Part shown: positions 1-32,000 of the stretch, in pieces | Layout of the letters: every line of letters starts with the position of its first letter | How positions within the stretch are numbered: position 1 is the stretch's first letter | Assembly: GCA_024277355.1 (NCBI GenBank) | Contig: JAJRVL010000004.1 | Span: forward strand, 330,001 to 362,000 | Source: an archaeon | GTDB lineage: Archaea; Iainarchaeota; Iainarchaeia; Iainarchaeales; 1-14-0-10-31-34 | Reading direction: 5' to 3' | Length of the DNA: 32,000 nt | Notes under the pieces: generated by a model | Told to the model about the DNA's origin: nothing | What the model saw: the letters and a program-made list of their open reading frames with translations, nothing else | Databases searched by the model: none | Made by a program: the position numbers and the translations under genes

Positions 1-167
1 GGCCCTATAATTAATCCTGCAACAATATAAGACAAAATTAAAGGCTGTTTTAAAACTCTGCCAATTAATCCAGTAATAGTCGCAAAAACTACAATTAGCC
101 CTAATTCTGCAACTAACCCTAAACTATTCACAAAATTTATTCCAATAGAAGAAAATTGTTCAATCAT
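1..167 (-). CDS. Cation:proton antiporter (CPA2/Kef-NapA-like), N-terminal fragment running off the window
   Basis: Own minus-strand translation from ATG (165-167): MIEQFSSIGINFVNSLGLVAELGLIVVFATITGLIGRVLKQPLILSYIVAGLIIG. The KQPLILSYIVAGLIIG first-TM pattern is typical of Na+/H+-K+/H+ exchanger N-termini. Absent from the ORF track because it is truncated. Confidence 0.5.
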   Translation of the reverse strand, partial: MIEQFSSIGINFVNSLGLVAELGLIVVFATITGLIGRVLKQPLILSYIVAGLIIG

Positions 168-190
168 TAATTAAAAAGACGTAAAAGAAG

Positions 191-205
191 TATATAAAAC
201 TTTTT
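191..205 (-). promoter_or_regulatory. BRE/TATA-like promoter of the antiporter gene
   Basis: Minus strand reads AAAAAGTTTTATATA, ending 23 nt upstream of the ATG at 167. The spacing fits an archaeal TATA box with a short or absent leader. Confidence 0.4.
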
Positions 206-262
206 AAGAAAAAGTTTTATCAAAAAACGCTTTGCATAAACTTTTTAAAGAAATTAATTAAA

Positions 263-1669
263 TTAGATTTTCTTCCATCTTGCACCGTCTTTTGCGTCAC
301 TTAATTCAATTCCTTTTTTCTTTAATTCTTCCCTTAATTTATCTGCTTTACTCCAGTTTTTTTCTTTTCTTGCTTTTTCTCTTTCATTAATTAAATTCAT
401 TAATTCTTTATCTAATTTTTCTTCTTTAAAATCCATTACACCTAAAACTAAATTAACTTTCTTCATAAAAAATAAAATTTTTTCTGATTGTTTTTCAGAT
501 AAATTTCCTTCAGAAATTAATTTGTTTATTTCTTTCATAAAATCATTTAATGACGTTAAAGCAAGACTAATATTTAAGTCATCATCTAAAGCTTTAACAA
601 AAGAATTTTCTGCTTCTTTAACAACCAAATCAATTTCTTTTAGTTTTATTTCTTTTGTTTTATTTTGTTTAATTCCATTTAGTTTTGAAATAAATTCATT
701 AAATTTTTCTATTTTTTTTTCTGATTCCTTTACTGCTTTTTCAGTGAAATTTAATTCACTCCTATAATGAGTTGATAATAAAGTAAAACGAATTGCTTCA
801 GGAGAAAAACCTTTTTTTATTAAATCCCTTAAAGTATAAAAATTTCCTAAAGATTTAGACATTTTTTCTCCATTAACAATTAAATGAGAACAATGCAGCC
901 AAAAATTCACAAACTTTTTTCCTGTTGCTCCTTCACTTTGAGCGATTTCATTTTCATGATGAGGAAATTTGTTGTCTATTCCTCCTGTATGAATGTCAAA
1001 TGAATTTCCTAAATGTTTCATACTCATAGCAGAACATTCAATATGCCAGCCTGGTCTTCCTTTTCCTAATTCTGTTTCCCAAAAAACATTCCCATCTTCT
1101 ACTGAATAAGCCTTCCATAAAGCAAAATCTCTTGCGTTTTCTTTTTCATATTCATCCTGTGAAACTCTTGCACCTTCTTTTAATTCCTCAATTTTAAAAC
1201 CTGAAAGTTTACCGTAATTTTTAAATTTTTTAATTGAAAAATAAATACTATTGTCATCTCCTTTGTAAGCCAGACCTTTTTTCAGTAATTTTTTAATTAA
1301 TTCAACCATTTCAGGAATTGTTTTTGTTGCTTCAGGATAAAACTCTGCTTTTTCAATATTTAAAATCTTTAAATCCTCAAAAAAAGATTTTTTGAATTTA
1401 TCTGTAAAATCAGTTAATGAAAGATTTTCTTTAATTGAACCTTTAATTGTCTTATCATCAACATCAGTTAAATTCATTACCTGAATTACTTTAAAACCCT
1501 TAAATTTCAGGTAACGCCTTAACAAATCCTCAAAAATATATGCCCTAAAATTTCCTATATGTGCAAAATCATATACTGTTGGACCGCAAGTATACATTTT
1601 GACTTCATTGTCTTTCAAAGACTTAAATGACTCGTTTTTTTTTGTTAAAGAATTATAAAATGAAAGCAT
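263..1669 (-). CDS. cysS: Cysteine--tRNA ligase
   Basis: Full-length 468-aa ORF with class I HIGH motif (FAHIGNFRAY), KMSKS motif (GEKMSKSLGNF) and a GRPGWHIECS core typical of CysRS. Confidence 0.95.
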   Translation of the reverse strand: MLSFYNSLTKKNESFKSLKDNEVKMYTCGPTVYDFAHIGNFRAYIFEDLLRRYLKFKGFKVIQVMNLTDVDDKTIKGSIKENLSLTDFTDKFKKSFFEDLKILNIEKAEFYPEATKTIPEMVELIKKLLKKGLAYKGDDNSIYFSIKKFKNYGKLSGFKIEELKEGARVSQDEYEKENARDFALWKAYSVEDGNVFWETELGKGRPGWHIECSAMSMKHLGNSFDIHTGGIDNKFPHHENEIAQSEGATGKKFVNFWLHCSHLIVNGEKMSKSLGNFYTLRDLIKKGFSPEAIRFTLLSTHYRSELNFTEKAVKESEKKIEKFNEFISKLNGIKQNKTKEIKLKEIDLVVKEAENSFVKALDDDLNISLALTSLNDFMKEINKLISEGNLSEKQSEKILFFMKKVNLVLGVMDFKEEKLDKELMNLINEREKARKEKNWSKADKLREELKKKGIELSDAKDGARWKKI

Positions 1670-1693
1670 AATAACCTACAAAAATATTAAACA

Positions 1694-1710
1694 AAAAAGT
1701 TTATATTAAA
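1694..1710 (+). promoter_or_regulatory. BRE/TATA-like promoter
   Basis: AAAAAGTTTATATTAAA lies about 35 nt upstream of the ATG at 1744. The same AAAGTTTAT core recurs at other gene starts in the window. Confidence 0.4.
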
Positions 1711-1743
1711 TTAATGCAGTAAATTAATCAAAGAAAAGATATT

Positions 1744-2238
1744 ATGCCTGCAAAAACTCCAAGAAAACCAATTTTAAGAAGAACATTAAATGCTAAAGAT
1801 ATGAAATTTATAAATAAACTTTACTCTGAGAAAAGAATTAAACCTCTTTCAACAGAAAAAAAACCCAATGCAGTTATAAGAATGAGAAAAATGGGAGATT
1901 ATCTTATAAAAAGAAGATTCAGACAGACACCAGAACAAAAACAAGTTGTAGAAATTCTTTATGGAAAAAACAAAGCAGCAAAAAAAGCAGAATTAATTTT
2001 AAATTATTTTAAGAAAAAAAGAAAATTAACAACAAAAAAAGCAATAAACCATGCAGTAAGATTACTAAAAACAATAAAACAAAAAGCTAAAAACGAATAT
2101 TTAAAACCATACAAAAAAACTACAGATCAAGCTAAATTAAAAAACAATCATTTTGCAGGAGAAGAACATATGTTCATGATTGATACATTATATATGGGCA
2201 CAGAATTAGTAATAGAAAAACTGGAAAAAATGAAATAA
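1744..2238 (+). CDS. Hypothetical lysine-rich protein with basic N-terminal tail (MPAKTPRKPILRR)
   Basis: 164-aa stop-free ORF in an AT-rich genome, with its own promoter-like motif. It fills the gap between cysS and Hsp20. No domain recognised. Confidence 0.55.
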   Translation: MPAKTPRKPILRRTLNAKDMKFINKLYSEKRIKPLSTEKKPNAVIRMRKMGDYLIKRRFRQTPEQKQVVEILYGKNKAAKKAELILNYFKKKRKLTTKKAINHAVRLLKTIKQKAKNEYLKPYKKTTDQAKLKNNHFAGEEHMFMIDTLYMGTELVIEKLEKMK

Positions 2239-2240
2239 AA

Positions 2241-2672
2241 TTACTTTATTTTAACTTTAAAGCTTTTAGTTTTTTTTACGTGTTTTTTTGGAATAATTAA
2301 TTCTAATATTCCGTCTTTGAATTCTGCTTTAGCTTTATTTGGAATTACTTCATCAGGCAAAGCAATACTCCTGAAATAAGAATTAAATTTTCTTTCATGA
2401 AAATAATAACCTTTCTTTTTGTTTTCTTTTTTTAAATCAGTTTTTCCTTTTAATATCAACTGATTTGAAGTTAAATCAATATCTAAATTTTGTTTTTTTA
2501 TTCCAGGAAGTTCAGCAGTAATCTTTAGTTTGTTTCCTTCATCTTTTACATCCAATAAAGGCGTTCTAAGCATTGAATCAAATTTAGAAAAAGAAAAAGA
2601 ATCAAAAAACCTTGAAAGATTTTCCTGTTTTCTTATTTTCTTAAACGGATCCCAAATATCTAATTCATCCAT
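2241..2672 (-). CDS. Small heat-shock protein, Hsp20/alpha-crystallin family
   Basis: Alpha-crystallin domain pattern: LDVKDEGNKLKITAELPGIKKQNLDIDL...LILKGK...ERKFNSYFRSIALPDEV...AEFKDGILELIIPK. The track start at 2693 is TTG and overlaps the upstream gene, so ATG at 2672 (MDELDIWDPF) is more likely. Confidence 0.85.
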   Translation of the reverse strand: MDELDIWDPFKKIRKQENLSRFFDSFSFSKFDSMLRTPLLDVKDEGNKLKITAELPGIKKQNLDIDLTSNQLILKGKTDLKKENKKKGYYFHERKFNSYFRSIALPDEVIPNKAKAEFKDGILELIIPKKHVKKTKSFKVKIK

Positions 2673-2682
2673 AAAAAAACCT

Positions 2683-3312
2683 TTACAAACCAATTGCTTT
2701 CATTAAAATTAAATCCAAAAATAAAAAACAAATTAAAGCAATTAAATGCACAAAAACATTTGAATTAACTTTATGTGCAATAATATGATAATAAACAAAA
2801 ACTGAAATTAAAGCAAAAATTAAAACTAAAACAATTACTGCTGAAACAGCAGGCAAAGCAAAAATAAATTCCTCTGAATTCATTGCAGAAGAAACCACTT
2901 CAGTTGACTGATTTAAAGTAATATTTCCTGTCTGAAAATCTTTTGTTGCAGAAAAAATTTCATTCGGCAAAAGCACCGGAACCAGCAAAAACAAAAATAC
3001 TGCTATTGCTCCTAAAAATCTGGTTAAAGAAACAGCAGAAGCAATTCCATAAAAGTCATTCCTGACGCTTTTCTTTGAAAACAAAGAAATAATCACTGCA
3101 ATTAAAATTGAAGCAATAATCCAAGATAAAACAGCTAAAGTAAAATTAAATAACTGAAGCAAAAAACTTACATTAAAACCATAAACAATTAATCCAATCA
3201 AAGAAAGAATTCCAGGCAACAAAACAAAAAGTAATGCTTTAATTACATCAGGATTCTCAAGATAATGTTTTACTACTTCTTTAGGCTTATAAATTAAACT
3301 AAAAGGATTCAT
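2683..3312 (-). CDS. Polytopic membrane protein (Yip1-domain-like)
   Basis: 209 aa with a short soluble N-terminus followed by about five hydrophobic helices. The topology resembles the Yip1/DUF1282 family; the family assignment is tentative. Confidence 0.45.
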   Translation of the reverse strand: MNPFSLIYKPKEVVKHYLENPDVIKALLFVLLPGILSLIGLIVYGFNVSFLLQLFNFTLAVLSWIIASILIAVIISLFSKKSVRNDFYGIASAVSLTRFLGAIAVFLFLLVPVLLPNEIFSATKDFQTGNITLNQSTEVVSSAMNSEEFIFALPAVSAVIVLVLIFALISVFVYYHIIAHKVNSNVFVHLIALICFLFLDLILMKAIGL

Positions 3313-3347
3313 ACTAAACTTATTGTTTTTTTTATTTATAAAAGTTA

Positions 3348-4310
3348 TTATTTGAATAATTTTCTTATTGGAGAGAGGATTTCATTTAATTCAGCTGAAA
3401 CTGAATTTTTTAAGTCCATAGGATGCAGTTTTTTTTCAATAAAAGTTTTTTCTAATTCCATAAAAGAATTAAACTGCAGGTTTCCTCCGAATTTTTTAGG
3501 TCTTTTTATTTCAACTGAATTATTTTTTGGAAAAACAATTAATTTCATTATCTGCATTAAAGCATTATTTGTTTCTCCTTCAATGCAATAAGCCTTGTTT
3601 ACTTTTTTTTGTAAGTCTTGCTCTGAATCCCTTACTGAAATTAAATTATTTGAATCACTTGAACTCATTTTAGTTCCTGGTTTTAACATTGAATCAATTA
3701 AAGGAGTGTGAACAAAAGCAGGTTTTTTGTAATTAATTTTTTCAAGTAATTCTCTTGCAAGCATATGAATTTTTCTTTGCTCTATTCCTGATTGAGCTGC
3801 ATCAATTTTCAAATGTTTAATGTCATTAATCTGCATTAAAGGATAAATTGCCTGAGAAATACTTGCGTTATCTATGTCTCTTGCAACTTCCTGCATTGAT
3901 CTTAAACCCCGGTTAATTGTAGTGTTTAAAGACAAAACCAATAAGTCTTCAATATAATCCTGTTTTTTCTGAAAAGAACTTCCAAGAACAAATTCAGGTT
4001 CTTTTATACCTAATTTTTTGAAAACTTTTTTCCATAAAACAACATTTTCAAGTATTTCTTCTTCTGTTCCTTTTTTATTCAAAAAAGCATGCCAGTCAGC
4101 AAACAAAATTTTAACTTTAAAACCTGCTTTTTCCATTTGACTTAATTTAATTGCAGTAACCATATGCCCTAAATGAACTTCGCCTGAAGGTTCATAACCA
4201 CAGTAAGTTACCGGTGATTTTTTTTCAGATAAAAGTTTTTCTATTTCTTCTTTTGTAATTAATTCAACTGTATTTTGTTCAATTAAACTGATTTTTTGAT
4301 TTAAATCCAT
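3348..4310 (-). CDS. tyrS: Tyrosine--tRNA ligase, archaeal/eukaryal type
   Basis: 320 aa with HIGH-type motif (GEVHLGHMV) and KMSKS-type motif (GTKMSSSDS). The short length and lack of a C-terminal S4-like domain fit archaeal TyrRS. Confidence 0.92.
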   Translation of the reverse strand: MDLNQKISLIEQNTVELITKEEIEKLLSEKKSPVTYCGYEPSGEVHLGHMVTAIKLSQMEKAGFKVKILFADWHAFLNKKGTEEEILENVVLWKKVFKKLGIKEPEFVLGSSFQKKQDYIEDLLVLSLNTTINRGLRSMQEVARDIDNASISQAIYPLMQINDIKHLKIDAAQSGIEQRKIHMLARELLEKINYKKPAFVHTPLIDSMLKPGTKMSSSDSNNLISVRDSEQDLQKKVNKAYCIEGETNNALMQIMKLIVFPKNNSVEIKRPKKFGGNLQFNSFMELEKTFIEKKLHPMDLKNSVSAELNEILSPIRKLFK

Positions 4311-4363
4311 TTACACCACTTTCTGTTATTATTTAATAGTTAATTGAATTATTATTTATTTGT

Positions 4364-5044
4364 ATGGTTCCAAAAAAGAGAACTCCAAAAATCAAAATAA
4401 AAAAAAAGATAGTAAAGGGAGATGAAGCAGTAATTTACAGGCTTCCGAATGAATCACCTAAAAAAATGATTATGAGAAAAACTCATGCTTCAATGAATTT
4501 AAAGTCAGAGCATCCAAAAATAAAGTTTTATGGAAACGCAATTGAAAAAATTCTTTTTCCTGGAAACACAATAAACATTTCAATGGTAAAAGTTCCTAAA
4601 GACTGGAGGCCACATTTTGTAGAATCTATTAACCTAAGAACATATCCTAAAGGAATAGAATATTATTCAGAAAAAATTCCTATTAGCAGACCGCATAGAA
4701 AATACCGAAAAGCATTTTATAACGAAAAAACAAACAAAAAAGAAGAAAAATTAATTGAAAGACATGAAAAAAAAATGAGAAAACATATAGGGAATTCAAC
4801 AGGGAAAATAAAAAAAACAATAGATGAAATGTATAAAGCAGGATTTGATGTTAACAAGCACCCTGCAAACATTGACTTAATTAAAGGAACTCCTGTTTTT
4901 TTTGAAACACAGATTCTGTATCCTGAAAAACTTGAAAAATACATTCAGCAAAAACCTTTAAGCAAAACTTTTACAAGAGAAAAAAAAGGCAGAGCATTAC
5001 GTTTAATTAAAAGATTAAAAACAATTTGGAAGTCAGTTGAATAA
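4364..5044 (+). CDS. Hypothetical lysine-rich protein with basic N-terminal tail (MVPKKRTPKIKIKKK)
   Basis: 226-aa ORF that fills the tyrS-ribL gap. No domain recognised. Confidence 0.55.
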   Translation: MVPKKRTPKIKIKKKIVKGDEAVIYRLPNESPKKMIMRKTHASMNLKSEHPKIKFYGNAIEKILFPGNTINISMVKVPKDWRPHFVESINLRTYPKGIEYYSEKIPISRPHRKYRKAFYNEKTNKKEEKLIERHEKKMRKHIGNSTGKIKKTIDEMYKAGFDVNKHPANIDLIKGTPVFFETQILYPEKLEKYIQQKPLSKTFTREKKGRALRLIKRLKTIWKSVE

Positions 5045-5053
5045 GTGAAAAAA

Positions 5054-5482
5054 ATGAAAAAAAGAATTTTAGCTTTCGGCACATTTGACGGAATTCATCC
5101 TGGGCATTTATTTTATTTAGAGAAAGCAAAAAAGTTTGGAACAGAATTAATTGTAGTCATAGCAAGAGACGAAACAGTTAAAAAAATAAAAGGAAAAAAA
5201 CCAATTCTGAAAGAAAAAGAAAGAAAAAAATTAATTGAAGGATTAAAACCAGTTGACAAAGCAGTTCTTGGATTAAAAAGCAGAACAATTTTTAAGAGAT
5301 TAAAAACATTAAAACCAGATGTAATTGTTTTAGGTTACGACCAAAAACCATCAAAAGAAAAAATAAAAGAAGAAATGAAAAAACTTGGAATTAAAGCTAA
5401 AATAAAAAGAGTTAAAGGATTAAATTCAAAAAGATTTAAGTCATCAAAAATAAAAAAAGAAATAATAAAAAAATACAGTTAA
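5054..5482 (+). CDS. ribL: FAD synthase (FMN adenylyltransferase), archaeal RibL type
   Basis: Nucleotidyltransferase motif GTFDGIHPGH, plus VIARDETVKKIKGKKPI, LKPVDKAVLG and LKPDVIVLGYDQ. These match my memory of methanogen RibL. An in-frame GTG at 5045 is an alternative start. Confidence 0.82.
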   Translation: MKKRILAFGTFDGIHPGHLFYLEKAKKFGTELIVVIARDETVKKIKGKKPILKEKERKKLIEGLKPVDKAVLGLKSRTIFKRLKTLKPDVIVLGYDQKPSKEKIKEEMKKLGIKAKIKRVKGLNSKRFKSSKIKKEIIKKYS

Positions 5483-5483
5483 A

Positions 5484-5732
5484 TTATTTTTTATTTTTTA
5501 ATTCTTCTTTGAATTCTTTAATTGATTCAGGAGTTCCTTCTAAAATAAAACCATAAAAACCGCAGTTAATGCATTTCATTTGAGGAGACAACGCCGCTGA
5601 AGCTTTTCCAATTCCATAAATTACAGGCTTTAAATTTAATGAACCACAGCTAGGACAAAACTTGAAATTTAATTGTTTATTGTTGCTTTCTTTTCTTACT
5701 TTTTCATCAAATTCATTTATGCCTTTATTCAT
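5484..5732 (-). CDS. Small Zn-ribbon protein (CPSCG...CINCG)
   Basis: 82 aa with two CxxC knuckles (FCPSCGS, KCINCGF). It overlaps the upstream ATP-grasp gene by 1 nt and is the last gene of the 9861->5484 operon. Confidence 0.6.
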   Translation of the reverse strand: MNKGINEFDEKVRKESNNKQLNFKFCPSCGSLNLKPVIYGIGKASAALSPQMKCINCGFYGFILEGTPESIKEFKEELKNKK

Positions 5733-6547
5733 TAAAATCTTCCTGCTTTTTTTTCCAGATATTTAACAATTTTTTCTGCTGCATTAATTCCAGTAATGCT
5801 TTCAAAAGCCTTAAATTTAGGTGAACGGTTTGTTTCCAATACAAACCATTTTCCATTATAAAAAGCCAAATCAACTCCTGAAATTTCAATGCTTGCACTT
5901 TTTGAAGCTTTAACTGCAATATCAGAAATTTCTTTAGTTAACTTAAACAGAACTCCGTTTGAATTCAATGCAATATTTTTTTTCCAGTGAACTGATTTTT
6001 TTTCAAATGCACCAATTGCTTTTCCGCCTATCACAAAAACTCTTAATTCTTTTTCAAAAGGAATAAAATTCTGAATTAAATAATTCCCTTTAAGCGAAGA
6101 CAAAAAAGAATGAATTTCAGAAAACTTTATTTTGAATACATTTTCTCCTCTTTTGCCTTCAATATCTTTTAATACAACCCAATCAGAAGAAGAAAAAGGA
6201 AGAGAATGAATTGTTTTTTCATTTAAAAAAAAAGTTTTAGGAATATTTAATCCTGCTTTAAAAAAACTGAAATAATTAGTAAATTTATTTTTACCTAACA
6301 TTAAAACAAGCTTTTCATCAACAATTTTTGTTCCTGAAGAAAACAAACTTAACGCCAAAGCTTTTCCCTGGAGAGATTGTCCTTTTAATGCACGGAATAA
6401 AACTAAATCAAATTTTTTTTCAAGATTAATTCCTGCTTTCAATGAATCAGGAAAAAAAACAAAAACTTCATGTTTTCTTTTTAATGCTTCTTCTTTAATT
6501 CTTTCAATTTCAAATTGTTTTTCAGAAGAAATAACTGCGATTTTCAT
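5732..6547 (-). CDS. ATP-grasp ligase, RimK/LysX-like (divergent paralog)
   Basis: 271 aa. VLKDIEGKRGENVF, ELRVFVIGGKAIGAFEKKS..WKKN and ISGVDLAFYNGKWFVLETNRSPKF parallel the RimK central and C-terminal ATP-grasp subdomains. Confidence 0.72.
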   Translation of the reverse strand: MKIAVISSEKQFEIERIKEEALKRKHEVFVFFPDSLKAGINLEKKFDLVLFRALKGQSLQGKALALSLFSSGTKIVDEKLVLMLGKNKFTNYFSFFKAGLNIPKTFFLNEKTIHSLPFSSSDWVVLKDIEGKRGENVFKIKFSEIHSFLSSLKGNYLIQNFIPFEKELRVFVIGGKAIGAFEKKSVHWKKNIALNSNGVLFKLTKEISDIAVKASKSASIEISGVDLAFYNGKWFVLETNRSPKFKAFESITGINAAEKIVKYLEKKAGRF

Positions 6548-6553
6548 AATAAC

Positions 6554-7441
6554 TCAAAACTTATTTTTTAATCTTAATTCCTTTGATTTTTTGTAAAGAT
6601 ATTTAATTAAAATATTTGAAAATTTTGTTCCAAAAAAATCAATCATAAAGCCTGGGGCAAAATTTACTTCAATTAACTTATATTTTCCTTCTCTTTCCAT
6701 GAAATCAACAGCACAAACACCTAAACCAAGAATAGCAGAAATTTTTAAGGCATCTTCTTTCATTGCAGAACTTAATTCAACTAATTCAGCTTTGCCTCCT
6801 TTAGAAACATTAGTTCTCCATTCACCTTCAGGAGCAATTCTTTTAATTCCAAAAACTTCCTCGCCAAAAACCATACAACGAATATCATAATTATCTGATT
6901 TAATAAATTCCTGAGTTGAAATAAATTCCCTAAAAATCTTTAAAGTGTCTAACACAGGTTTGAATTCATTTTCTGAATTTGCAAGCATTACTCCTTTTCC
7001 ACCAAACCCTGAAAGAAGTTTGATTACTACCGGATAACCAATTTTATGGTTCATATCAATTGCAGTCTGAGGAGTTAAAGCTAAAGAAGAAGTAGGGACA
7101 GGAATATTTTCTCTTGACAAAACTTTAACTGTAAAATATTTATGGTTTGTAATCTGAAAAGCTTCAGGAGTTAAAGGAACAAACACATCAGACTCGTTTA
7201 ATAAATCCAATACAATTTCTCCAAACATTAAGTCTTTTGAAAAAAACCTTGCATAACATGCATCAAAAGAAGTTAAATCAGTTCCCTTAAAAGTTAACTT
7301 GTTTTTTCCATTAACACAGTCAATCCTGATTTTTTTTAACGGAGCAAACAAAACTGTATCAAAAAATCTATGCGCTTCTTCTAAAATCATCTGCTTGACT
7401 TCCTGTCTTTCATTTGTTCCTCCAATATACAAAAACTTCAT
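6554..7441 (-). CDS. ATP-grasp ligase, RimK family
   Basis: 295 aa. GYPVVIKLLSGFGGKGVMLANS, DIRCMVFGEEVFGIKRIAPEGEWRTNVSKGGKAE and CAVDFMEREGKYKLIEVNFAPGF closely follow the RimK pattern. Confidence 0.85.
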   Translation of the reverse strand: MKFLYIGGTNERQEVKQMILEEAHRFFDTVLFAPLKKIRIDCVNGKNKLTFKGTDLTSFDACYARFFSKDLMFGEIVLDLLNESDVFVPLTPEAFQITNHKYFTVKVLSRENIPVPTSSLALTPQTAIDMNHKIGYPVVIKLLSGFGGKGVMLANSENEFKPVLDTLKIFREFISTQEFIKSDNYDIRCMVFGEEVFGIKRIAPEGEWRTNVSKGGKAELVELSSAMKEDALKISAILGLGVCAVDFMEREGKYKLIEVNFAPGFMIDFFGTKFSNILIKYLYKKSKELRLKNKF

Positions 7442-7445
7442 AATA

Positions 7446-8276
7446 TCACTTTAATTTTCCTTCAAAAAATTCTGCAACAGATTCAAATAAATTTTTCCCT
7501 AAAACTTCCTGGAAATAAGAAAAATCAATTAAAGGTTTTAAGCTTACAATATGCCCGTCAATTGATTTAACTTCAGCTATTTCAGTTCCAATTACCTTAC
7601 ATGCTTTAATTAAATTTTCATTTTCACTTTCACTTAAAGTCATACTGCTTCCTTTTTTTGTGTATTCAAATCTTTCTTTATTCCAGTTTCTTCTTACAGT
7701 AAACACTTTTTCTCCAATTATTACACTTACATCCAAATCTTTTCTGAAAAATTTCTGCAATAACAAAACATCAAAATCAGATTTAATGCTTTTAACAATT
7801 GAAAGCAATGATTTTTCTGATTCAACCAAAACATCCTGAATTTTTTTGTATCCATCAAAAACCTGCAAAAGCAAAGGAAAACGGAATTCCTTTAAAGAAG
7901 AATTAATAAAAAAAGCTGAACCAAAAACACTTGTATTAGGTGTTTTAATTCCATGAGAATTCAAAGTAGTTAACTGAAAAGCCTTATTTGAAAGAATAGT
8001 ATAAGCATCAGGTTTAACCTGGCAATAAATTCCTTTCTGAGAAAATTCATCCAGCAAAGGTTCAACTATTCTTGTAAACTGAACTCCTGCTCCCAAAAAA
8101 CAAGAATCAAAATCTTCAATTTTAATGCTGTTAGTAATTAAAGTTGTTTCTTTTCCTTCAGTCAATAAACCTAATTTGCCTATTTCAATTGATTCAACAG
8201 AAATATTTTTTTTATTAAATGCTTCCTTTAATTCAATTAAAGAATTAGTTTTTTCATAAATAAACAATGTTTTCAT
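7446..8276 (-). CDS. ATP-grasp-like protein, degenerate (probable pseudoenzyme paralog)
   Basis: 276 aa, colinear with the neighbouring RimK-like protein (FPLLLQVFDGYKKIQDVLVES against YPVVIKLLSGFGGKGVMLANS). It lacks the VxK lysine, the G-rich loop and the ExN metal motif. Confidence 0.45.
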   Translation of the reverse strand: MKTLFIYEKTNSLIELKEAFNKKNISVESIEIGKLGLLTEGKETTLITNSIKIEDFDSCFLGAGVQFTRIVEPLLDEFSQKGIYCQVKPDAYTILSNKAFQLTTLNSHGIKTPNTSVFGSAFFINSSLKEFRFPLLLQVFDGYKKIQDVLVESEKSLLSIVKSIKSDFDVLLLQKFFRKDLDVSVIIGEKVFTVRRNWNKERFEYTKKGSSMTLSESENENLIKACKVIGTEIAEVKSIDGHIVSLKPLIDFSYFQEVLGKNLFESVAEFFEGKLK

Positions 8277-8283
8277 TAATTCA

Positions 8284-9861
8284 TCAGTCCTTTAATGCTT
8301 CAGAGTCTTCTTTGATTTCAGATTTATTTTCTGTTTTTTGTTCAGGTTTTTTTTCTGAAAAAGATTGTTCAGGGACCCAAATTTTTTTTATTTGTTTTTC
8401 AGCGTCATTTGAAATTTTACTAAAAACAAATTCAGATAACAATTCATTTACAACAGATTTTCTTCTAATTAATTTATTTAAATATCTTTCAAAAGATTTT
8501 GAAAGATTTTTATAGGAAGCAACATTAGCATAAATTAATCCTTCTTTTAGTCTCCAAAAAGCAGGAGTTCCTTTTTTTGTAAAAATTAAATAACCTCTTT
8601 TTTTGTCTGTTTCACTCATTGCTTCATCCATTAAACGATAATCCACCATATAAACTCCTGCAGTTTGAGGAGAAGGATCCATTAAAATTAATTCATCTCC
8701 TTCAACTCCAACACATAACACAAAATGACCTGAACGGGATTTTTTTTCAGGAAATAAAACAGGTTTTTTATACCAAACTAAAAGCATTGCTCCGTCAGCA
8801 ATCCAGGATTTAACTTCATCTTTTAAATTATAAATCTGATTATATCTCAATAACTGTCCTTTAACAATATTTTTAGTTAAAGATTCAACTGCATTAATTA
8901 AATCCAAAGGCTTTGTTCCTCCAGGAGAAGTTGTTTTAGCTAATTTTCCTATTTCCTGCTGAGAAAAATTATAACCAAAAAAAGACAGCATCATTGAAGC
9001 AGAAGCCGGACCACAATAATAATTCATCTGCTTAATAAACTTTGACCTAATATTTTCAAGTTTTGAAATATCACTTCTTGCTCGTTTTAAATAAAATTCT
9101 TTTTTAATAAATTCTTTATTTGGAATAACCAGATTATACCCTGAACCTAATCTTAACATTACTCCATGAATATCCACTCCAATTACTTCTCCTGTTTCAT
9201 TTCCAATTTTAATTTGCTGTCCCGGTTTAACTAAATTTCTTTCAATATAAGTTCCTGAAAAAAAGTTTTCAAATACATCCTTAAAACCAAAAAACAAAAA
9301 AGCCATAACTAAAACAATTACTCCAGTAATTAAAGTATTAAAAAAACCACTGAATAAACCTGCATCAATTCCAACAGAAGAAAAAGATAACAATAAAACA
9401 ATCAATGAAAGAAAAATTTTAACTACAAAAAAAAATGAATGAATTATTTGTTTTGAAATACCAAATTCCTGCAAATAAGCATCAGAACCAAATTTAATAA
9501 ACAAAAAACTTATTGCATCAATAATTAAAGTAACTAAAATATAACCTAAAACAAAAACTAAAAAGAAAATTACAACTGAAGGAATAAAAGCCATAACCTT
9601 TGAAACCAAAACTTCTGCAACAGAAACCTTTAATACACTTAAAGCAATAATCAAAGAAACAATAAAAATAAATAATTCAATTGACTTTACTGCAGAATTA
9701 ATTGTAATTTTATTTAAACTCTGTTTGTTTAAAGCAAAGCCTAATAATTTACCTGAAATTTTTGCTGCAACCAAACCAATTAAAATTACTGCAATAGCCT
9801 GAGTTGCATTGCTAAACAAAACTTCCTGCAATAAAACATTTCCTAAAGTTTCAACAACCAT
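8284..9861 (-). CDS. MscS-type mechanosensitive channel core fused to a C-terminal C39/papain-like cysteine peptidase domain
   Basis: 525 aa with about 5-6 N-terminal TM helices. MscS pore and beta-domain signature: FKDVFENFFSGTYIERNLVKPGQQIKIGNETGEVIGVDIHGVMLRLGSGYNLVIPNKEF. This is followed by YYCGPASASMMLSFFGY (Cys283), SGHFVLCVG (His379) and LILMDPS (Asp395), then a K/E-rich tail. Confidence 0.72.
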   Translation of the reverse strand: MVVETLGNVLLQEVLFSNATQAIAVILIGLVAAKISGKLLGFALNKQSLNKITINSAVKSIELFIFIVSLIIALSVLKVSVAEVLVSKVMAFIPSVVIFFLVFVLGYILVTLIIDAISFLFIKFGSDAYLQEFGISKQIIHSFFFVVKIFLSLIVLLLSFSSVGIDAGLFSGFFNTLITGVIVLVMAFLFFGFKDVFENFFSGTYIERNLVKPGQQIKIGNETGEVIGVDIHGVMLRLGSGYNLVIPNKEFIKKEFYLKRARSDISKLENIRSKFIKQMNYYCGPASASMMLSFFGYNFSQQEIGKLAKTTSPGGTKPLDLINAVESLTKNIVKGQLLRYNQIYNLKDEVKSWIADGAMLLVWYKKPVLFPEKKSRSGHFVLCVGVEGDELILMDPSPQTAGVYMVDYRLMDEAMSETDKKRGYLIFTKKGTPAFWRLKEGLIYANVASYKNLSKSFERYLNKLIRRKSVVNELLSEFVFSKISNDAEKQIKKIWVPEQSFSEKKPEQKTENKSEIKEDSEALKD

Positions 9862-9982
9862 TAAACTACCCTAATAAAAGAGCGTTTAAAGGTTTAAATA
9901 AATTGCCTTTAAGACAGTTTAAAAAGAAAAAAAAGAGAAAAAACAGCAATGTTTTTTTAATTTTCTAACTTCACAATAACTA

Positions 9983-11023
9983 ATGACCAAAAAAATAAAA
10001 ATAACAGGAAAAGCTACAAAAAAAGAATTATTTTATTCAGTTGAAGGAAACAAAAACTTTGATTTTGAAACAACAAAAAATTACGGAAAAAAAGTTTTAA
10101 CTGAAAATTTAGGAATACAAAAAAACGAAAAAGTTCTGATTATAACTGATGAAACAACTTCATTAATTGGAAAAGCATTTTTAAATGCAGGAAAAAGTTT
10201 ATGCAAAAAAACAGAATTAATTGAAATGAAATCCCTTCCCTTTAATGGAATGGAACCAGAAGAAAAAATTGCAAAAGAAATGCTTAAATACAATATAATT
10301 ATTCTCCCAGTTAATAGTTCTTTAAGCCATACAAAAGCAAGAATGCATGCATCAAGACATGGTGCAAGAATTGCATCAATGCCAAGACTTAATTATGAAA
10401 TGATTAAAAGAGATTTAAAAGCTGATTACACTAAAATAAAAAAATTAAGTTTGCAGGTAAAAAATCTTTTAACTAAAGCAGATTTAGCTGAAGTAAAAAC
10501 AGAATTAGGAACAGACATAAGTATTCCGTTAAAAGACATGAAAGCAGGCGGAAGTAAAGCCGGCTTTTATTTAAAAGCAGGGCAATGGGGAAACATTCCT
10601 CAAGGAGAAGTTTATATAGTTCCAGAAGAAGGAAAAAGTAACGGAAAATTTGTAGTTGATGCTTCAATGGGAACAATAGGAAAAGTTGAAACCCCAATTG
10701 AAATTACAGTCAAAAAAGGTTTTGCAACAAAAATTGACGGAGGAGAAGAAGCATTAAAACTAAAAAAACTAATTAAACCTTTAGGAAAAAACGCAAGAAA
10801 TCTAGCTGAATTTGCAATAGGCACAAACGACACTGCAAAAATAATAGGAGTAGTATTAGAAGACGAAAAAGTTTTAGGTACAGCTCATTTAGCTTTAGGA
10901 AACAGCACTTCAATGACAGGCGGAACAATCTACTCAGAAATCCATGTAGACGGAGTTTTCACTAAACCCACTATATGGTTAGATGGAAAACTTTTCATGG
11001 AAAAAGGAAAAATTCTGATTTAA
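9983..11023 (+). CDS. Aminopeptidase, M29 (AmpS/PepS, aminopeptidase T-like) family
   Basis: 346 aa. GEVYIVPEEG, LAEFAIGTN, TAHLALGNS and SEIHVDGV resemble the M29 metal-ligand blocks. Confidence 0.7.
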   Translation: MTKKIKITGKATKKELFYSVEGNKNFDFETTKNYGKKVLTENLGIQKNEKVLIITDETTSLIGKAFLNAGKSLCKKTELIEMKSLPFNGMEPEEKIAKEMLKYNIIILPVNSSLSHTKARMHASRHGARIASMPRLNYEMIKRDLKADYTKIKKLSLQVKNLLTKADLAEVKTELGTDISIPLKDMKAGGSKAGFYLKAGQWGNIPQGEVYIVPEEGKSNGKFVVDASMGTIGKVETPIEITVKKGFATKIDGGEEALKLKKLIKPLGKNARNLAEFAIGTNDTAKIIGVVLEDEKVLGTAHLALGNSTSMTGGTIYSEIHVDGVFTKPTIWLDGKLFMEKGKILI

Positions 11024-11099
11024 TTTCAAAAGCACATACTTACATACATACTTAAATACATTTTGGTAATTAATAATTATTAGTTGATAACTTTTAGTG

Positions 11100-11378
11100 A
11101 TGTTTATGTTAAAACAGGTTCAAAAAATTAAGCATTCTCCTACATTAAATACAGTTCTTATGGTTGAAAACACTTTAAAGAAAATAAACGAAAGTGTTAT
11201 TTCTATTGCAGAACTTAAAAGAAAACTTCCTAATCAGGTTAACCATAACACTTTAATGGTTATTTTAAGTTATTTAGAAGACAGCAATAAAATTGCTGTT
11301 ACATTAAAAGGAATTACCTGGGTTTTTAATTCTAATCCTGTTTTAAGAAAAGCAATTTCTAAAGGCCTTGAATTATGA
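11100..11378 (+). CDS. Putative antitoxin (small winged-helix-like protein)
   Basis: About 92 aa. Its stop overlaps the start of the downstream RelE/ParE-like ORF by 4 nt (ATGA). The call rests mainly on this position. Confidence 0.4.
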   Translation: MFMLKQVQKIKHSPTLNTVLMVENTLKKINESVISIAELKRKLPNQVNHNTLMVILSYLEDSNKIAVTLKGITWVFNSNPVLRKAISKGLEL

Positions 11379-11728
11379 AGACAGTCAAAGTTATTCTTTC
11401 TCCTGAAGCAGAAGAAGTTTATAATTATTTAAATAAAGAATCTGTTAAATCAAAAACTGAAAAAACAATTTTTAATGGAATAAACAAAAAAGTTGAATTA
11501 ATTAAACAAAATATTCATTACGGCAACCCAATATCAAAAAAACTTATTCCAAAAGAATACAAAGAAAAATACAGCATAACAAATTTATTCAGAGTAGAAC
11601 TTCCAAACCATTGGAGAATGCTTTATTCTCTTACTGACGGAGAAACAAAAATTGAAATAATTGCTTTTATTCTGGATTTTATTGACCATCCAAATTACAA
11701 TAAAAAATTTGGCTACAAAAAAAGATAA
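11375..11728 (+). CDS. RelE/ParE-superfamily-like toxin
   Basis: 117 aa. The C-terminal pattern LFRVELPNHWRMLYSLTDGETKIEIIAFILDFIDHPNYNKKF resembles the RelE/ParE xxYRxxYxIxxxxxxIxIlxIgHr core. It is translationally coupled to the upstream small ORF. Confidence 0.5.
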   Translation: MKTVKVILSPEAEEVYNYLNKESVKSKTEKTIFNGINKKVELIKQNIHYGNPISKKLIPKEYKEKYSITNLFRVELPNHWRMLYSLTDGETKIEIIAFILDFIDHPNYNKKFGYKKR

Positions 11729-11813
11729 AATACAACAGCATTAAATAAAATACTATTTATGGAAAAAGGAAAAATATTAATATAGTTGTTTACTAATTTG
11801 TAAGTTGAAGTTT

Positions 11814-13139
11814 ATGAAACATTTTAATCCATTAAAAAGATCAATGATTGGTCTGGAAACAGAATTTTTTACTTTAAACGAAAACGGGTTTATGGTATCA
11901 AAAGCTGATGAATTAATTGACTCAGCAAAAAAACACAAAATTCCTGCAATAAAAGAATGCGGAAAAAACATGTTAGAATTAGGAGTTTTTCCTTCAGAAA
12001 AAATCAATAAAATTGCAAGAAATTATTTAAATGAATTACAAAAATTAATTGACTTAACAGAAAAACATTCATCAATGCTTTATCCTTTAGGAACCTACCC
12101 AGGAAGTTTTGAACCAGAAATGAGAACAGACTCATTATATTCAATTAAACAAAAAGTTTTCGGAGAAAACAAATTCAAAATAGCCGGAAGAAACATTGGA
12201 TTTCATTTTCATTACACGCTTCCAAGAGGAGTGTTTAATTCAAAAACAAAAAGATTAAAACAAGTTAAAAAATCAAAAATAGCAGAAAGCATGGTTAATG
12301 CATTTAATTTAATGTTAAGCATTGATCCGGTTGTATCAACTTTACTTCAGTCATCTCCTTTTTATCAAGGCAAATACTACGGCAAAGATTCAAGAATAAT
12401 CTGGTATAGAGGAGGAAAATTCCTAAATAACCCTGATGGATTATATTCAGACATGGAAGAAATAGGCCAGCTTCCTTCTTACATTCATACAGTAACAGAT
12501 TTAATTAATAAAACTGAAACAACATTTAAAGCATGGGAAAAAGAATTAATTAAAAAAGAAATTCCAAGAAAAAAAATGAAAGAATACCCAACAAAATTAG
12601 CTGTAGGATGGCCTCCATTAAAAATTAATTTACATGGAACATTAGAACAAAGAGGATTAGACATGAATCATCCAAAATATATTTTAGGTGCAAGCGTTTT
12701 AATTTCAGTTGTATTAAGAGAAATCTTTCAGGAATTCTTAGAAGTAAAACCATCAGATTATGGAATGCATAATCCATTTAAATTAGAAAATTCAACTATT
12801 CATATTTCTCCTGACAGTATAGTAAGAGAAAAACTACAGTTATTATCTGCAACAAAAGGATTAGAATCAAAAGAAATCAAAAACAACATTAAAGGATTTA
12901 TAAAATTAAGCAAACAATTTATGATGCCTGAAGAAAAAAAAGCAGTAAAACCTTTACTTAATATTTTAGACAGAGAAGCAACTGTTTCAGATATATTAAT
13001 TAAAAGAGTAAAAAAAGCAGGTTTTTCTTTAAAAGAAATTGTACCAAATGACGTGTTTGCAGAAATGGCTTTGAAAAGCTGTCGTCAATTAAAAAAGTCA
13101 ATGGATAAAACAAAAAGAACATTTGAAGCAATAGTGTGA
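11814..13139 (+). CDS. Carboxylate-amine ligase, glutamate-cysteine ligase family 2 (GCS2/YbdK-like)
   Basis: IGLETEFFTLNENG (against the GxEEEF N-terminal motif), NMLELGVFP, LYPLGTYPG and GFHFHYTL match GCS2 landmarks. The track start at 11805 is TTG; ATG at 11814 is more likely. Confidence 0.65.
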   Translation: MKHFNPLKRSMIGLETEFFTLNENGFMVSKADELIDSAKKHKIPAIKECGKNMLELGVFPSEKINKIARNYLNELQKLIDLTEKHSSMLYPLGTYPGSFEPEMRTDSLYSIKQKVFGENKFKIAGRNIGFHFHYTLPRGVFNSKTKRLKQVKKSKIAESMVNAFNLMLSIDPVVSTLLQSSPFYQGKYYGKDSRIIWYRGGKFLNNPDGLYSDMEEIGQLPSYIHTVTDLINKTETTFKAWEKELIKKEIPRKKMKEYPTKLAVGWPPLKINLHGTLEQRGLDMNHPKYILGASVLISVVLREIFQEFLEVKPSDYGMHNPFKLENSTIHISPDSIVREKLQLLSATKGLESKEIKNNIKGFIKLSKQFMMPEEKKAVKPLLNILDREATVSDILIKRVKKAGFSLKEIVPNDVFAEMALKSCRQLKKSMDKTKRTFEAIV

Positions 13140-13180
13140 ATAAAAATAGGTTTTTAACTAGTTTTAAGCAGTAATAAATT

Positions 13181-13654
13181 ATGCCTTTGTCAAAAATATT
13201 TAAACCAAAAAAATGGAAATGGCTAAAAAAAATAAATAAACAGAAGTCAGCAAAAAGACAAGCTAAAGATCTTATTCTTAAAACATATAAAGCTAATTTT
13301 AATAAAAAAACTATTTTAGGAAGACCAGTTATTGACCTTGCTGCAAGATACCGTGAAAGATTAGCAGCAATAATAGGCGGAAAAGAAAAATTTATTGAAA
13401 CAGGAACAGCTAATAAAAGATTTTTTAATGCAATATCAGGCGAAGCTCATCTCGCCACCATTGATAAAGAATTTATAGGCAATAAATTAATATTATCTGC
13501 ATCAACTCCTGAAAAAAGAACAGAAGTTATTGATAAAGAAATTGAAAGATTAAGAACAAGAGTTACAGATTTAGAAAAATTAAGCAAAACAGCAACTGAA
13601 GAAGAATTCATTAACATTTTATGGAAAATTCAAGGAAAAAAACCAGAATACTAA
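13181..13654 (+). CDS. Hypothetical protein with basic N-terminal tail (MPLSKIFKPKKWKWLKK)
   Basis: 157-aa ORF with a coiled-coil-like C-terminal part. No domain recognised. Confidence 0.5.
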   Translation: MPLSKIFKPKKWKWLKKINKQKSAKRQAKDLILKTYKANFNKKTILGRPVIDLAARYRERLAAIIGGKEKFIETGTANKRFFNAISGEAHLATIDKEFIGNKLILSASTPEKRTEVIDKEIERLRTRVTDLEKLSKTATEEEFINILWKIQGKKPEY

Positions 13655-13721
13655 AAACTATTTTTTAATAAAAAAAATTGAACACTTCTGATTTTATTAG
13701 TTTTTATTCAAAAAATTGACT

Positions 13722-14363
13722 ATGAAGCCCTTAATGAGAAAACTAACTCATCCAATAAGAAAAATCTACTGGAAAAACAAACTGCTTAATCAAAATATGC
13801 AAACAAAAGGAAAACTTCCAAAAGGAATTAAATACTTTAAAGAAAGAAAAAATAATTTATATATAAAACAGGAATTCCAAAACCCAAAAACAACAATAAC
13901 AATTAATGGAAAAAAAATTTCATTAAAAGGCGCAGAATATTTTAAATGGGAATATCAAAAACAAAAATATATAGAAAGAGAATCAGCAAAATTAAATAAA
14001 AAAAGAACACAAATAAAAGAAGCATTAAAAGGAAAAATAAGAAGGCTTTTGCCGACAAATCACCCTGTTTATTCCCTTACTCAATTATTTATTAACTGTG
14101 TTAAATTAGGAGAAGTTTCTCTTACAGGAAACCCGCATGGTCCAGATCTAAAAATGAAATTAAATTCAAATAAAACAAAAATTTCACTTGAATATTTTTT
14201 AAAAGGACAAAAAAAACTTAATAAGTTGATTATAATGGAAATAAAACCAAGAGAAATTCAGGCAATACAAGAATATATTCCTGTTTTTGATAAATTAACA
14301 AATATATCTGTTAAAGAAGAGTTAAATCAAAAAACATTAAATGAAATAAAAAAAATAAAATAA
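13722..14363 (+). CDS. Hypothetical lysine-rich protein
   Basis: About 213-aa ORF starting at ATG 13722 (the track start at 13716 is TTG). No domain recognised. Confidence 0.5.
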   Translation: MKPLMRKLTHPIRKIYWKNKLLNQNMQTKGKLPKGIKYFKERKNNLYIKQEFQNPKTTITINGKKISLKGAEYFKWEYQKQKYIERESAKLNKKRTQIKEALKGKIRRLLPTNHPVYSLTQLFINCVKLGEVSLTGNPHGPDLKMKLNSNKTKISLEYFLKGQKKLNKLIIMEIKPREIQAIQEYIPVFDKLTNISVKEELNQKTLNEIKKIK

Positions 14364-14383
14364 AAAAAAAGAAAAAGAATGAA

Positions 14384-14683
14384 CTATTTTTTCAATGGAC
14401 TTGGACAGTTTGTTACATTATCCAGATCACACATGCAGGATCCATCAGAAAAAGATCCATCATCATTTTCATGCGCATCTTGAGAACTGCAGTCTTTTCC
14501 TGTGCAAGTTACTTCTGAACCATTAAGACATTTTGCAGTTACTGTTGCGTCTAATCCAAATTCTACTGGCCCATCAACAACCGGTTCATCCTGAACTGCT
14601 GCATCAACATTACCTGAATAAAACCCAGAAAAAGCTAACGCAAAAACAGCAATAACTCCAATCACTAAAAATTTATTTTTCAT
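14384..14683 (-). CDS. Small secreted cysteine-rich protein (paralog 2)
   Basis: 99 aa with signal-peptide-like N-terminus MKNKFLVIGVIAVFALAFSGFYSGNVDA and six Cys, ending in CPSPLKK. GGAGAGTGA RBS 4 nt upstream of the ATG (7 nt after the GGAGAG core). Confidence 0.7.
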   Translation of the reverse strand: MKNKFLVIGVIAVFALAFSGFYSGNVDAAVQDEPVVDGPVEFGLDATVTAKCLNGSEVTCTGKDCSSQDAHENDDGSFSDGSCMCDLDNVTNCPSPLKK

Positions 14684-14706
14684 TTTTTCACTCTCCTTTT
14701 TTAAAA

Positions 14707-15003
14707 TTACTTTTTAAGAGGACTTGGACAATCAGTTCTCTTGTCGTCACATTTACAACTGCCATCATGATAATCGCCATCAGAATCTTGATATGCATCG
14801 TTTGCACTGCATTTGTTTCCTGAACACGACACAGTATCCCCATTAATACACTTTGCTGTTGCTGTTGCATCTAATCCAAATTCAACTGAATCTTCTAAAA
14901 CAACAGGATCCTGCAATGTTGCTTCTACATTACCTGAATAAAACCCAGAAAAAGCAAAAGCAAAAACAGCAATAACTCCTATTGCTAAAATTTTAGTTTT
15001 CAT
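14707..15003 (-). CDS. Small secreted cysteine-rich protein (paralog 1)
   Basis: Colinear with paralog 2 (IGVIAVFAFAFSGFYSGNVEA ... VEFGLDATATAKC ... DGSCKCD ... CPSPLKK), with the same GGAGAGTGA RBS. The start at 15003 (MKTKIL) is chosen by alignment to the paralog; the track extends to 15015. Confidence 0.7.
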   Translation of the reverse strand: MKTKILAIGVIAVFAFAFSGFYSGNVEATLQDPVVLEDSVEFGLDATATAKCINGDTVSCSGNKCSANDAYQDSDGDYHDGSCKCDDKRTDCPSPLKK

Positions 15004-15206
15004 TTTTTCCATCACTCTCCTTTAAAATATATTCCTATTTCGTTTGAGAAATCTTTTTAAACGGTGTACAAAAAAATCAAATGTCTTTTTAAATAGTTTA
15101 CAAAAAAAAGCAAATACAAAAAAAACAGCAATTAGAAATAGTTTTCAGCAAAACACCCCTTTTTATTTCTTTTTTTTCACAAATATAAAGAAAGGAAGTG
15201 AGAAAA

Positions 15207-16664
15207 ATGAAGTTCTCTGAATTAAATGAAAAAACCCTTTCATTAACTTTTGATGATATACTGCTTCTTCCTGGTTATTCTGAAGTAATACCAAGAGACG
15301 TTAACTTAAAAACAAAATTAACAAATAAAATTTATTTAAATATTCCTTTAGTTTCCGCAGCAATGGATACTGTAACTGAAAGTGCTACAGCTAAAGTAAT
15401 GGCAACACACGGAGGAATAGGAATAATTCATAAAAACTTTTCTCCTGAAAAACAGGCAGATGAAGTAAACAAAGTTAAAAGATCAGAATACTGGATGATA
15501 ACTAATCCTATTACTGTCAATCCAGAGGATTATCTAAAAAAAGTTTTAGCTTTAAGACAAAAATACGGCATAAAAACTTTTCCAGTTGTATTAAACAAAA
15601 AATTAGTTGGAATAATAACCAACAGAGACATGCGTTTTGCAGATGAAAAAGAAAAAGTCAAAAACATAATGACAAAAAAATTAATTACAACAGATAACGC
15701 AGAAGACTCAGAAAAAGCAAAACAATTACTTCATAAAAACAGAATAGAAAAACTTCCAATAGTAAACAAAAAAAACGAATTAAAAGGATTAATTACAATT
15801 AAAGACATTGAAAACAAAGAAAGGCATCCATTAGCAAACAAAGATTCAAGAGGAAGACTTTTAGTTGGAGCAGCAATAGGAACAAACGACAAAAAAAGAA
15901 TTGAATTATTAATTAAAGCAGAAACAGATGTATTAGTTGTTGATACAGCTCACGGTCATTCAAAAAACGTAATTAAAACAGTAAAAGAAATCAAAAAAGA
16001 ATTTGATGTTGAAGTAATAGCAGGAAATATTGCAACAAAAAAAGCAGCAGAAGCATTAATTTCAGCAGGCGCAGACGCAATAAAAATTGGAATTGGTCCA
16101 GGAAGTATTTGTACTACAAGAGTTGTTTCAGGAGTAGGCGTACCTCAATTAAGCGCAGTAATTGAAACAGCAAAAGCTGCATCAAAAACAGGAATTCCAT
16201 TGATTTCAGACGGCGGAGTAAAATATTCCGGAGACATAACTAAAGCTTTAGCTGCAGGAGCAGACTCAGTAATGCTAGGAAGCTTATTTGCAGGAACAGA
16301 CGAAAGTCCAGGCAAAACAATTTTCATGTATAACAGAAAATTCAAAAAATACAGAGGCATGGGTTCAGTTTCAGCAATGGAATTAGGCGGAAAAGACCGT
16401 TACTTTCAATCAGACATAATGCAAAGAGGAAAATTTGTACCAGAAGGAATTGAAGGAATAGTTCCATTCAAAGGAAAATTAAGTGAAGTAATTTACCAAT
16501 TAACAGGCGGAATACAATCAGGAATGGGTTATTGCGGAGCAAAAAACATTGCAGAATTAAAACAAAAAGCAGAATTCACCAGAATCACTGCCTCAGGATT
16601 ACAAGAAAGCCATCCGCATGACGTAACAATAACAGACGAAGCACCAAACTATTCAAGGTTATAA
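15207..16664 (+). CDS. guaB: IMP dehydrogenase
   Basis: [13 protein letters not shown] catalytic loop, VVDTAHGHS, a tandem CBS insert and [14 protein letters not shown] at 15207 is preceded by AGGAAGTGA; the track start at 15198 is GTG. Confidence 0.95.
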
Positions 16665-16694
16665 GTTTTTAATAACTAAAAACATAATAATTAA

Positions 16695-18515
16695 ATGAAC
16701 ATAAAACAGAAATTAATTAAATTTAATTTAGAGAAATTTCTTATTTTATTAATTATAATTAATTTTCTTGTAATTTCTTTTCCTTTGTTTTTGTTTACTC
16801 CTCCAAATAACCTGTATCCTGATTCAGCAACACACTACAAACTGACTGAATTAATCAAACAAGATATACAAAACATTAATTATAATCCAGGATACAGAAA
16901 AGGATTTCATTTAATTACTGCTTTTATTTCAAATTTCATTCCAATAGGCTATGCAATAGCATTAGTAATAACTGTATTTGTTGGATTACTTATTTTTTAT
17001 TCTTTCAGGCTTTCATTGCTTTTAACTAACCAAAAACTTACTGCATTATTTACTGCATTAATTATTTCTTCAATTACAATTCTTTCTGATGTAGGAATAA
17101 TTCCTTCTCCTGTTCCTCAAACAATAGGATTAAGTTTAGGAATAATTGCAATGTATTATTTTTTCAAAGAAAACTGGATTAAAACAGGATTAAGCATTGC
17201 ATTGTATTCAGTTATTCATTCATCTTATATATTTTTTTTAGGGTTAATGGTTTTAACTTCCTTAATTGTATTATTCAAAGAAAACAAAACAAACAAATTA
17301 ATTGTTTTTGGAAAATCTTTTGTTTTTATAATAATCACTGCTTTGCTGACAACAATAATTTCTTTTTCTGATTCAATTCCTTTCTTTCATTTAAGCCCAG
17401 AAATAGGCTTAATTGATGTATCAATTTCTCCTTTAAGCTTGCTTGACATAACTTTTCCTTTTGGAATGATTTTAATTGCATTAATAGGAACATATTATTC
17501 AAGAAAACAAATTCAAAAAATTGAATTCTATTCACTGATTTTATGGTTTGCAATTCCAATTATTGCCTCTCAAAGCTATTGGTTTAATTTACAGTTGTTT
17601 CCTTCTTCAAGAACAATAGTTTTCATGCTGTTTCCTTTAGCTTTTTTTTCAAGCCAATTAATTTCATTAATTAAAAACAAAAAAATAATTTCAATAATTG
17701 CAGTTTTAATTTTAGTTCTTTCCTTTTTTGGACATTATTATTTTTATGAAGAACTTCCAAAAAATGACTTCAAAAAAATAATGGGAAAAGAAGAAATAGA
17801 ATTAATTAAATTCCTGAAAACAAAACCATTAGATGAAATTGTTGCAGCAGAAAACAGGAATTCACAAATGATTTCTTTAGCTCACAAACAAAACACTTCG
17901 CAAAGAAATTTCTGGCTTATTTTAATAAACAAAAAAACTAATGAATTATTTGACTTGCAGGAAATAAGTTATTTGTTAATCGACAAAACAGAATTCAAAA
18001 ACTACGAAGTAATTGAAGGATCAAATGAATTTGAAAACAAAAAATACATTTTAATTAAACTGAAAAAAACTAAAGCAGAAAAAACAGACAAATTATCTGA
18101 TCATGCACTTGCATTAGCAACATTCTGGAATACAAGACAAGAAAAACTAATAACAAATTCAATTTATTTCTTAAAAATAAATGCAACAGATACCAAAGAA
18201 GAAATCTGTATTTCAATCCATCAAGGACTAAAAATTTCAAACTGTCCAGAAAAAATTGATTTTGAAGTAAATGCAGAAAAAAAAGTTTTAACTGAATTAC
18301 TTAATTCATATGAAAAAAACTATTTTTACAATAAAGCAGCATATTTAATCAGAAACGAAAAACTTGAAGTTTATCCTGATGAAATAACATTTATTGACGG
18401 AGGCCCTTATTCCATAACAAGACTGGTTTACTATTACAAATGGGTTAACCAGTCACCTTACTCTCAAAAAAATCTTTTTATTGGAAAATTATTATTAAAG
18501 CTTGGATTAAAATAA
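16695..18515 (+). CDS. Large polytopic membrane protein with soluble C-terminal domain (possible GT-C-type glycosyltransferase)
   Basis: 606 aa with about 10-11 hydrophobic helices in the first 350 aa and a soluble remainder. The architecture resembles PMT/ArnT-like GT-C enzymes. No WWDYG (AglB) motif was seen, so the function is tentative. Confidence 0.4.
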   Translation: MNIKQKLIKFNLEKFLILLIIINFLVISFPLFLFTPPNNLYPDSATHYKLTELIKQDIQNINYNPGYRKGFHLITAFISNFIPIGYAIALVITVFVGLLIFYSFRLSLLLTNQKLTALFTALIISSITILSDVGIIPSPVPQTIGLSLGIIAMYYFFKENWIKTGLSIALYSVIHSSYIFFLGLMVLTSLIVLFKENKTNKLIVFGKSFVFIIITALLTTIISFSDSIPFFHLSPEIGLIDVSISPLSLLDITFPFGMILIALIGTYYSRKQIQKIEFYSLILWFAIPIIASQSYWFNLQLFPSSRTIVFMLFPLAFFSSQLISLIKNKKIISIIAVLILVLSFFGHYYFYEELPKNDFKKIMGKEEIELIKFLKTKPLDEIVAAENRNSQMISLAHKQNTSQRNFWLILINKKTNELFDLQEISYLLIDKTEFKNYEVIEGSNEFENKKYILIKLKKTKAEKTDKLSDHALALATFWNTRQEKLITNSIYFLKINATDTKEEICISIHQGLKISNCPEKIDFEVNAEKKVLTELLNSYEKNYFYNKAAYLIRNEKLEVYPDEITFIDGGPYSITRLVYYYKWVNQSPYSQKNLFIGKLLLKLGLK

Positions 18516-18524
18516 AAACTAAAA

Positions 18525-18812
18525 TTAATCCAATACAGTTAAAGTTCCAAATTTTCCAGTGCTTAACTGTTTTTCGCCTTTATATTCAGAAACATATCCA
18601 TTTTCTATTTTAATTTTTTTTCCTTCTTCAACCTGATCAATTTGTTCATTCCACAAACTGATTTTAATTTCTCCGGTGTCATCTTTTCCTGCAGCATTAC
18701 AGACTCTGCCTGAAGCTCTAGGAGTATCAAAATTTCTTATTTCTCCTTTGCTTACAATTTCTAATTCAATATCTATTTTTCCTTGTCCGGATTTCAATTC
18801 TTTTACTTTCAT
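18525..18812 (-). CDS. OB-fold single-stranded nucleic-acid-binding protein (short RPA/SSB-like)
   Basis: 95 aa. IDIELEIVSKGEIRNF....GRVCNAAGKDDTGEIKISLWNEQIDQVEEGKKIKIENGYVSEYKGEKQLSTGKFG is the typical single-OB pattern of small archaeal RPA-like proteins. Confidence 0.6.
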   Translation of the reverse strand: MKVKELKSGQGKIDIELEIVSKGEIRNFDTPRASGRVCNAAGKDDTGEIKISLWNEQIDQVEEGKKIKIENGYVSEYKGEKQLSTGKFGTLTVLD

Positions 18813-18963
18813 TTCATCGCCTCACTATTTAATATATACAATATAAGTAGTCTATCTTAAATTTTTAAAACAAAAAAACTTTTAAAACAAATGCCCTGCA
18901 ATTAAAGAAATAAACCTATTTTATTAAATTTCCCTTAAATAAATATTAATAGTAACTGTTAAA

Positions 18964-19020
18964 ACAGCAGGACTGAATGAAATGAAGTCGTGCACGCATG
19001 TCAACTGGGCGTGACAGTTG
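18964..19020 (+). repeat. GC-rich tRNA 5' leader element L1, copy A (abuts tRNA-Ser)
   Basis: ACAGCAGGACTGAATGAAATGAAGTCGTGCACGCATGTCAACTGGGCGTGACAGTTG. It is 57/57 nt identical to the reverse complement of 26256-26312. It ends in a hairpin CAACTG-ggcgtga-CAGTTG whose last G is tRNA position 1. Confidence 0.85.
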
Positions 19021-19176
19021 CAAGGGTGGCAGAGTGGTTTAATGCGCGGGCCTGCTAAAACCTTTTTAGAAAAAAGGTTTATCAAAAACAGGTAAACTTT
19101 TAGGGAAAAAAAGTTTATCAAAATTGCAGTTAGCCCGTGCCCTTTGGGCGCGCGAGTTCGAATCTCGTCCCTTGCG
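19020..19176 (+). tRNA. tRNA-Ser (anticodon GCU), class II, with 74-nt intron at 37/38 (19058-19131)
   Basis: Manual fold. Acceptor GCAAGGG/CCCTTGC; anticodon stem CGGGC/GCCCG with loop CTGCTAA; long variable arm GCCC-ttt-GGGC. T arm GCGAG-TTCGAAT-CTCGT and discriminator G. BHB: CTGC (19052-55) pairs GCAG (19126-29), flanked by 3-nt bulges TAA and TTA. Confidence 0.9.
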
Positions 19177-19305
19177 TCAAACGTTTCGCCGTTTGAGCAC
19201 GATGCACGACATCGCTTCGCTCAGTCGAGCTGTCAAAACGTAACAGCTCTATCGAGCTGAAAGCGAAGATAGTGCACACGCGTCAACCGAGTGAACGGTT
19301 GTTTT
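19177..19305 (+). other. Structured GC-rich spacer between tRNA-Ser and tRNA-Leu (trailer hairpin plus L1-like element L2)
   Basis: Helices seen: TCAAACG/CGTTTGA (19177-96), TGCAC/GTGCA (19203-07/19272-76), CTTCGCT/AGCGAAG (19215-21/19262-68), GAGCTGT/ACAGCTC (19227-33/19243-49) and CAACCG/CGGTTG (19284-89/19296-301). The 3' half aligns to L1. Confidence 0.6.
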
Positions 19306-19537
19306 GCAGGAGTAGCGAAGTGGTCAAACGCGCCAGACTCAAGAAAACTCTCTGAAAAAAAGTTTAATTAGAAACTTCAAAAAGCCTTCAAAAACTTCCC
19401 ACAAACTTTTTAGTAAGAAAGTTTTTCCCGAAATCAACTTATCAAAAAAATTCGCTTCAATGCGAAAGATTGATTTCAGGATTTTGGGGTTATCTGGTGA
19501 CTTAGTGTCTTCGGGGGTTCGAATCCTCCCTCCTGCA
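19306..19537 (+). tRNA. tRNA-Leu (anticodon CAA), class II, with 148-nt intron at 37/38 (19344-19491)
   Basis: Manual fold. Acceptor GCAGGAG/CTCCTGC; anticodon stem CCAGA/TCTGG with loop CTCAAGA; variable arm GAC-ttagt-GTC. T arm GGGGG-TTCGAAT-CCTCC and discriminator A. The BHB is imperfect (CTCA against GGGG/TGGG). Confidence 0.85.
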
Positions 19538-19594
19538 TCGCGCTTTCGAGCGCGAGAACCGAAAAACGTCCAACCTATTGCTTTGCAATAGGTT
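19538..19594 (+). other. Two tRNA-Leu trailer hairpins
   Basis: TCGCGC-tttcga-GCGCGA (19538-55) begins immediately after the discriminator. A perfect 10-bp stem AACCTATTGC-ttt-GCAATAGGTT follows (19572-94). Confidence 0.5.
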
Positions 19595-19649
19595 ATAAAT
19601 TTTCAAAAAAAAGTTTAATCAAAAAGTTTATTCTATAAAAAAAATAATT

Positions 19650-19967
19650 TTATTTTAATTTGGGTTTTATTATTCTTTTTTTTGGAGTTTTAGTTTTTTT
19701 TCTTTTCACAGGAGTTAAGGGAACTCCATTTACTAATCTGCTATGCAAACGCAGTTTGTTATGGGTTTTATGCATTGAAGTAATCCAAATTTTTCTTTGC
19801 TTCCATAATCTTTTATTTGATTTTTTAAAACCTATTTCTTCAGCTAATTCTTCAAGCATTAATGCAAATTTTTTCGCATCCCTTTTTTTTGATAAATCTA
19901 AATAAAAAGTTTTAATTAAAAATTCTTTTTCTTGAGGAATTAATTCTGCAAGTTTTCCTTTTTTCAT
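19650..19967 (-). CDS. Hypothetical protein with basic C-terminal tail (TPVKRKKTKTPKKRIIKPKLK)
   Basis: 105-aa ORF. No domain recognised. Confidence 0.5.
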   Translation of the reverse strand: MKKGKLAELIPQEKEFLIKTFYLDLSKKRDAKKFALMLEELAEEIGFKKSNKRLWKQRKIWITSMHKTHNKLRLHSRLVNGVPLTPVKRKKTKTPKKRIIKPKLK

Positions 19968-20053
19968 ATTTCTAATTTAATTCAAGAATTTATTTAATTC
20001 TTTTGTTTTTATGCAAACAAAAGATTAATATTCTTTTATTGTGTTTTTTTTGC

Positions 20054-20710
20054 ATGGTTGATTTAAATTCATTGATTGAAACATTATTGCCTGAGTTTTA
20101 TGCTAAAGCACCTGAATTAGGTTTGTTTACTTTATCTATTGTGCTTTATGGAGTATTAATTTTTGAATTTTATCGTTTTGTTGCAAAAAGAGATGTGTTT
20201 GGTTTTGATATTGAAAAATACAAAAGAGGAACCGAAGGAATTACTTCAAAAATATTTAATTTTTTGTTAGGCGTAATAAAATACGGAGCAATTTTCCCGT
20301 TTTTTGTTTTTGTCTGGTTTGCAGGATTTTCTTTTTTATTATTTTTTATGGCAAAAAACTTAGGAACTTCAGAAATACTTACTGTTTCAGTTGTTTTTGT
20401 TACTGCAATAAGAGTTGCAAGTTATTATAATGAAAGTTTAAGCCAGGATTTAGCTAAACTAATCCCTTTTGCATTATTAGGTGTAGCAATAATTGAACCC
20501 AACTTTTTTTCTTTTAAATTAGTTGAAAGCAGATTAAATGAAATTTCTTTGTTTATTATTGAAATTACAACTTATTTTTCTTTTATTGTAGTAGTTGAAT
20601 GGATTTTAAGAATTTTATTATCAATTAAATTTTTAGTTTTTGGAATAAACAAAAAAGAAATAGTAAAAGAAGAACTAAAAGAAGAAATTGAAAAGATAGT
20701 GAAAGACTAA
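20054..20710 (+). CDS. Membrane protein of unknown function
   Basis: About 5 hydrophobic helices and a charged C-terminal tail (KKEIVKEELKEEIEKIVKD). Its stop overlaps the start of the permease gene (TAATG). ATG at 20054 is preferred over the track TTG at 20003 because AAAAGATTAATATT lies about 20 nt upstream. Confidence 0.6.
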   Translation: MVDLNSLIETLLPEFYAKAPELGLFTLSIVLYGVLIFEFYRFVAKRDVFGFDIEKYKRGTEGITSKIFNFLLGVIKYGAIFPFFVFVWFAGFSFLLFFMAKNLGTSEILTVSVVFVTAIRVASYYNESLSQDLAKLIPFALLGVAIIEPNFFSFKLVESRLNEISLFIIEITTYFSFIVVVEWILRILLSIKFLVFGINKKEIVKEELKEEIEKIVKD

Positions 20711-22017
20711 TGCAGGAAAAATTAAGGCTTAAAAGAGAATTAAGTTTAACTGAAGCAGTTTTATGCGGAATAGGAATAATTCTTGGAGCAGGAATTTATG
20801 TTATTATTGGAAGAACTGCAGGATTAGCAGGAAATACTTTATGGATTTCCTTTTTGATTGCAACAATTGTTGCTTCTTTTACTGGATTAAGTTATGCTGA
20901 ATTAGCTTCAAGATATCCAAAAGCAGGAGCAGAATTTGAATACACAAAAAATGCTTTTGATAAACGAATTGGTTTTTTAGTTGGCTGGCTTACAATTATT
21001 GCAGGAATAGTTGCAGCCTCAGCAGTAGCAATAGGCTTTGGAGAAAATTTACTGAAATTAACTTCTGTACTTTCATTACCTGAAATTCCAATAATTTTTT
21101 CTGCAATAACTTTAATTGTTTTAAGTTCATTTATTATTTTTTGGGGAATAAAACAGTCAGTAAAAATTGCAATAATTTTTACTTTAATTGAAGCATTAGG
21201 TTTATTATTAATTATTTTTATTGGAATTCCATTTATTGGTTCAGTTGATTTAATGGAAATGCCACCTGCAGGATTAAGCGGAGTGTTAAGTGGAGCAGCA
21301 TTAATTTTCTTTGCGTTTATTGGCTTTGAAGAAATGGTGAGAATGAGTGAAGAAACAAAAAATCCAGAAAAAACAATTCCAAAAGCATTAATGTTAGCTA
21401 TAGCAATTACCTCAATTTTATATGTTTTAGTTGGAATTTCAGCAGTAAGTGTTGTTCCATGGGAAGTGTTAAGCACAAGTCCTGCTCCTTTGTCTTTAGT
21501 TGCAGAAGAAGTTTTTGGTTCAAACGGAGGATTGCTTTTATTAATTATAGTTTTGTTTTCTACAGCTAATACAGTTTTGTTGGTTTTACTTGCAGCTTCA
21601 AGAATTGTTTACGGAATCGGAATAGATAAAGAACTTCCAAACATTGTAGCAAAACTTCATCCAAAAACAAAAACGCCTTATGTTGCAATAATTTTAATTA
21701 TGTTTTTATCAGCTTTATTTGCTTTATTTGATATTAGTTTTTTAGCTAAAACAGCAGACTTTGTTTTGTTTATTATTTTTATTATAATTAATGCAGCAGT
21801 AATAATGCTTAGAATAAAACAACCAGAAATAAAACCAAAATTTATGATTCCATTTAACTACAAAAACATTCCTTTAACAGCAGTATTAGGAATTTTTTCT
21901 GTTTTAATTTTAATAGGCCATATTGAATTAGATGTTATTGCATTGTCTTTAGGTTTAAGTTTTATGGGATTAATTTTTTATGAAATAAGCCACAAACTAA
22001 ACAAAAACAAAATTTAA
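20710..22017 (+). CDS. APC-superfamily amino acid/polyamine permease
   Basis: 435 aa with about 12 TM helices. GAGIYVIIGRTAGLAGN and FAFIGFEEM are typical of the APC family. Confidence 0.88.
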   Translation: MQEKLRLKRELSLTEAVLCGIGIILGAGIYVIIGRTAGLAGNTLWISFLIATIVASFTGLSYAELASRYPKAGAEFEYTKNAFDKRIGFLVGWLTIIAGIVAASAVAIGFGENLLKLTSVLSLPEIPIIFSAITLIVLSSFIIFWGIKQSVKIAIIFTLIEALGLLLIIFIGIPFIGSVDLMEMPPAGLSGVLSGAALIFFAFIGFEEMVRMSEETKNPEKTIPKALMLAIAITSILYVLVGISAVSVVPWEVLSTSPAPLSLVAEEVFGSNGGLLLLIIVLFSTANTVLLVLLAASRIVYGIGIDKELPNIVAKLHPKTKTPYVAIILIMFLSALFALFDISFLAKTADFVLFIIFIIINAAVIMLRIKQPEIKPKFMIPFNYKNIPLTAVLGIFSVLILIGHIELDVIALSLGLSFMGLIFYEISHKLNKNKI

Positions 22018-22113
22018 TTGTTTTTTGGTTTTTTCTTCTAAAAGAAAATTATTTATATTAGAATAGAGTTCTATTACATCATCAATATACAAATATTGAT
22101 AAGAGGGGTTGAA

Positions 22114-24954
22114 ATGAATTGGAAAACTAAACTATTATTTATAACTGTATTTTTTGTATTTTTTTCGTTTACTGTTTCTGCTGAATGCGGAAATGGTGTT
22201 TGTGACAAAAATGAATCTTATGAAAGCTGTCCGGCAGACTGTGATTCACCAACCCCTGACTGCAGTATAGAATCAGGAATTCCTGAAAGTGGATGTATTT
22301 GCTATGGACAAGAAAAATATGATGGCTGGTGTTGTACTGGTTCATGGCAAAATTATGAATGCGGCTCAGTTTGTGGAAACAGTGTATGTGAAGGTGGAGA
22401 AGAAAATACTTGTCCAGGAGACTGTGTAGTATGCGGAGACGGAAAATGCGAAGGAGGAGAAGATCAATATAGCTGTTCTGCTGATTGCGGAAGCCCTGCT
22501 CCTTGGTGTGGAGACGGAACATGCAATGAAAATGAAACACAAGACACCTGTCCGCAAGACTGTGGAACCCCAAGTGTTTGTGGAAATAGTGTTTGTGAAA
22601 CAGGAGAAGAAATAGGATGTCCTGGAGACTGTTATACCTGTGGAGACGGAATATGCAACGGAAGCGAAACACCTGAAACATGTCATGATGATTGTAATTC
22701 AAATGAAATACCTGAAACATGCGGAAATAATTTTTGTGATTCAGGAGAAACAAAAGAAAACTGTCCGGTAGATTGTTATGAAAGCAACTGCGGAAACGGA
22801 ATATGTGAATCATACAACGGAGAAGATTCATATAATTGTCCAGTAGATTGTGAAACTTATTCAGAATGCGGAAACCAAATTTGTGAAGAAGGAGAAGAAA
22901 TAAATTGTCCTTCAGACTGTGGAGAATGCGGAAATAATTTTTGTGAAACAGGAGAAGAAATAAATTGTCCTGGAGACTGCTTTAAATGCGGAGATGGAAT
23001 ATGCAATGGAAGCGAAACAGAATTTACTTGTCATGATGATTGTCCGCCTTCAACTTGCGGAAATGGAACATGTGATGAAAGAGAATGGGAAAAAAACTGT
23101 CCTCAAGATTGCAGTGTACAAGCAGAATGCGGAGATGGATTTTGTGACTGGCATTTAGGAGAAAACCCTGAAAGCTGTAGTGTTGATTGTAGTTATGAAC
23201 CAAAATGTGGAAACAGAATATGTGAACAAGGAGAAACCGCAGAAAATTGTCAAGATGACTGCAGACCAGGAGGATTTTGTGGAGATGGTTATTGTGGAAT
23301 AGAAGAAAACCCAGAAAATTGTTATGATGACTGCGGAGCAGTAGTAAAACCCCCAATAAATAATTGTCCTCCAGACGAAGCAATACAAGAACTAAAAAAT
23401 AAATGTGAAGACTATGACATGGAATTCAGTTTAAGACAAGGACATAATGGATGCCTTTATGGAGAATGCAATACAGGCCGTAAACCTCCTCAAGAAGAAG
23501 ATTGCAAAGAAATAATTGAACCAAATGGTTTTGTAAGAAGAATATGTGAAAACCAATGTTTTCCTGAACCACTAGAAATAAAACAAAGATGTATTGAAAG
23601 CAGAGGAACTCCAAAACAAAGCACTGATTTTAGAGGATGCGAAATTACAATATGTGAATATGGAGATTCAGGCGGAAGAGACTTTATTGGAGAGTGTTCA
23701 GACAGAGAAAAAATAGATGACAAAGCAAGAGAATGTAAAAAACAAGGATTAAAGCCAATAATTGAAAGAGGATTTAATGGATGTGAATATGTTAAATGTG
23801 CAGGTGAATTTAGAAGAGATGAATGTCCTGTTCATGGCTTTGAAGAAATTGAAAGAATAAGAAAAGAATGCAATGCAAAAGGCGGAGAATTAATTAAACA
23901 CTTTGATGACAGAGGATGCGGAATACCGCAATGCATTATGGAAGGAGACAGAGAACAATATTGTAAAGACGTCCCAAGAGAAGCATTTAACAGATGCGAA
24001 GAAGAAGGCGGAGAATTAATTATACAAAAAGACGAACAAGGCTGTGTTGTATTTGAAACATGCAATAGAAGAGGAGACAGAAGATTTGAATATGATTCAA
24101 TAGAAGAAATTCCAGATGTAACACAATTACTTTCAATTGCATTAAAATTAGAAGACTTAAAAGTACAATTAGCAAAAGTAAAAAATAAACTAAATTTGCT
24201 TGCAGAATACTATAAAGAAGAAAATGATTCAGAAAATGCAGAAAGATTAGAAAAAGCTGCTTCAATGTTTGGTTCAATTGAAGATGACATTGAAAGAATA
24301 AAAAACAAAATAAAAGAAAATGCAGACAATATGAATGAAAGAAGTGTAATTGAAATAAAAAAAGAAATTAAATTAATCAGAGAAAAACTAAAAGACATTT
24401 TGTTTGTTTTGTTAGGAGAAAAAGAAACCAGAAAAGATTACACTAAAGGAGACTGCGGAACAGATGAATATTGTTTCCAGAAAAATTATGCAATATGCAG
24501 TCCAACAAAATACACTCATATAGATTCATACCAAGATAACCAAAAATTTCTTGCAGAAATAAAAGGAATAGAAAACGGAAAATGCATTATGACAGTTACA
24601 TCTGAATTTGCAGGACAAACTCTTTCAATGAGATGTGAAGACAGCAAATATATTGATTCAGATGTAGGACAAAAAATGAAAGAAATATGCAAAGGACCAT
24701 TAATAGACATGATAAAACAAGAAGACCCAACAGGTCCCGACTATGAACCAGAATACAAAAAAGACTACCAAAGAGATTACAGAGGAGACTATAAAGGATA
24801 TAAAGAAGATTTAGGGAGAGATATTGAAGGATGCAAAGAAACATTTGATGAACAAGGAAACAAATATATTACTTGTCCGGCAAAAGAAGAAACCAAAACA
24901 AATCCTTATAATCCAATGACAGGAAATGCATTAATAGGAATTAAATGGAGGTAA
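22114..24954 (+). CDS. Large secreted/surface cysteine-rich modular protein
   Basis: 946 aa from ATG 22114 (GAGGGG RBS; the track TTG is at 22096). Signal or anchor MNWKTKLLFITVFFVFFSFTVSA, then 15 CG[ND]xxC-x(8-11)-C[PSHQY]xDC modules, five copies of a second Cys module and a coiled-coil segment. These are followed by a C-terminal Cys domain and a DY-rich charged stretch. Confidence 0.85.
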   Translation: MNWKTKLLFITVFFVFFSFTVSAECGNGVCDKNESYESCPADCDSPTPDCSIESGIPESGCICYGQEKYDGWCCTGSWQNYECGSVCGNSVCEGGEENTCPGDCVVCGDGKCEGGEDQYSCSADCGSPAPWCGDGTCNENETQDTCPQDCGTPSVCGNSVCETGEEIGCPGDCYTCGDGICNGSETPETCHDDCNSNEIPETCGNNFCDSGETKENCPVDCYESNCGNGICESYNGEDSYNCPVDCETYSECGNQICEEGEEINCPSDCGECGNNFCETGEEINCPGDCFKCGDGICNGSETEFTCHDDCPPSTCGNGTCDEREWEKNCPQDCSVQAECGDGFCDWHLGENPESCSVDCSYEPKCGNRICEQGETAENCQDDCRPGGFCGDGYCGIEENPENCYDDCGAVVKPPINNCPPDEAIQELKNKCEDYDMEFSLRQGHNGCLYGECNTGRKPPQEEDCKEIIEPNGFVRRICENQCFPEPLEIKQRCIESRGTPKQSTDFRGCEITICEYGDSGGRDFIGECSDREKIDDKARECKKQGLKPIIERGFNGCEYVKCAGEFRRDECPVHGFEEIERIRKECNAKGGELIKHFDDRGCGIPQCIMEGDREQYCKDVPREAFNRCEEEGGELIIQKDEQGCVVFETCNRRGDRRFEYDSIEEIPDVTQLLSIALKLEDLKVQLAKVKNKLNLLAEYYKEENDSENAERLEKAASMFGSIEDDIERIKNKIKENADNMNERSVIEIKKEIKLIREKLKDILFVLLGEKETRKDYTKGDCGTDEYCFQKNYAICSPTKYTHIDSYQDNQKFLAEIKGIENGKCIMTVTSEFAGQTLSMRCEDSKYIDSDVGQKMKEICKGPLIDMIKQEDPTGPDYEPEYKKDYQRDYRGDYKGYKEDLGRDIEGCKETFDEQGNKYITCPAKEETKTNPYNPMTGNALIGIKWR
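22186..23334 (+). repeat. Tandem array of 15 short four-cysteine modules (in-CDS repeat)
   Basis: I counted 15 units, for example CGNGVCDKNESYESCPADC, CGNSVCEGGEENTCPGDC, CGDGICNGSETPETCHDDC and CGDGYCGIEENPENCYDDC. Confidence 0.85.
23365..24063 (+). repeat. Five copies of a second, longer Cys module (in-CDS repeat)
   Basis: The pattern ..[KR]xC-x3-G-x(7-11)-GC-x(3-5)-C recurs: KNKCEDYDMEFSLRQGHNGCLYGEC, KQRCIESRGTPKQSTDFRGCEITIC, ARECKKQGLKPIIERGFNGCEYVKC, RKECNAKGGELIKHFDDRGCGIPQC and FNRCEEEGGELIIQKDEQGCVVFETC. Confidence 0.7.
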
Positions 24955-24959
24955 TGGAA

Positions 24960-25151
24960 ATGAAAAAAATTATAATAGGAATTTTAATTTTAGTTTTAAT
25001 TGTTTCTTTTTCAGGATGCTTTGAACAAACACCAGAAGCAAAAGAAAAAATTACTTCAAAAGAAGAAGCATCAAAAACAACAGTTGAAATAAGCGAAGAC
25101 TTAGATGGATTAAGCGGAAGCTTAAAAGAATTAGATGACGAATTAGGTTAA
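24960..25151 (+). CDS. Small acidic lipoprotein-like protein
   Basis: MKKIIIGILILVLIVSFSGC has a lipobox-like FSGC. A GGAGGT RBS lies 7 nt upstream, inside the end of the preceding gene. The track start at 24945 overlaps the upstream stop. Confidence 0.5.
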   Translation: MKKIIIGILILVLIVSFSGCFEQTPEAKEKITSKEEASKTTVEISEDLDGLSGSLKELDDELG

Positions 25152-25230
25152 ACTAATTCTTTTCTTTTTTTATTTTAAAAAAACAATTTGATTTTAATTA
25201 TTTTTATACTTAAATTATAACAGTGATTAA

Positions 25231-26124
25231 ATGATTACAGCATTAGAACTATTTGTAAGCTTTGAACAAGCCCTTCCTGCAATAACAACAATACTGGTTT
25301 TAGGAATAGCTTACATTATATTCAAAGCATTAATTAGTTTAACAAAAAAAAGATTATTAAAAAAAGCAAAAACAAAAAAACAAATAACAAACATTGAATT
25401 ATTTTCAAGAATACTAAAATACATTGTTTTAATTTTTTTAATACTTACAGCAATCTTGTCTTTTTCCGGTTCATGGGCAGGATTAGGAATTGGAATTGGA
25501 CTGCTTTCTGCAGCAATAGGTTTTGCATTACAAAAACCAATAACAGGAATAGCAGCATGGATAATGCTGATAACTAAACGTCCATTCCAGATAGGAGACC
25601 GAATAATTATAGAACCCCTAAAAGGAGATGTAAAAGATATTACACTAACACATGTTTATTTGAAGGAAGTAGGCGGACAAATTGAAGGAGATGACTCATC
25701 AGGAAGAACTATTTTAATCCCAAACTCTATTTTATTTGAACAAAATATAATTAATTATTCAAGCCAAAAAGATGAAATTGTTTTAGACCAAGTTATTTTT
25801 ACTGTAACATATGAAAGCGATTTAAATAAAGCAATCCAAATAGCATTAAAATCAGCAAAAAAACATGTAAAAGAATTTATTAAAAATCCAAAAAAAATTC
25901 CTTTTGTCAGAACACATTTTCAGTCAAGCGGAATAGATGTTAAAATAAGATATTTTGTTCCAGTCAAAAAAATGAGAAAACTTTCAAGCATAATAACCCA
26001 AGAACTTCATGCAGAAATAATGAAAACAAAAGAAGTAGAATTTGCTTATCCTCATACAGAAATATTATTTAAAGACAAAAAAACAATCAGAAAATTCAAA
26101 AACAAAAAACTAACTGATTACTAA
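25231..26124 (+). CDS. Small-conductance mechanosensitive channel (MscS family)
   Basis: 297 aa with three N-terminal TM helices. KRPFQIGDRIIIEPLKGDVKDITLTHVYLKE...ILIPNSILFEQNIINYS is followed by a normal alpha/beta C-terminal domain. Confidence 0.85.
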   Translation: MITALELFVSFEQALPAITTILVLGIAYIIFKALISLTKKRLLKKAKTKKQITNIELFSRILKYIVLIFLILTAILSFSGSWAGLGIGIGLLSAAIGFALQKPITGIAAWIMLITKRPFQIGDRIIIEPLKGDVKDITLTHVYLKEVGGQIEGDDSSGRTILIPNSILFEQNIINYSSQKDEIVLDQVIFTVTYESDLNKAIQIALKSAKKHVKEFIKNPKKIPFVRTHFQSSGIDVKIRYFVPVKKMRKLSSIITQELHAEIMKTKEVEFAYPHTEILFKDKKTIRKFKNKKLTDY

Positions 26125-26126
26125 TT

Positions 26127-26139
26127 AAAAAAAAGAAAA
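26127..26139 (-). terminator. Oligo-T tract downstream of tRNA-Asn
   Basis: The minus strand reads TTTTCTTTTTTTT directly after the discriminator base, which fits archaeal oligo-T termination. Confidence 0.4.
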
Positions 26140-26254
26140 CGCCCCAGGTCAGACTTGAACTGACGACCTGTCGGTTGCTGCTTTTTGTTTTTGATAAAAC
26201 TTTTCTTAAAAGTTTTGTTAACAGCCGACTGCTCCACCACTAAGCTACCGGGGC
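26140..26254 (-). tRNA. tRNA-Asn (anticodon GUU) with 43-nt intron at 37/38 (26176-26218)
   Basis: Manual fold. Acceptor GCCCCGG/CTGGGGC; D arm GCTT-agtggtg-GAGC; anticodon stem GTCGG/CCGAC with loop CTGTTAA. T arm GTCAG-TTCAAGT-CTGAC and discriminator G. BHB: CTGT pairs GCAG (one G-U), with bulges TAA and CAA. Confidence 0.9.
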
Positions 26255-26255
26255 A

Positions 26256-26312
26256 CAACTGTCACGCCCAGTTGACATGCGTGCACGACTTCATTTCATT
26301 CAGTCCTGCTGT
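26256..26312 (-). repeat. GC-rich tRNA 5' leader element L1, copy B (1 nt upstream of tRNA-Asn)
   Basis: The reverse complement is identical over 57 nt to 18964-19020. Confidence 0.85.
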
Positions 26313-26911
26313 CAAAATACAACAGCAATATCAAACAACAACAAAAATACTACACACATACAAACTTTGCGAGAAGTTTGTTCTTTGAATAAAAAAAAAT
26401 AGAGAGAACCATTTAAAAAAGTAAGCGTTAAAAGAAAAACAAAACATCAAATAAAAGCAAAATACCAGTATATATACATAAAGAAGAAAACAAAAAACTA
26501 AGGCAAACTAAAAGAAAACAAAAAAACTACACCATATACATAATTTTTCATTGCTTTTTAGCAACAAAACAAAGCAATTTAAGACACAAAACACGAAAAA
26601 AGAATTAAGTTAGGACTTAATTTACAATAAAAGCGATTCTTACACTCTTTTTTCTATTTAAAGCTCTTGAGGCACTTATTAAACACATTTTTTTATTTTT
26701 AATGCTTAACAGCCTGAAAACAAAAAAACAATAAAAAAATTACCCCAAATACTAAGGGTTTTTTACCTACATAACTAAATTTTAGTATTTAAAAAGCTTT
26801 CTAAAAAAATAAGTGTTATTTGAGCCTTATAACTTTATCAAAACGTATATATAGCAGTTAAGCACATATTATAACTGTATTCTCTTTTTTGTAAGAGTAG
26901 GGGTGATATAT

Positions 26912-27985
26912 TTGAAAAGTGTAATTGAAGACGCAGTCCAGAAAAATACTAATAAAATTGATGAAAGAATAGAAGAATTTGGTGCTCCAAAAATAATGGT
27001 TGTTGGAACCGGAGGAGCAGGATGTAATGCAGTAAACAGATTAGCTAATATGGGAGTTTCTGGAGCTCAATTAGTTGCAGTTAACACAGACAAACAGCAT
27101 TTGTCTATAATCAATGATGAATTAACTAAAATTTTAATTGGAAAAAGTGTAACAAGAGGATTAGGAGCAGGCGGATATCCTGACGTAGGAGCTAAAGCTG
27201 CTGAAGTTTCAAGACAAGCTTTAGAAGAAATTTTAAGCAGTACAGACATGCTTTTTATTTCTGCTGGAATGGGCGGAGGAACAGGAACAGGTTCAGCACC
27301 AATTATTGCAGAAATAGCAAAAGAACAAGGCGCAATAGTTATTGCAATTGTAACTTATCCTTTTGCATTAGAAAAAGCCAGACTATTAAAAGCAGAAGAC
27401 GGAATAGAACAATTAAGAGCTAACACAGACACTGTTGTAGTAATTGACAATAACAGATTAGTTAGTTTAGTGCCTAATTTACCAATACAAGATGCATTTA
27501 AAGTAGCAGACGAAGTAACTGCAAGAACAGTAAGAGGAATAACAGAAACAATAACCCAACCTTCATTAATTAACTTAGATTTCGCTGATGTTAGAAGTGT
27601 TATGGGCAATAAAGGATTAAGTGTAATTGCAGTAGGAGAATCAAAATCAGTTAACAAAGTAGACGAAGTAGTTGAAGACACATTAAAAAATGTTTTATTG
27701 GATGTTGACTTCTCTGGTGCAACAGGAGCATTAATTCATATTACCGGAGGCCCAGAATTAACTTTAGGAGAAGCAAACGGAGTAGGCGAATTACTAACAG
27801 ATAGCATTGACCCTAAAGCAACAGTTATCTGGGGTTCAAGAGTTGACCCAACATTTGAAAACAAAATAGAAGTAATCTCAATTTTCACTGGAGTGCATTC
27901 ACCTTACATTAAAAGTCCAAATGCAATTCCAGCAAAAGCAGCAGCAAGCTTGTCTAAATCAGATATGGGTTTAGGTTATATCTAG
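26912..27985 (+). CDS. ftsZ: Cell division protein FtsZ
   Basis: [22 protein letters not shown] and the tubulin signature [15 protein letters not shown]. The probable TTG start at 26912 lies 5 nt after GGGGTGA; an in-frame GTG at 26903 is the alternative. Confidence 0.95.
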
Positions 27986-28175
27986 GATTGGAATTAATTT
28001 CCTCTCCCCTATTTTTCTTTTTTAAAAAAAAAGTATTTTTAAAGTTTTGTGTTAATAAATAAGTATTAATTTTTAGTTTTTTAAATAAAAAATATTTTTT
28101 AAGGAGTAAATAAAATCAATTTTATTTTTTTGACAGATTTGAAGGTGAAATATATGGAAACAGGTGATGACGACC

Positions 28176-28592
28176 ATGAACAACACAAAATTTTTCAAAG
28201 GAATTCATATATTAGCCGATTTATGGGAATGCGATTCCTCTAAATTAAATTTTATTAAAGAAGTAAAACAAGTACTTCAAAAAGCAGTTAAAAAAGGAAA
28301 ATTAACTGCATTAAACGACTATTTTTTTCAGTTTAATCCTTCAGGAGTAACTGGAGTTTATGTTTTAAGCCAAAGCCATATTTCAATTCATACTTGGCCT
28401 GAAAAAAACTTTGCTTCAATTGACATTTTTACCTGCGGTCCTCCAGAAAACGCATTAAAAGCATTTGAAGCAGTATGTGAAGAATTAAAACCAAAAAGAA
28501 TTCAAAAAAAACTTTTAGAAAGAATGGACGAGGGAAAAAACATTGAAACCATTAAGACAAGAAATACTATCTTTGTTAAAAAAACAAAATAG
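28176..28592 (+). CDS. speH: S-adenosylmethionine decarboxylase proenzyme (class 1, pyruvoyl-dependent)
   Basis: GIHILADLWECD and VLSQSHISIHTWPEKNFASIDIFTCG form the self-processing and active-site block. The start is ambiguous: GTG 28164, ATG 28167, or ATG 28176 preceded by GGTGAT. Confidence 0.88.
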   Translation: MNNTKFFKGIHILADLWECDSSKLNFIKEVKQVLQKAVKKGKLTALNDYFFQFNPSGVTGVYVLSQSHISIHTWPEKNFASIDIFTCGPPENALKAFEAVCEELKPKRIQKKLLERMDEGKNIETIKTRNTIFVKKTK

Positions 28593-29523
28593 AATTTTCT
28601 GGAACCTTGCAAAACATTTATCTTATTCTCTTTCAGATTTAATTAAAGAATTAAATTTATTGCATAAAGAAAAAATAATTGAAACAAAAAACAATAAAAT
28701 TTCTTTGACATCAAAAGGAAAAAAATTAACTGAAAATCTTTTAATTCCAATTAACTGGAATAAAGCTTATTCAAATAAATTACTTAAAAAATTTTTGAAA
28801 GAAATAAAAAACAGGCCTAAAGCATTACAAAAATTTGACCAAGGAGTAATTCTTCCAAAAGATACAATTCAAAGAACAATAGTAATGGGAGAAAGACAAG
28901 ACATTGATAGAAAAAACATTTTAATTATCGGAGACGATGACTTAGTTTCAGTTTCTATTGCTTTAACTAAAAGAGCAAAATCAATTACTGTTTTAGAAAT
29001 AGATTCAAGAATTAATTCTTTTATTAATTCTTTTGCAAAAAAAAATAATTTTCCTTTAAAGGCTTTAACCTGGGATGTAAGAAAACCTCTTTCAGTTAAA
29101 TTCAAAAAAAAATTTGATGTTTTTTTAACTGACCCAGTTGAAACAATTTCAGGCATTAAAATGTTTTTAGGAAGAGGAATGGAATCATTAAAAGAAAATT
29201 CTGTTTTTTATTTTGGTTTAACTAATATTGACTGCGGACACAAAAAATGGCTTGAAATACAAAAATTAATTTTAAACTCAGGTTTTATTTTTACTGATAT
29301 AATTAAAGATCAGGCATTTTATGATTTTAAGCAGTTTGAAAAATATGATTTTGGAGCAAATGACATTCCAAAAAAATTAAGGAATTTTCCTATTCCTTCA
29401 GCAAAAGAAACTTATTTCAGTTCAAATTTTATTAGATGTTTTGCAGTAAACAAAATTAAGCCTTTAGTTAAAGGAAAAACAAAAATAAATAAAAGCTTTT
29501 ATCATGATGCAGATGTCTTTTAA
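28543..29523 (+). CDS. bpsA: DUF43/BpsA-family aminopropyltransferase (N4-bis(aminopropyl)spermidine synthase-like) with N-terminal wHTH
   Basis: ILIIGDDDLVSVSIAL, VLEIDSRI and DVFLTDPVETISG match the BpsA C-terminal domain pattern (GDDDL...DPP.T). TTG start preceded by GAGGG. It overlaps the speH 3' end by 50 nt. Confidence 0.68.
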   Translation: MKPLRQEILSLLKKQNRIFWNLAKHLSYSLSDLIKELNLLHKEKIIETKNNKISLTSKGKKLTENLLIPINWNKAYSNKLLKKFLKEIKNRPKALQKFDQGVILPKDTIQRTIVMGERQDIDRKNILIIGDDDLVSVSIALTKRAKSITVLEIDSRINSFINSFAKKNNFPLKALTWDVRKPLSVKFKKKFDVFLTDPVETISGIKMFLGRGMESLKENSVFYFGLTNIDCGHKKWLEIQKLILNSGFIFTDIIKDQAFYDFKQFEKYDFGANDIPKKLRNFPIPSAKETYFSSNFIRCFAVNKIKPLVKGKTKINKSFYHDADVF

Positions 29524-30260
29524 TCAATAAAAATAATTTTTCCTTTTTTATCAACTTTAATTCCTAAAATTTCTTGAACTCTTTTTTTATTTAAACTTAA
29601 TTCATAAACAAATTGAGTGTAATTATAACTTAAAGAAATAGTTTTGCCTGAAACTTTTTTTTTCTTAAAAAATCTTTCAATTAACGGTTTATACACTAAT
29701 TTGTTATTCATAAAAGGCTCTTCAGCTAAATAAACTCCGGAAAAACCATTTCTAATAGACTTCCTTATTTTATTTTTATTTCTTAAAAGAAATTCAGACA
29801 ACAAAAACTCAGAAGGGTGCATTCCAAGTTTTTTCTGAAAACGTTTACTTGCTTGTGTTTCTTTTTCAGAAGACCAAGAAACAGTTTTTCTTTTACCGAA
29901 ACTAAATTTTTTTTCTGGAAGATACTGAGTCCTTTCTCTTTGAATTGAATAAATTAAAATTCCTTTATTAAATGCTCTTGAAATTTGAATAGAAAACCTT
30001 GGTTTTTTTGCTGAATCAAATAAAACTAAATGCTTGTTGTTTGAAATTAAAGGACTTAATTTATTTTTTATTTTTCCATCAACTCTATCTTTATAAATCC
30101 AGTTTTCTTGTTCTTTAAATGAATAAGCAGTTGAATTAACTTTACTCTTAAAAAAAGCAACTGGTTTTTGTTTAATTCTTTTTCTTAATATTTTTTTTGG
30201 TTTTTTTAAACGACTTAAATTAAATAAACTTTTTTTTGGTTTTTTAATTTTAGAAGGCAT
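29520..30260 (-). CDS. Hypothetical lysine-rich protein with basic N-terminal tail (MPSKIKKPKKSLFNLSRLKKPKK)
   Basis: 246-aa ORF whose end overlaps the bpsA stop by 4 nt (convergent). No domain recognised. Confidence 0.5.
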   Translation of the reverse strand: MPSKIKKPKKSLFNLSRLKKPKKILRKRIKQKPVAFFKSKVNSTAYSFKEQENWIYKDRVDGKIKNKLSPLISNNKHLVLFDSAKKPRFSIQISRAFNKGILIYSIQRERTQYLPEKKFSFGKRKTVSWSSEKETQASKRFQKKLGMHPSEFLLSEFLLRNKNKIRKSIRNGFSGVYLAEEPFMNNKLVYKPLIERFFKKKKVSGKTISLSYNYTQFVYELSLNKKRVQEILGIKVDKKGKIIFID

Positions 30261-30297
30261 AAATAAAATACTTTTTAAGAATTATTAAAATTATGCT

Positions 30298-31716
30298 TTA
30301 AAAAAACAAAGGCAGTGCATTTAACAAAAACAAAAATAATATTCCAATTGAAAGAATTTTCATTATTAATTTTTCTTTTTGTGTTTTTTCTGTTTTCCAG
30401 AAACCAAAATAAGAAGGAAAAATAACTCTTGCAATTCTTCCTCCATCAAACGGTTCCATTGGCAAAAAATTAATTACTGCAACTAATAAACTTAAAATAA
30501 TAAGCCATTTAAAGAAATCAAAAAACAAGTAATACCAAAAAAGATATATTTCTTCTAAAAAAGAATAAGATTTTGAGTTAACTTCTTTTACAGTAAAACC
30601 AAACTGTCCAACAGAATTAGGTTTAAGTAAAAATTCTTTTTCTTCTCCGTTTTCTTCAACCAAAAAAGAGAATTCTTCATTTAATTCTTTTCCCTGATAA
30701 GCTTTAACAAAATCACCGCTTAACTGGATTTTAACTCCATTTATTTCTTTTATTTTCATTCCTTTTTTTAATACTCCCAAAGCAGGAACATCAAATTTTT
30801 CTCCGCAAAAACTTAATTTATCTGAAACAGAAACAATTTCTATTCCTTCAATTGAATTTCTTTTAATTGATTCAATTGAAGGAGAAAAAGCCAAAGACAC
30901 TGCAATTAAAATAATAAAAAAAACAGGAATTGAAGCTAAATTAGCCATTGGTCCAGCAGCATAAACCCTTAATTGTTTCATTGGTTCAGCTTTTCTTATT
31001 TCTTTTTCATCTGGTTCAACAAAAGCACCAATTGGAAAAAAACCAAACAACAATAAACCAGAACTTTTAATTTTAAGTTTTTCTTTTCTTGCAGTAATTC
31101 CATGAAATCCTTCATGAATAACTAAAATAATTAACAAAGAAATCCAAGCATGCAATGGAACAACCAAAGGAACATTTGGAATTTCCACTCCAGGAATTAC
31201 CGGTGCAACTCCAGGACAGGCTTTTATTCCTGTTAAAGTTTTAGTTAAAATGTCAACTGCACTTATTACTAAAGAAAAAATTACAAAACCAGCAAAACCA
31301 GTTAAAGCAAAAACAAAACTTAACAAATTTAATCCATAAAAGTTTGTGTAACCTTCAGTAATAAAACTTGAAGAAGAAAAAATTCCAAAAACAAACTCAA
31401 AAACAAAATACAAAACTAAAATTGAAATTATCCATAAACCAAATCTTTTTAGTTTATTTAATTTTTTGCCGTACAAAAAATCTATTCCAATTAAACCAAA
31501 ACCTAAAATTAATCCAAGAGAAGTCAAAAAATTAATTATTTTTTCATGATGAGCAAATTTATCAAATATTGGATTAGCTTTAGTTGTTTTATACATTGAG
31601 CCAATATAATAAGTTTTAGCTGAAGTGAATTTTTTTAATAAAAAAGTAAATATAACTGAAGCAACTAAAAATAATGTTAACCAAAAAAAGAAATTTGAAG
31701 TTAATTCTTCTAACAT
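30298..31716 (-). CDS. Site-2 protease, M50 family intramembrane metalloprotease with PDZ-like insert
   Basis: HExxH within a TM helix (LVIHEGFHGITA), AAGPMANL and NFLPMEPFDGGR (NxxPxxxxDG). It has multiple TM helices and a soluble insert between the motifs. Confidence 0.88.
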   Translation of the reverse strand: MLEELTSNFFFWLTLFLVASVIFTFLLKKFTSAKTYYIGSMYKTTKANPIFDKFAHHEKIINFLTSLGLILGFGLIGIDFLYGKKLNKLKRFGLWIISILVLYFVFEFVFGIFSSSSFITEGYTNFYGLNLLSFVFALTGFAGFVIFSLVISAVDILTKTLTGIKACPGVAPVIPGVEIPNVPLVVPLHAWISLLIILVIHEGFHGITARKEKLKIKSSGLLLFGFFPIGAFVEPDEKEIRKAEPMKQLRVYAAGPMANLASIPVFFIILIAVSLAFSPSIESIKRNSIEGIEIVSVSDKLSFCGEKFDVPALGVLKKGMKIKEINGVKIQLSGDFVKAYQGKELNEEFSFLVEENGEEKEFLLKPNSVGQFGFTVKEVNSKSYSFLEEIYLFWYYLFFDFFKWLIILSLLVAVINFLPMEPFDGGRIARVIFPSYFGFWKTEKTQKEKLIMKILSIGILFLFLLNALPLFF

Positions 31717-31748
31717 AAAATCACAAAAAAAAGTATTTAATTAATTCA

Positions 31749-31792
31749 TTTTATTTTCCAAGTTTATTGCTTTTATTTTCCAAGTTTACTGT
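31749..31792. repeat. Tandem 22-nt direct repeat upstream of the M50 protease gene
   Basis: TTTTATTTTCCAAGTTTATTGC is followed by TTTTATTTTCCAAGTTTACTGT (20/22 identical). Further AT-rich direct repeats lie at 31792-31817 and 31835-31860, and TATTCAATTA occurs twice. Confidence 0.7.
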
Positions 31793-31892
31793 TTTTTAAT
31801 TTAATTAATTTATTTTATCTATTTATTTTTTTATTTTTTAATTTAATTAATTTTATTTATTCAATTATTTTTTATTTTTTTATTCAATTAAT

Positions 31893-32000
31893 TTATTGTT
31901 CTCTTAAATTTATTTCCAGTTCTTTTTCTATTTTTTTTATTATTTTATCTGATGGAGTAAATTTTTCTGATTCAATTCTATGCAGAACTGAATCTTTTTC
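31893..32000 (-). CDS. C-terminal fragment of a small HTH protein (MBF1/XRE-like)
   Basis: Own minus-strand translation to the stop at 31893-95: EKDSVLHRIESEKFTPSDKIIKKIEKELEINLREQ*. This resembles the recognition-helix and C-terminal part of archaeal MBF1-type HTH proteins. The fragment is short, so confidence is low. Confidence 0.3.
   Translation of the reverse strand, partial: EKDSVLHRIESEKFTPSDKIIKKIEKELEINLREQ

Follow-up and report, generated by a model that had tools for sequence, protein, structure and literature searches.

The window, a stretch of 32,000 nucleotides from an Iainarchaeota genome, encodes a membrane protein that joins an MscS-type channel to a papain-fold peptidase (G1), followed by a predicted RimK-fold pseudoenzyme (G2) and an intact RimK-family ATP-grasp ligase (G3). 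These three genes keep their order and strand in all informative loci (51/51), which come from three DPANN phyla (Iainarchaeota-type, Aenigmatarchaeota and Nanohaloarchaeota). We tentatively suggest, as a possible reading, that the locus builds short glutamate-type peptide chains with its ligases and cuts them back with its peptidase, in a cycle that either docks on the C-terminal tail of G1 or has this tail as its target. We found no earlier description of this channel-peptidase/ligase gene set in the literature, and the searchable literature yielded no MscS protein whose cage is a peptidase.

Gene arrangement and conserved core

Five minus-strand ORFs span positions 9861 to 5484; the spacers are 7, 4 and 6 nt long, and the last two genes overlap by 1 nt. 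The count, strand and spacing reproduce exactly those of an earlier note made from the letters of the window, whose domain assignments were all upheld. The only promoter-sized non-coding stretch of the operon is the 121 bp region upstream of G1 on the minus strand (9862..9982, 23% GC), which is shared with a divergent M29-family aminopeptidase gene and probably holds the operon promoter. A TATA-like element, TTTATTTAAA, lies ~29-38 nt ahead of the G1 ATG and is weak evidence because the DNA is AT-rich. An oligo-T run follows 3' of G5.

The genes of the triad overlap or abut and the flanking genes differ between loci. An arrangement kept in every informative locus of three phyla amid different flanks is far beyond chance. 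The recurrence of the five-gene order in relatives, which the earlier note had raised, thus holds for G1-G2-G3 but not for G4, which is variable, or for G5, which is limited to a subclade. The conserved unit is three genes, not five. A Woese/Nanoarchaeota clade carries the fusion alone and lacks the ligases (0/20). The peptidase module was found solely in the MscS fusion, in about 59 clusters among 1.84 billion representatives.

The channel-peptidase fusion

G1 (9861..8284, minus strand, 525 aa) begins with five transmembrane helices (residues 1-210, 9232..9861) that are predicted from hydropathy and loop charges to adopt an N-out/C-in topology; this region matches PF05552 below threshold. The last helix is the counterpart of the MscS pore helix TM3, and its invariant N199 aligns with N117 of EcMscS. 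The MscS beta-domain follows (residues 211-262, 9076..9231; MS_channel_2nd, PF00924, 7.7e-6, 26.4 bits against a cut-off of 20.2). The G1 profile matches EcMscS at 8.4e-13 over EcMscS residues 94-175, and the Foldseek matches of the channel part are MscS, MscK and YnaI. G1 is presumably a heptameric MscS-family channel subunit. The Gly/Ala packing motif seen in EcMscS is missing from its pore helix, and conduction and mechanosensitivity are therefore putative. The same cell encodes a separate canonical MscS, also in the window, that keeps the alpha/beta domain (PF21082) of the cytoplasmic part. In G1, this domain is replaced by the papain-fold peptidase.

The peptidase/amidase domain (residues 263-430, 8572..9075) is cytoplasmic, as the earlier note had proposed and as the topology indicates. 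It matches Peptidase_C39_2 (PF13529, 2.2e-11) and Peptidase_C39 (1.9e-7) above cut-offs and carries Q278, C283, H379 and D395, the last three within the motifs YYCGPASASMM, SGHFVLCVG and LILMDPS singled out in that note. A papain fold with an aligned Cys-His-Asp was confirmed by the structural model (pLDDT about 85-96), by Foldseek (Nostoc Alr0975, 3.5e-8) and by alignment with Alr0975, which is also the best solved relative by profile (5.7e-7), covering the whole domain with Q, C, H and D aligned. The Gln-Cys-His-Asp tetrad is intact in 75/79 family members; in P0056 and P0058, Cys and His are lost together. Four Nanohaloarchaeota fusions with a dead peptidase keep G2 and G3, so the ligases do not strictly need the peptidase. 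The tetrad is also intact in the ligase-less clade, which implies that the peptidase must have a ligase-independent substrate.

The C39 domains of bacteriocin exporters, which trim leader peptides, had been offered as a model for this domain. The analogy is weak because Alr0975 is nearer by both profile and fold and because no conserved gene for a precursor peptide goes with the triad. The missing precursor gene also speaks against a RiPP-like maturation and export system resembling peptidase-containing ABC transporters, in which the grasps would modify a ribosomal precursor (possibly G5), the C39-like domain would cut its leader and the MscS-like pore would export the product. We consider such a system improbable, even though the domain falls in the C39_2/C39 families, superimposes well on the peptidase domains of ComA, PCAT1 and LahT (target TM 0.72-0.81, ComA PEP 0.81) and has double-glycine-type peptidases of ~150 aa, one of them adjoining an ABC exporter, as its closest non-fusion relatives. 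Canonical C39 domains match the peptidase-domain profile weakly and partially (E 0.07-0.28), the candidate precursor G5 lacks a Gly-Gly leader and is limited to the subclade of the window, and the grasps are of RimK type, far from the graspetide maturase model (TIGR04187, 26 bits; cut-off 350). No MscS pore that passes folded or long peptides is known to us.

The ATP-grasp proteins and the G1 tail

G3 (7441..6554, minus strand, 295 aa) is the core ligase of the system. It matches the RimK profile at 1.3e-33 and the rimK_fam model with 148.7 bits (cut-off 143.4), but stays under the equivalog cut-off for RimK itself (102 bits; cut-off 331). The nearest solved structures are Pseudomonas RimK (7QYR, 1.1e-30) and E. 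coli RimK (2e-26), with RimK ranking before ArgX and LysX in the PDB, and the catalytic residues are 100% conserved in 54 orthologs. Every characterised rimK_fam subfamily member that we know of uses L-Glu or 2-aminoadipate, and glutamate may be the substrate of G3. G2 (8276..7446, minus strand, 276 aa) is degenerate (RimK, 6.3e-6), always lies between G1 and G3, and lacks the Gly-rich loop, D/R, R-x-N and the Mg ligands in all 54 orthologs; judged by these residues, it is a family-wide pseudoenzyme. G4 (6547..5732, minus strand, 271 aa; RimK, 1.9e-22) is probably a divergent, active paralog and an accessory. In the window clade it lies downstream; other Iainarchaeota carry it upstream in divergent orientation, and elsewhere it is absent. 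Profiles and catalytic residues thus bear out the ranking in the earlier note, with G3 canonical, G4 divergent and G2 degenerate. None of the grasps reaches a LysX, ArgX, CofF or MptN equivalog cut-off. On each of the points on which that note had staked its reading (papain fold, synteny and grasp membership), the results went in its favour. The conserved pseudoenzyme, the ligase-correlated G1 tail and the recurring GCS2/FGase accessories are features beyond those it described.

G5 (5732..5484, minus strand, 82 aa) is a four-Cys Zn-ribbon protein and a subclade-specific accessory, found solely in orthologs whose G1 is at least 77% identical. It has Zn-ribbon matches below threshold only, five orthologs keep its four Cys, and its structural model is unreliable. 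An amino-group-carrier pathway of the LysW type, as in lysine/arginine-like biosynthesis, would use G5 as carrier and G3/G4 as LysX/ArgX and would account for a small Zn-ribbon beside grasps with secondary LysX matches. Those matches (115 bits for G3, 94 for G4) are far under the cut-off of 275.6, and RimK precedes both ArgX and LysX in the PDB ranking. The C-terminus of G5 is basic, variable in length and unconserved, without the acidic, EDWGE-type end of a LysW-like carrier. Small LysW-like Zn-ribbons with acidic tails do occur a few kb away in three loci (L012, L021 and L087), but they sit among syntenic housekeeping genes and are missing from the window. No LysZ/Y/J/K-type genes were found in the window and, in agreement with the earlier note, neither were genes of the lysine, arginine, F420 or methanopterin pathways. 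The carrier pathway is contradicted by these tests and is very improbable.

The peptidase domain of G1 is followed by a family-specific extension (residues 431-497, 8371..8571) with invariant R437, L442, Y444 and Y450 that ends in the invariant W495-x-P497. The remainder (residues 498-525, 8287..8370) is a disordered, charged tail (pLDDT <50) in which a variable linker leads to an end motif conserved within clades (...SEALKD in the window, ...[SP]E[AS]VND in orthologs). A tail of 4-57 aa is present on every ligase-linked fusion and missing from all 20+ ligase-less fusions, which terminate 2-4 residues past the W-x-P. This link maps to a single branch of the G1 tree and represents one evolutionary event with no independent replicates. 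The tails are acidic in Nanohaloarchaeota, Aenigmatarchaeota and the window clade and Lys-terminated in the FGase clade; their charge follows proteome charge, and there is no charge complementarity between tail and G2. We suggest that the tail may be the substrate or the docking site of the ligases.

The ligases could instead modify another protein, for example a ribosomal one or any other with an acidic C-terminus, with the G1 peptidase as a membrane-placed eraser and the channel as an anchor or sensor. G3 is RimK-like, the operon is located among translation genes in Nanohaloarchaeota, the fusion of the basal ligase-less lineage (L063) abuts a canonical RimK and RimB (PF05618) pair, and the RimK/RimB writer/eraser pair acts on RpsF (PMC11957791). 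This alternative leaves unexplained why the G1 tail appears exactly where ligases occur, and the tail end motif is found in no other protein of the window. Archaea, to our knowledge, lack bacterial S6, and the operon contains no conserved gene for a candidate target. We regard it as rather unlikely.

Accessory genes and proposed mechanism

Apart from the Zn-ribbon protein G5, the accessories of the triad are all amide-bond enzymes linked to glutamate chemistry. The M29-family aminopeptidase (9983..11023, plus strand), divergent from G1, keeps this position in L005, L006, L008 and L009 and is a possible accessory; the association is weak because it is found in close relatives only. A second possible accessory is a GCS2/YbdK-type carboxylate-amine ligase (11805..13139, plus strand) homologous to the GCS2 directly 3' of G3 in 11 Nanohaloarchaeota loci. 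Other loci add an FGase (129 bits) and extra RimK-type or YheC/D/TTL-like grasps.

Homologous GCS2 ligases in two phyla and in different arrangements could point to gamma-glutamyl (glutathione/phytochelatin-like) metabolism. GCS2 and the ATP-grasps would make gamma-Glu-X(-Y) in the manner of GshA/GshB, G1 would cleave or transpeptidate it via a thioester, and ligand occupancy or turnover would gate the channel or supply its cargo, by analogy with KefC, which is controlled by glutathione. Alr0975, the closest solved peptidase relative, is a glutathione-cleaving primitive phytochelatin synthase, glutathione synthetase is likewise an ATP-grasp enzyme, and several G1 family members have precomputed PF05023 matches. 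However, window G1 does not match PF05023 at E up to 1, and G3 scores only 37-52 bits with glutathione synthase models, far below its 148.7 bits with the RimK-type model. GCS2 was not found in any Aenigmatarchaeota locus, nor in many triad-keeping Iainarchaeota and Nanohaloarchaeota loci, and the dead grasp and the tail are left without a reason. We therefore consider gamma-glutamyl metabolism unlikely, if worth keeping in mind.

In the cycle that we favour, synthesis and hydrolysis would be anchored at the membrane through G1, whose cytoplasmic cage would carry a thiol peptidase/amidase instead of the alpha/beta domain. G3 would act as an ATP-dependent carboxylate-amine ligase, with its dead paralog G2 as a scaffold or adaptor, and together they may extend a carboxylate by glutamate or a similar amino acid. 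The G1 peptidase domain would oppose the ligase by cleaving off the residues so added; poly-Glu is the cleavage target of RimB and RloA. G2/G3 could be recruited to, or act on, the flexible tail emerging below the cage, and both reactions would then be located at the inner channel mouth. The state of the peptide/glutamate pool, or of the tail, may be coupled to osmotic homeostasis and the release of solutes. From lineage to lineage, the chain could be altered by additional ligases (G4, GCS2, YheC/D-like) and by hydrolases (FGase, M29). On this reading, tiny DPANN archaea would couple the making and trimming of short glutamate-type peptides straight to a membrane channel. In bacteria, an operon of ATP-grasp, retropepsin and membrane papain-like (transglutaminase) proteins governs hypo-osmotic tolerance (PMC11957051; PMC11957791).

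Relation to known systems

The closest known systems are RimK-RimB (and RimA) of Pseudomonas and E. coli, an alpha-L-glutamate ligase with a dedicated poly-Glu peptidase that form an antagonistic writer/eraser pair (PMC11957791). Both place a RimK-family ATP-grasp beside a peptidase of its own, RimK is the closest solved structure to G3, and L063 has a true RimB and RimK adjoining the fusion. Unlike the soluble retropepsin RimB, the G1 peptidase is a papain-fold thiol enzyme on an MscS channel; G3 scores under the RimK equivalog cut-off, the dead paralog G2 is obligatory here, and the S6 target is, as far as we know, missing from archaea. RloABC of Pseudomonas aeruginosa combines the ATP-grasp RloC, the 7-TM protein RloB with an inactive transglutaminase domain (papain-like fold) and the retropepsin RloA, and is genetically linked to hypo-osmotic stress tolerance and poly-Glu cleavage (PMC11957051). 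It shares with our locus a RimK-like ATP-grasp and a polytopic membrane protein with a papain-superfamily domain, and the MscS moiety of G1 likewise points to osmotic physiology. The RloB domain is inactive, periplasmic and on a 7-TM body, whereas that of G1 is intact, cytoplasmic and in an MscS-type channel, and the triad core has no retropepsin.

Within the MscS family (EcMscS, MscK, YnaI, MscM and the cyclic-nucleotide-binding bCNG type), TM3 and the beta-domain of G1 are homologous, and G1 resembles the larger paralogs in its N-out/C-in topology with extra N-terminal helices. It differs in having an enzyme domain instead of PF21082 and a pore helix without the Gly/Ala motif. Alr0975/NsPCS, a prokaryotic phytochelatin-synthase-like glutathione hydrolase, aligns across the whole peptidase domain, but at about 20% identity, and is a soluble dimer; window G1 falls below PF05023. 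Peptidase-containing ABC transporters (ComA, PCAT1, LahT) similarly fuse a cytoplasmic papain-fold peptidase to a membrane conduit. The G1 conduit is instead MscS-type with a C-terminal peptidase domain, the sequence relation is weak and G1 has no known leader-peptide substrate. In the LysX/ArgX-LysW and tubulin TTLL/CCP systems, finally, an ATP-grasp ligates onto a flexible acidic C-terminal tail that has a conserved end motif, and dedicated hydrolases reverse the modification. The linker and conserved terminus of the G1 tail recall this anatomy, but the grasps do not pass the membership tests, the tail belongs to the same protein as the channel and the peptidase, and its ends are not uniformly acidic.

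The channel and peptidase halves of the fusion

Gene G1 (9861..8284, minus strand) encodes a 525-residue fusion of an MscS channel and a papain-fold peptidase. Its channel half has the pore-lining TM3 followed by a PF00924 beta-domain (26.4 bits against a cut-off of 20.2) that characterizes the MscS family. A profile of 29 family members matches EcMscS across TM3 and the beta-domain (8.4e-13) and aligns the invariant N199 of G1 with N117 of EcMscS, and Foldseek matches include MscS, MscK and YnaI. The PF21082 alpha/beta cage domain has no match in G1; the papain-fold domain sits there instead. The protein has five hydrophobic helices, and loop charges together with MscS homology indicate an N-out/C-in topology that places the residues past about position 210 in the cytoplasm. 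In the alignment, G1 has bulky residues where TM3a of EcMscS has its Gly/Ala packing motif, and the conduction properties of G1 are therefore not to be assumed.

A conventional MscS paralog of 297 amino acids is encoded at 25231-26124 on the plus strand (PF00924 2.5e-13, PF21082 1e-5). BLASTP detects no significant similarity between this protein and the channel half of G1, and an origin of G1 by recent duplication of the canonical channel was therefore rejected. G1 is thus a specialised paralog of long standing, and the cell has another valve besides it.

The peptidase half matches PF13529 (44.9 bits) and PF03412 (31.5 bits), both above their cut-offs. An AlphaFold model computed with the family alignment as input has a mean pLDDT of 78, and the peptidase core (85-96) adopts a papain fold with the aligned Cys-His-Asp triad and oxyanion Gln of C39/C39_2 peptidases, as the earlier note had anticipated. 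In Foldseek searches of the PDB, the top-ranked structure is Nostoc Alr0975, a phytochelatin-synthase-like glutathione hydrolase (3.5e-8), followed by PeiR, papain-like CdiA toxins and the C39 domains of ComA, PCAT1 and LahT, among which the target TM reaches 0.81 (ComA PEP). A peptidase-only profile matches Alr0975 over the whole domain (5.7e-7) with the oxyanion Gln, Cys, His and Asp in register. Q278, C283, H379 and D395 are kept in 75 of 79 G1 orthologs. Two family members (P0056 and P0058) have lost both the catalytic Cys and the His, as expected of a catalytic dyad. The MscS-type subunit thus carries a papain-type domain that is predicted to be cytoplasmic and catalytically competent. 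The peptidase is followed by a family-specific extension that ends in an invariant W495-x-P497, and then by a disordered tail.

The relationship to Alr0975 would suit a system handling gamma-glutamyl small peptides of the glutathione or phytochelatin type, as would the GCS2 accessory ligase described below; we consider this explanation rather unlikely. PF05023 has no match in the G1 of the window at E up to 1, and precomputed PF05023 matches exist for some but not all of its homologs.

The earlier note had likened the domain to the C39 peptidases that trim leader peptides in bacteriocin exporters. This analogy is weak: canonical C39 domains (ComA, PCAT1) match the G1 profile weakly (E 0.07-0.28 over 50 residues), and the G1 peptidase looks nearer to a small-peptide amidase than to a leader peptidase. 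The domain lies C-terminal to the MscS core, and no ABC transporter or conserved precursor gene was found near the fusion in 80 loci, so G1 is not a bacteriocin-type C39 protein. The ATP-grasps encoded downstream of G1 fall far below the cut-off for graspetide maturases (TIGR04187, 350 bits; 26.3 for G3 and 21.8 for G4), again with no conserved precursor gene. Despite the C39 domains among the structural matches, maturation and export of a RiPP is a very improbable role for the system.

An exhaustive HMMER scan of 1.84 billion representative proteins returned about 59 clusters with the peptidase module at E up to 1e-10. All full-length carriers are 480-545 amino acids long with the module C-terminal to the MscS core, and past those clusters the matches are generic C39-like cores of about 150 amino acids alone. 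The module therefore exists in this MscS fusion alone. The nearest standalone C39-like peptidase (159 aa; L085:1-7462, on a 476 kb contig) is clustered with a RimK-like ATP-grasp, a Mur ligase, FemAB, DegT and MscL, and genes for an ABC exporter and an S51 peptidase lie close to another non-fusion C39-like protein (L086). These neighborhoods are uninformative.

The operon and its ATP-grasps

G1 is the first of five minus-strand ORFs (9861..5484). It is followed by three RimK-type ATP-grasps, G2 (8276..7446), G3 (7441..6554) and G4 (6547..5732), and by G5 (5732..5484), an 82-residue four-Cys Zn-ribbon protein. The spacing of 7, 4 and 6 nt plus a 1-nt overlap is exactly as the earlier note described, and the domains that it named (MscS beta-domain, C39_2/C39 and RimK) were all recovered in profile searches. 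A single transcription unit is the simplest reading. Room for a promoter exists in one non-coding stretch alone, the 121 bp that precede G1, where a TATA-like TTTATTTAAA lies about 30-38 nt 5' of the ATG. This promoter call is weak, as TATA-like matches in DNA of 23% GC count for little (the window has about 27% GC), and a sigma-70 scan is unsuited to archaea and not usable here. An oligo-T run occurs 3' of G5. PADLOC defence models gave no significant match to the system (G4 alone matched DruB, at E 0.0036 and 14 bits), so the system does not belong to the known anti-phage defence systems that these models cover.

The three ATP-grasps differ in their RimK profile E-values: strong for G3 (1.3e-33), weaker for G4 (1.9e-22) and marginal for G2 (6.3e-6). 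The nearest solved structures to G3 are RimK of Pseudomonas (7QYR, 1.1e-30) and E. coli (4IWX, 2.3e-26), with ArgX and LysX behind. G3 belongs to the TIGR00768 RimK subfamily, given its score (148.7 bits against a cut-off of 143.4) and its intact ATP-, Mg- and substrate-side catalytic residues, which are invariant in 54 orthologs. G4 (137.5 bits, just below) and G2 (39.1 bits) do not belong to it. In G4-type proteins, the ligands for ATP and Mg are retained and the substrate-side positions vary; these proteins, too, stay below every equivalog cut-off tested. The Gly-rich loop, D/R pair, R-x-N motif and Mg ligands are lost from G2 in 54 of 54 orthologs, and G2 is therefore a pseudoenzyme kept throughout the history of the system.

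None of the characterized equivalogs accommodates these proteins, in keeping with the earlier note, which could not map them to a known pathway. For RimK proper (NF007764, at least 331 bits), G3, G4 and G2 score 102.2, 62.3 and 21.6 bits; for LysX (at least 275.6 bits), they score 115, 94.1 and 17, and G4-type orthologs score 79-91. G3 and G4 likewise fail to reach the cut-offs for MptN (350; 116.2 and 101.5) and CofF (300; 77.9 and 62.9). To our knowledge, bacterial S6 is not present in archaea, and the characterized members of the RimK subfamily to which G3 belongs all use glutamate or 2-aminoadipate.

Several other features of the window lie outside the operon. Two tRNA genes, at 19020-19176 (plus strand, 157 nt) and 26140-26254 (minus strand, 115 nt), are detected by the Rfam covariance model and missed by ARAGORN; both presumably contain introns, in agreement with an archaeal (DPANN) source. 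A 952-residue ORF at 22096-24954 (plus strand) has no Pfam match, is overlapped by several long antisense ORFs and coincides with the GC peak of the window (0.37 versus about 0.27); no rRNA was detected there. A polyamine module 18 kb from the cluster (28164-29523, plus strand) pairs adjacent genes for an S-adenosylmethionine decarboxylase and a branched-chain polyamine synthase (BpsA), in what is a reduced genome.

Conservation of the triad, its accessories and the tail

Synteny was scored with the window proteins in 80 loci with G1 relatives from species-representative genomes, with further loci added through exact-protein look-ups. G1, G2 and G3 occur in this order on one strand in 19 of 20 Iainarchaeota-type loci, in all five from Aenigmatarchaeota and in 26/26 from Nanohaloarchaeota; the fusion proteins of about 500 amino acids from Woese- and Nanoarchaeota show the arrangement in none of 20. 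The apparent G2-less exception (L023) is no natural one because a 100-N scaffold gap interrupts its G2, and the triad thus stands at 51 of 51 in the tail-bearing clades. Flanking genes differ between the phyla, which argues that the linkage is functional and not merely inherited order. The genes and domains of the earlier note are thus confirmed, and its interpretation is borne out in part: synteny does recur in relatives, but the conserved unit is the G1-G2-G3 triad plus lineage-specific accessories, not five genes.

In Iainarchaeota-type genomes, the system lies within a syntenic housekeeping block running from IMPDH to a CTP-transferase-like gene, TyrRS and CysRS (263-5482 and 15198-16664 in the window; also L021, L087 and L001). 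Conservation of the operon there is therefore partly inherited, and the cross-phylum part is the informative one.

The position of G4 varies: it is downstream in the window clade, whereas other Iainarchaeota have it upstream in divergent orientation; L021 has two copies, and the remaining loci have none. The further recurrent neighbors of the triad are all amide-bond enzymes. In 11 Nanohaloarchaeota loci, the gene immediately after G3 encodes a GCS2/YbdK-type carboxylate-amine ligase, and the window clade has a GCS2 homolog (E 7e-13) about 2 kb upstream. An N-formylglutamate-amidohydrolase-family enzyme (FGase, 129 bits) is encoded in a single subclade of Iainarchaeota and in a marine relative, YheC/D- or TTL-like grasps are convergent to the operon in Nanohaloarchaeota, and the window clade has an M29 aminopeptidase gene divergent from G1. 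Flanked by the M29 and GCS2 genes of the window, two ORFs of 93 and 117 amino acids without Pfam matches (11097-11728, plus strand) overlap by 4 nt in a layout that resembles a toxin-antitoxin pair.

At one locus alone, that of the basal member of the ligase-less clade (L063), the fusion (6094-7593, plus strand) converges on a canonical RimK gene (364 aa, 190 bits) and overlaps it by 8 nt; this RimK is preceded by a PF05618 RimB/RloA-family retropepsin (136 aa, 4e-16; pair at 7586-9178, minus strand). In one Nanohaloarchaeota subclade (L056, L078, L079 and L082), the fusions no longer have the catalytic Cys, and in most of them Gln and/or His are missing too, but G2 and G3 are kept; the subclade lacks the GCS2 gene that sister lineages have. 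Two of these dead-peptidase fusions (L079 and L082) have very short genome-encoded tails, EDEE and EEEE, an anecdotal observation.

All fusions accompanied by G2 and G3 extend 4-57 residues past W-x-P, and all those without them end 2-4 residues past it. The tailless, ligase-less state forms one monophyletic clade on the G1 tree, so the link between tail and ligases amounts to a single evolutionary event and was downgraded as a statistical test. Within clades, the last six residues of the tail are more conserved than the preceding six (0.69/0.26, 0.43/0.18, 0.93/0.60, 0.38/0.25 and 0.69/0.31), and the tail is therefore a variable linker with a conserved C-terminal short motif, which spans about ten residues in one clade. 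The motif reads ...EAVND in the window clade, ...GGLDEFIDDN in Aenigmatarchaeota, ...KLDEFTxxDE in some Nanohaloarchaeota and ...SKK in the FGase clade, and thus differs between clades whose accessory enzymes differ. Tail charge tracks proteome charge (rho 0.62), so the acidic tails of halophiles are compositional. No charge complementarity was found between the degenerate site of G2 and the tail end. The ligases could instead modify another protein, which we regard as decidedly unlikely; the end motif was not found in other proteins of the window.

The earlier note had cited the Zn-ribbon carrier LysW as a known ligase substrate; a LysW-like carrier role for G5 was rejected. Within the window subclade, G5 is confined to the five closest relatives, and it has a basic C-terminus of variable length that is unconserved, with no EDWGE-type acidic end. 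Its Zn-ribbon matches are all sub-threshold, and a single-sequence AlphaFold model is unreliable (pLDDT 60.8). No LysZ/Y/J/K-type genes occur in the window, and a LysW-type carrier pathway is extremely doubtful.

Other Zn-ribbons are encoded near some fusions. In Iainarchaeota, proteins of 66-68 amino acids with strongly acidic C-terminal tails (L012:6686-6886, L021:16378-16581 and L087:12348-12554, all plus strand) are encoded a few kb from the cluster between an ORF of about 210 residues and CysRS; the window has HSP20 and a 164-residue ORF at that position instead. The L021 protein matches Zn_ribbon_LysW weakly (18.6 bits, below the cut-off). These LysW-like proteins sit among the syntenic housekeeping genes (TyrRS...CysRS) and were rejected as cluster members. 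In the tailless clade, a Zn-ribbon of 41-46 amino acids (CPxCG...CWxCE) with an acidic end (...EKPxSEEDS) is encoded at L067:8964-9089 (minus strand) and in L054, L055, L058, L059, L064, L068, L074 and L084, in most cases on the strand opposite to the fusion gene and about 0.9 kb upstream of it. Its conservation may be mere synteny of close relatives.

A possible ligase/peptidase cycle at a channel and its precedents

The system combines a RimK-family ligase whose catalytic residues are intact, a dead paralog that always accompanies it, strict operonic coupling to the fusion in three phyla and a ligase-correlated tail with a conserved end. As a general model, we tentatively propose a ligase/peptidase cycle at a channel, to which we give somewhat less than an even chance. 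G3 would ligate glutamate or a glutamate-like residue, as suggested by the substrates of its characterized subfamily, the glutamate-amide accessory enzymes and the RimK-RimB neighbor at L063. G2 may scaffold G3 on the G1 tail or present the tail to it, and the G1 peptidase would reverse the reaction or release the product at the channel mouth. If such a cycle operates, the tail has about an even chance of being its substrate or dock.

Two further readings, together unlikely, assign the tail or the pore a more active part. The tail could be a built-in carrier arm on whose end G2, G3 and lineage-specific extra ligases build or lengthen a short peptide, which the cage peptidases clip off within the vestibule. 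With seven such tails and as many active sites, the complex would be a machine for carrier-tethered non-ribosomal peptide synthesis and release coupled to an MscS pore. Conversely, membrane tension could gate the protease. Under either reading, this would be the first MscS cage with enzymatic activity and the first channel with a tail that a ligase and a peptidase from one operon write and erase.

MscS channels are textbook osmotic safety valves, and their cytoplasmic cage has been credited with passive filtering and at most with the sensing of ligands. The parts of the present system come from known superfamilies (MscS, clan-CA C39_2/PCS-like peptidases and RimK-family ATP-grasps); the overall architecture, an enzymatic MscS cage, is unprecedented. 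Public annotation of G1 says "C39 family peptidase" or "hypothetical", nothing more, and we found no description of an MscS-peptidase fusion or a G1-G2-G3 operon in the full-text literature, coverage of which largely excludes subscription journals. A cage of seven active cysteine peptidases, locked genetically to a RimK-type ligase and a conserved pseudo-ligase, would tie peptide or polyglutamate metabolism directly to a membrane conduit. In these DPANN archaea, genome size is about 1 Mb and biosynthetic genes are few. That three reduced-genome phyla keep a module of three to seven genes therefore indicates its likely importance for physiology or host dependence. The system is also tractable: its proteins are of small size and can be produced as soluble fragments, and the cultured Nanohaloarchaeota Nanohalobium and Nanosalina carry the operon.

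The closest precedents for a fusion-ligase system are RimK/RimB and RloABC, and the archaeal operon could offer an independent handle on why ligase/protease systems of these types affect hypo-osmotic tolerance. RimK and RimB are a writer/eraser pair for poly-alpha-glutamate, and RimB additionally promotes synthesis of the polymer (PMC11957791). In RloABC of Pseudomonas, an ATP-grasp is joined by a retropepsin that cleaves poly-Glu and by a polytopic membrane protein carrying a papain-superfamily domain; mutants of this system are hypo-osmotically sensitive (PMC11957051).

Follow-up and report, generated by a model that had tools for sequence, protein, structure and literature searches.

The window analysed here, the whole stretch of 32,000 nucleotides taken from an archaeon of the Iainarchaeota, carries three tRNA genes. 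A tRNA-Ser(GCU) gene with a 76-nt intron at the canonical position 37/38 occupies 19020-19176 on the plus strand (Rfam RF00005, 42.9 bits; ARAGORN with its intron option) and is followed on the same strand by a tRNA-Leu gene at 19306-19537, whose anticodon was read as CAA and whose intron measures about 138 nt (ARAGORN -i, 19305-19539). The latter gene was missed by Rfam and by default ARAGORN; its orthologue in L008, a locus syntenic with the window at about 80% amino-acid identity, was called Leu-CAA by ARAGORN -i. A tRNA-Asn(GUU) gene with a 44-nt intron lies at 26140-26254 on the minus strand (RF00005, 52.4 bits). Because of these introns, default ARAGORN finds 0 tRNAs in the window, and the intron option recovers all three.

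The tRNA-Ser and tRNA-Asn genes are preceded by the same 57-nt block. Positions 18964-19020 (+) match the reverse complement of 26256-26312 (-) at 57/57 nucleotides, as the original prediction had it; an exact search of the window for this 57-mer returned these two sites only, with 0 mismatches, against 0 matches in 100 shuffles, and the same pair was recovered as inverted repeat I1. The predicted gap of 0-1 nt to tRNA position 1 proved essentially right, the first copy sharing one base with tRNA-Ser (the last G of the block is G1) and the second stopping one base (T26255) short of G1 of tRNA-Asn, and at both loci the block runs in the orientation of its tRNA, again as predicted. Its GC-richness is likewise real: the 60 nt upstream of each tRNA contain 47-50% GC versus 23-37% per kb in the window, of which the two tRNA loci are the only GC-rich non-coding islands. 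The outer flanks had been described as unrelated and AT-rich; they are indeed AT-rich and cannot be aligned, but they have in common a small CUGU...ACAG hairpin that terminates within the first bases of the block.

The block is one complete structural module, composed of a hairpin A, a pseudoknot of 3-5 bp and a hairpin B. In the first copy, hairpin A extends over 18967-18993 (GCAGGAC...GUCGUGC) with a tandem G.A in its upper part, hairpin B over 19002-19020 (CAACUG/CAGUUG), and the pseudoknot joins CACGC (18993-18997) to GCGUG (19009-19013), which lies in the hairpin B loop. The terminal hairpin CAACTG-GGCGTGA-CAGTTG that had been noticed from the sequence thus exists at 19002-19020, where the minimum-free-energy fold includes it, but it is not the whole structure, as its loop pairs with the upstream CACNN and hairpin A precedes it. 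The tandem G.A (UGA/GAA) belongs to hairpin A of the clade represented in the window and is missing from a second clade with a short hairpin A.

Further modules are found around the same genes. Immediately downstream of tRNA-Ser, a mirror-image module occupies 19177-19245 (+); it was recognized as a family D20 repeat and, once reverse-complemented, shares 76% identity with the leader. Its hairpin B' (19178-19195, CAAACG-UUUCGC-CGUUUG) starts one base past G73 and is followed by AGCACGA-UGCAC and an A'-type arm. A diverged leader module precedes tRNA-Leu at 19246-19301 (+), with hairpin A at 19246-19275 (GCUCUAUC...GAUAGUGC), the core GTGCAC-ACGC-GT at 19272-19283 and hairpin B at 19284-19301 (CAACCG-AGUGAA-CGGUUG), separated from G1 by four U. 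The trailer of tRNA-Leu (19538-19594, +) is a second type of hairpin-pseudoknot module, supported by covariation among seven trailers: the loop UUUCG of its hairpin (19538-19555, UCGCGC-UUUCGA-GCGCGA) pairs with CGAAA at 19560-19564, and a conserved terminal hairpin (19572-19594) lies further 3', before a U-rich stretch. Both the Ser and the Leu trailers are counted as mirror-image modules. The trailer of tRNA-Asn is a plain T-run, and no module was seen in its sequence. In total, the 32 kb contain four to five modules, every one at a tRNA, and about 30 other intergenic regions are devoid of them.

The TATA-like boxes announced upstream of the block were retrieved: a putative TATA box (TTTTATTAAA, 18919-18928, +) of the Ser-Leu transcription unit lies 36-45 nt upstream, and a second AT-rich TATA-like stretch 14-29 nt upstream. 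The former is kept in the orthologous tRNA-Ser locus L014, has a similar counterpart in L032 at an equal distance from the module, and is reminiscent of AAAAAGTTTTATATA, a promoter-like motif that precedes a gene start near position 165. With such a box, transcription would begin some 10-20 nt before the module. These positions make it very probable that the block forms the transcribed 5' leader of tRNA-Ser and tRNA-Asn, in agreement with the original prediction.

Both hairpins and the pseudoknot are strongly supported by covariation. Among 17 distinct cores, pair 17-27 of hairpin B is UA in 9, CG in 6 and UG in 2; pseudoknot pair 7-21 is GC in 6, UA in 5, AU in 4, CG in 1 and UG in 1 and is never unpaired; pair 8-20 is GC in 9, CG in 5, UA in 1 and UG in 1, with a single core unpaired. 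The observed covariation score of the core was reached by none of 500 shuffles and all slid registers fail, and the three core pseudoknot pairs are all present in 16/17 DPANN cores versus 1/18 chance pattern matches from bacterial or viral contigs. Hairpin A folds in each of the 24 modules examined despite widely varied stem sequences. An alternative hairpin of the centroid fold (CAUGUC/GGCGUG) was rejected, as it is not conserved in the other core types. An independent family of Leu-type trailers repeats this design with its own covariation: in seven trailers, aligned after leaving out one sequence shifted by MAFFT, 96% of the pair cells are paired, the score exceeds all 500 shuffles, and U.G pairs are located on the tRNA strand. 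The logic is thus the same in mirror image, since on either side of the tRNA a proximal hairpin has its loop paired with the distal flank. Moreover, for GC-rich tRNA flanks, better folding is seen on the tRNA strand than on its complement (22 vs 10, Wilcoxon p = 0.003) and G.U pairs are found in module stems on the tRNA strand; selection acts, according to this strand-biased folding and these G.U pairs, on the RNA of that strand. Folding energies were not significant against random sequences for the 57-mer (z = -1.0) nor for the extended Asn leader (z = +0.4), so the case rests on covariation and not on thermodynamics alone.

The core pattern recovers 8 DPANN archaeal loci among species-representative genomes, belonging to Iainarchaeota, Micrarchaeota and unclassified archaea, as well as about 18 AT-rich DPANN-like metagenome contigs. 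The search of related genomes that the original prediction called for therefore yields homologues, and their compensatory changes in many DPANN genomes, including the tRNA-Ser leader of L014, show functional constraint and not merely recent copying, the two readings originally offered. These modules are not specific to tRNA leaders. Of 35 model hits, 17 end -1 to +4 nt from a tRNA 5' end; others start 0-5 nt past a tRNA 3' end in mirror form or stand directly after position 37 in tRNA-Gly introns, where both forms occur, one is placed 22 nt upstream of a 23S rRNA gene, and some copies (L031, L005 and L048) sit in spacers that separate protein genes, away from any RNA gene. Because the loci were fetched with the motif itself, these position statistics are biased towards strict-core copies. 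Among the tRNAs that did not drive the retrieval of a locus, about 10 of about 17 have no module in their flanks as read by eye, so tRNA maturation does not generally require the module. Genomes of 31% and 61% GC share identical cores over a full 30 nt, and identical cores are used in both orientations.

A scan of the window with Rfam 15, at the gathering threshold and at E<=1, matched the tRNA model only, with no match at 18964-19019, 19177-19305 or 26256-26312, and the same database returned only tRNA and LSU rRNA on 19 related loci. Literature searches by keyword and by exact sequence found no description of such a module, so the claim that no archaeal tRNA leader element of this kind had been described holds for Rfam and for the literature searched. 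A scan of viral contigs gave one match, which has neither hairpin A nor pseudoknot, falls inside an apparent coding sequence and was attributed to chance. Several known elements were considered and discarded: a box C/D sRNA or K-turn (L7Ae site), by inspection, given a hairpin A with no 3-nt bulge and no terminal C/D boxes; integron attC sites and IS200/605 ends, whose defining feature is absent or variable among homologues; and self-cleaving ribozymes (hammerhead, pistol, hatchet, HDV-like), for which no Rfam ribozyme match was obtained and whose apparent CUGA-UGA strings vary among homologues, as does the distance to +1, mirror copies being complements. We conclude that this is a conserved, undescribed RNA module set against the ends of tRNA and rRNA genes by small DPANN archaea, rather than a duplication that arose by chance.

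The perfect identity of the two copies, which are inverted and 7.2 kb apart, is best explained by concerted evolution, through gene conversion or inversion between inverted copies. Indeed, related genomes shuffle and flip these modules: in L008, a leader of the same type (L57) sits on tRNA-Leu, and the homologue of the window's Ser trailer module acts as the leader of an inverted tRNA-Ser. As related genomes put the same leader type on other tRNAs, the identity is best taken as recent homogenization between two members of an old family, with nothing in it specific to tRNA-Ser or tRNA-Asn.

From the observed family, its fold, its position at mature ends and its evolutionary shuffling, we infer transcription, removal by processing enzymes and an insulating or protective role, and tentatively propose, with a probability of about 0.45, that the module acts as a cap, folding by itself on the part of a stable-RNA precursor that flanks the mature molecule and is later discarded, its identity in two places being due to concerted evolution. 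During synthesis of the precursor, the flank adjacent to the tRNA would fold onto itself into a compact, pseudoknot-locked hairpin, and would thus neither intrude into the folding tRNA nor base-pair with other flanks; the folded flank would also block exonucleases arriving from the distal side and leave the end of the acceptor stem cleanly exposed. Placed in parts of the precursor that are discarded, with hairpin B butted against the mature end, the module would then be cut off by RNase P on the 5' side, RNase Z on the 3' side or the splicing endonuclease in introns. The distance from hairpin B to +1 varies from -1 to +4 nt and reaches 22 nt at the 23S rRNA and 60 nt in L023. The hairpin was originally described as abutting an RNase P-type cleavage site, but such variable spacing speaks against that site being set by the hairpin itself. 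Each of the five protein subunits of RNase P has been reported from one or more Diapherotrites (PMC4919917), so a scenario devoid of RNase P is not needed, and together with the variable spacing this fits removal by ordinary end-processing enzymes. Some observations speak against a cap. Pure structure does not obviously explain the identity of stem sequences (GUGCAC, CAAC/GUUG) or of 30-nt cores across genomes, nor does structure alone explain the use of identical cores in both orientations; RNase P could be impeded, not helped, by a hairpin that stacks straight onto the acceptor stem; and the copies between protein genes in L031, L005 and L048 lie away from any RNA gene.

An unlikely alternative is a binding site for a dedicated, DPANN-conserved protein or RNP (an endonuclease, a chaperone or a ligase cofactor) that would read the stem sequences directly, mark the boundaries of mature RNAs and direct their processing. 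The invariant stem and linker sequence across distant lineages (GUGCAC, GU, CAAC...GUUG), the few discrete core types common to several genomes, the constant position of hairpin B on the mature-end side, a linker reading AC-N4-GU in either orientation and the tandem G.A of the window clade, a common protein-binding feature, all favour such a binder. Against it stand the unfixed spacing described above, the clade with a short hairpin A and no G.A, and the mirror copies, whose complementary loops and other strand topology would have to be accepted by one and the same protein; no candidate protein was found in the window. A broader and rather improbable reading makes the modules universal end-tags of an undescribed, DPANN-wide RNA maturation system, in which a conserved factor would read a pseudoknot-locked hairpin beside any mature segment, whether a tRNA 5' end, a tRNA 3' end, an exon-intron junction or an rRNA end. 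If true, such a bidirectional tag would allow RNA genes to be flipped, shuffled, interrupted or split without loss of expression, an intron would amount to a trailer tag plus a leader tag, and the tag would explain mechanistically how continuous, intron-containing and split tRNA genes are connected, a link missing so far. We also regard as improbable that the module is a selfish REP/REPIN- or MITE-like DNA palindrome, spreading or homogenized as DNA, persisting in discarded RNA (leaders, trailers, introns and 3' UTRs) and folding as RNA only as a by-product of its palindromy. The identical cores in both orientations and in different genomes point in this direction, as do the 100% identity of the two window copies, the modules at rearrangement or inversion breakpoints between syntenic genomes, the copies directly past stop codons (in L031 between what we take to be glyA and folD, in L005 after a presumed PAN ATPase gene, both read from sequence) and the inverted B'-A'-A-B units seen in the window spacer, L031, L040, L020 and L008, which look like REP doublets. 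Cross-pairing of B' with B through their CAAC/GUUG stems within such units was rejected, because the stem variants of one unit often do not match and the covariation is internal to each hairpin. A DNA insertion would, on the contrary, not be expected to abut exon boundaries precisely, and the restriction of the few modules of the window to tRNAs, the G.U pairs and better folding of the transcribed strand, the covariation of the pseudoknot and a conservation over phylum-level lineages that is foreign to species-specific REPs all count against it. The wide extragenic spread of REPs is not seen within the 32 kb, the 10 ORFs adjoining the tRNA loci include no transposase and none was found in the window, the viral contigs hold no real copy, and the units, whose halves are inverted, show by inspection no target-site duplications and no flanking direct repeats at L031 or in the window.

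In another reading, which we judge very unlikely, leader and trailer would pair in cis or in trans into a long helix cut by the splicing endonuclease, possibly via circular intermediates, like rRNA processing stems or the junction helices of split tRNAs. The leader and trailer of tRNA-Ser in the window are inverted repeats that co-fold at -39.0 kcal/mol versus -19.7 kcal/mol separately, the minimum-free-energy structure of the whole Ser precursor wraps the tRNA in an approximately 55-bp helix, tRNA-Leu in L008 behaves alike, tRNA-Gly introns consist of a trailer-type plus a leader-type module, and one module lies upstream of 23S rRNA. This processing stem was nevertheless rejected as a general explanation. 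Cognate pairing is strong in only 2 of the 9 tRNAs with GC-rich flanks on both sides (window Ser and L008 Leu, the long helix being absent in tRNA-Asn, which has no trailer module, and in 7/9 tRNAs tested), and in 6/9 it ranks fifth or worse among nine possible trailer partners; gene-specific complementarity is absent, the cognate ddG being best in 2/9, and mirrored A-type trailers pair with nearly any leader. Covariation lies within each module and not between partners. In the duplex predicted for Ser, only one bulge, of 4 nt (G73-U-C-A), interrupts the trailer strand and mismatches are scattered, with no bulge-helix-bulge motif (two 3-nt bulges on opposite strands, 4 bp apart), and all three tRNAs are complete genes. 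Hardly more probable is a released leader (5'-ppp...A-PK-B-3'OH), trailer or intron serving as a stable small RNA in trans, with the tRNA providing only the signals for processing, as it does in tRNA-linked small RNAs. Being compact, GC-rich and pseudoknotted and having hairpins at the released termini, such an RNA would withstand exonucleases, conservation is strong down to the loop types, and the module lies within a cut-free fragment in every context; but it has no promoter or terminator of its own, and mirror copies would give complementary RNAs, which excludes a shared sequence-specific function in trans. A functionless 57-bp segment copied once beside a second tRNA, finally, would account for the 100% identity, the two exact copies only and the unrelated flanks, but is hardly credible given a third diverged copy and mirror copies within the window, and it is refuted by dozens of homologues with compensatory substitutions in other genomes, among them the orthologous tRNA-Ser leader of L014.

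DPANN archaea are known for tiny genomes, split tRNAs and many introns, and RNase P has been lost in Nanoarchaeum. A module found at tRNA ends, in introns and before 23S rRNA, in both orientations, suggests an unrecognized layer in the making or protection of their stable RNAs. It also offers a sequence handle on tRNA genes missed by standard tools, such as the Leu gene described here, on the reasons why tRNA genes are so easily inverted, interrupted and rearranged in these lineages, and for experiments on archaeal precursor processing. Were it only a tolerated selfish palindrome, it would be, going by the literature searched, the first REP-like family for DPANN.

Known systems resemble the module in part. 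In bacteria, the antitermination boxes boxA/B/C of rrn leaders and spacers are conserved elements repeated in stable-RNA operons; the module differs from them in sequence and structure, its mirror and intron copies have no counterpart there, and to our knowledge archaea lack NusB. Bacterial REP, BIME and REPIN sequences are short GC-rich imperfect palindromes of non-coding transcribed DNA, often arranged as inverted doublets and sometimes located right after stop codons, which are plausible protectors of RNA ends and are prone to recombination and homogenization. The module is likewise a short GC-rich imperfect palindrome that forms inverted doublets and stands in some cases past stop codons, but it is low-copy, strongly associated with tRNA ends, pseudoknotted and conserved across phyla, and no RAYT-type transposase was seen. 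The processing stems of archaeal rRNAs and tRNAs carry a bulge-helix-bulge motif cut by the splicing endonuclease. The module shares with them the inverted repeats around stable RNAs, a copy in front of 23S rRNA and a long leader-trailer helix predicted for tRNA-Ser, but this helix has no bulge-helix-bulge, pairing is not general and the conserved structure is intramolecular. H-type pseudoknots such as viral xrRNAs and frameshift pseudoknots block exonucleases or are mechanically stable. The module has no sequence or detailed structural homology to them and its nuclease resistance is a proposal; as in those RNAs, a hairpin loop pairs with the adjacent flank to form a compact knot facing the side from which exonucleases approach.

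The leaders and trailers of split and tri-split tRNAs offer a further comparison; in Nanoarchaeum equitans and Caldivirga maquilingensis they are homologous to tRNA introns of relatives (Fujishima et al., 2009, as related in PMC10714607). The genes of the window are not split: Rfam matches tRNA-Ser and tRNA-Asn, each at a single locus, over the full model (positions 1-71 of 71), and tRNA-Leu is complete by ARAGORN. Similarly, an apparent split tRNA-Gly in L002 and L020, where position 37 is followed by the motif in reverse complement, was discarded, both being complete intron-containing genes by ARAGORN -i and Rfam. Unlike the flanks of split tRNAs, the module is universal rather than gene-specific, folds on itself with a pseudoknot, occurs at positions 1 and 73 and not only at 37/38, adjoins complete tRNAs and shows no conserved pairing between cognate leader and trailer. 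Like them, it is GC-rich and adjoins tRNA exon boundaries in an AT-rich archaeal genome, one sequence type serves as leader, trailer and intron, and some leader and trailer modules are mutually complementary.

The 57-nt element (ACAGCAGGACTGAATGAAATGAAGTCGTGCACGCATGTCAACTGGGCGTGACAGTTG) occurs in two exact copies in the window, at 18964-19020 (+) and 26256-26312 (-), which form the inverted repeat I1; the exact search, which returned no match in the shuffled window, bears out the 57/57 identity noticed in the original prediction. The copies precede tRNA-Ser(GCU) with a 76-nt insertion (19020-19176, +) and tRNA-Asn(GUU) with a 44-nt insertion (26254-26140, -), both called by Rfam, and according to these boundaries the final G of the first copy is G1 of tRNA-Ser while the second copy ends one base short of G1 of tRNA-Asn. 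The element had also been described as far richer in GC than the genome, and indeed the 60 nt upstream of both tRNAs have 47-50% GC, compared to 23-37% per kb of the window. The two tRNA loci are the sole GC-rich non-coding islands of these 32 kb. The genes around them, for IMPDH, FtsZ, an amino-acid permease, MscS and an OB-fold protein, are of ordinary chromosomal type and include no transposase, and a TATA-like box, kept in the syntenic locus L014, lies 36-45 nt upstream of the module.

Downstream of tRNA-Ser, a tRNA-Leu(CAA) with an intron of ~138 nt (19306-19537, +) was recovered only by the intron option of ARAGORN, which mis-assigns its anticodon as CAG; neither Rfam (gathering threshold and E<=1) nor default ARAGORN calls it. 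It is preceded at 19272-19301 (+) by a diverged leader copy, GTGCAC-ACGC-GT-CAACCG-AGTGAA-CGGTTG, that carries a compensatory change in the hairpin stem. The trailer of tRNA-Ser (19177-19245, +; repeat family D20) matches the leader in reverse complement at 76% identity and opens, one base past the discriminator, with the hairpin CAAACG-TTTCGC-CGTTTG, and that of tRNA-Leu opens with TCGCGC-TTTCGA-GCGCGA.

Several other features of the window were recorded. AU-rich palindromes of the form AAAACTTTTTAAGAAAAAGTTTTATCAAAAA, corresponding to the local BRE/TATA-like promoter motif and including T5 runs, are found at 19058-19088, 19344-19374, 19595-19625, 196-226 and 26175-26219 (-); all three tRNA introns hold them, and they are also present between two minus-strand genes (196-226) and 3' of the Leu terminator hairpin. 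Judging from these motifs, an intron may combine a terminator and a promoter, an arrangement reminiscent of a split gene kept within one locus. A 952-aa ORF (22096-24954, +), locally richer in GC than the genome and without Pfam match, encodes many Cys-rich repeats of ~20-24 residues (CGNxxCExGE...CPxDC; families D1-D5). Two adjacent small ORFs of 99 and 102 aa (14384-14683 and 14707-15015, -) have in common a 190-nt repeat (79% identity, family D3) and look like tandem paralogues.

A search of one-genome-per-species contigs with the core pattern GTGCAC-N4-GTCAAC-YG-N5-8-CR-GTTG gave 20 loci, of which eight belong to DPANN archaea (L001, L005 and L012 to Candidatus Iainarchaeum/Diapherotrites, L020 to Micrarchaeota, and L002, L008, L014 and L017 to unclassified archaeal MAGs), the remainder being bacterial matches. 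Among 29 metagenome loci found with this pattern, ~18 are AT-rich DPANN-like contigs with the full element; the proposed scan of other genomes did yield homologues. These comprise 27 distinct modules and 17 distinct cores of 30-31 nt, the sequence covered being the 32-kb window plus no more than 15 kb for each related locus. L008 and L014 share synteny with the window (~80% amino-acid identity), and the window therefore belongs to this archaeal group.

Each module consists of hairpin A, a linker AC-N4-GU and hairpin B (stem CAACNG / CNGUUG, loop of 6-7 nt), and is separated from the mature RNA by 0-4 nt. Hairpin A measures 19 nt in one clade and 27-35 nt in the clade of the window, where a tandem G.A lies inside it and its upper stem is small and capped; it is predicted in 24/24 modules examined, with varied stem sequences including GCACGGC, GCACAGC, GCACGAG, GCUCUAUC, GCUCCAUC, GCAGGAC and GUACUAC. 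CACNN at the base of hairpin A complements the hairpin B loop, and the two would form a pseudoknot predicted to stack on hairpin A. In alignment A1 of the 17 cores, columns 17-27 of hairpin B pair as UA (9), CG (6) and UG (2) with none unpaired, pseudoknot columns 7-21 as GC (6), UA (5), AU (4), CG (1) and UG (1) with none unpaired, and columns 8-20 as GC (9), CG (5), UA (1) and UG (1) with one unpaired. Neither the covariation score nor the paired fraction was reached by any of 500 shuffles, and pairing amounts to 91% in the proposed structure vs 18-46% in every slid register. This pseudoknot test is not circular, since N4 and the loop were left unconstrained in the search pattern; all three pseudoknot pairs are present in 16/17 DPANN cores compared to 1/18 chance pattern matches from bacterial or viral contigs, used as control. 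The folding energy of the 57-mer is unremarkable (z = -1.0); support for the fold of the module is comparative, and that for the predicted pseudoknot consists entirely of covariation.

Run on the window and 23 archaeal loci, the core covariance model R1 gave 35 matches at E <= 0.002, with 17 ending -1 to +4 nt from the 5' end of a tRNA, position counts being biased and diverged copies under-sampled as the motif itself fetched the loci. The tRNAs concerned are Ser, Leu, Asn, Ile, Arg, Pro, Val, Ala and Gly. When flanks were read by eye, ~6-7 of the 17 tRNAs that did not drive the retrieval carried a leader module, and the others had an AT-rich promoter-like region directly upstream. Mirror-image copies start a few bases past tRNA 3' ends, as in L012, or, in L045, at an apparent 3' end where ARAGORN makes no call. 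In the introns of tRNA-Gly(GCC) (L002, L034) and tRNA-Gly(CCC) (L020, L027), they start immediately 3' of position 37, the intron of L020 being made, in this order, of a mirror module, a sense module and six bases pairing with the anticodon. In L049, 22 nt separate the end of a sense copy from the start of the downstream 23S rRNA. A minority of modules occupy spacers of protein genes in which no RNA gene was detected (L031, L005, L048, L021, L026); in L031, a complete B'-A'-A-B unit, with A' and B' the mirror arms, begins in the stop codon of a putative glyA and ends ~30 nt ahead of a putative folD, both identified by eye from the translation. Intergenic units or arrays of related hairpins were seen at L031 3388-3481, L005 4560-4674, L048 3450-3665 and L021 2150-2305. 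A further hairpin family (GGAGGUAUCGGAACCUAAGGUUCUGAU) adjoins tRNA-Ser 5' ends (L023 13329-13388, L037 8350-8410) and follows, in mirror form, the tRNA-Leu of L008 (2800-2827, -). The tRNA-Gln(CUG) of L012 (5928-6038), mis-called by ARAGORN as a suppressor tRNA with a 16-nt intron, has an apparent AU-rich intron of ~32 nt at a non-canonical position in the D-loop.

Whether 5' or 3' of a tRNA, the hairpin adjoins the mature end, with its loop paired to the distal flank. An independent trailer family follows the same design with a UCGCGN-loop-NCGCGA hairpin, a 4-nt linker and a 5-nt partner (window 19538-19594, +; L049 207-265; trailers of L002, L008, L014, L032 and L038), as in UUUCG/CGAAA, UUCAG/CUGAA and CUGCU/AGCG; seven trailers together have 96% of their pair cells paired, the covariation score was reached by 0/500 shuffles, and six U.G pairs fall on the tRNA strand. 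In many cases a conserved terminal hairpin, AACCUAUUGC-UUU-GCAAUAGGUU, comes next, together with a U-rich stretch. The leader and trailer of the window tRNA-Ser co-fold at -39.0 kcal/mol vs -19.7 separately, and the minimum-free-energy structure of the whole precursor is predicted to enclose the tRNA in a ~55-bp helix whose sole bulge is one-sided and 4 nt long and which shows no bulge-helix-bulge motif. Cognate pairing is strong in just 2/9 tRNAs with GC-rich flanks on both sides, the cognate trailer ranks fifth or worse among nine possible partners in 6/9, and no trailer module follows the tRNA-Asn of the window. What is conserved is therefore not leader-trailer pairing, which results from the presence of a mirror module nearby.

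In L008, tRNA-Ser is inverted relative to its flanking genes and its 5' end adjoins the module found 3' of tRNA-Ser in the window (CAAACGTTTCGCCGTTTGAGCACGATGCAC, 31/33 bases identical), and tRNA-Leu bears the L57-type leader with a compensated outermost pair of hairpin B (GAACUG/CAGUUC). In L014, tRNA-Leu is inverted and upstream of tRNA-Ser. Order and orientation of the two genes thus differ between window 18950-19650, L008 2700-4330 (-) and L014 4400-5100, with leader types swapped between Ser and Leu and modules at the rearrangement breakpoints. Identical cores occur as sense and mirror copies in different genomes and are likewise shared by genomes of 31% and 61% GC, and core type does not follow tRNA identity (three types on Ile-UAU). 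These rearrangements and mixed cores indicate that modules are old, interchangeable between leader and trailer, and frequently exchanged. The identical copies of the window (18964-26312) are inverted repeats 7.2 kb apart, enclosing tRNA-Ser, tRNA-Leu, five ORFs and tRNA-Asn; as tRNA-Ser and tRNA-Asn face inward, recombination between copies would invert the segment with both tRNAs still attached to a leader. Gene conversion or inversion is probably the simplest cause of the 57/57 identity.

The module represents an RNA fold conserved on the tRNA strand and located in discarded segments, directly against the mature ends. GC-rich tRNA flanks are more stable on the tRNA strand in 22 cases vs 10 on the opposite one (mean difference -2.1 kcal/mol, Wilcoxon p = 0.003), and stems and pseudoknots place G.U pairs on the tRNA strand; selection therefore acts on RNA and not merely on a DNA palindrome. 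The module is probably transcribed, as the TATA-like box shared with L014 suggests, and would be removed by RNase P and RNase Z. Our tentative reading, with a probability of about 0.45, is that it caps or insulates the precursor flank by folding on itself: it would lock the flank into an inert knot, block exonucleases coming from the distal side and leave a clean acceptor end. This explains least well the strict conservation of stem sequences and the retention of whole cores in both orientations. A read-out handle for a putative factor is an unlikely alternative.

Intergenic modules recall a tolerated REP/REPIN-like palindrome, a doubtful explanation in view of this selection on RNA. Release of the covarying fold as a functional small RNA is improbable, and a processing-stem or split-gene handle, to which the intronic copies and the tRNA-Ser helix might be compared, is a remote prospect, that helix showing no bulge-helix-bulge. 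The original prediction had left the choice between function and very recent copying: a functionless recent duplication of the 57-mer pair, which perfect identity might suggest, is hardly credible and is refuted by homologous loci in genomes and metagenomes, by core covariation and by the conserved L014 locus, whereas a constrained RNA fold agrees with function.

No Rfam family was found at the modules of the window or of related loci, and keyword and exact-sequence searches found no literature on this element, in line with the earlier statement that no described archaeal tRNA leader element of this kind was known. Split-tRNA leaders, which are homologous to introns in related species, are a close concept, but the module lacks at least one of their defining features. 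Bulge-helix-bulge processing stems and bacterial REP/BIME/REPIN elements are similarly close, and for each at least one defining feature was tested and is lacking in the sequences covered; the module is therefore no member of any of these systems. It is a distinct form akin to structured precursor flanks and extragenic palindromes.

Follow-up and report, generated by a model that had tools for sequence, protein, structure and literature searches.

Complementarity between the leader and trailer of an Iainarchaeota tRNA-Ser(GCU) gene is probably a by-product of inverted copies of a dispersed two-hairpin module

GC-rich palindromes flank tRNA genes in the mitochondrial DNA of Neurospora crassa (Yin, Heckman and RajBhandary 1981, as cited in PMC4478555), and yeast mitochondria contain palindromic GC clusters, with mobile GC clusters marked by presence/absence polymorphism together with target-site marks or co-conversion tracts (PMC4478555). 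The Neurospora mitochondrial tRNA palindromes and the yeast mitochondrial GC clusters are, together with bacterial REP and BIME sequences, the closest published analogues of the sequences described here. No description of archaeal modules of this type was found in the literature searched. In bacteria, REP and BIME sequences are imperfect palindromes at gene ends that occur in both orientations, often as inverted pairs, and are transcribed in 3′ regions. The split tRNA halves of Nanoarchaeum equitans carry complementary leader and trailer segments.

The locus examined here belongs to a DPANN archaeon of the Iainarchaeota, with a genome of 1.13 Mb in 11 contigs, 28% GC and 96% estimated completeness, and the window is the whole stretch of 32,000 nt that was analysed (G000:C2:330001-362000). 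Using aragorn with introns allowed we found 41 tRNA genes in the genome, many of them with introns of 43-149 nt. ARAGORN with default settings returned zero tRNAs in the window because all three tRNA genes there have long introns, and these were recovered with Rfam and with aragorn once introns were allowed. Genes for tRNA-Asp, tRNA-Trp and Pro(UGG) are absent among the 41 found by aragorn in the whole genome, and unusual introns may have hidden them, or they may fall into gaps of the assembly. Identical flanks are seen around the tRNA-Phe genes located at the end of contig 9 and at the start of contig 11, suggesting an overlap between these contig ends. The gene for an archaeal RNase P RNA lies at C7:21768-22061, and conventional removal of 5′ leaders is therefore available to this organism.

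A preliminary description of the window reported a 24-nt complementarity between the leader and the trailer of tRNA-Ser(GCU) and raised the idea of a processing stem in the style of those around rRNA. The pairing is colinear and the reported count of 19 Watson-Crick pairs, two G-U pairs and three mismatches is exact; the pairs fall into blocks of 6, 4 (one pair G-U), 3 (one pair G-U) and 8, and the duplex of the two arms has an energy of -26.9 kcal/mol (RNAduplex). When 80-nt flanks were compared with shuffled trailers the cis duplex had a z of -6.8, so the pairing is not due to chance. A fortuitous match between two unrelated GC-rich flanks would have the GC richness of both flanks in its favour and nothing more, and its probability is negligible given this z-score and the significant membership of both arms in one family (nhmmer E-values of 1.5e-11 and 2.0e-15). 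Coordinates of the arms, genes and modules are collected in Table 1.

Table 1. Positions of the features discussed; plain numbers are positions in the window, other coordinates carry the genome and contig.
Feature	Position	Strand	Remarks
hp0	18956..18967	+	Small AT-loop hairpin CTGT/ACAG at the distal end of the leader module; ACAGC conserved in alignment A1
tRNA-Ser leader module	18960..19019	+ (sense)	nhmmer match; R1 match G000:C2:348960-349020; covariation support
Leader arm of the complementarity in the preliminary description	18971..18994	+	Hairpin hp1 and GTGCA
tRNA-Ser(GCU)	19020..19176	+	74-nt intron at 37/38 (19058-19131); Rfam RF00005, 42.9 bits; aragorn with introns
tRNA-Ser trailer module	19177..19237	- (inverted)	nhmmer match; R1 75.5 bits
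Trailer arm of the complementarity in the preliminary description	19203..19226	+	Complement of hp1 and TGCA, in the inverted module
Shared apical hp0	19227..19249	+	GAGCTGT/ACAGCTC; links the inverted Ser trailer module and the Leu leader module in a tail-to-tail dimer
tRNA-Leu leader module (L2)	19239..19301	+ (sense)	nhmmer, R1, alignment A1
tRNA-Leu(CAG)	19306..19537	+	Long intron; followed by a GC hairpin at 19538-19555; aragorn and sequence reading
tRNA-Asn(GUU)	26140-26254	-	In the window; leader module at 26256..26316
tRNA-Asn(GUU) leader module	26256..26316	-	Identical to the Ser leader module
23S rRNA processing stem	G000:C7:28340-31550 (L001 4340-7550)	-	Canonical 3-4-3 BHB
Module copies at stop codons	G000:C7:12380-12440, C2:401365-401416, C2:188228-188288, C2:363536-363595		Genes of 614, 430, 211 and 406 aa
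Other GC-rich hairpin types	G000:C2:239700-239803, C11:69307-69405, C1:2697-2757		

Both arms belong to a family of GC-rich modules of ~60 nt, each made of two hairpins. When the flanks of all 41 tRNAs were listed, many of the genes were found to be adjoined by GC-rich structured segments, with the leader type being the reverse complement of the trailer type. A scan of the genome for GC islands was too noisy and a regular-expression search for the arms gave mostly false matches, so nhmmer and a covariance model were used instead. The nhmmer search was seeded with ten copies and converged on 24 copies in the genome. The covariance model R1, built from a MAFFT alignment of 23 copies (A1), found 32 copies here and 18-43 in five congeners (20-63 with laxer filters), and across the order it had matches in 43 of 121 sampled genomes and 27 of 62 genera, with the number of copies per genome going from 0 to 63. 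Closer comparisons covered the five congeners and the best-scoring loci of other genomes. The modules have no match in Rfam, where only tRNA was found in 18940-19320 (E up to 1) and in the whole window (gathering score).

In the consensus, hp1 has an outer GC/GC, a stem1 of 4 bp, a tandem GA opposite GA(A), a stem2 of 2 bp and a loop of 3-5 nt that is often GNRA-like, and this is followed by a conserved GTGCA, a linker, and then hpA with a 6-bp stem and a loop near (G)CGAAA. This local fold pairs 93.2% of the cells in the alignment, compared to 67.3% in shuffles (0 of 500 reached 93.2%) and 22-40% when the partners were slid (RNAalifold and pair counting), and changes on both sides of a pair are seen in 13 of its 14 pairs. 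Watson-Crick pairs make up 95% of the stem pairs and G-U is rare; the strand asymmetry of 10 G-U versus 5 A-C in 612 cells comes from non-Watson-Crick pairs too rare to separate selection at the level of RNA from that at the level of DNA. Two other classes of structured RNA were considered and rejected. The kink-turn consensus has a 3-nt bulge next to tandem G-A pairs, and on inspection of A1 the internal loop of hp1, with GA opposite GA(A), is 2x2 or 2x3 and the 3-nt bulge is missing, speaking against a kink-turn or L7Ae hairpin. A C/D box sRNA was rejected on inspection of the Ser-Leu spacer, which has no C/C′ boxes.

Around tRNA-Ser(GCU) the leader module follows this build with an outer GC/GC, stem1 GACT/AGTC, the tandem GA, stem2 AT/AT with a GAA loop, the GTGCA linker and hpA AACTG/CAGTT, and the last base of hpA is position -1 of the tRNA (19019). 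On the other side of the gene, the hpA of the trailer module (19177-19196) begins right behind the discriminator base, and hpA, linker and the GTGCA/stem1 3′ strand are identical over ~30 columns to the leader module of tRNA-Gly(UCC) (A1, row SerGCT_DNrc). The L2 module in front of tRNA-Leu has stem1 TATC/GATA, stem2 GC/GC and hpA CAACCG/CGGTTG. Tail-to-tail dimers that share an apical hp0, as in the Ser-Leu spacer, were found at least eight times in congeners.

Other repeats were also seen in this genome. A second, AT-rich repeat is present in the window at 19058-19131 and 19558-19640 and in many tRNA flanks, where it lies inside introns and on both sides of genes in mirror orientation; its sequence is palindromic, of the type AAACTTTTT..AAAAAGTTT, with ATCAAAA behind it. 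Other GC-rich hairpins (e.g., GCACGAC-loop-GTCGTGC) occur as strings upstream of tRNA-Gly(CCC) and tRNA-Val(UAC) and within the intron of tRNA-Arg(GCG). The repeat repertoire is modular and wider than the family that was modelled.

The placement of the modules follows a simple rule, in that hpA faces the end of the gene. In this genome the seven nhmmer copies that precede a tRNA or 23S rRNA are all in sense orientation, and the seven that follow one are all inverted, with hpA as the proximal element 0-3 nt from most tRNA ends, though three downstream copies end 11-20 nt off by their nhmmer coordinates. The one exception is a copy 45 nt upstream of tRNA-Glu(UUC). The orientation is the same in distant genomes of the order, where copies precede Leu, Ile, Val, Arg and Met and follow Glu, Leu and Asp, among others. 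The 94-nt intron of tRNA-Tyr contains a sense module (G000:C1:10915-10977) that ends at the last intron base (C1:10977), and the Tyr introns of two other genomes in the order (L037 and L051) carry a module as well, which suggests that it may be a long-lived component of this intron. In four orphan copies hpA lies -2 to +1 nt from the stop codon of a protein-coding ORF, either convergent or upstream, and the rule extends to mRNAs in this way. We found no split or permuted tRNA beside orphan copies. A further copy at C3:35490-35541 lies just 5′ of a Shine-Dalgarno-like GAGGTGA and the ATG of a short zinc-ribbon-like ORF, and tRNA-Ala(UGC) in the spacer of the rRNA operon has two leader modules in tandem. 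Since it is always hpA that is flush with the gene end, a copy upstream and a copy downstream of the same gene are inverted repeats of each other and able to pair.

Whether the two modules at tRNA-Ser(GCU) pair with each other or fold separately was compared in silico, and all structures given here are predictions. The preliminary description had pointed out that the trailer arm can pair locally with the 3′ arm of L2 instead, and this alternative does appear in the fold of the spacer 19177-19304, which by itself gives a composite hairpin of -47.0 kcal/mol. For the precursor 18950-19600 the MFE is -217.5 and includes the enclosing helix, versus -209.5 kcal/mol for the summed local domains, with a pair probability of ~0.84 for the enclosing helix and ~0.16 for the local leader hairpin. 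At equilibrium the enclosing helix is predicted to be modestly favoured in silico, by a nearest-neighbour model that does not reward the tandem G-A pairs of the local hairpin and takes neither co-transcriptional folding nor early cleavage into account. It is possible that the enclosing helix really does form in vivo, where it may have some effect.

A genuine processing or clamp stem would make use of this helix. The two modules would join in an imperfect ~45-bp helix, stacked coaxially on the acceptor stem, which would either provide an endonuclease site or slow RNase P and tRNase Z, giving tRNA-Ser(GCU) an rRNA-like maturation. Besides the place of the helix in the MFE of the full precursor, the continuation of the pairing through the hpA regions up to the acceptor stem and the occurrence of the same module family beside 23S rRNA are consistent with such a stem. 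We nevertheless regard it as very unlikely. In an all-against-all duplex matrix of 41 leaders and 41 trailers, strong cis pairing was found in Ser(GCU) only (-57.1, with the next best at -28.1), and a lack of leader-trailer complementarity at other tRNAs, which the preliminary description had named among the outcomes that would speak against a processing stem, argues against such a stem in this genome. The Ser trailer pairs more strongly in trans than with its own leader, reaching -101.0 with the leader of Gly(UCC) on contig 11 and -99.1 with the leader of Ala(UGC) in the rRNA operon. In thirteen trans pairs the pairing equals or exceeds that of Ser in cis, and the mean for cis pairs (-16.3) is no stronger than that for trans pairs (-17.4). 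As had been noted before, tRNA-Asn in the same window has the same leader over ~57 nt and an AT-rich trailer with no complement to it.

The orthologous loci do not conserve the pairing either. All four congeners with a recognisable tRNA-Ser(GCU) locus have retained the leader module, whose hp1 shows compensatory changes, and a promoter-like AT box; their trailers hold an AT-rich palindrome, a module of a short variant, another type of hairpin, or nothing. Their cis z-scores are -1.0 to -2.6, compared to -6.8 here. Family members enclose two other tRNAs, Glu(UUC) in G002 and Ser(UGA) in G004; there the two sides carry different subfamilies, and the z-scores are -0.5 and -3.0. The imperfections of the helix give a similar picture. 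Stem2 is AT/AT in the leader arm and GC/GC in the inverted trailer copy, a compensatory difference that leaves each local hairpin intact, and this swap explains four of the five imperfect positions of the long helix (both G-U pairs and two mismatches), leaving one A/T difference as the fifth. The differences between the arms are compensatory within each module and not between modules; the pairing preserved is the one inside the module.

The helix also differs from the rRNA stems in its structure. A bulge-helix-bulge (BHB; 3-nt bulge, 4-bp helix, 3-nt bulge) is the EndA site in archaeal rRNA stems and is required for circular pre-rRNA (PMC7038931), and this element is missing from the Ser helix, which is interrupted solely by three 1x1 mismatches and is free of bulges. 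The 23S stem of the same genome served as a positive control: here a 6-bp helix is followed by a 3-nt trailer bulge, a 4-bp helix, a 3-nt leader bulge and finally a long helix (3-4-3 BHB). The GC modules there lie 20-31 nt outside this stem and are predicted to fold locally. The 16S processing stem is a long AT-rich helix. With no BHB, no counterpart at four orthologous loci, a single case in 41 tRNAs and stronger pairing in trans, an rRNA-style processing stem is not supported.

Instead, the complementarity is very probably a by-product of inverted copies of the dispersed module family. This had been offered as a caveat in the preliminary description, and it agrees with the family membership of both arms, the orientation rule, the conserved local fold and the lack of cis-specific or orthologous conservation of the long-range helix. 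tRNA-Ser(GCU) has a sense copy upstream and an inverted copy downstream, the latter being the first half of a tail-to-tail dimer that also supplies the leader of tRNA-Leu. According to this explanation, every module would normally fold alone into its two hairpins, in parts of the precursor that are transcribed and discarded, and RNase P and tRNase Z would cut at the junctions of hpA and tRNA. The long-range helix would have no dedicated role, though it is thermodynamically competitive in the unprocessed Ser-Leu precursor. Our result is a deflationary one, as we see no evidence for a new rRNA-like maturation route of a single tRNA.

Inverted copies could also matter as DNA, with the RNA being irrelevant. 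Homologous recombination between them could invert or rearrange tRNA genes, along with the 7.2-kb segment that separates the identical Ser and Asn leaders. The Ser and Asn leader modules share ~57 nt of identical sequence in inverted orientation and bracket ~7.2 kb of protein genes, a potential inversion substrate, and the Ser and Leu genes that are in tandem here are divergent in four congeners. The recurrence of tail-to-tail dimers points the same way, as does the predominance of Watson-Crick pairs in the stems, which means that both strands can fold. We find a role at the level of DNA very unlikely all the same, as no recombinase or Y1 transposase was found in five congeners, and recombination could be a consequence of the repeats instead of their function. 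The search for PF01797 (Y1/RAYT transposase) gave no match in the five genomes G000-G004 and did detect the control genomes, so a REP/RAYT interpretation of the family appears weakened.

As for the function of the family itself, we give about equal weight to modules that would act at the level of RNA, as autonomous hairpins defining or insulating ends in discarded precursor segments, and to a tolerated repeat resembling REP sequences or GC clusters. The conservation across the order, the conserved loops, the placement to the exact nucleotide and the retention at orthologous sites (the Ser leader in five genomes and the Tyr intron in three) argue for a real constraint on the folded single strand, whereas the copy number of 0-63 and the identical 57-nt copies before two unrelated tRNAs point away from it. 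It also counts against such a constraint that both orientations conserve the same sequence, so that leader and trailer transcripts carry loops that are complementary and not identical, and that the stems are rich in Watson-Crick pairs, as expected if both strands must fold, or if recombination exchanges copies between the two orientations. The choice between these functions leaves the verdict on the leader-trailer helix unchanged.

In a more ambitious proposal the module would be a general gene-end device of Iainarchaeota, an autonomous two-hairpin RNA with hpA flush with tRNA 5′ and 3′ ends, exon borders, rRNA stems and mRNA stop codons, where it would define or protect ends, and wherever one tRNA is enclosed by two modules, as at Ser(GCU), these would close into a clamp that controls the access of RNase P and tRNase Z and so times maturation. 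We think this unlikely as a whole. The family is notable for its conservation across the order, its covarying stems with conserved loops and its nucleotide-exact position at tRNA ends, an exon border and stop codons, and it is a reasonable target for studies of RNA end formation or of repeat dynamics in reduced archaeal genomes. In the AT-rich genomes of DPANN archaea, matches between leaders and trailers should be checked against dispersed repeats before they are read as processing stems, signals of split tRNAs or borders of mobile elements.

Among the known systems, the archaeal 16S and 23S stems resemble the Ser locus in having inverted sequences that flank a mature RNA and are able to form a long enclosing helix (at Ser, in silico). 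Unlike those stems, the Ser helix has no BHB, is not conserved in orthologues and is made of generic repeat copies. The split tRNAs of Nanoarchaeum equitans offer another parallel within DPANN, with GC-rich complementary segments beside a tRNA and, as here, the trailer of one locus complementing the leader of another; the tRNAs in our genome are complete genes, however, and the segments are repeat copies common to many unrelated tRNAs and not partner pairs. With bacterial REP and BIME sequences the modules share the form of dispersed, imperfect palindromes in both orientations, at 24-32 copies here and with BIME-like tail-to-tail dimers. They differ in their archaeal host, in the missing REP-associated tyrosine transposase (PF01797, five congeners) and in being found chiefly with stable-RNA genes, including 5′ leaders and introns.

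The mitochondrial GC palindromes and clusters are also short GC-rich hairpin repeats of a very AT-rich genome, located in intergenic regions and beside tRNAs, with constrained stems and a copy number that varies among close relatives. The trailers of the Iainarchaeota modules differ from one orthologous locus to the next, and the flanks of these loci are too diverged to show insertion footprints of the kind that mark mobile clusters. In contrast to them, the modules described here reside on an archaeal chromosome of the free-living type and have a fixed build of two hairpins with conserved tandem-GA and GNRA-like loops, and they follow a strict rule of hpA towards the gene that also places them at intron-exon borders and flush with stop codons.
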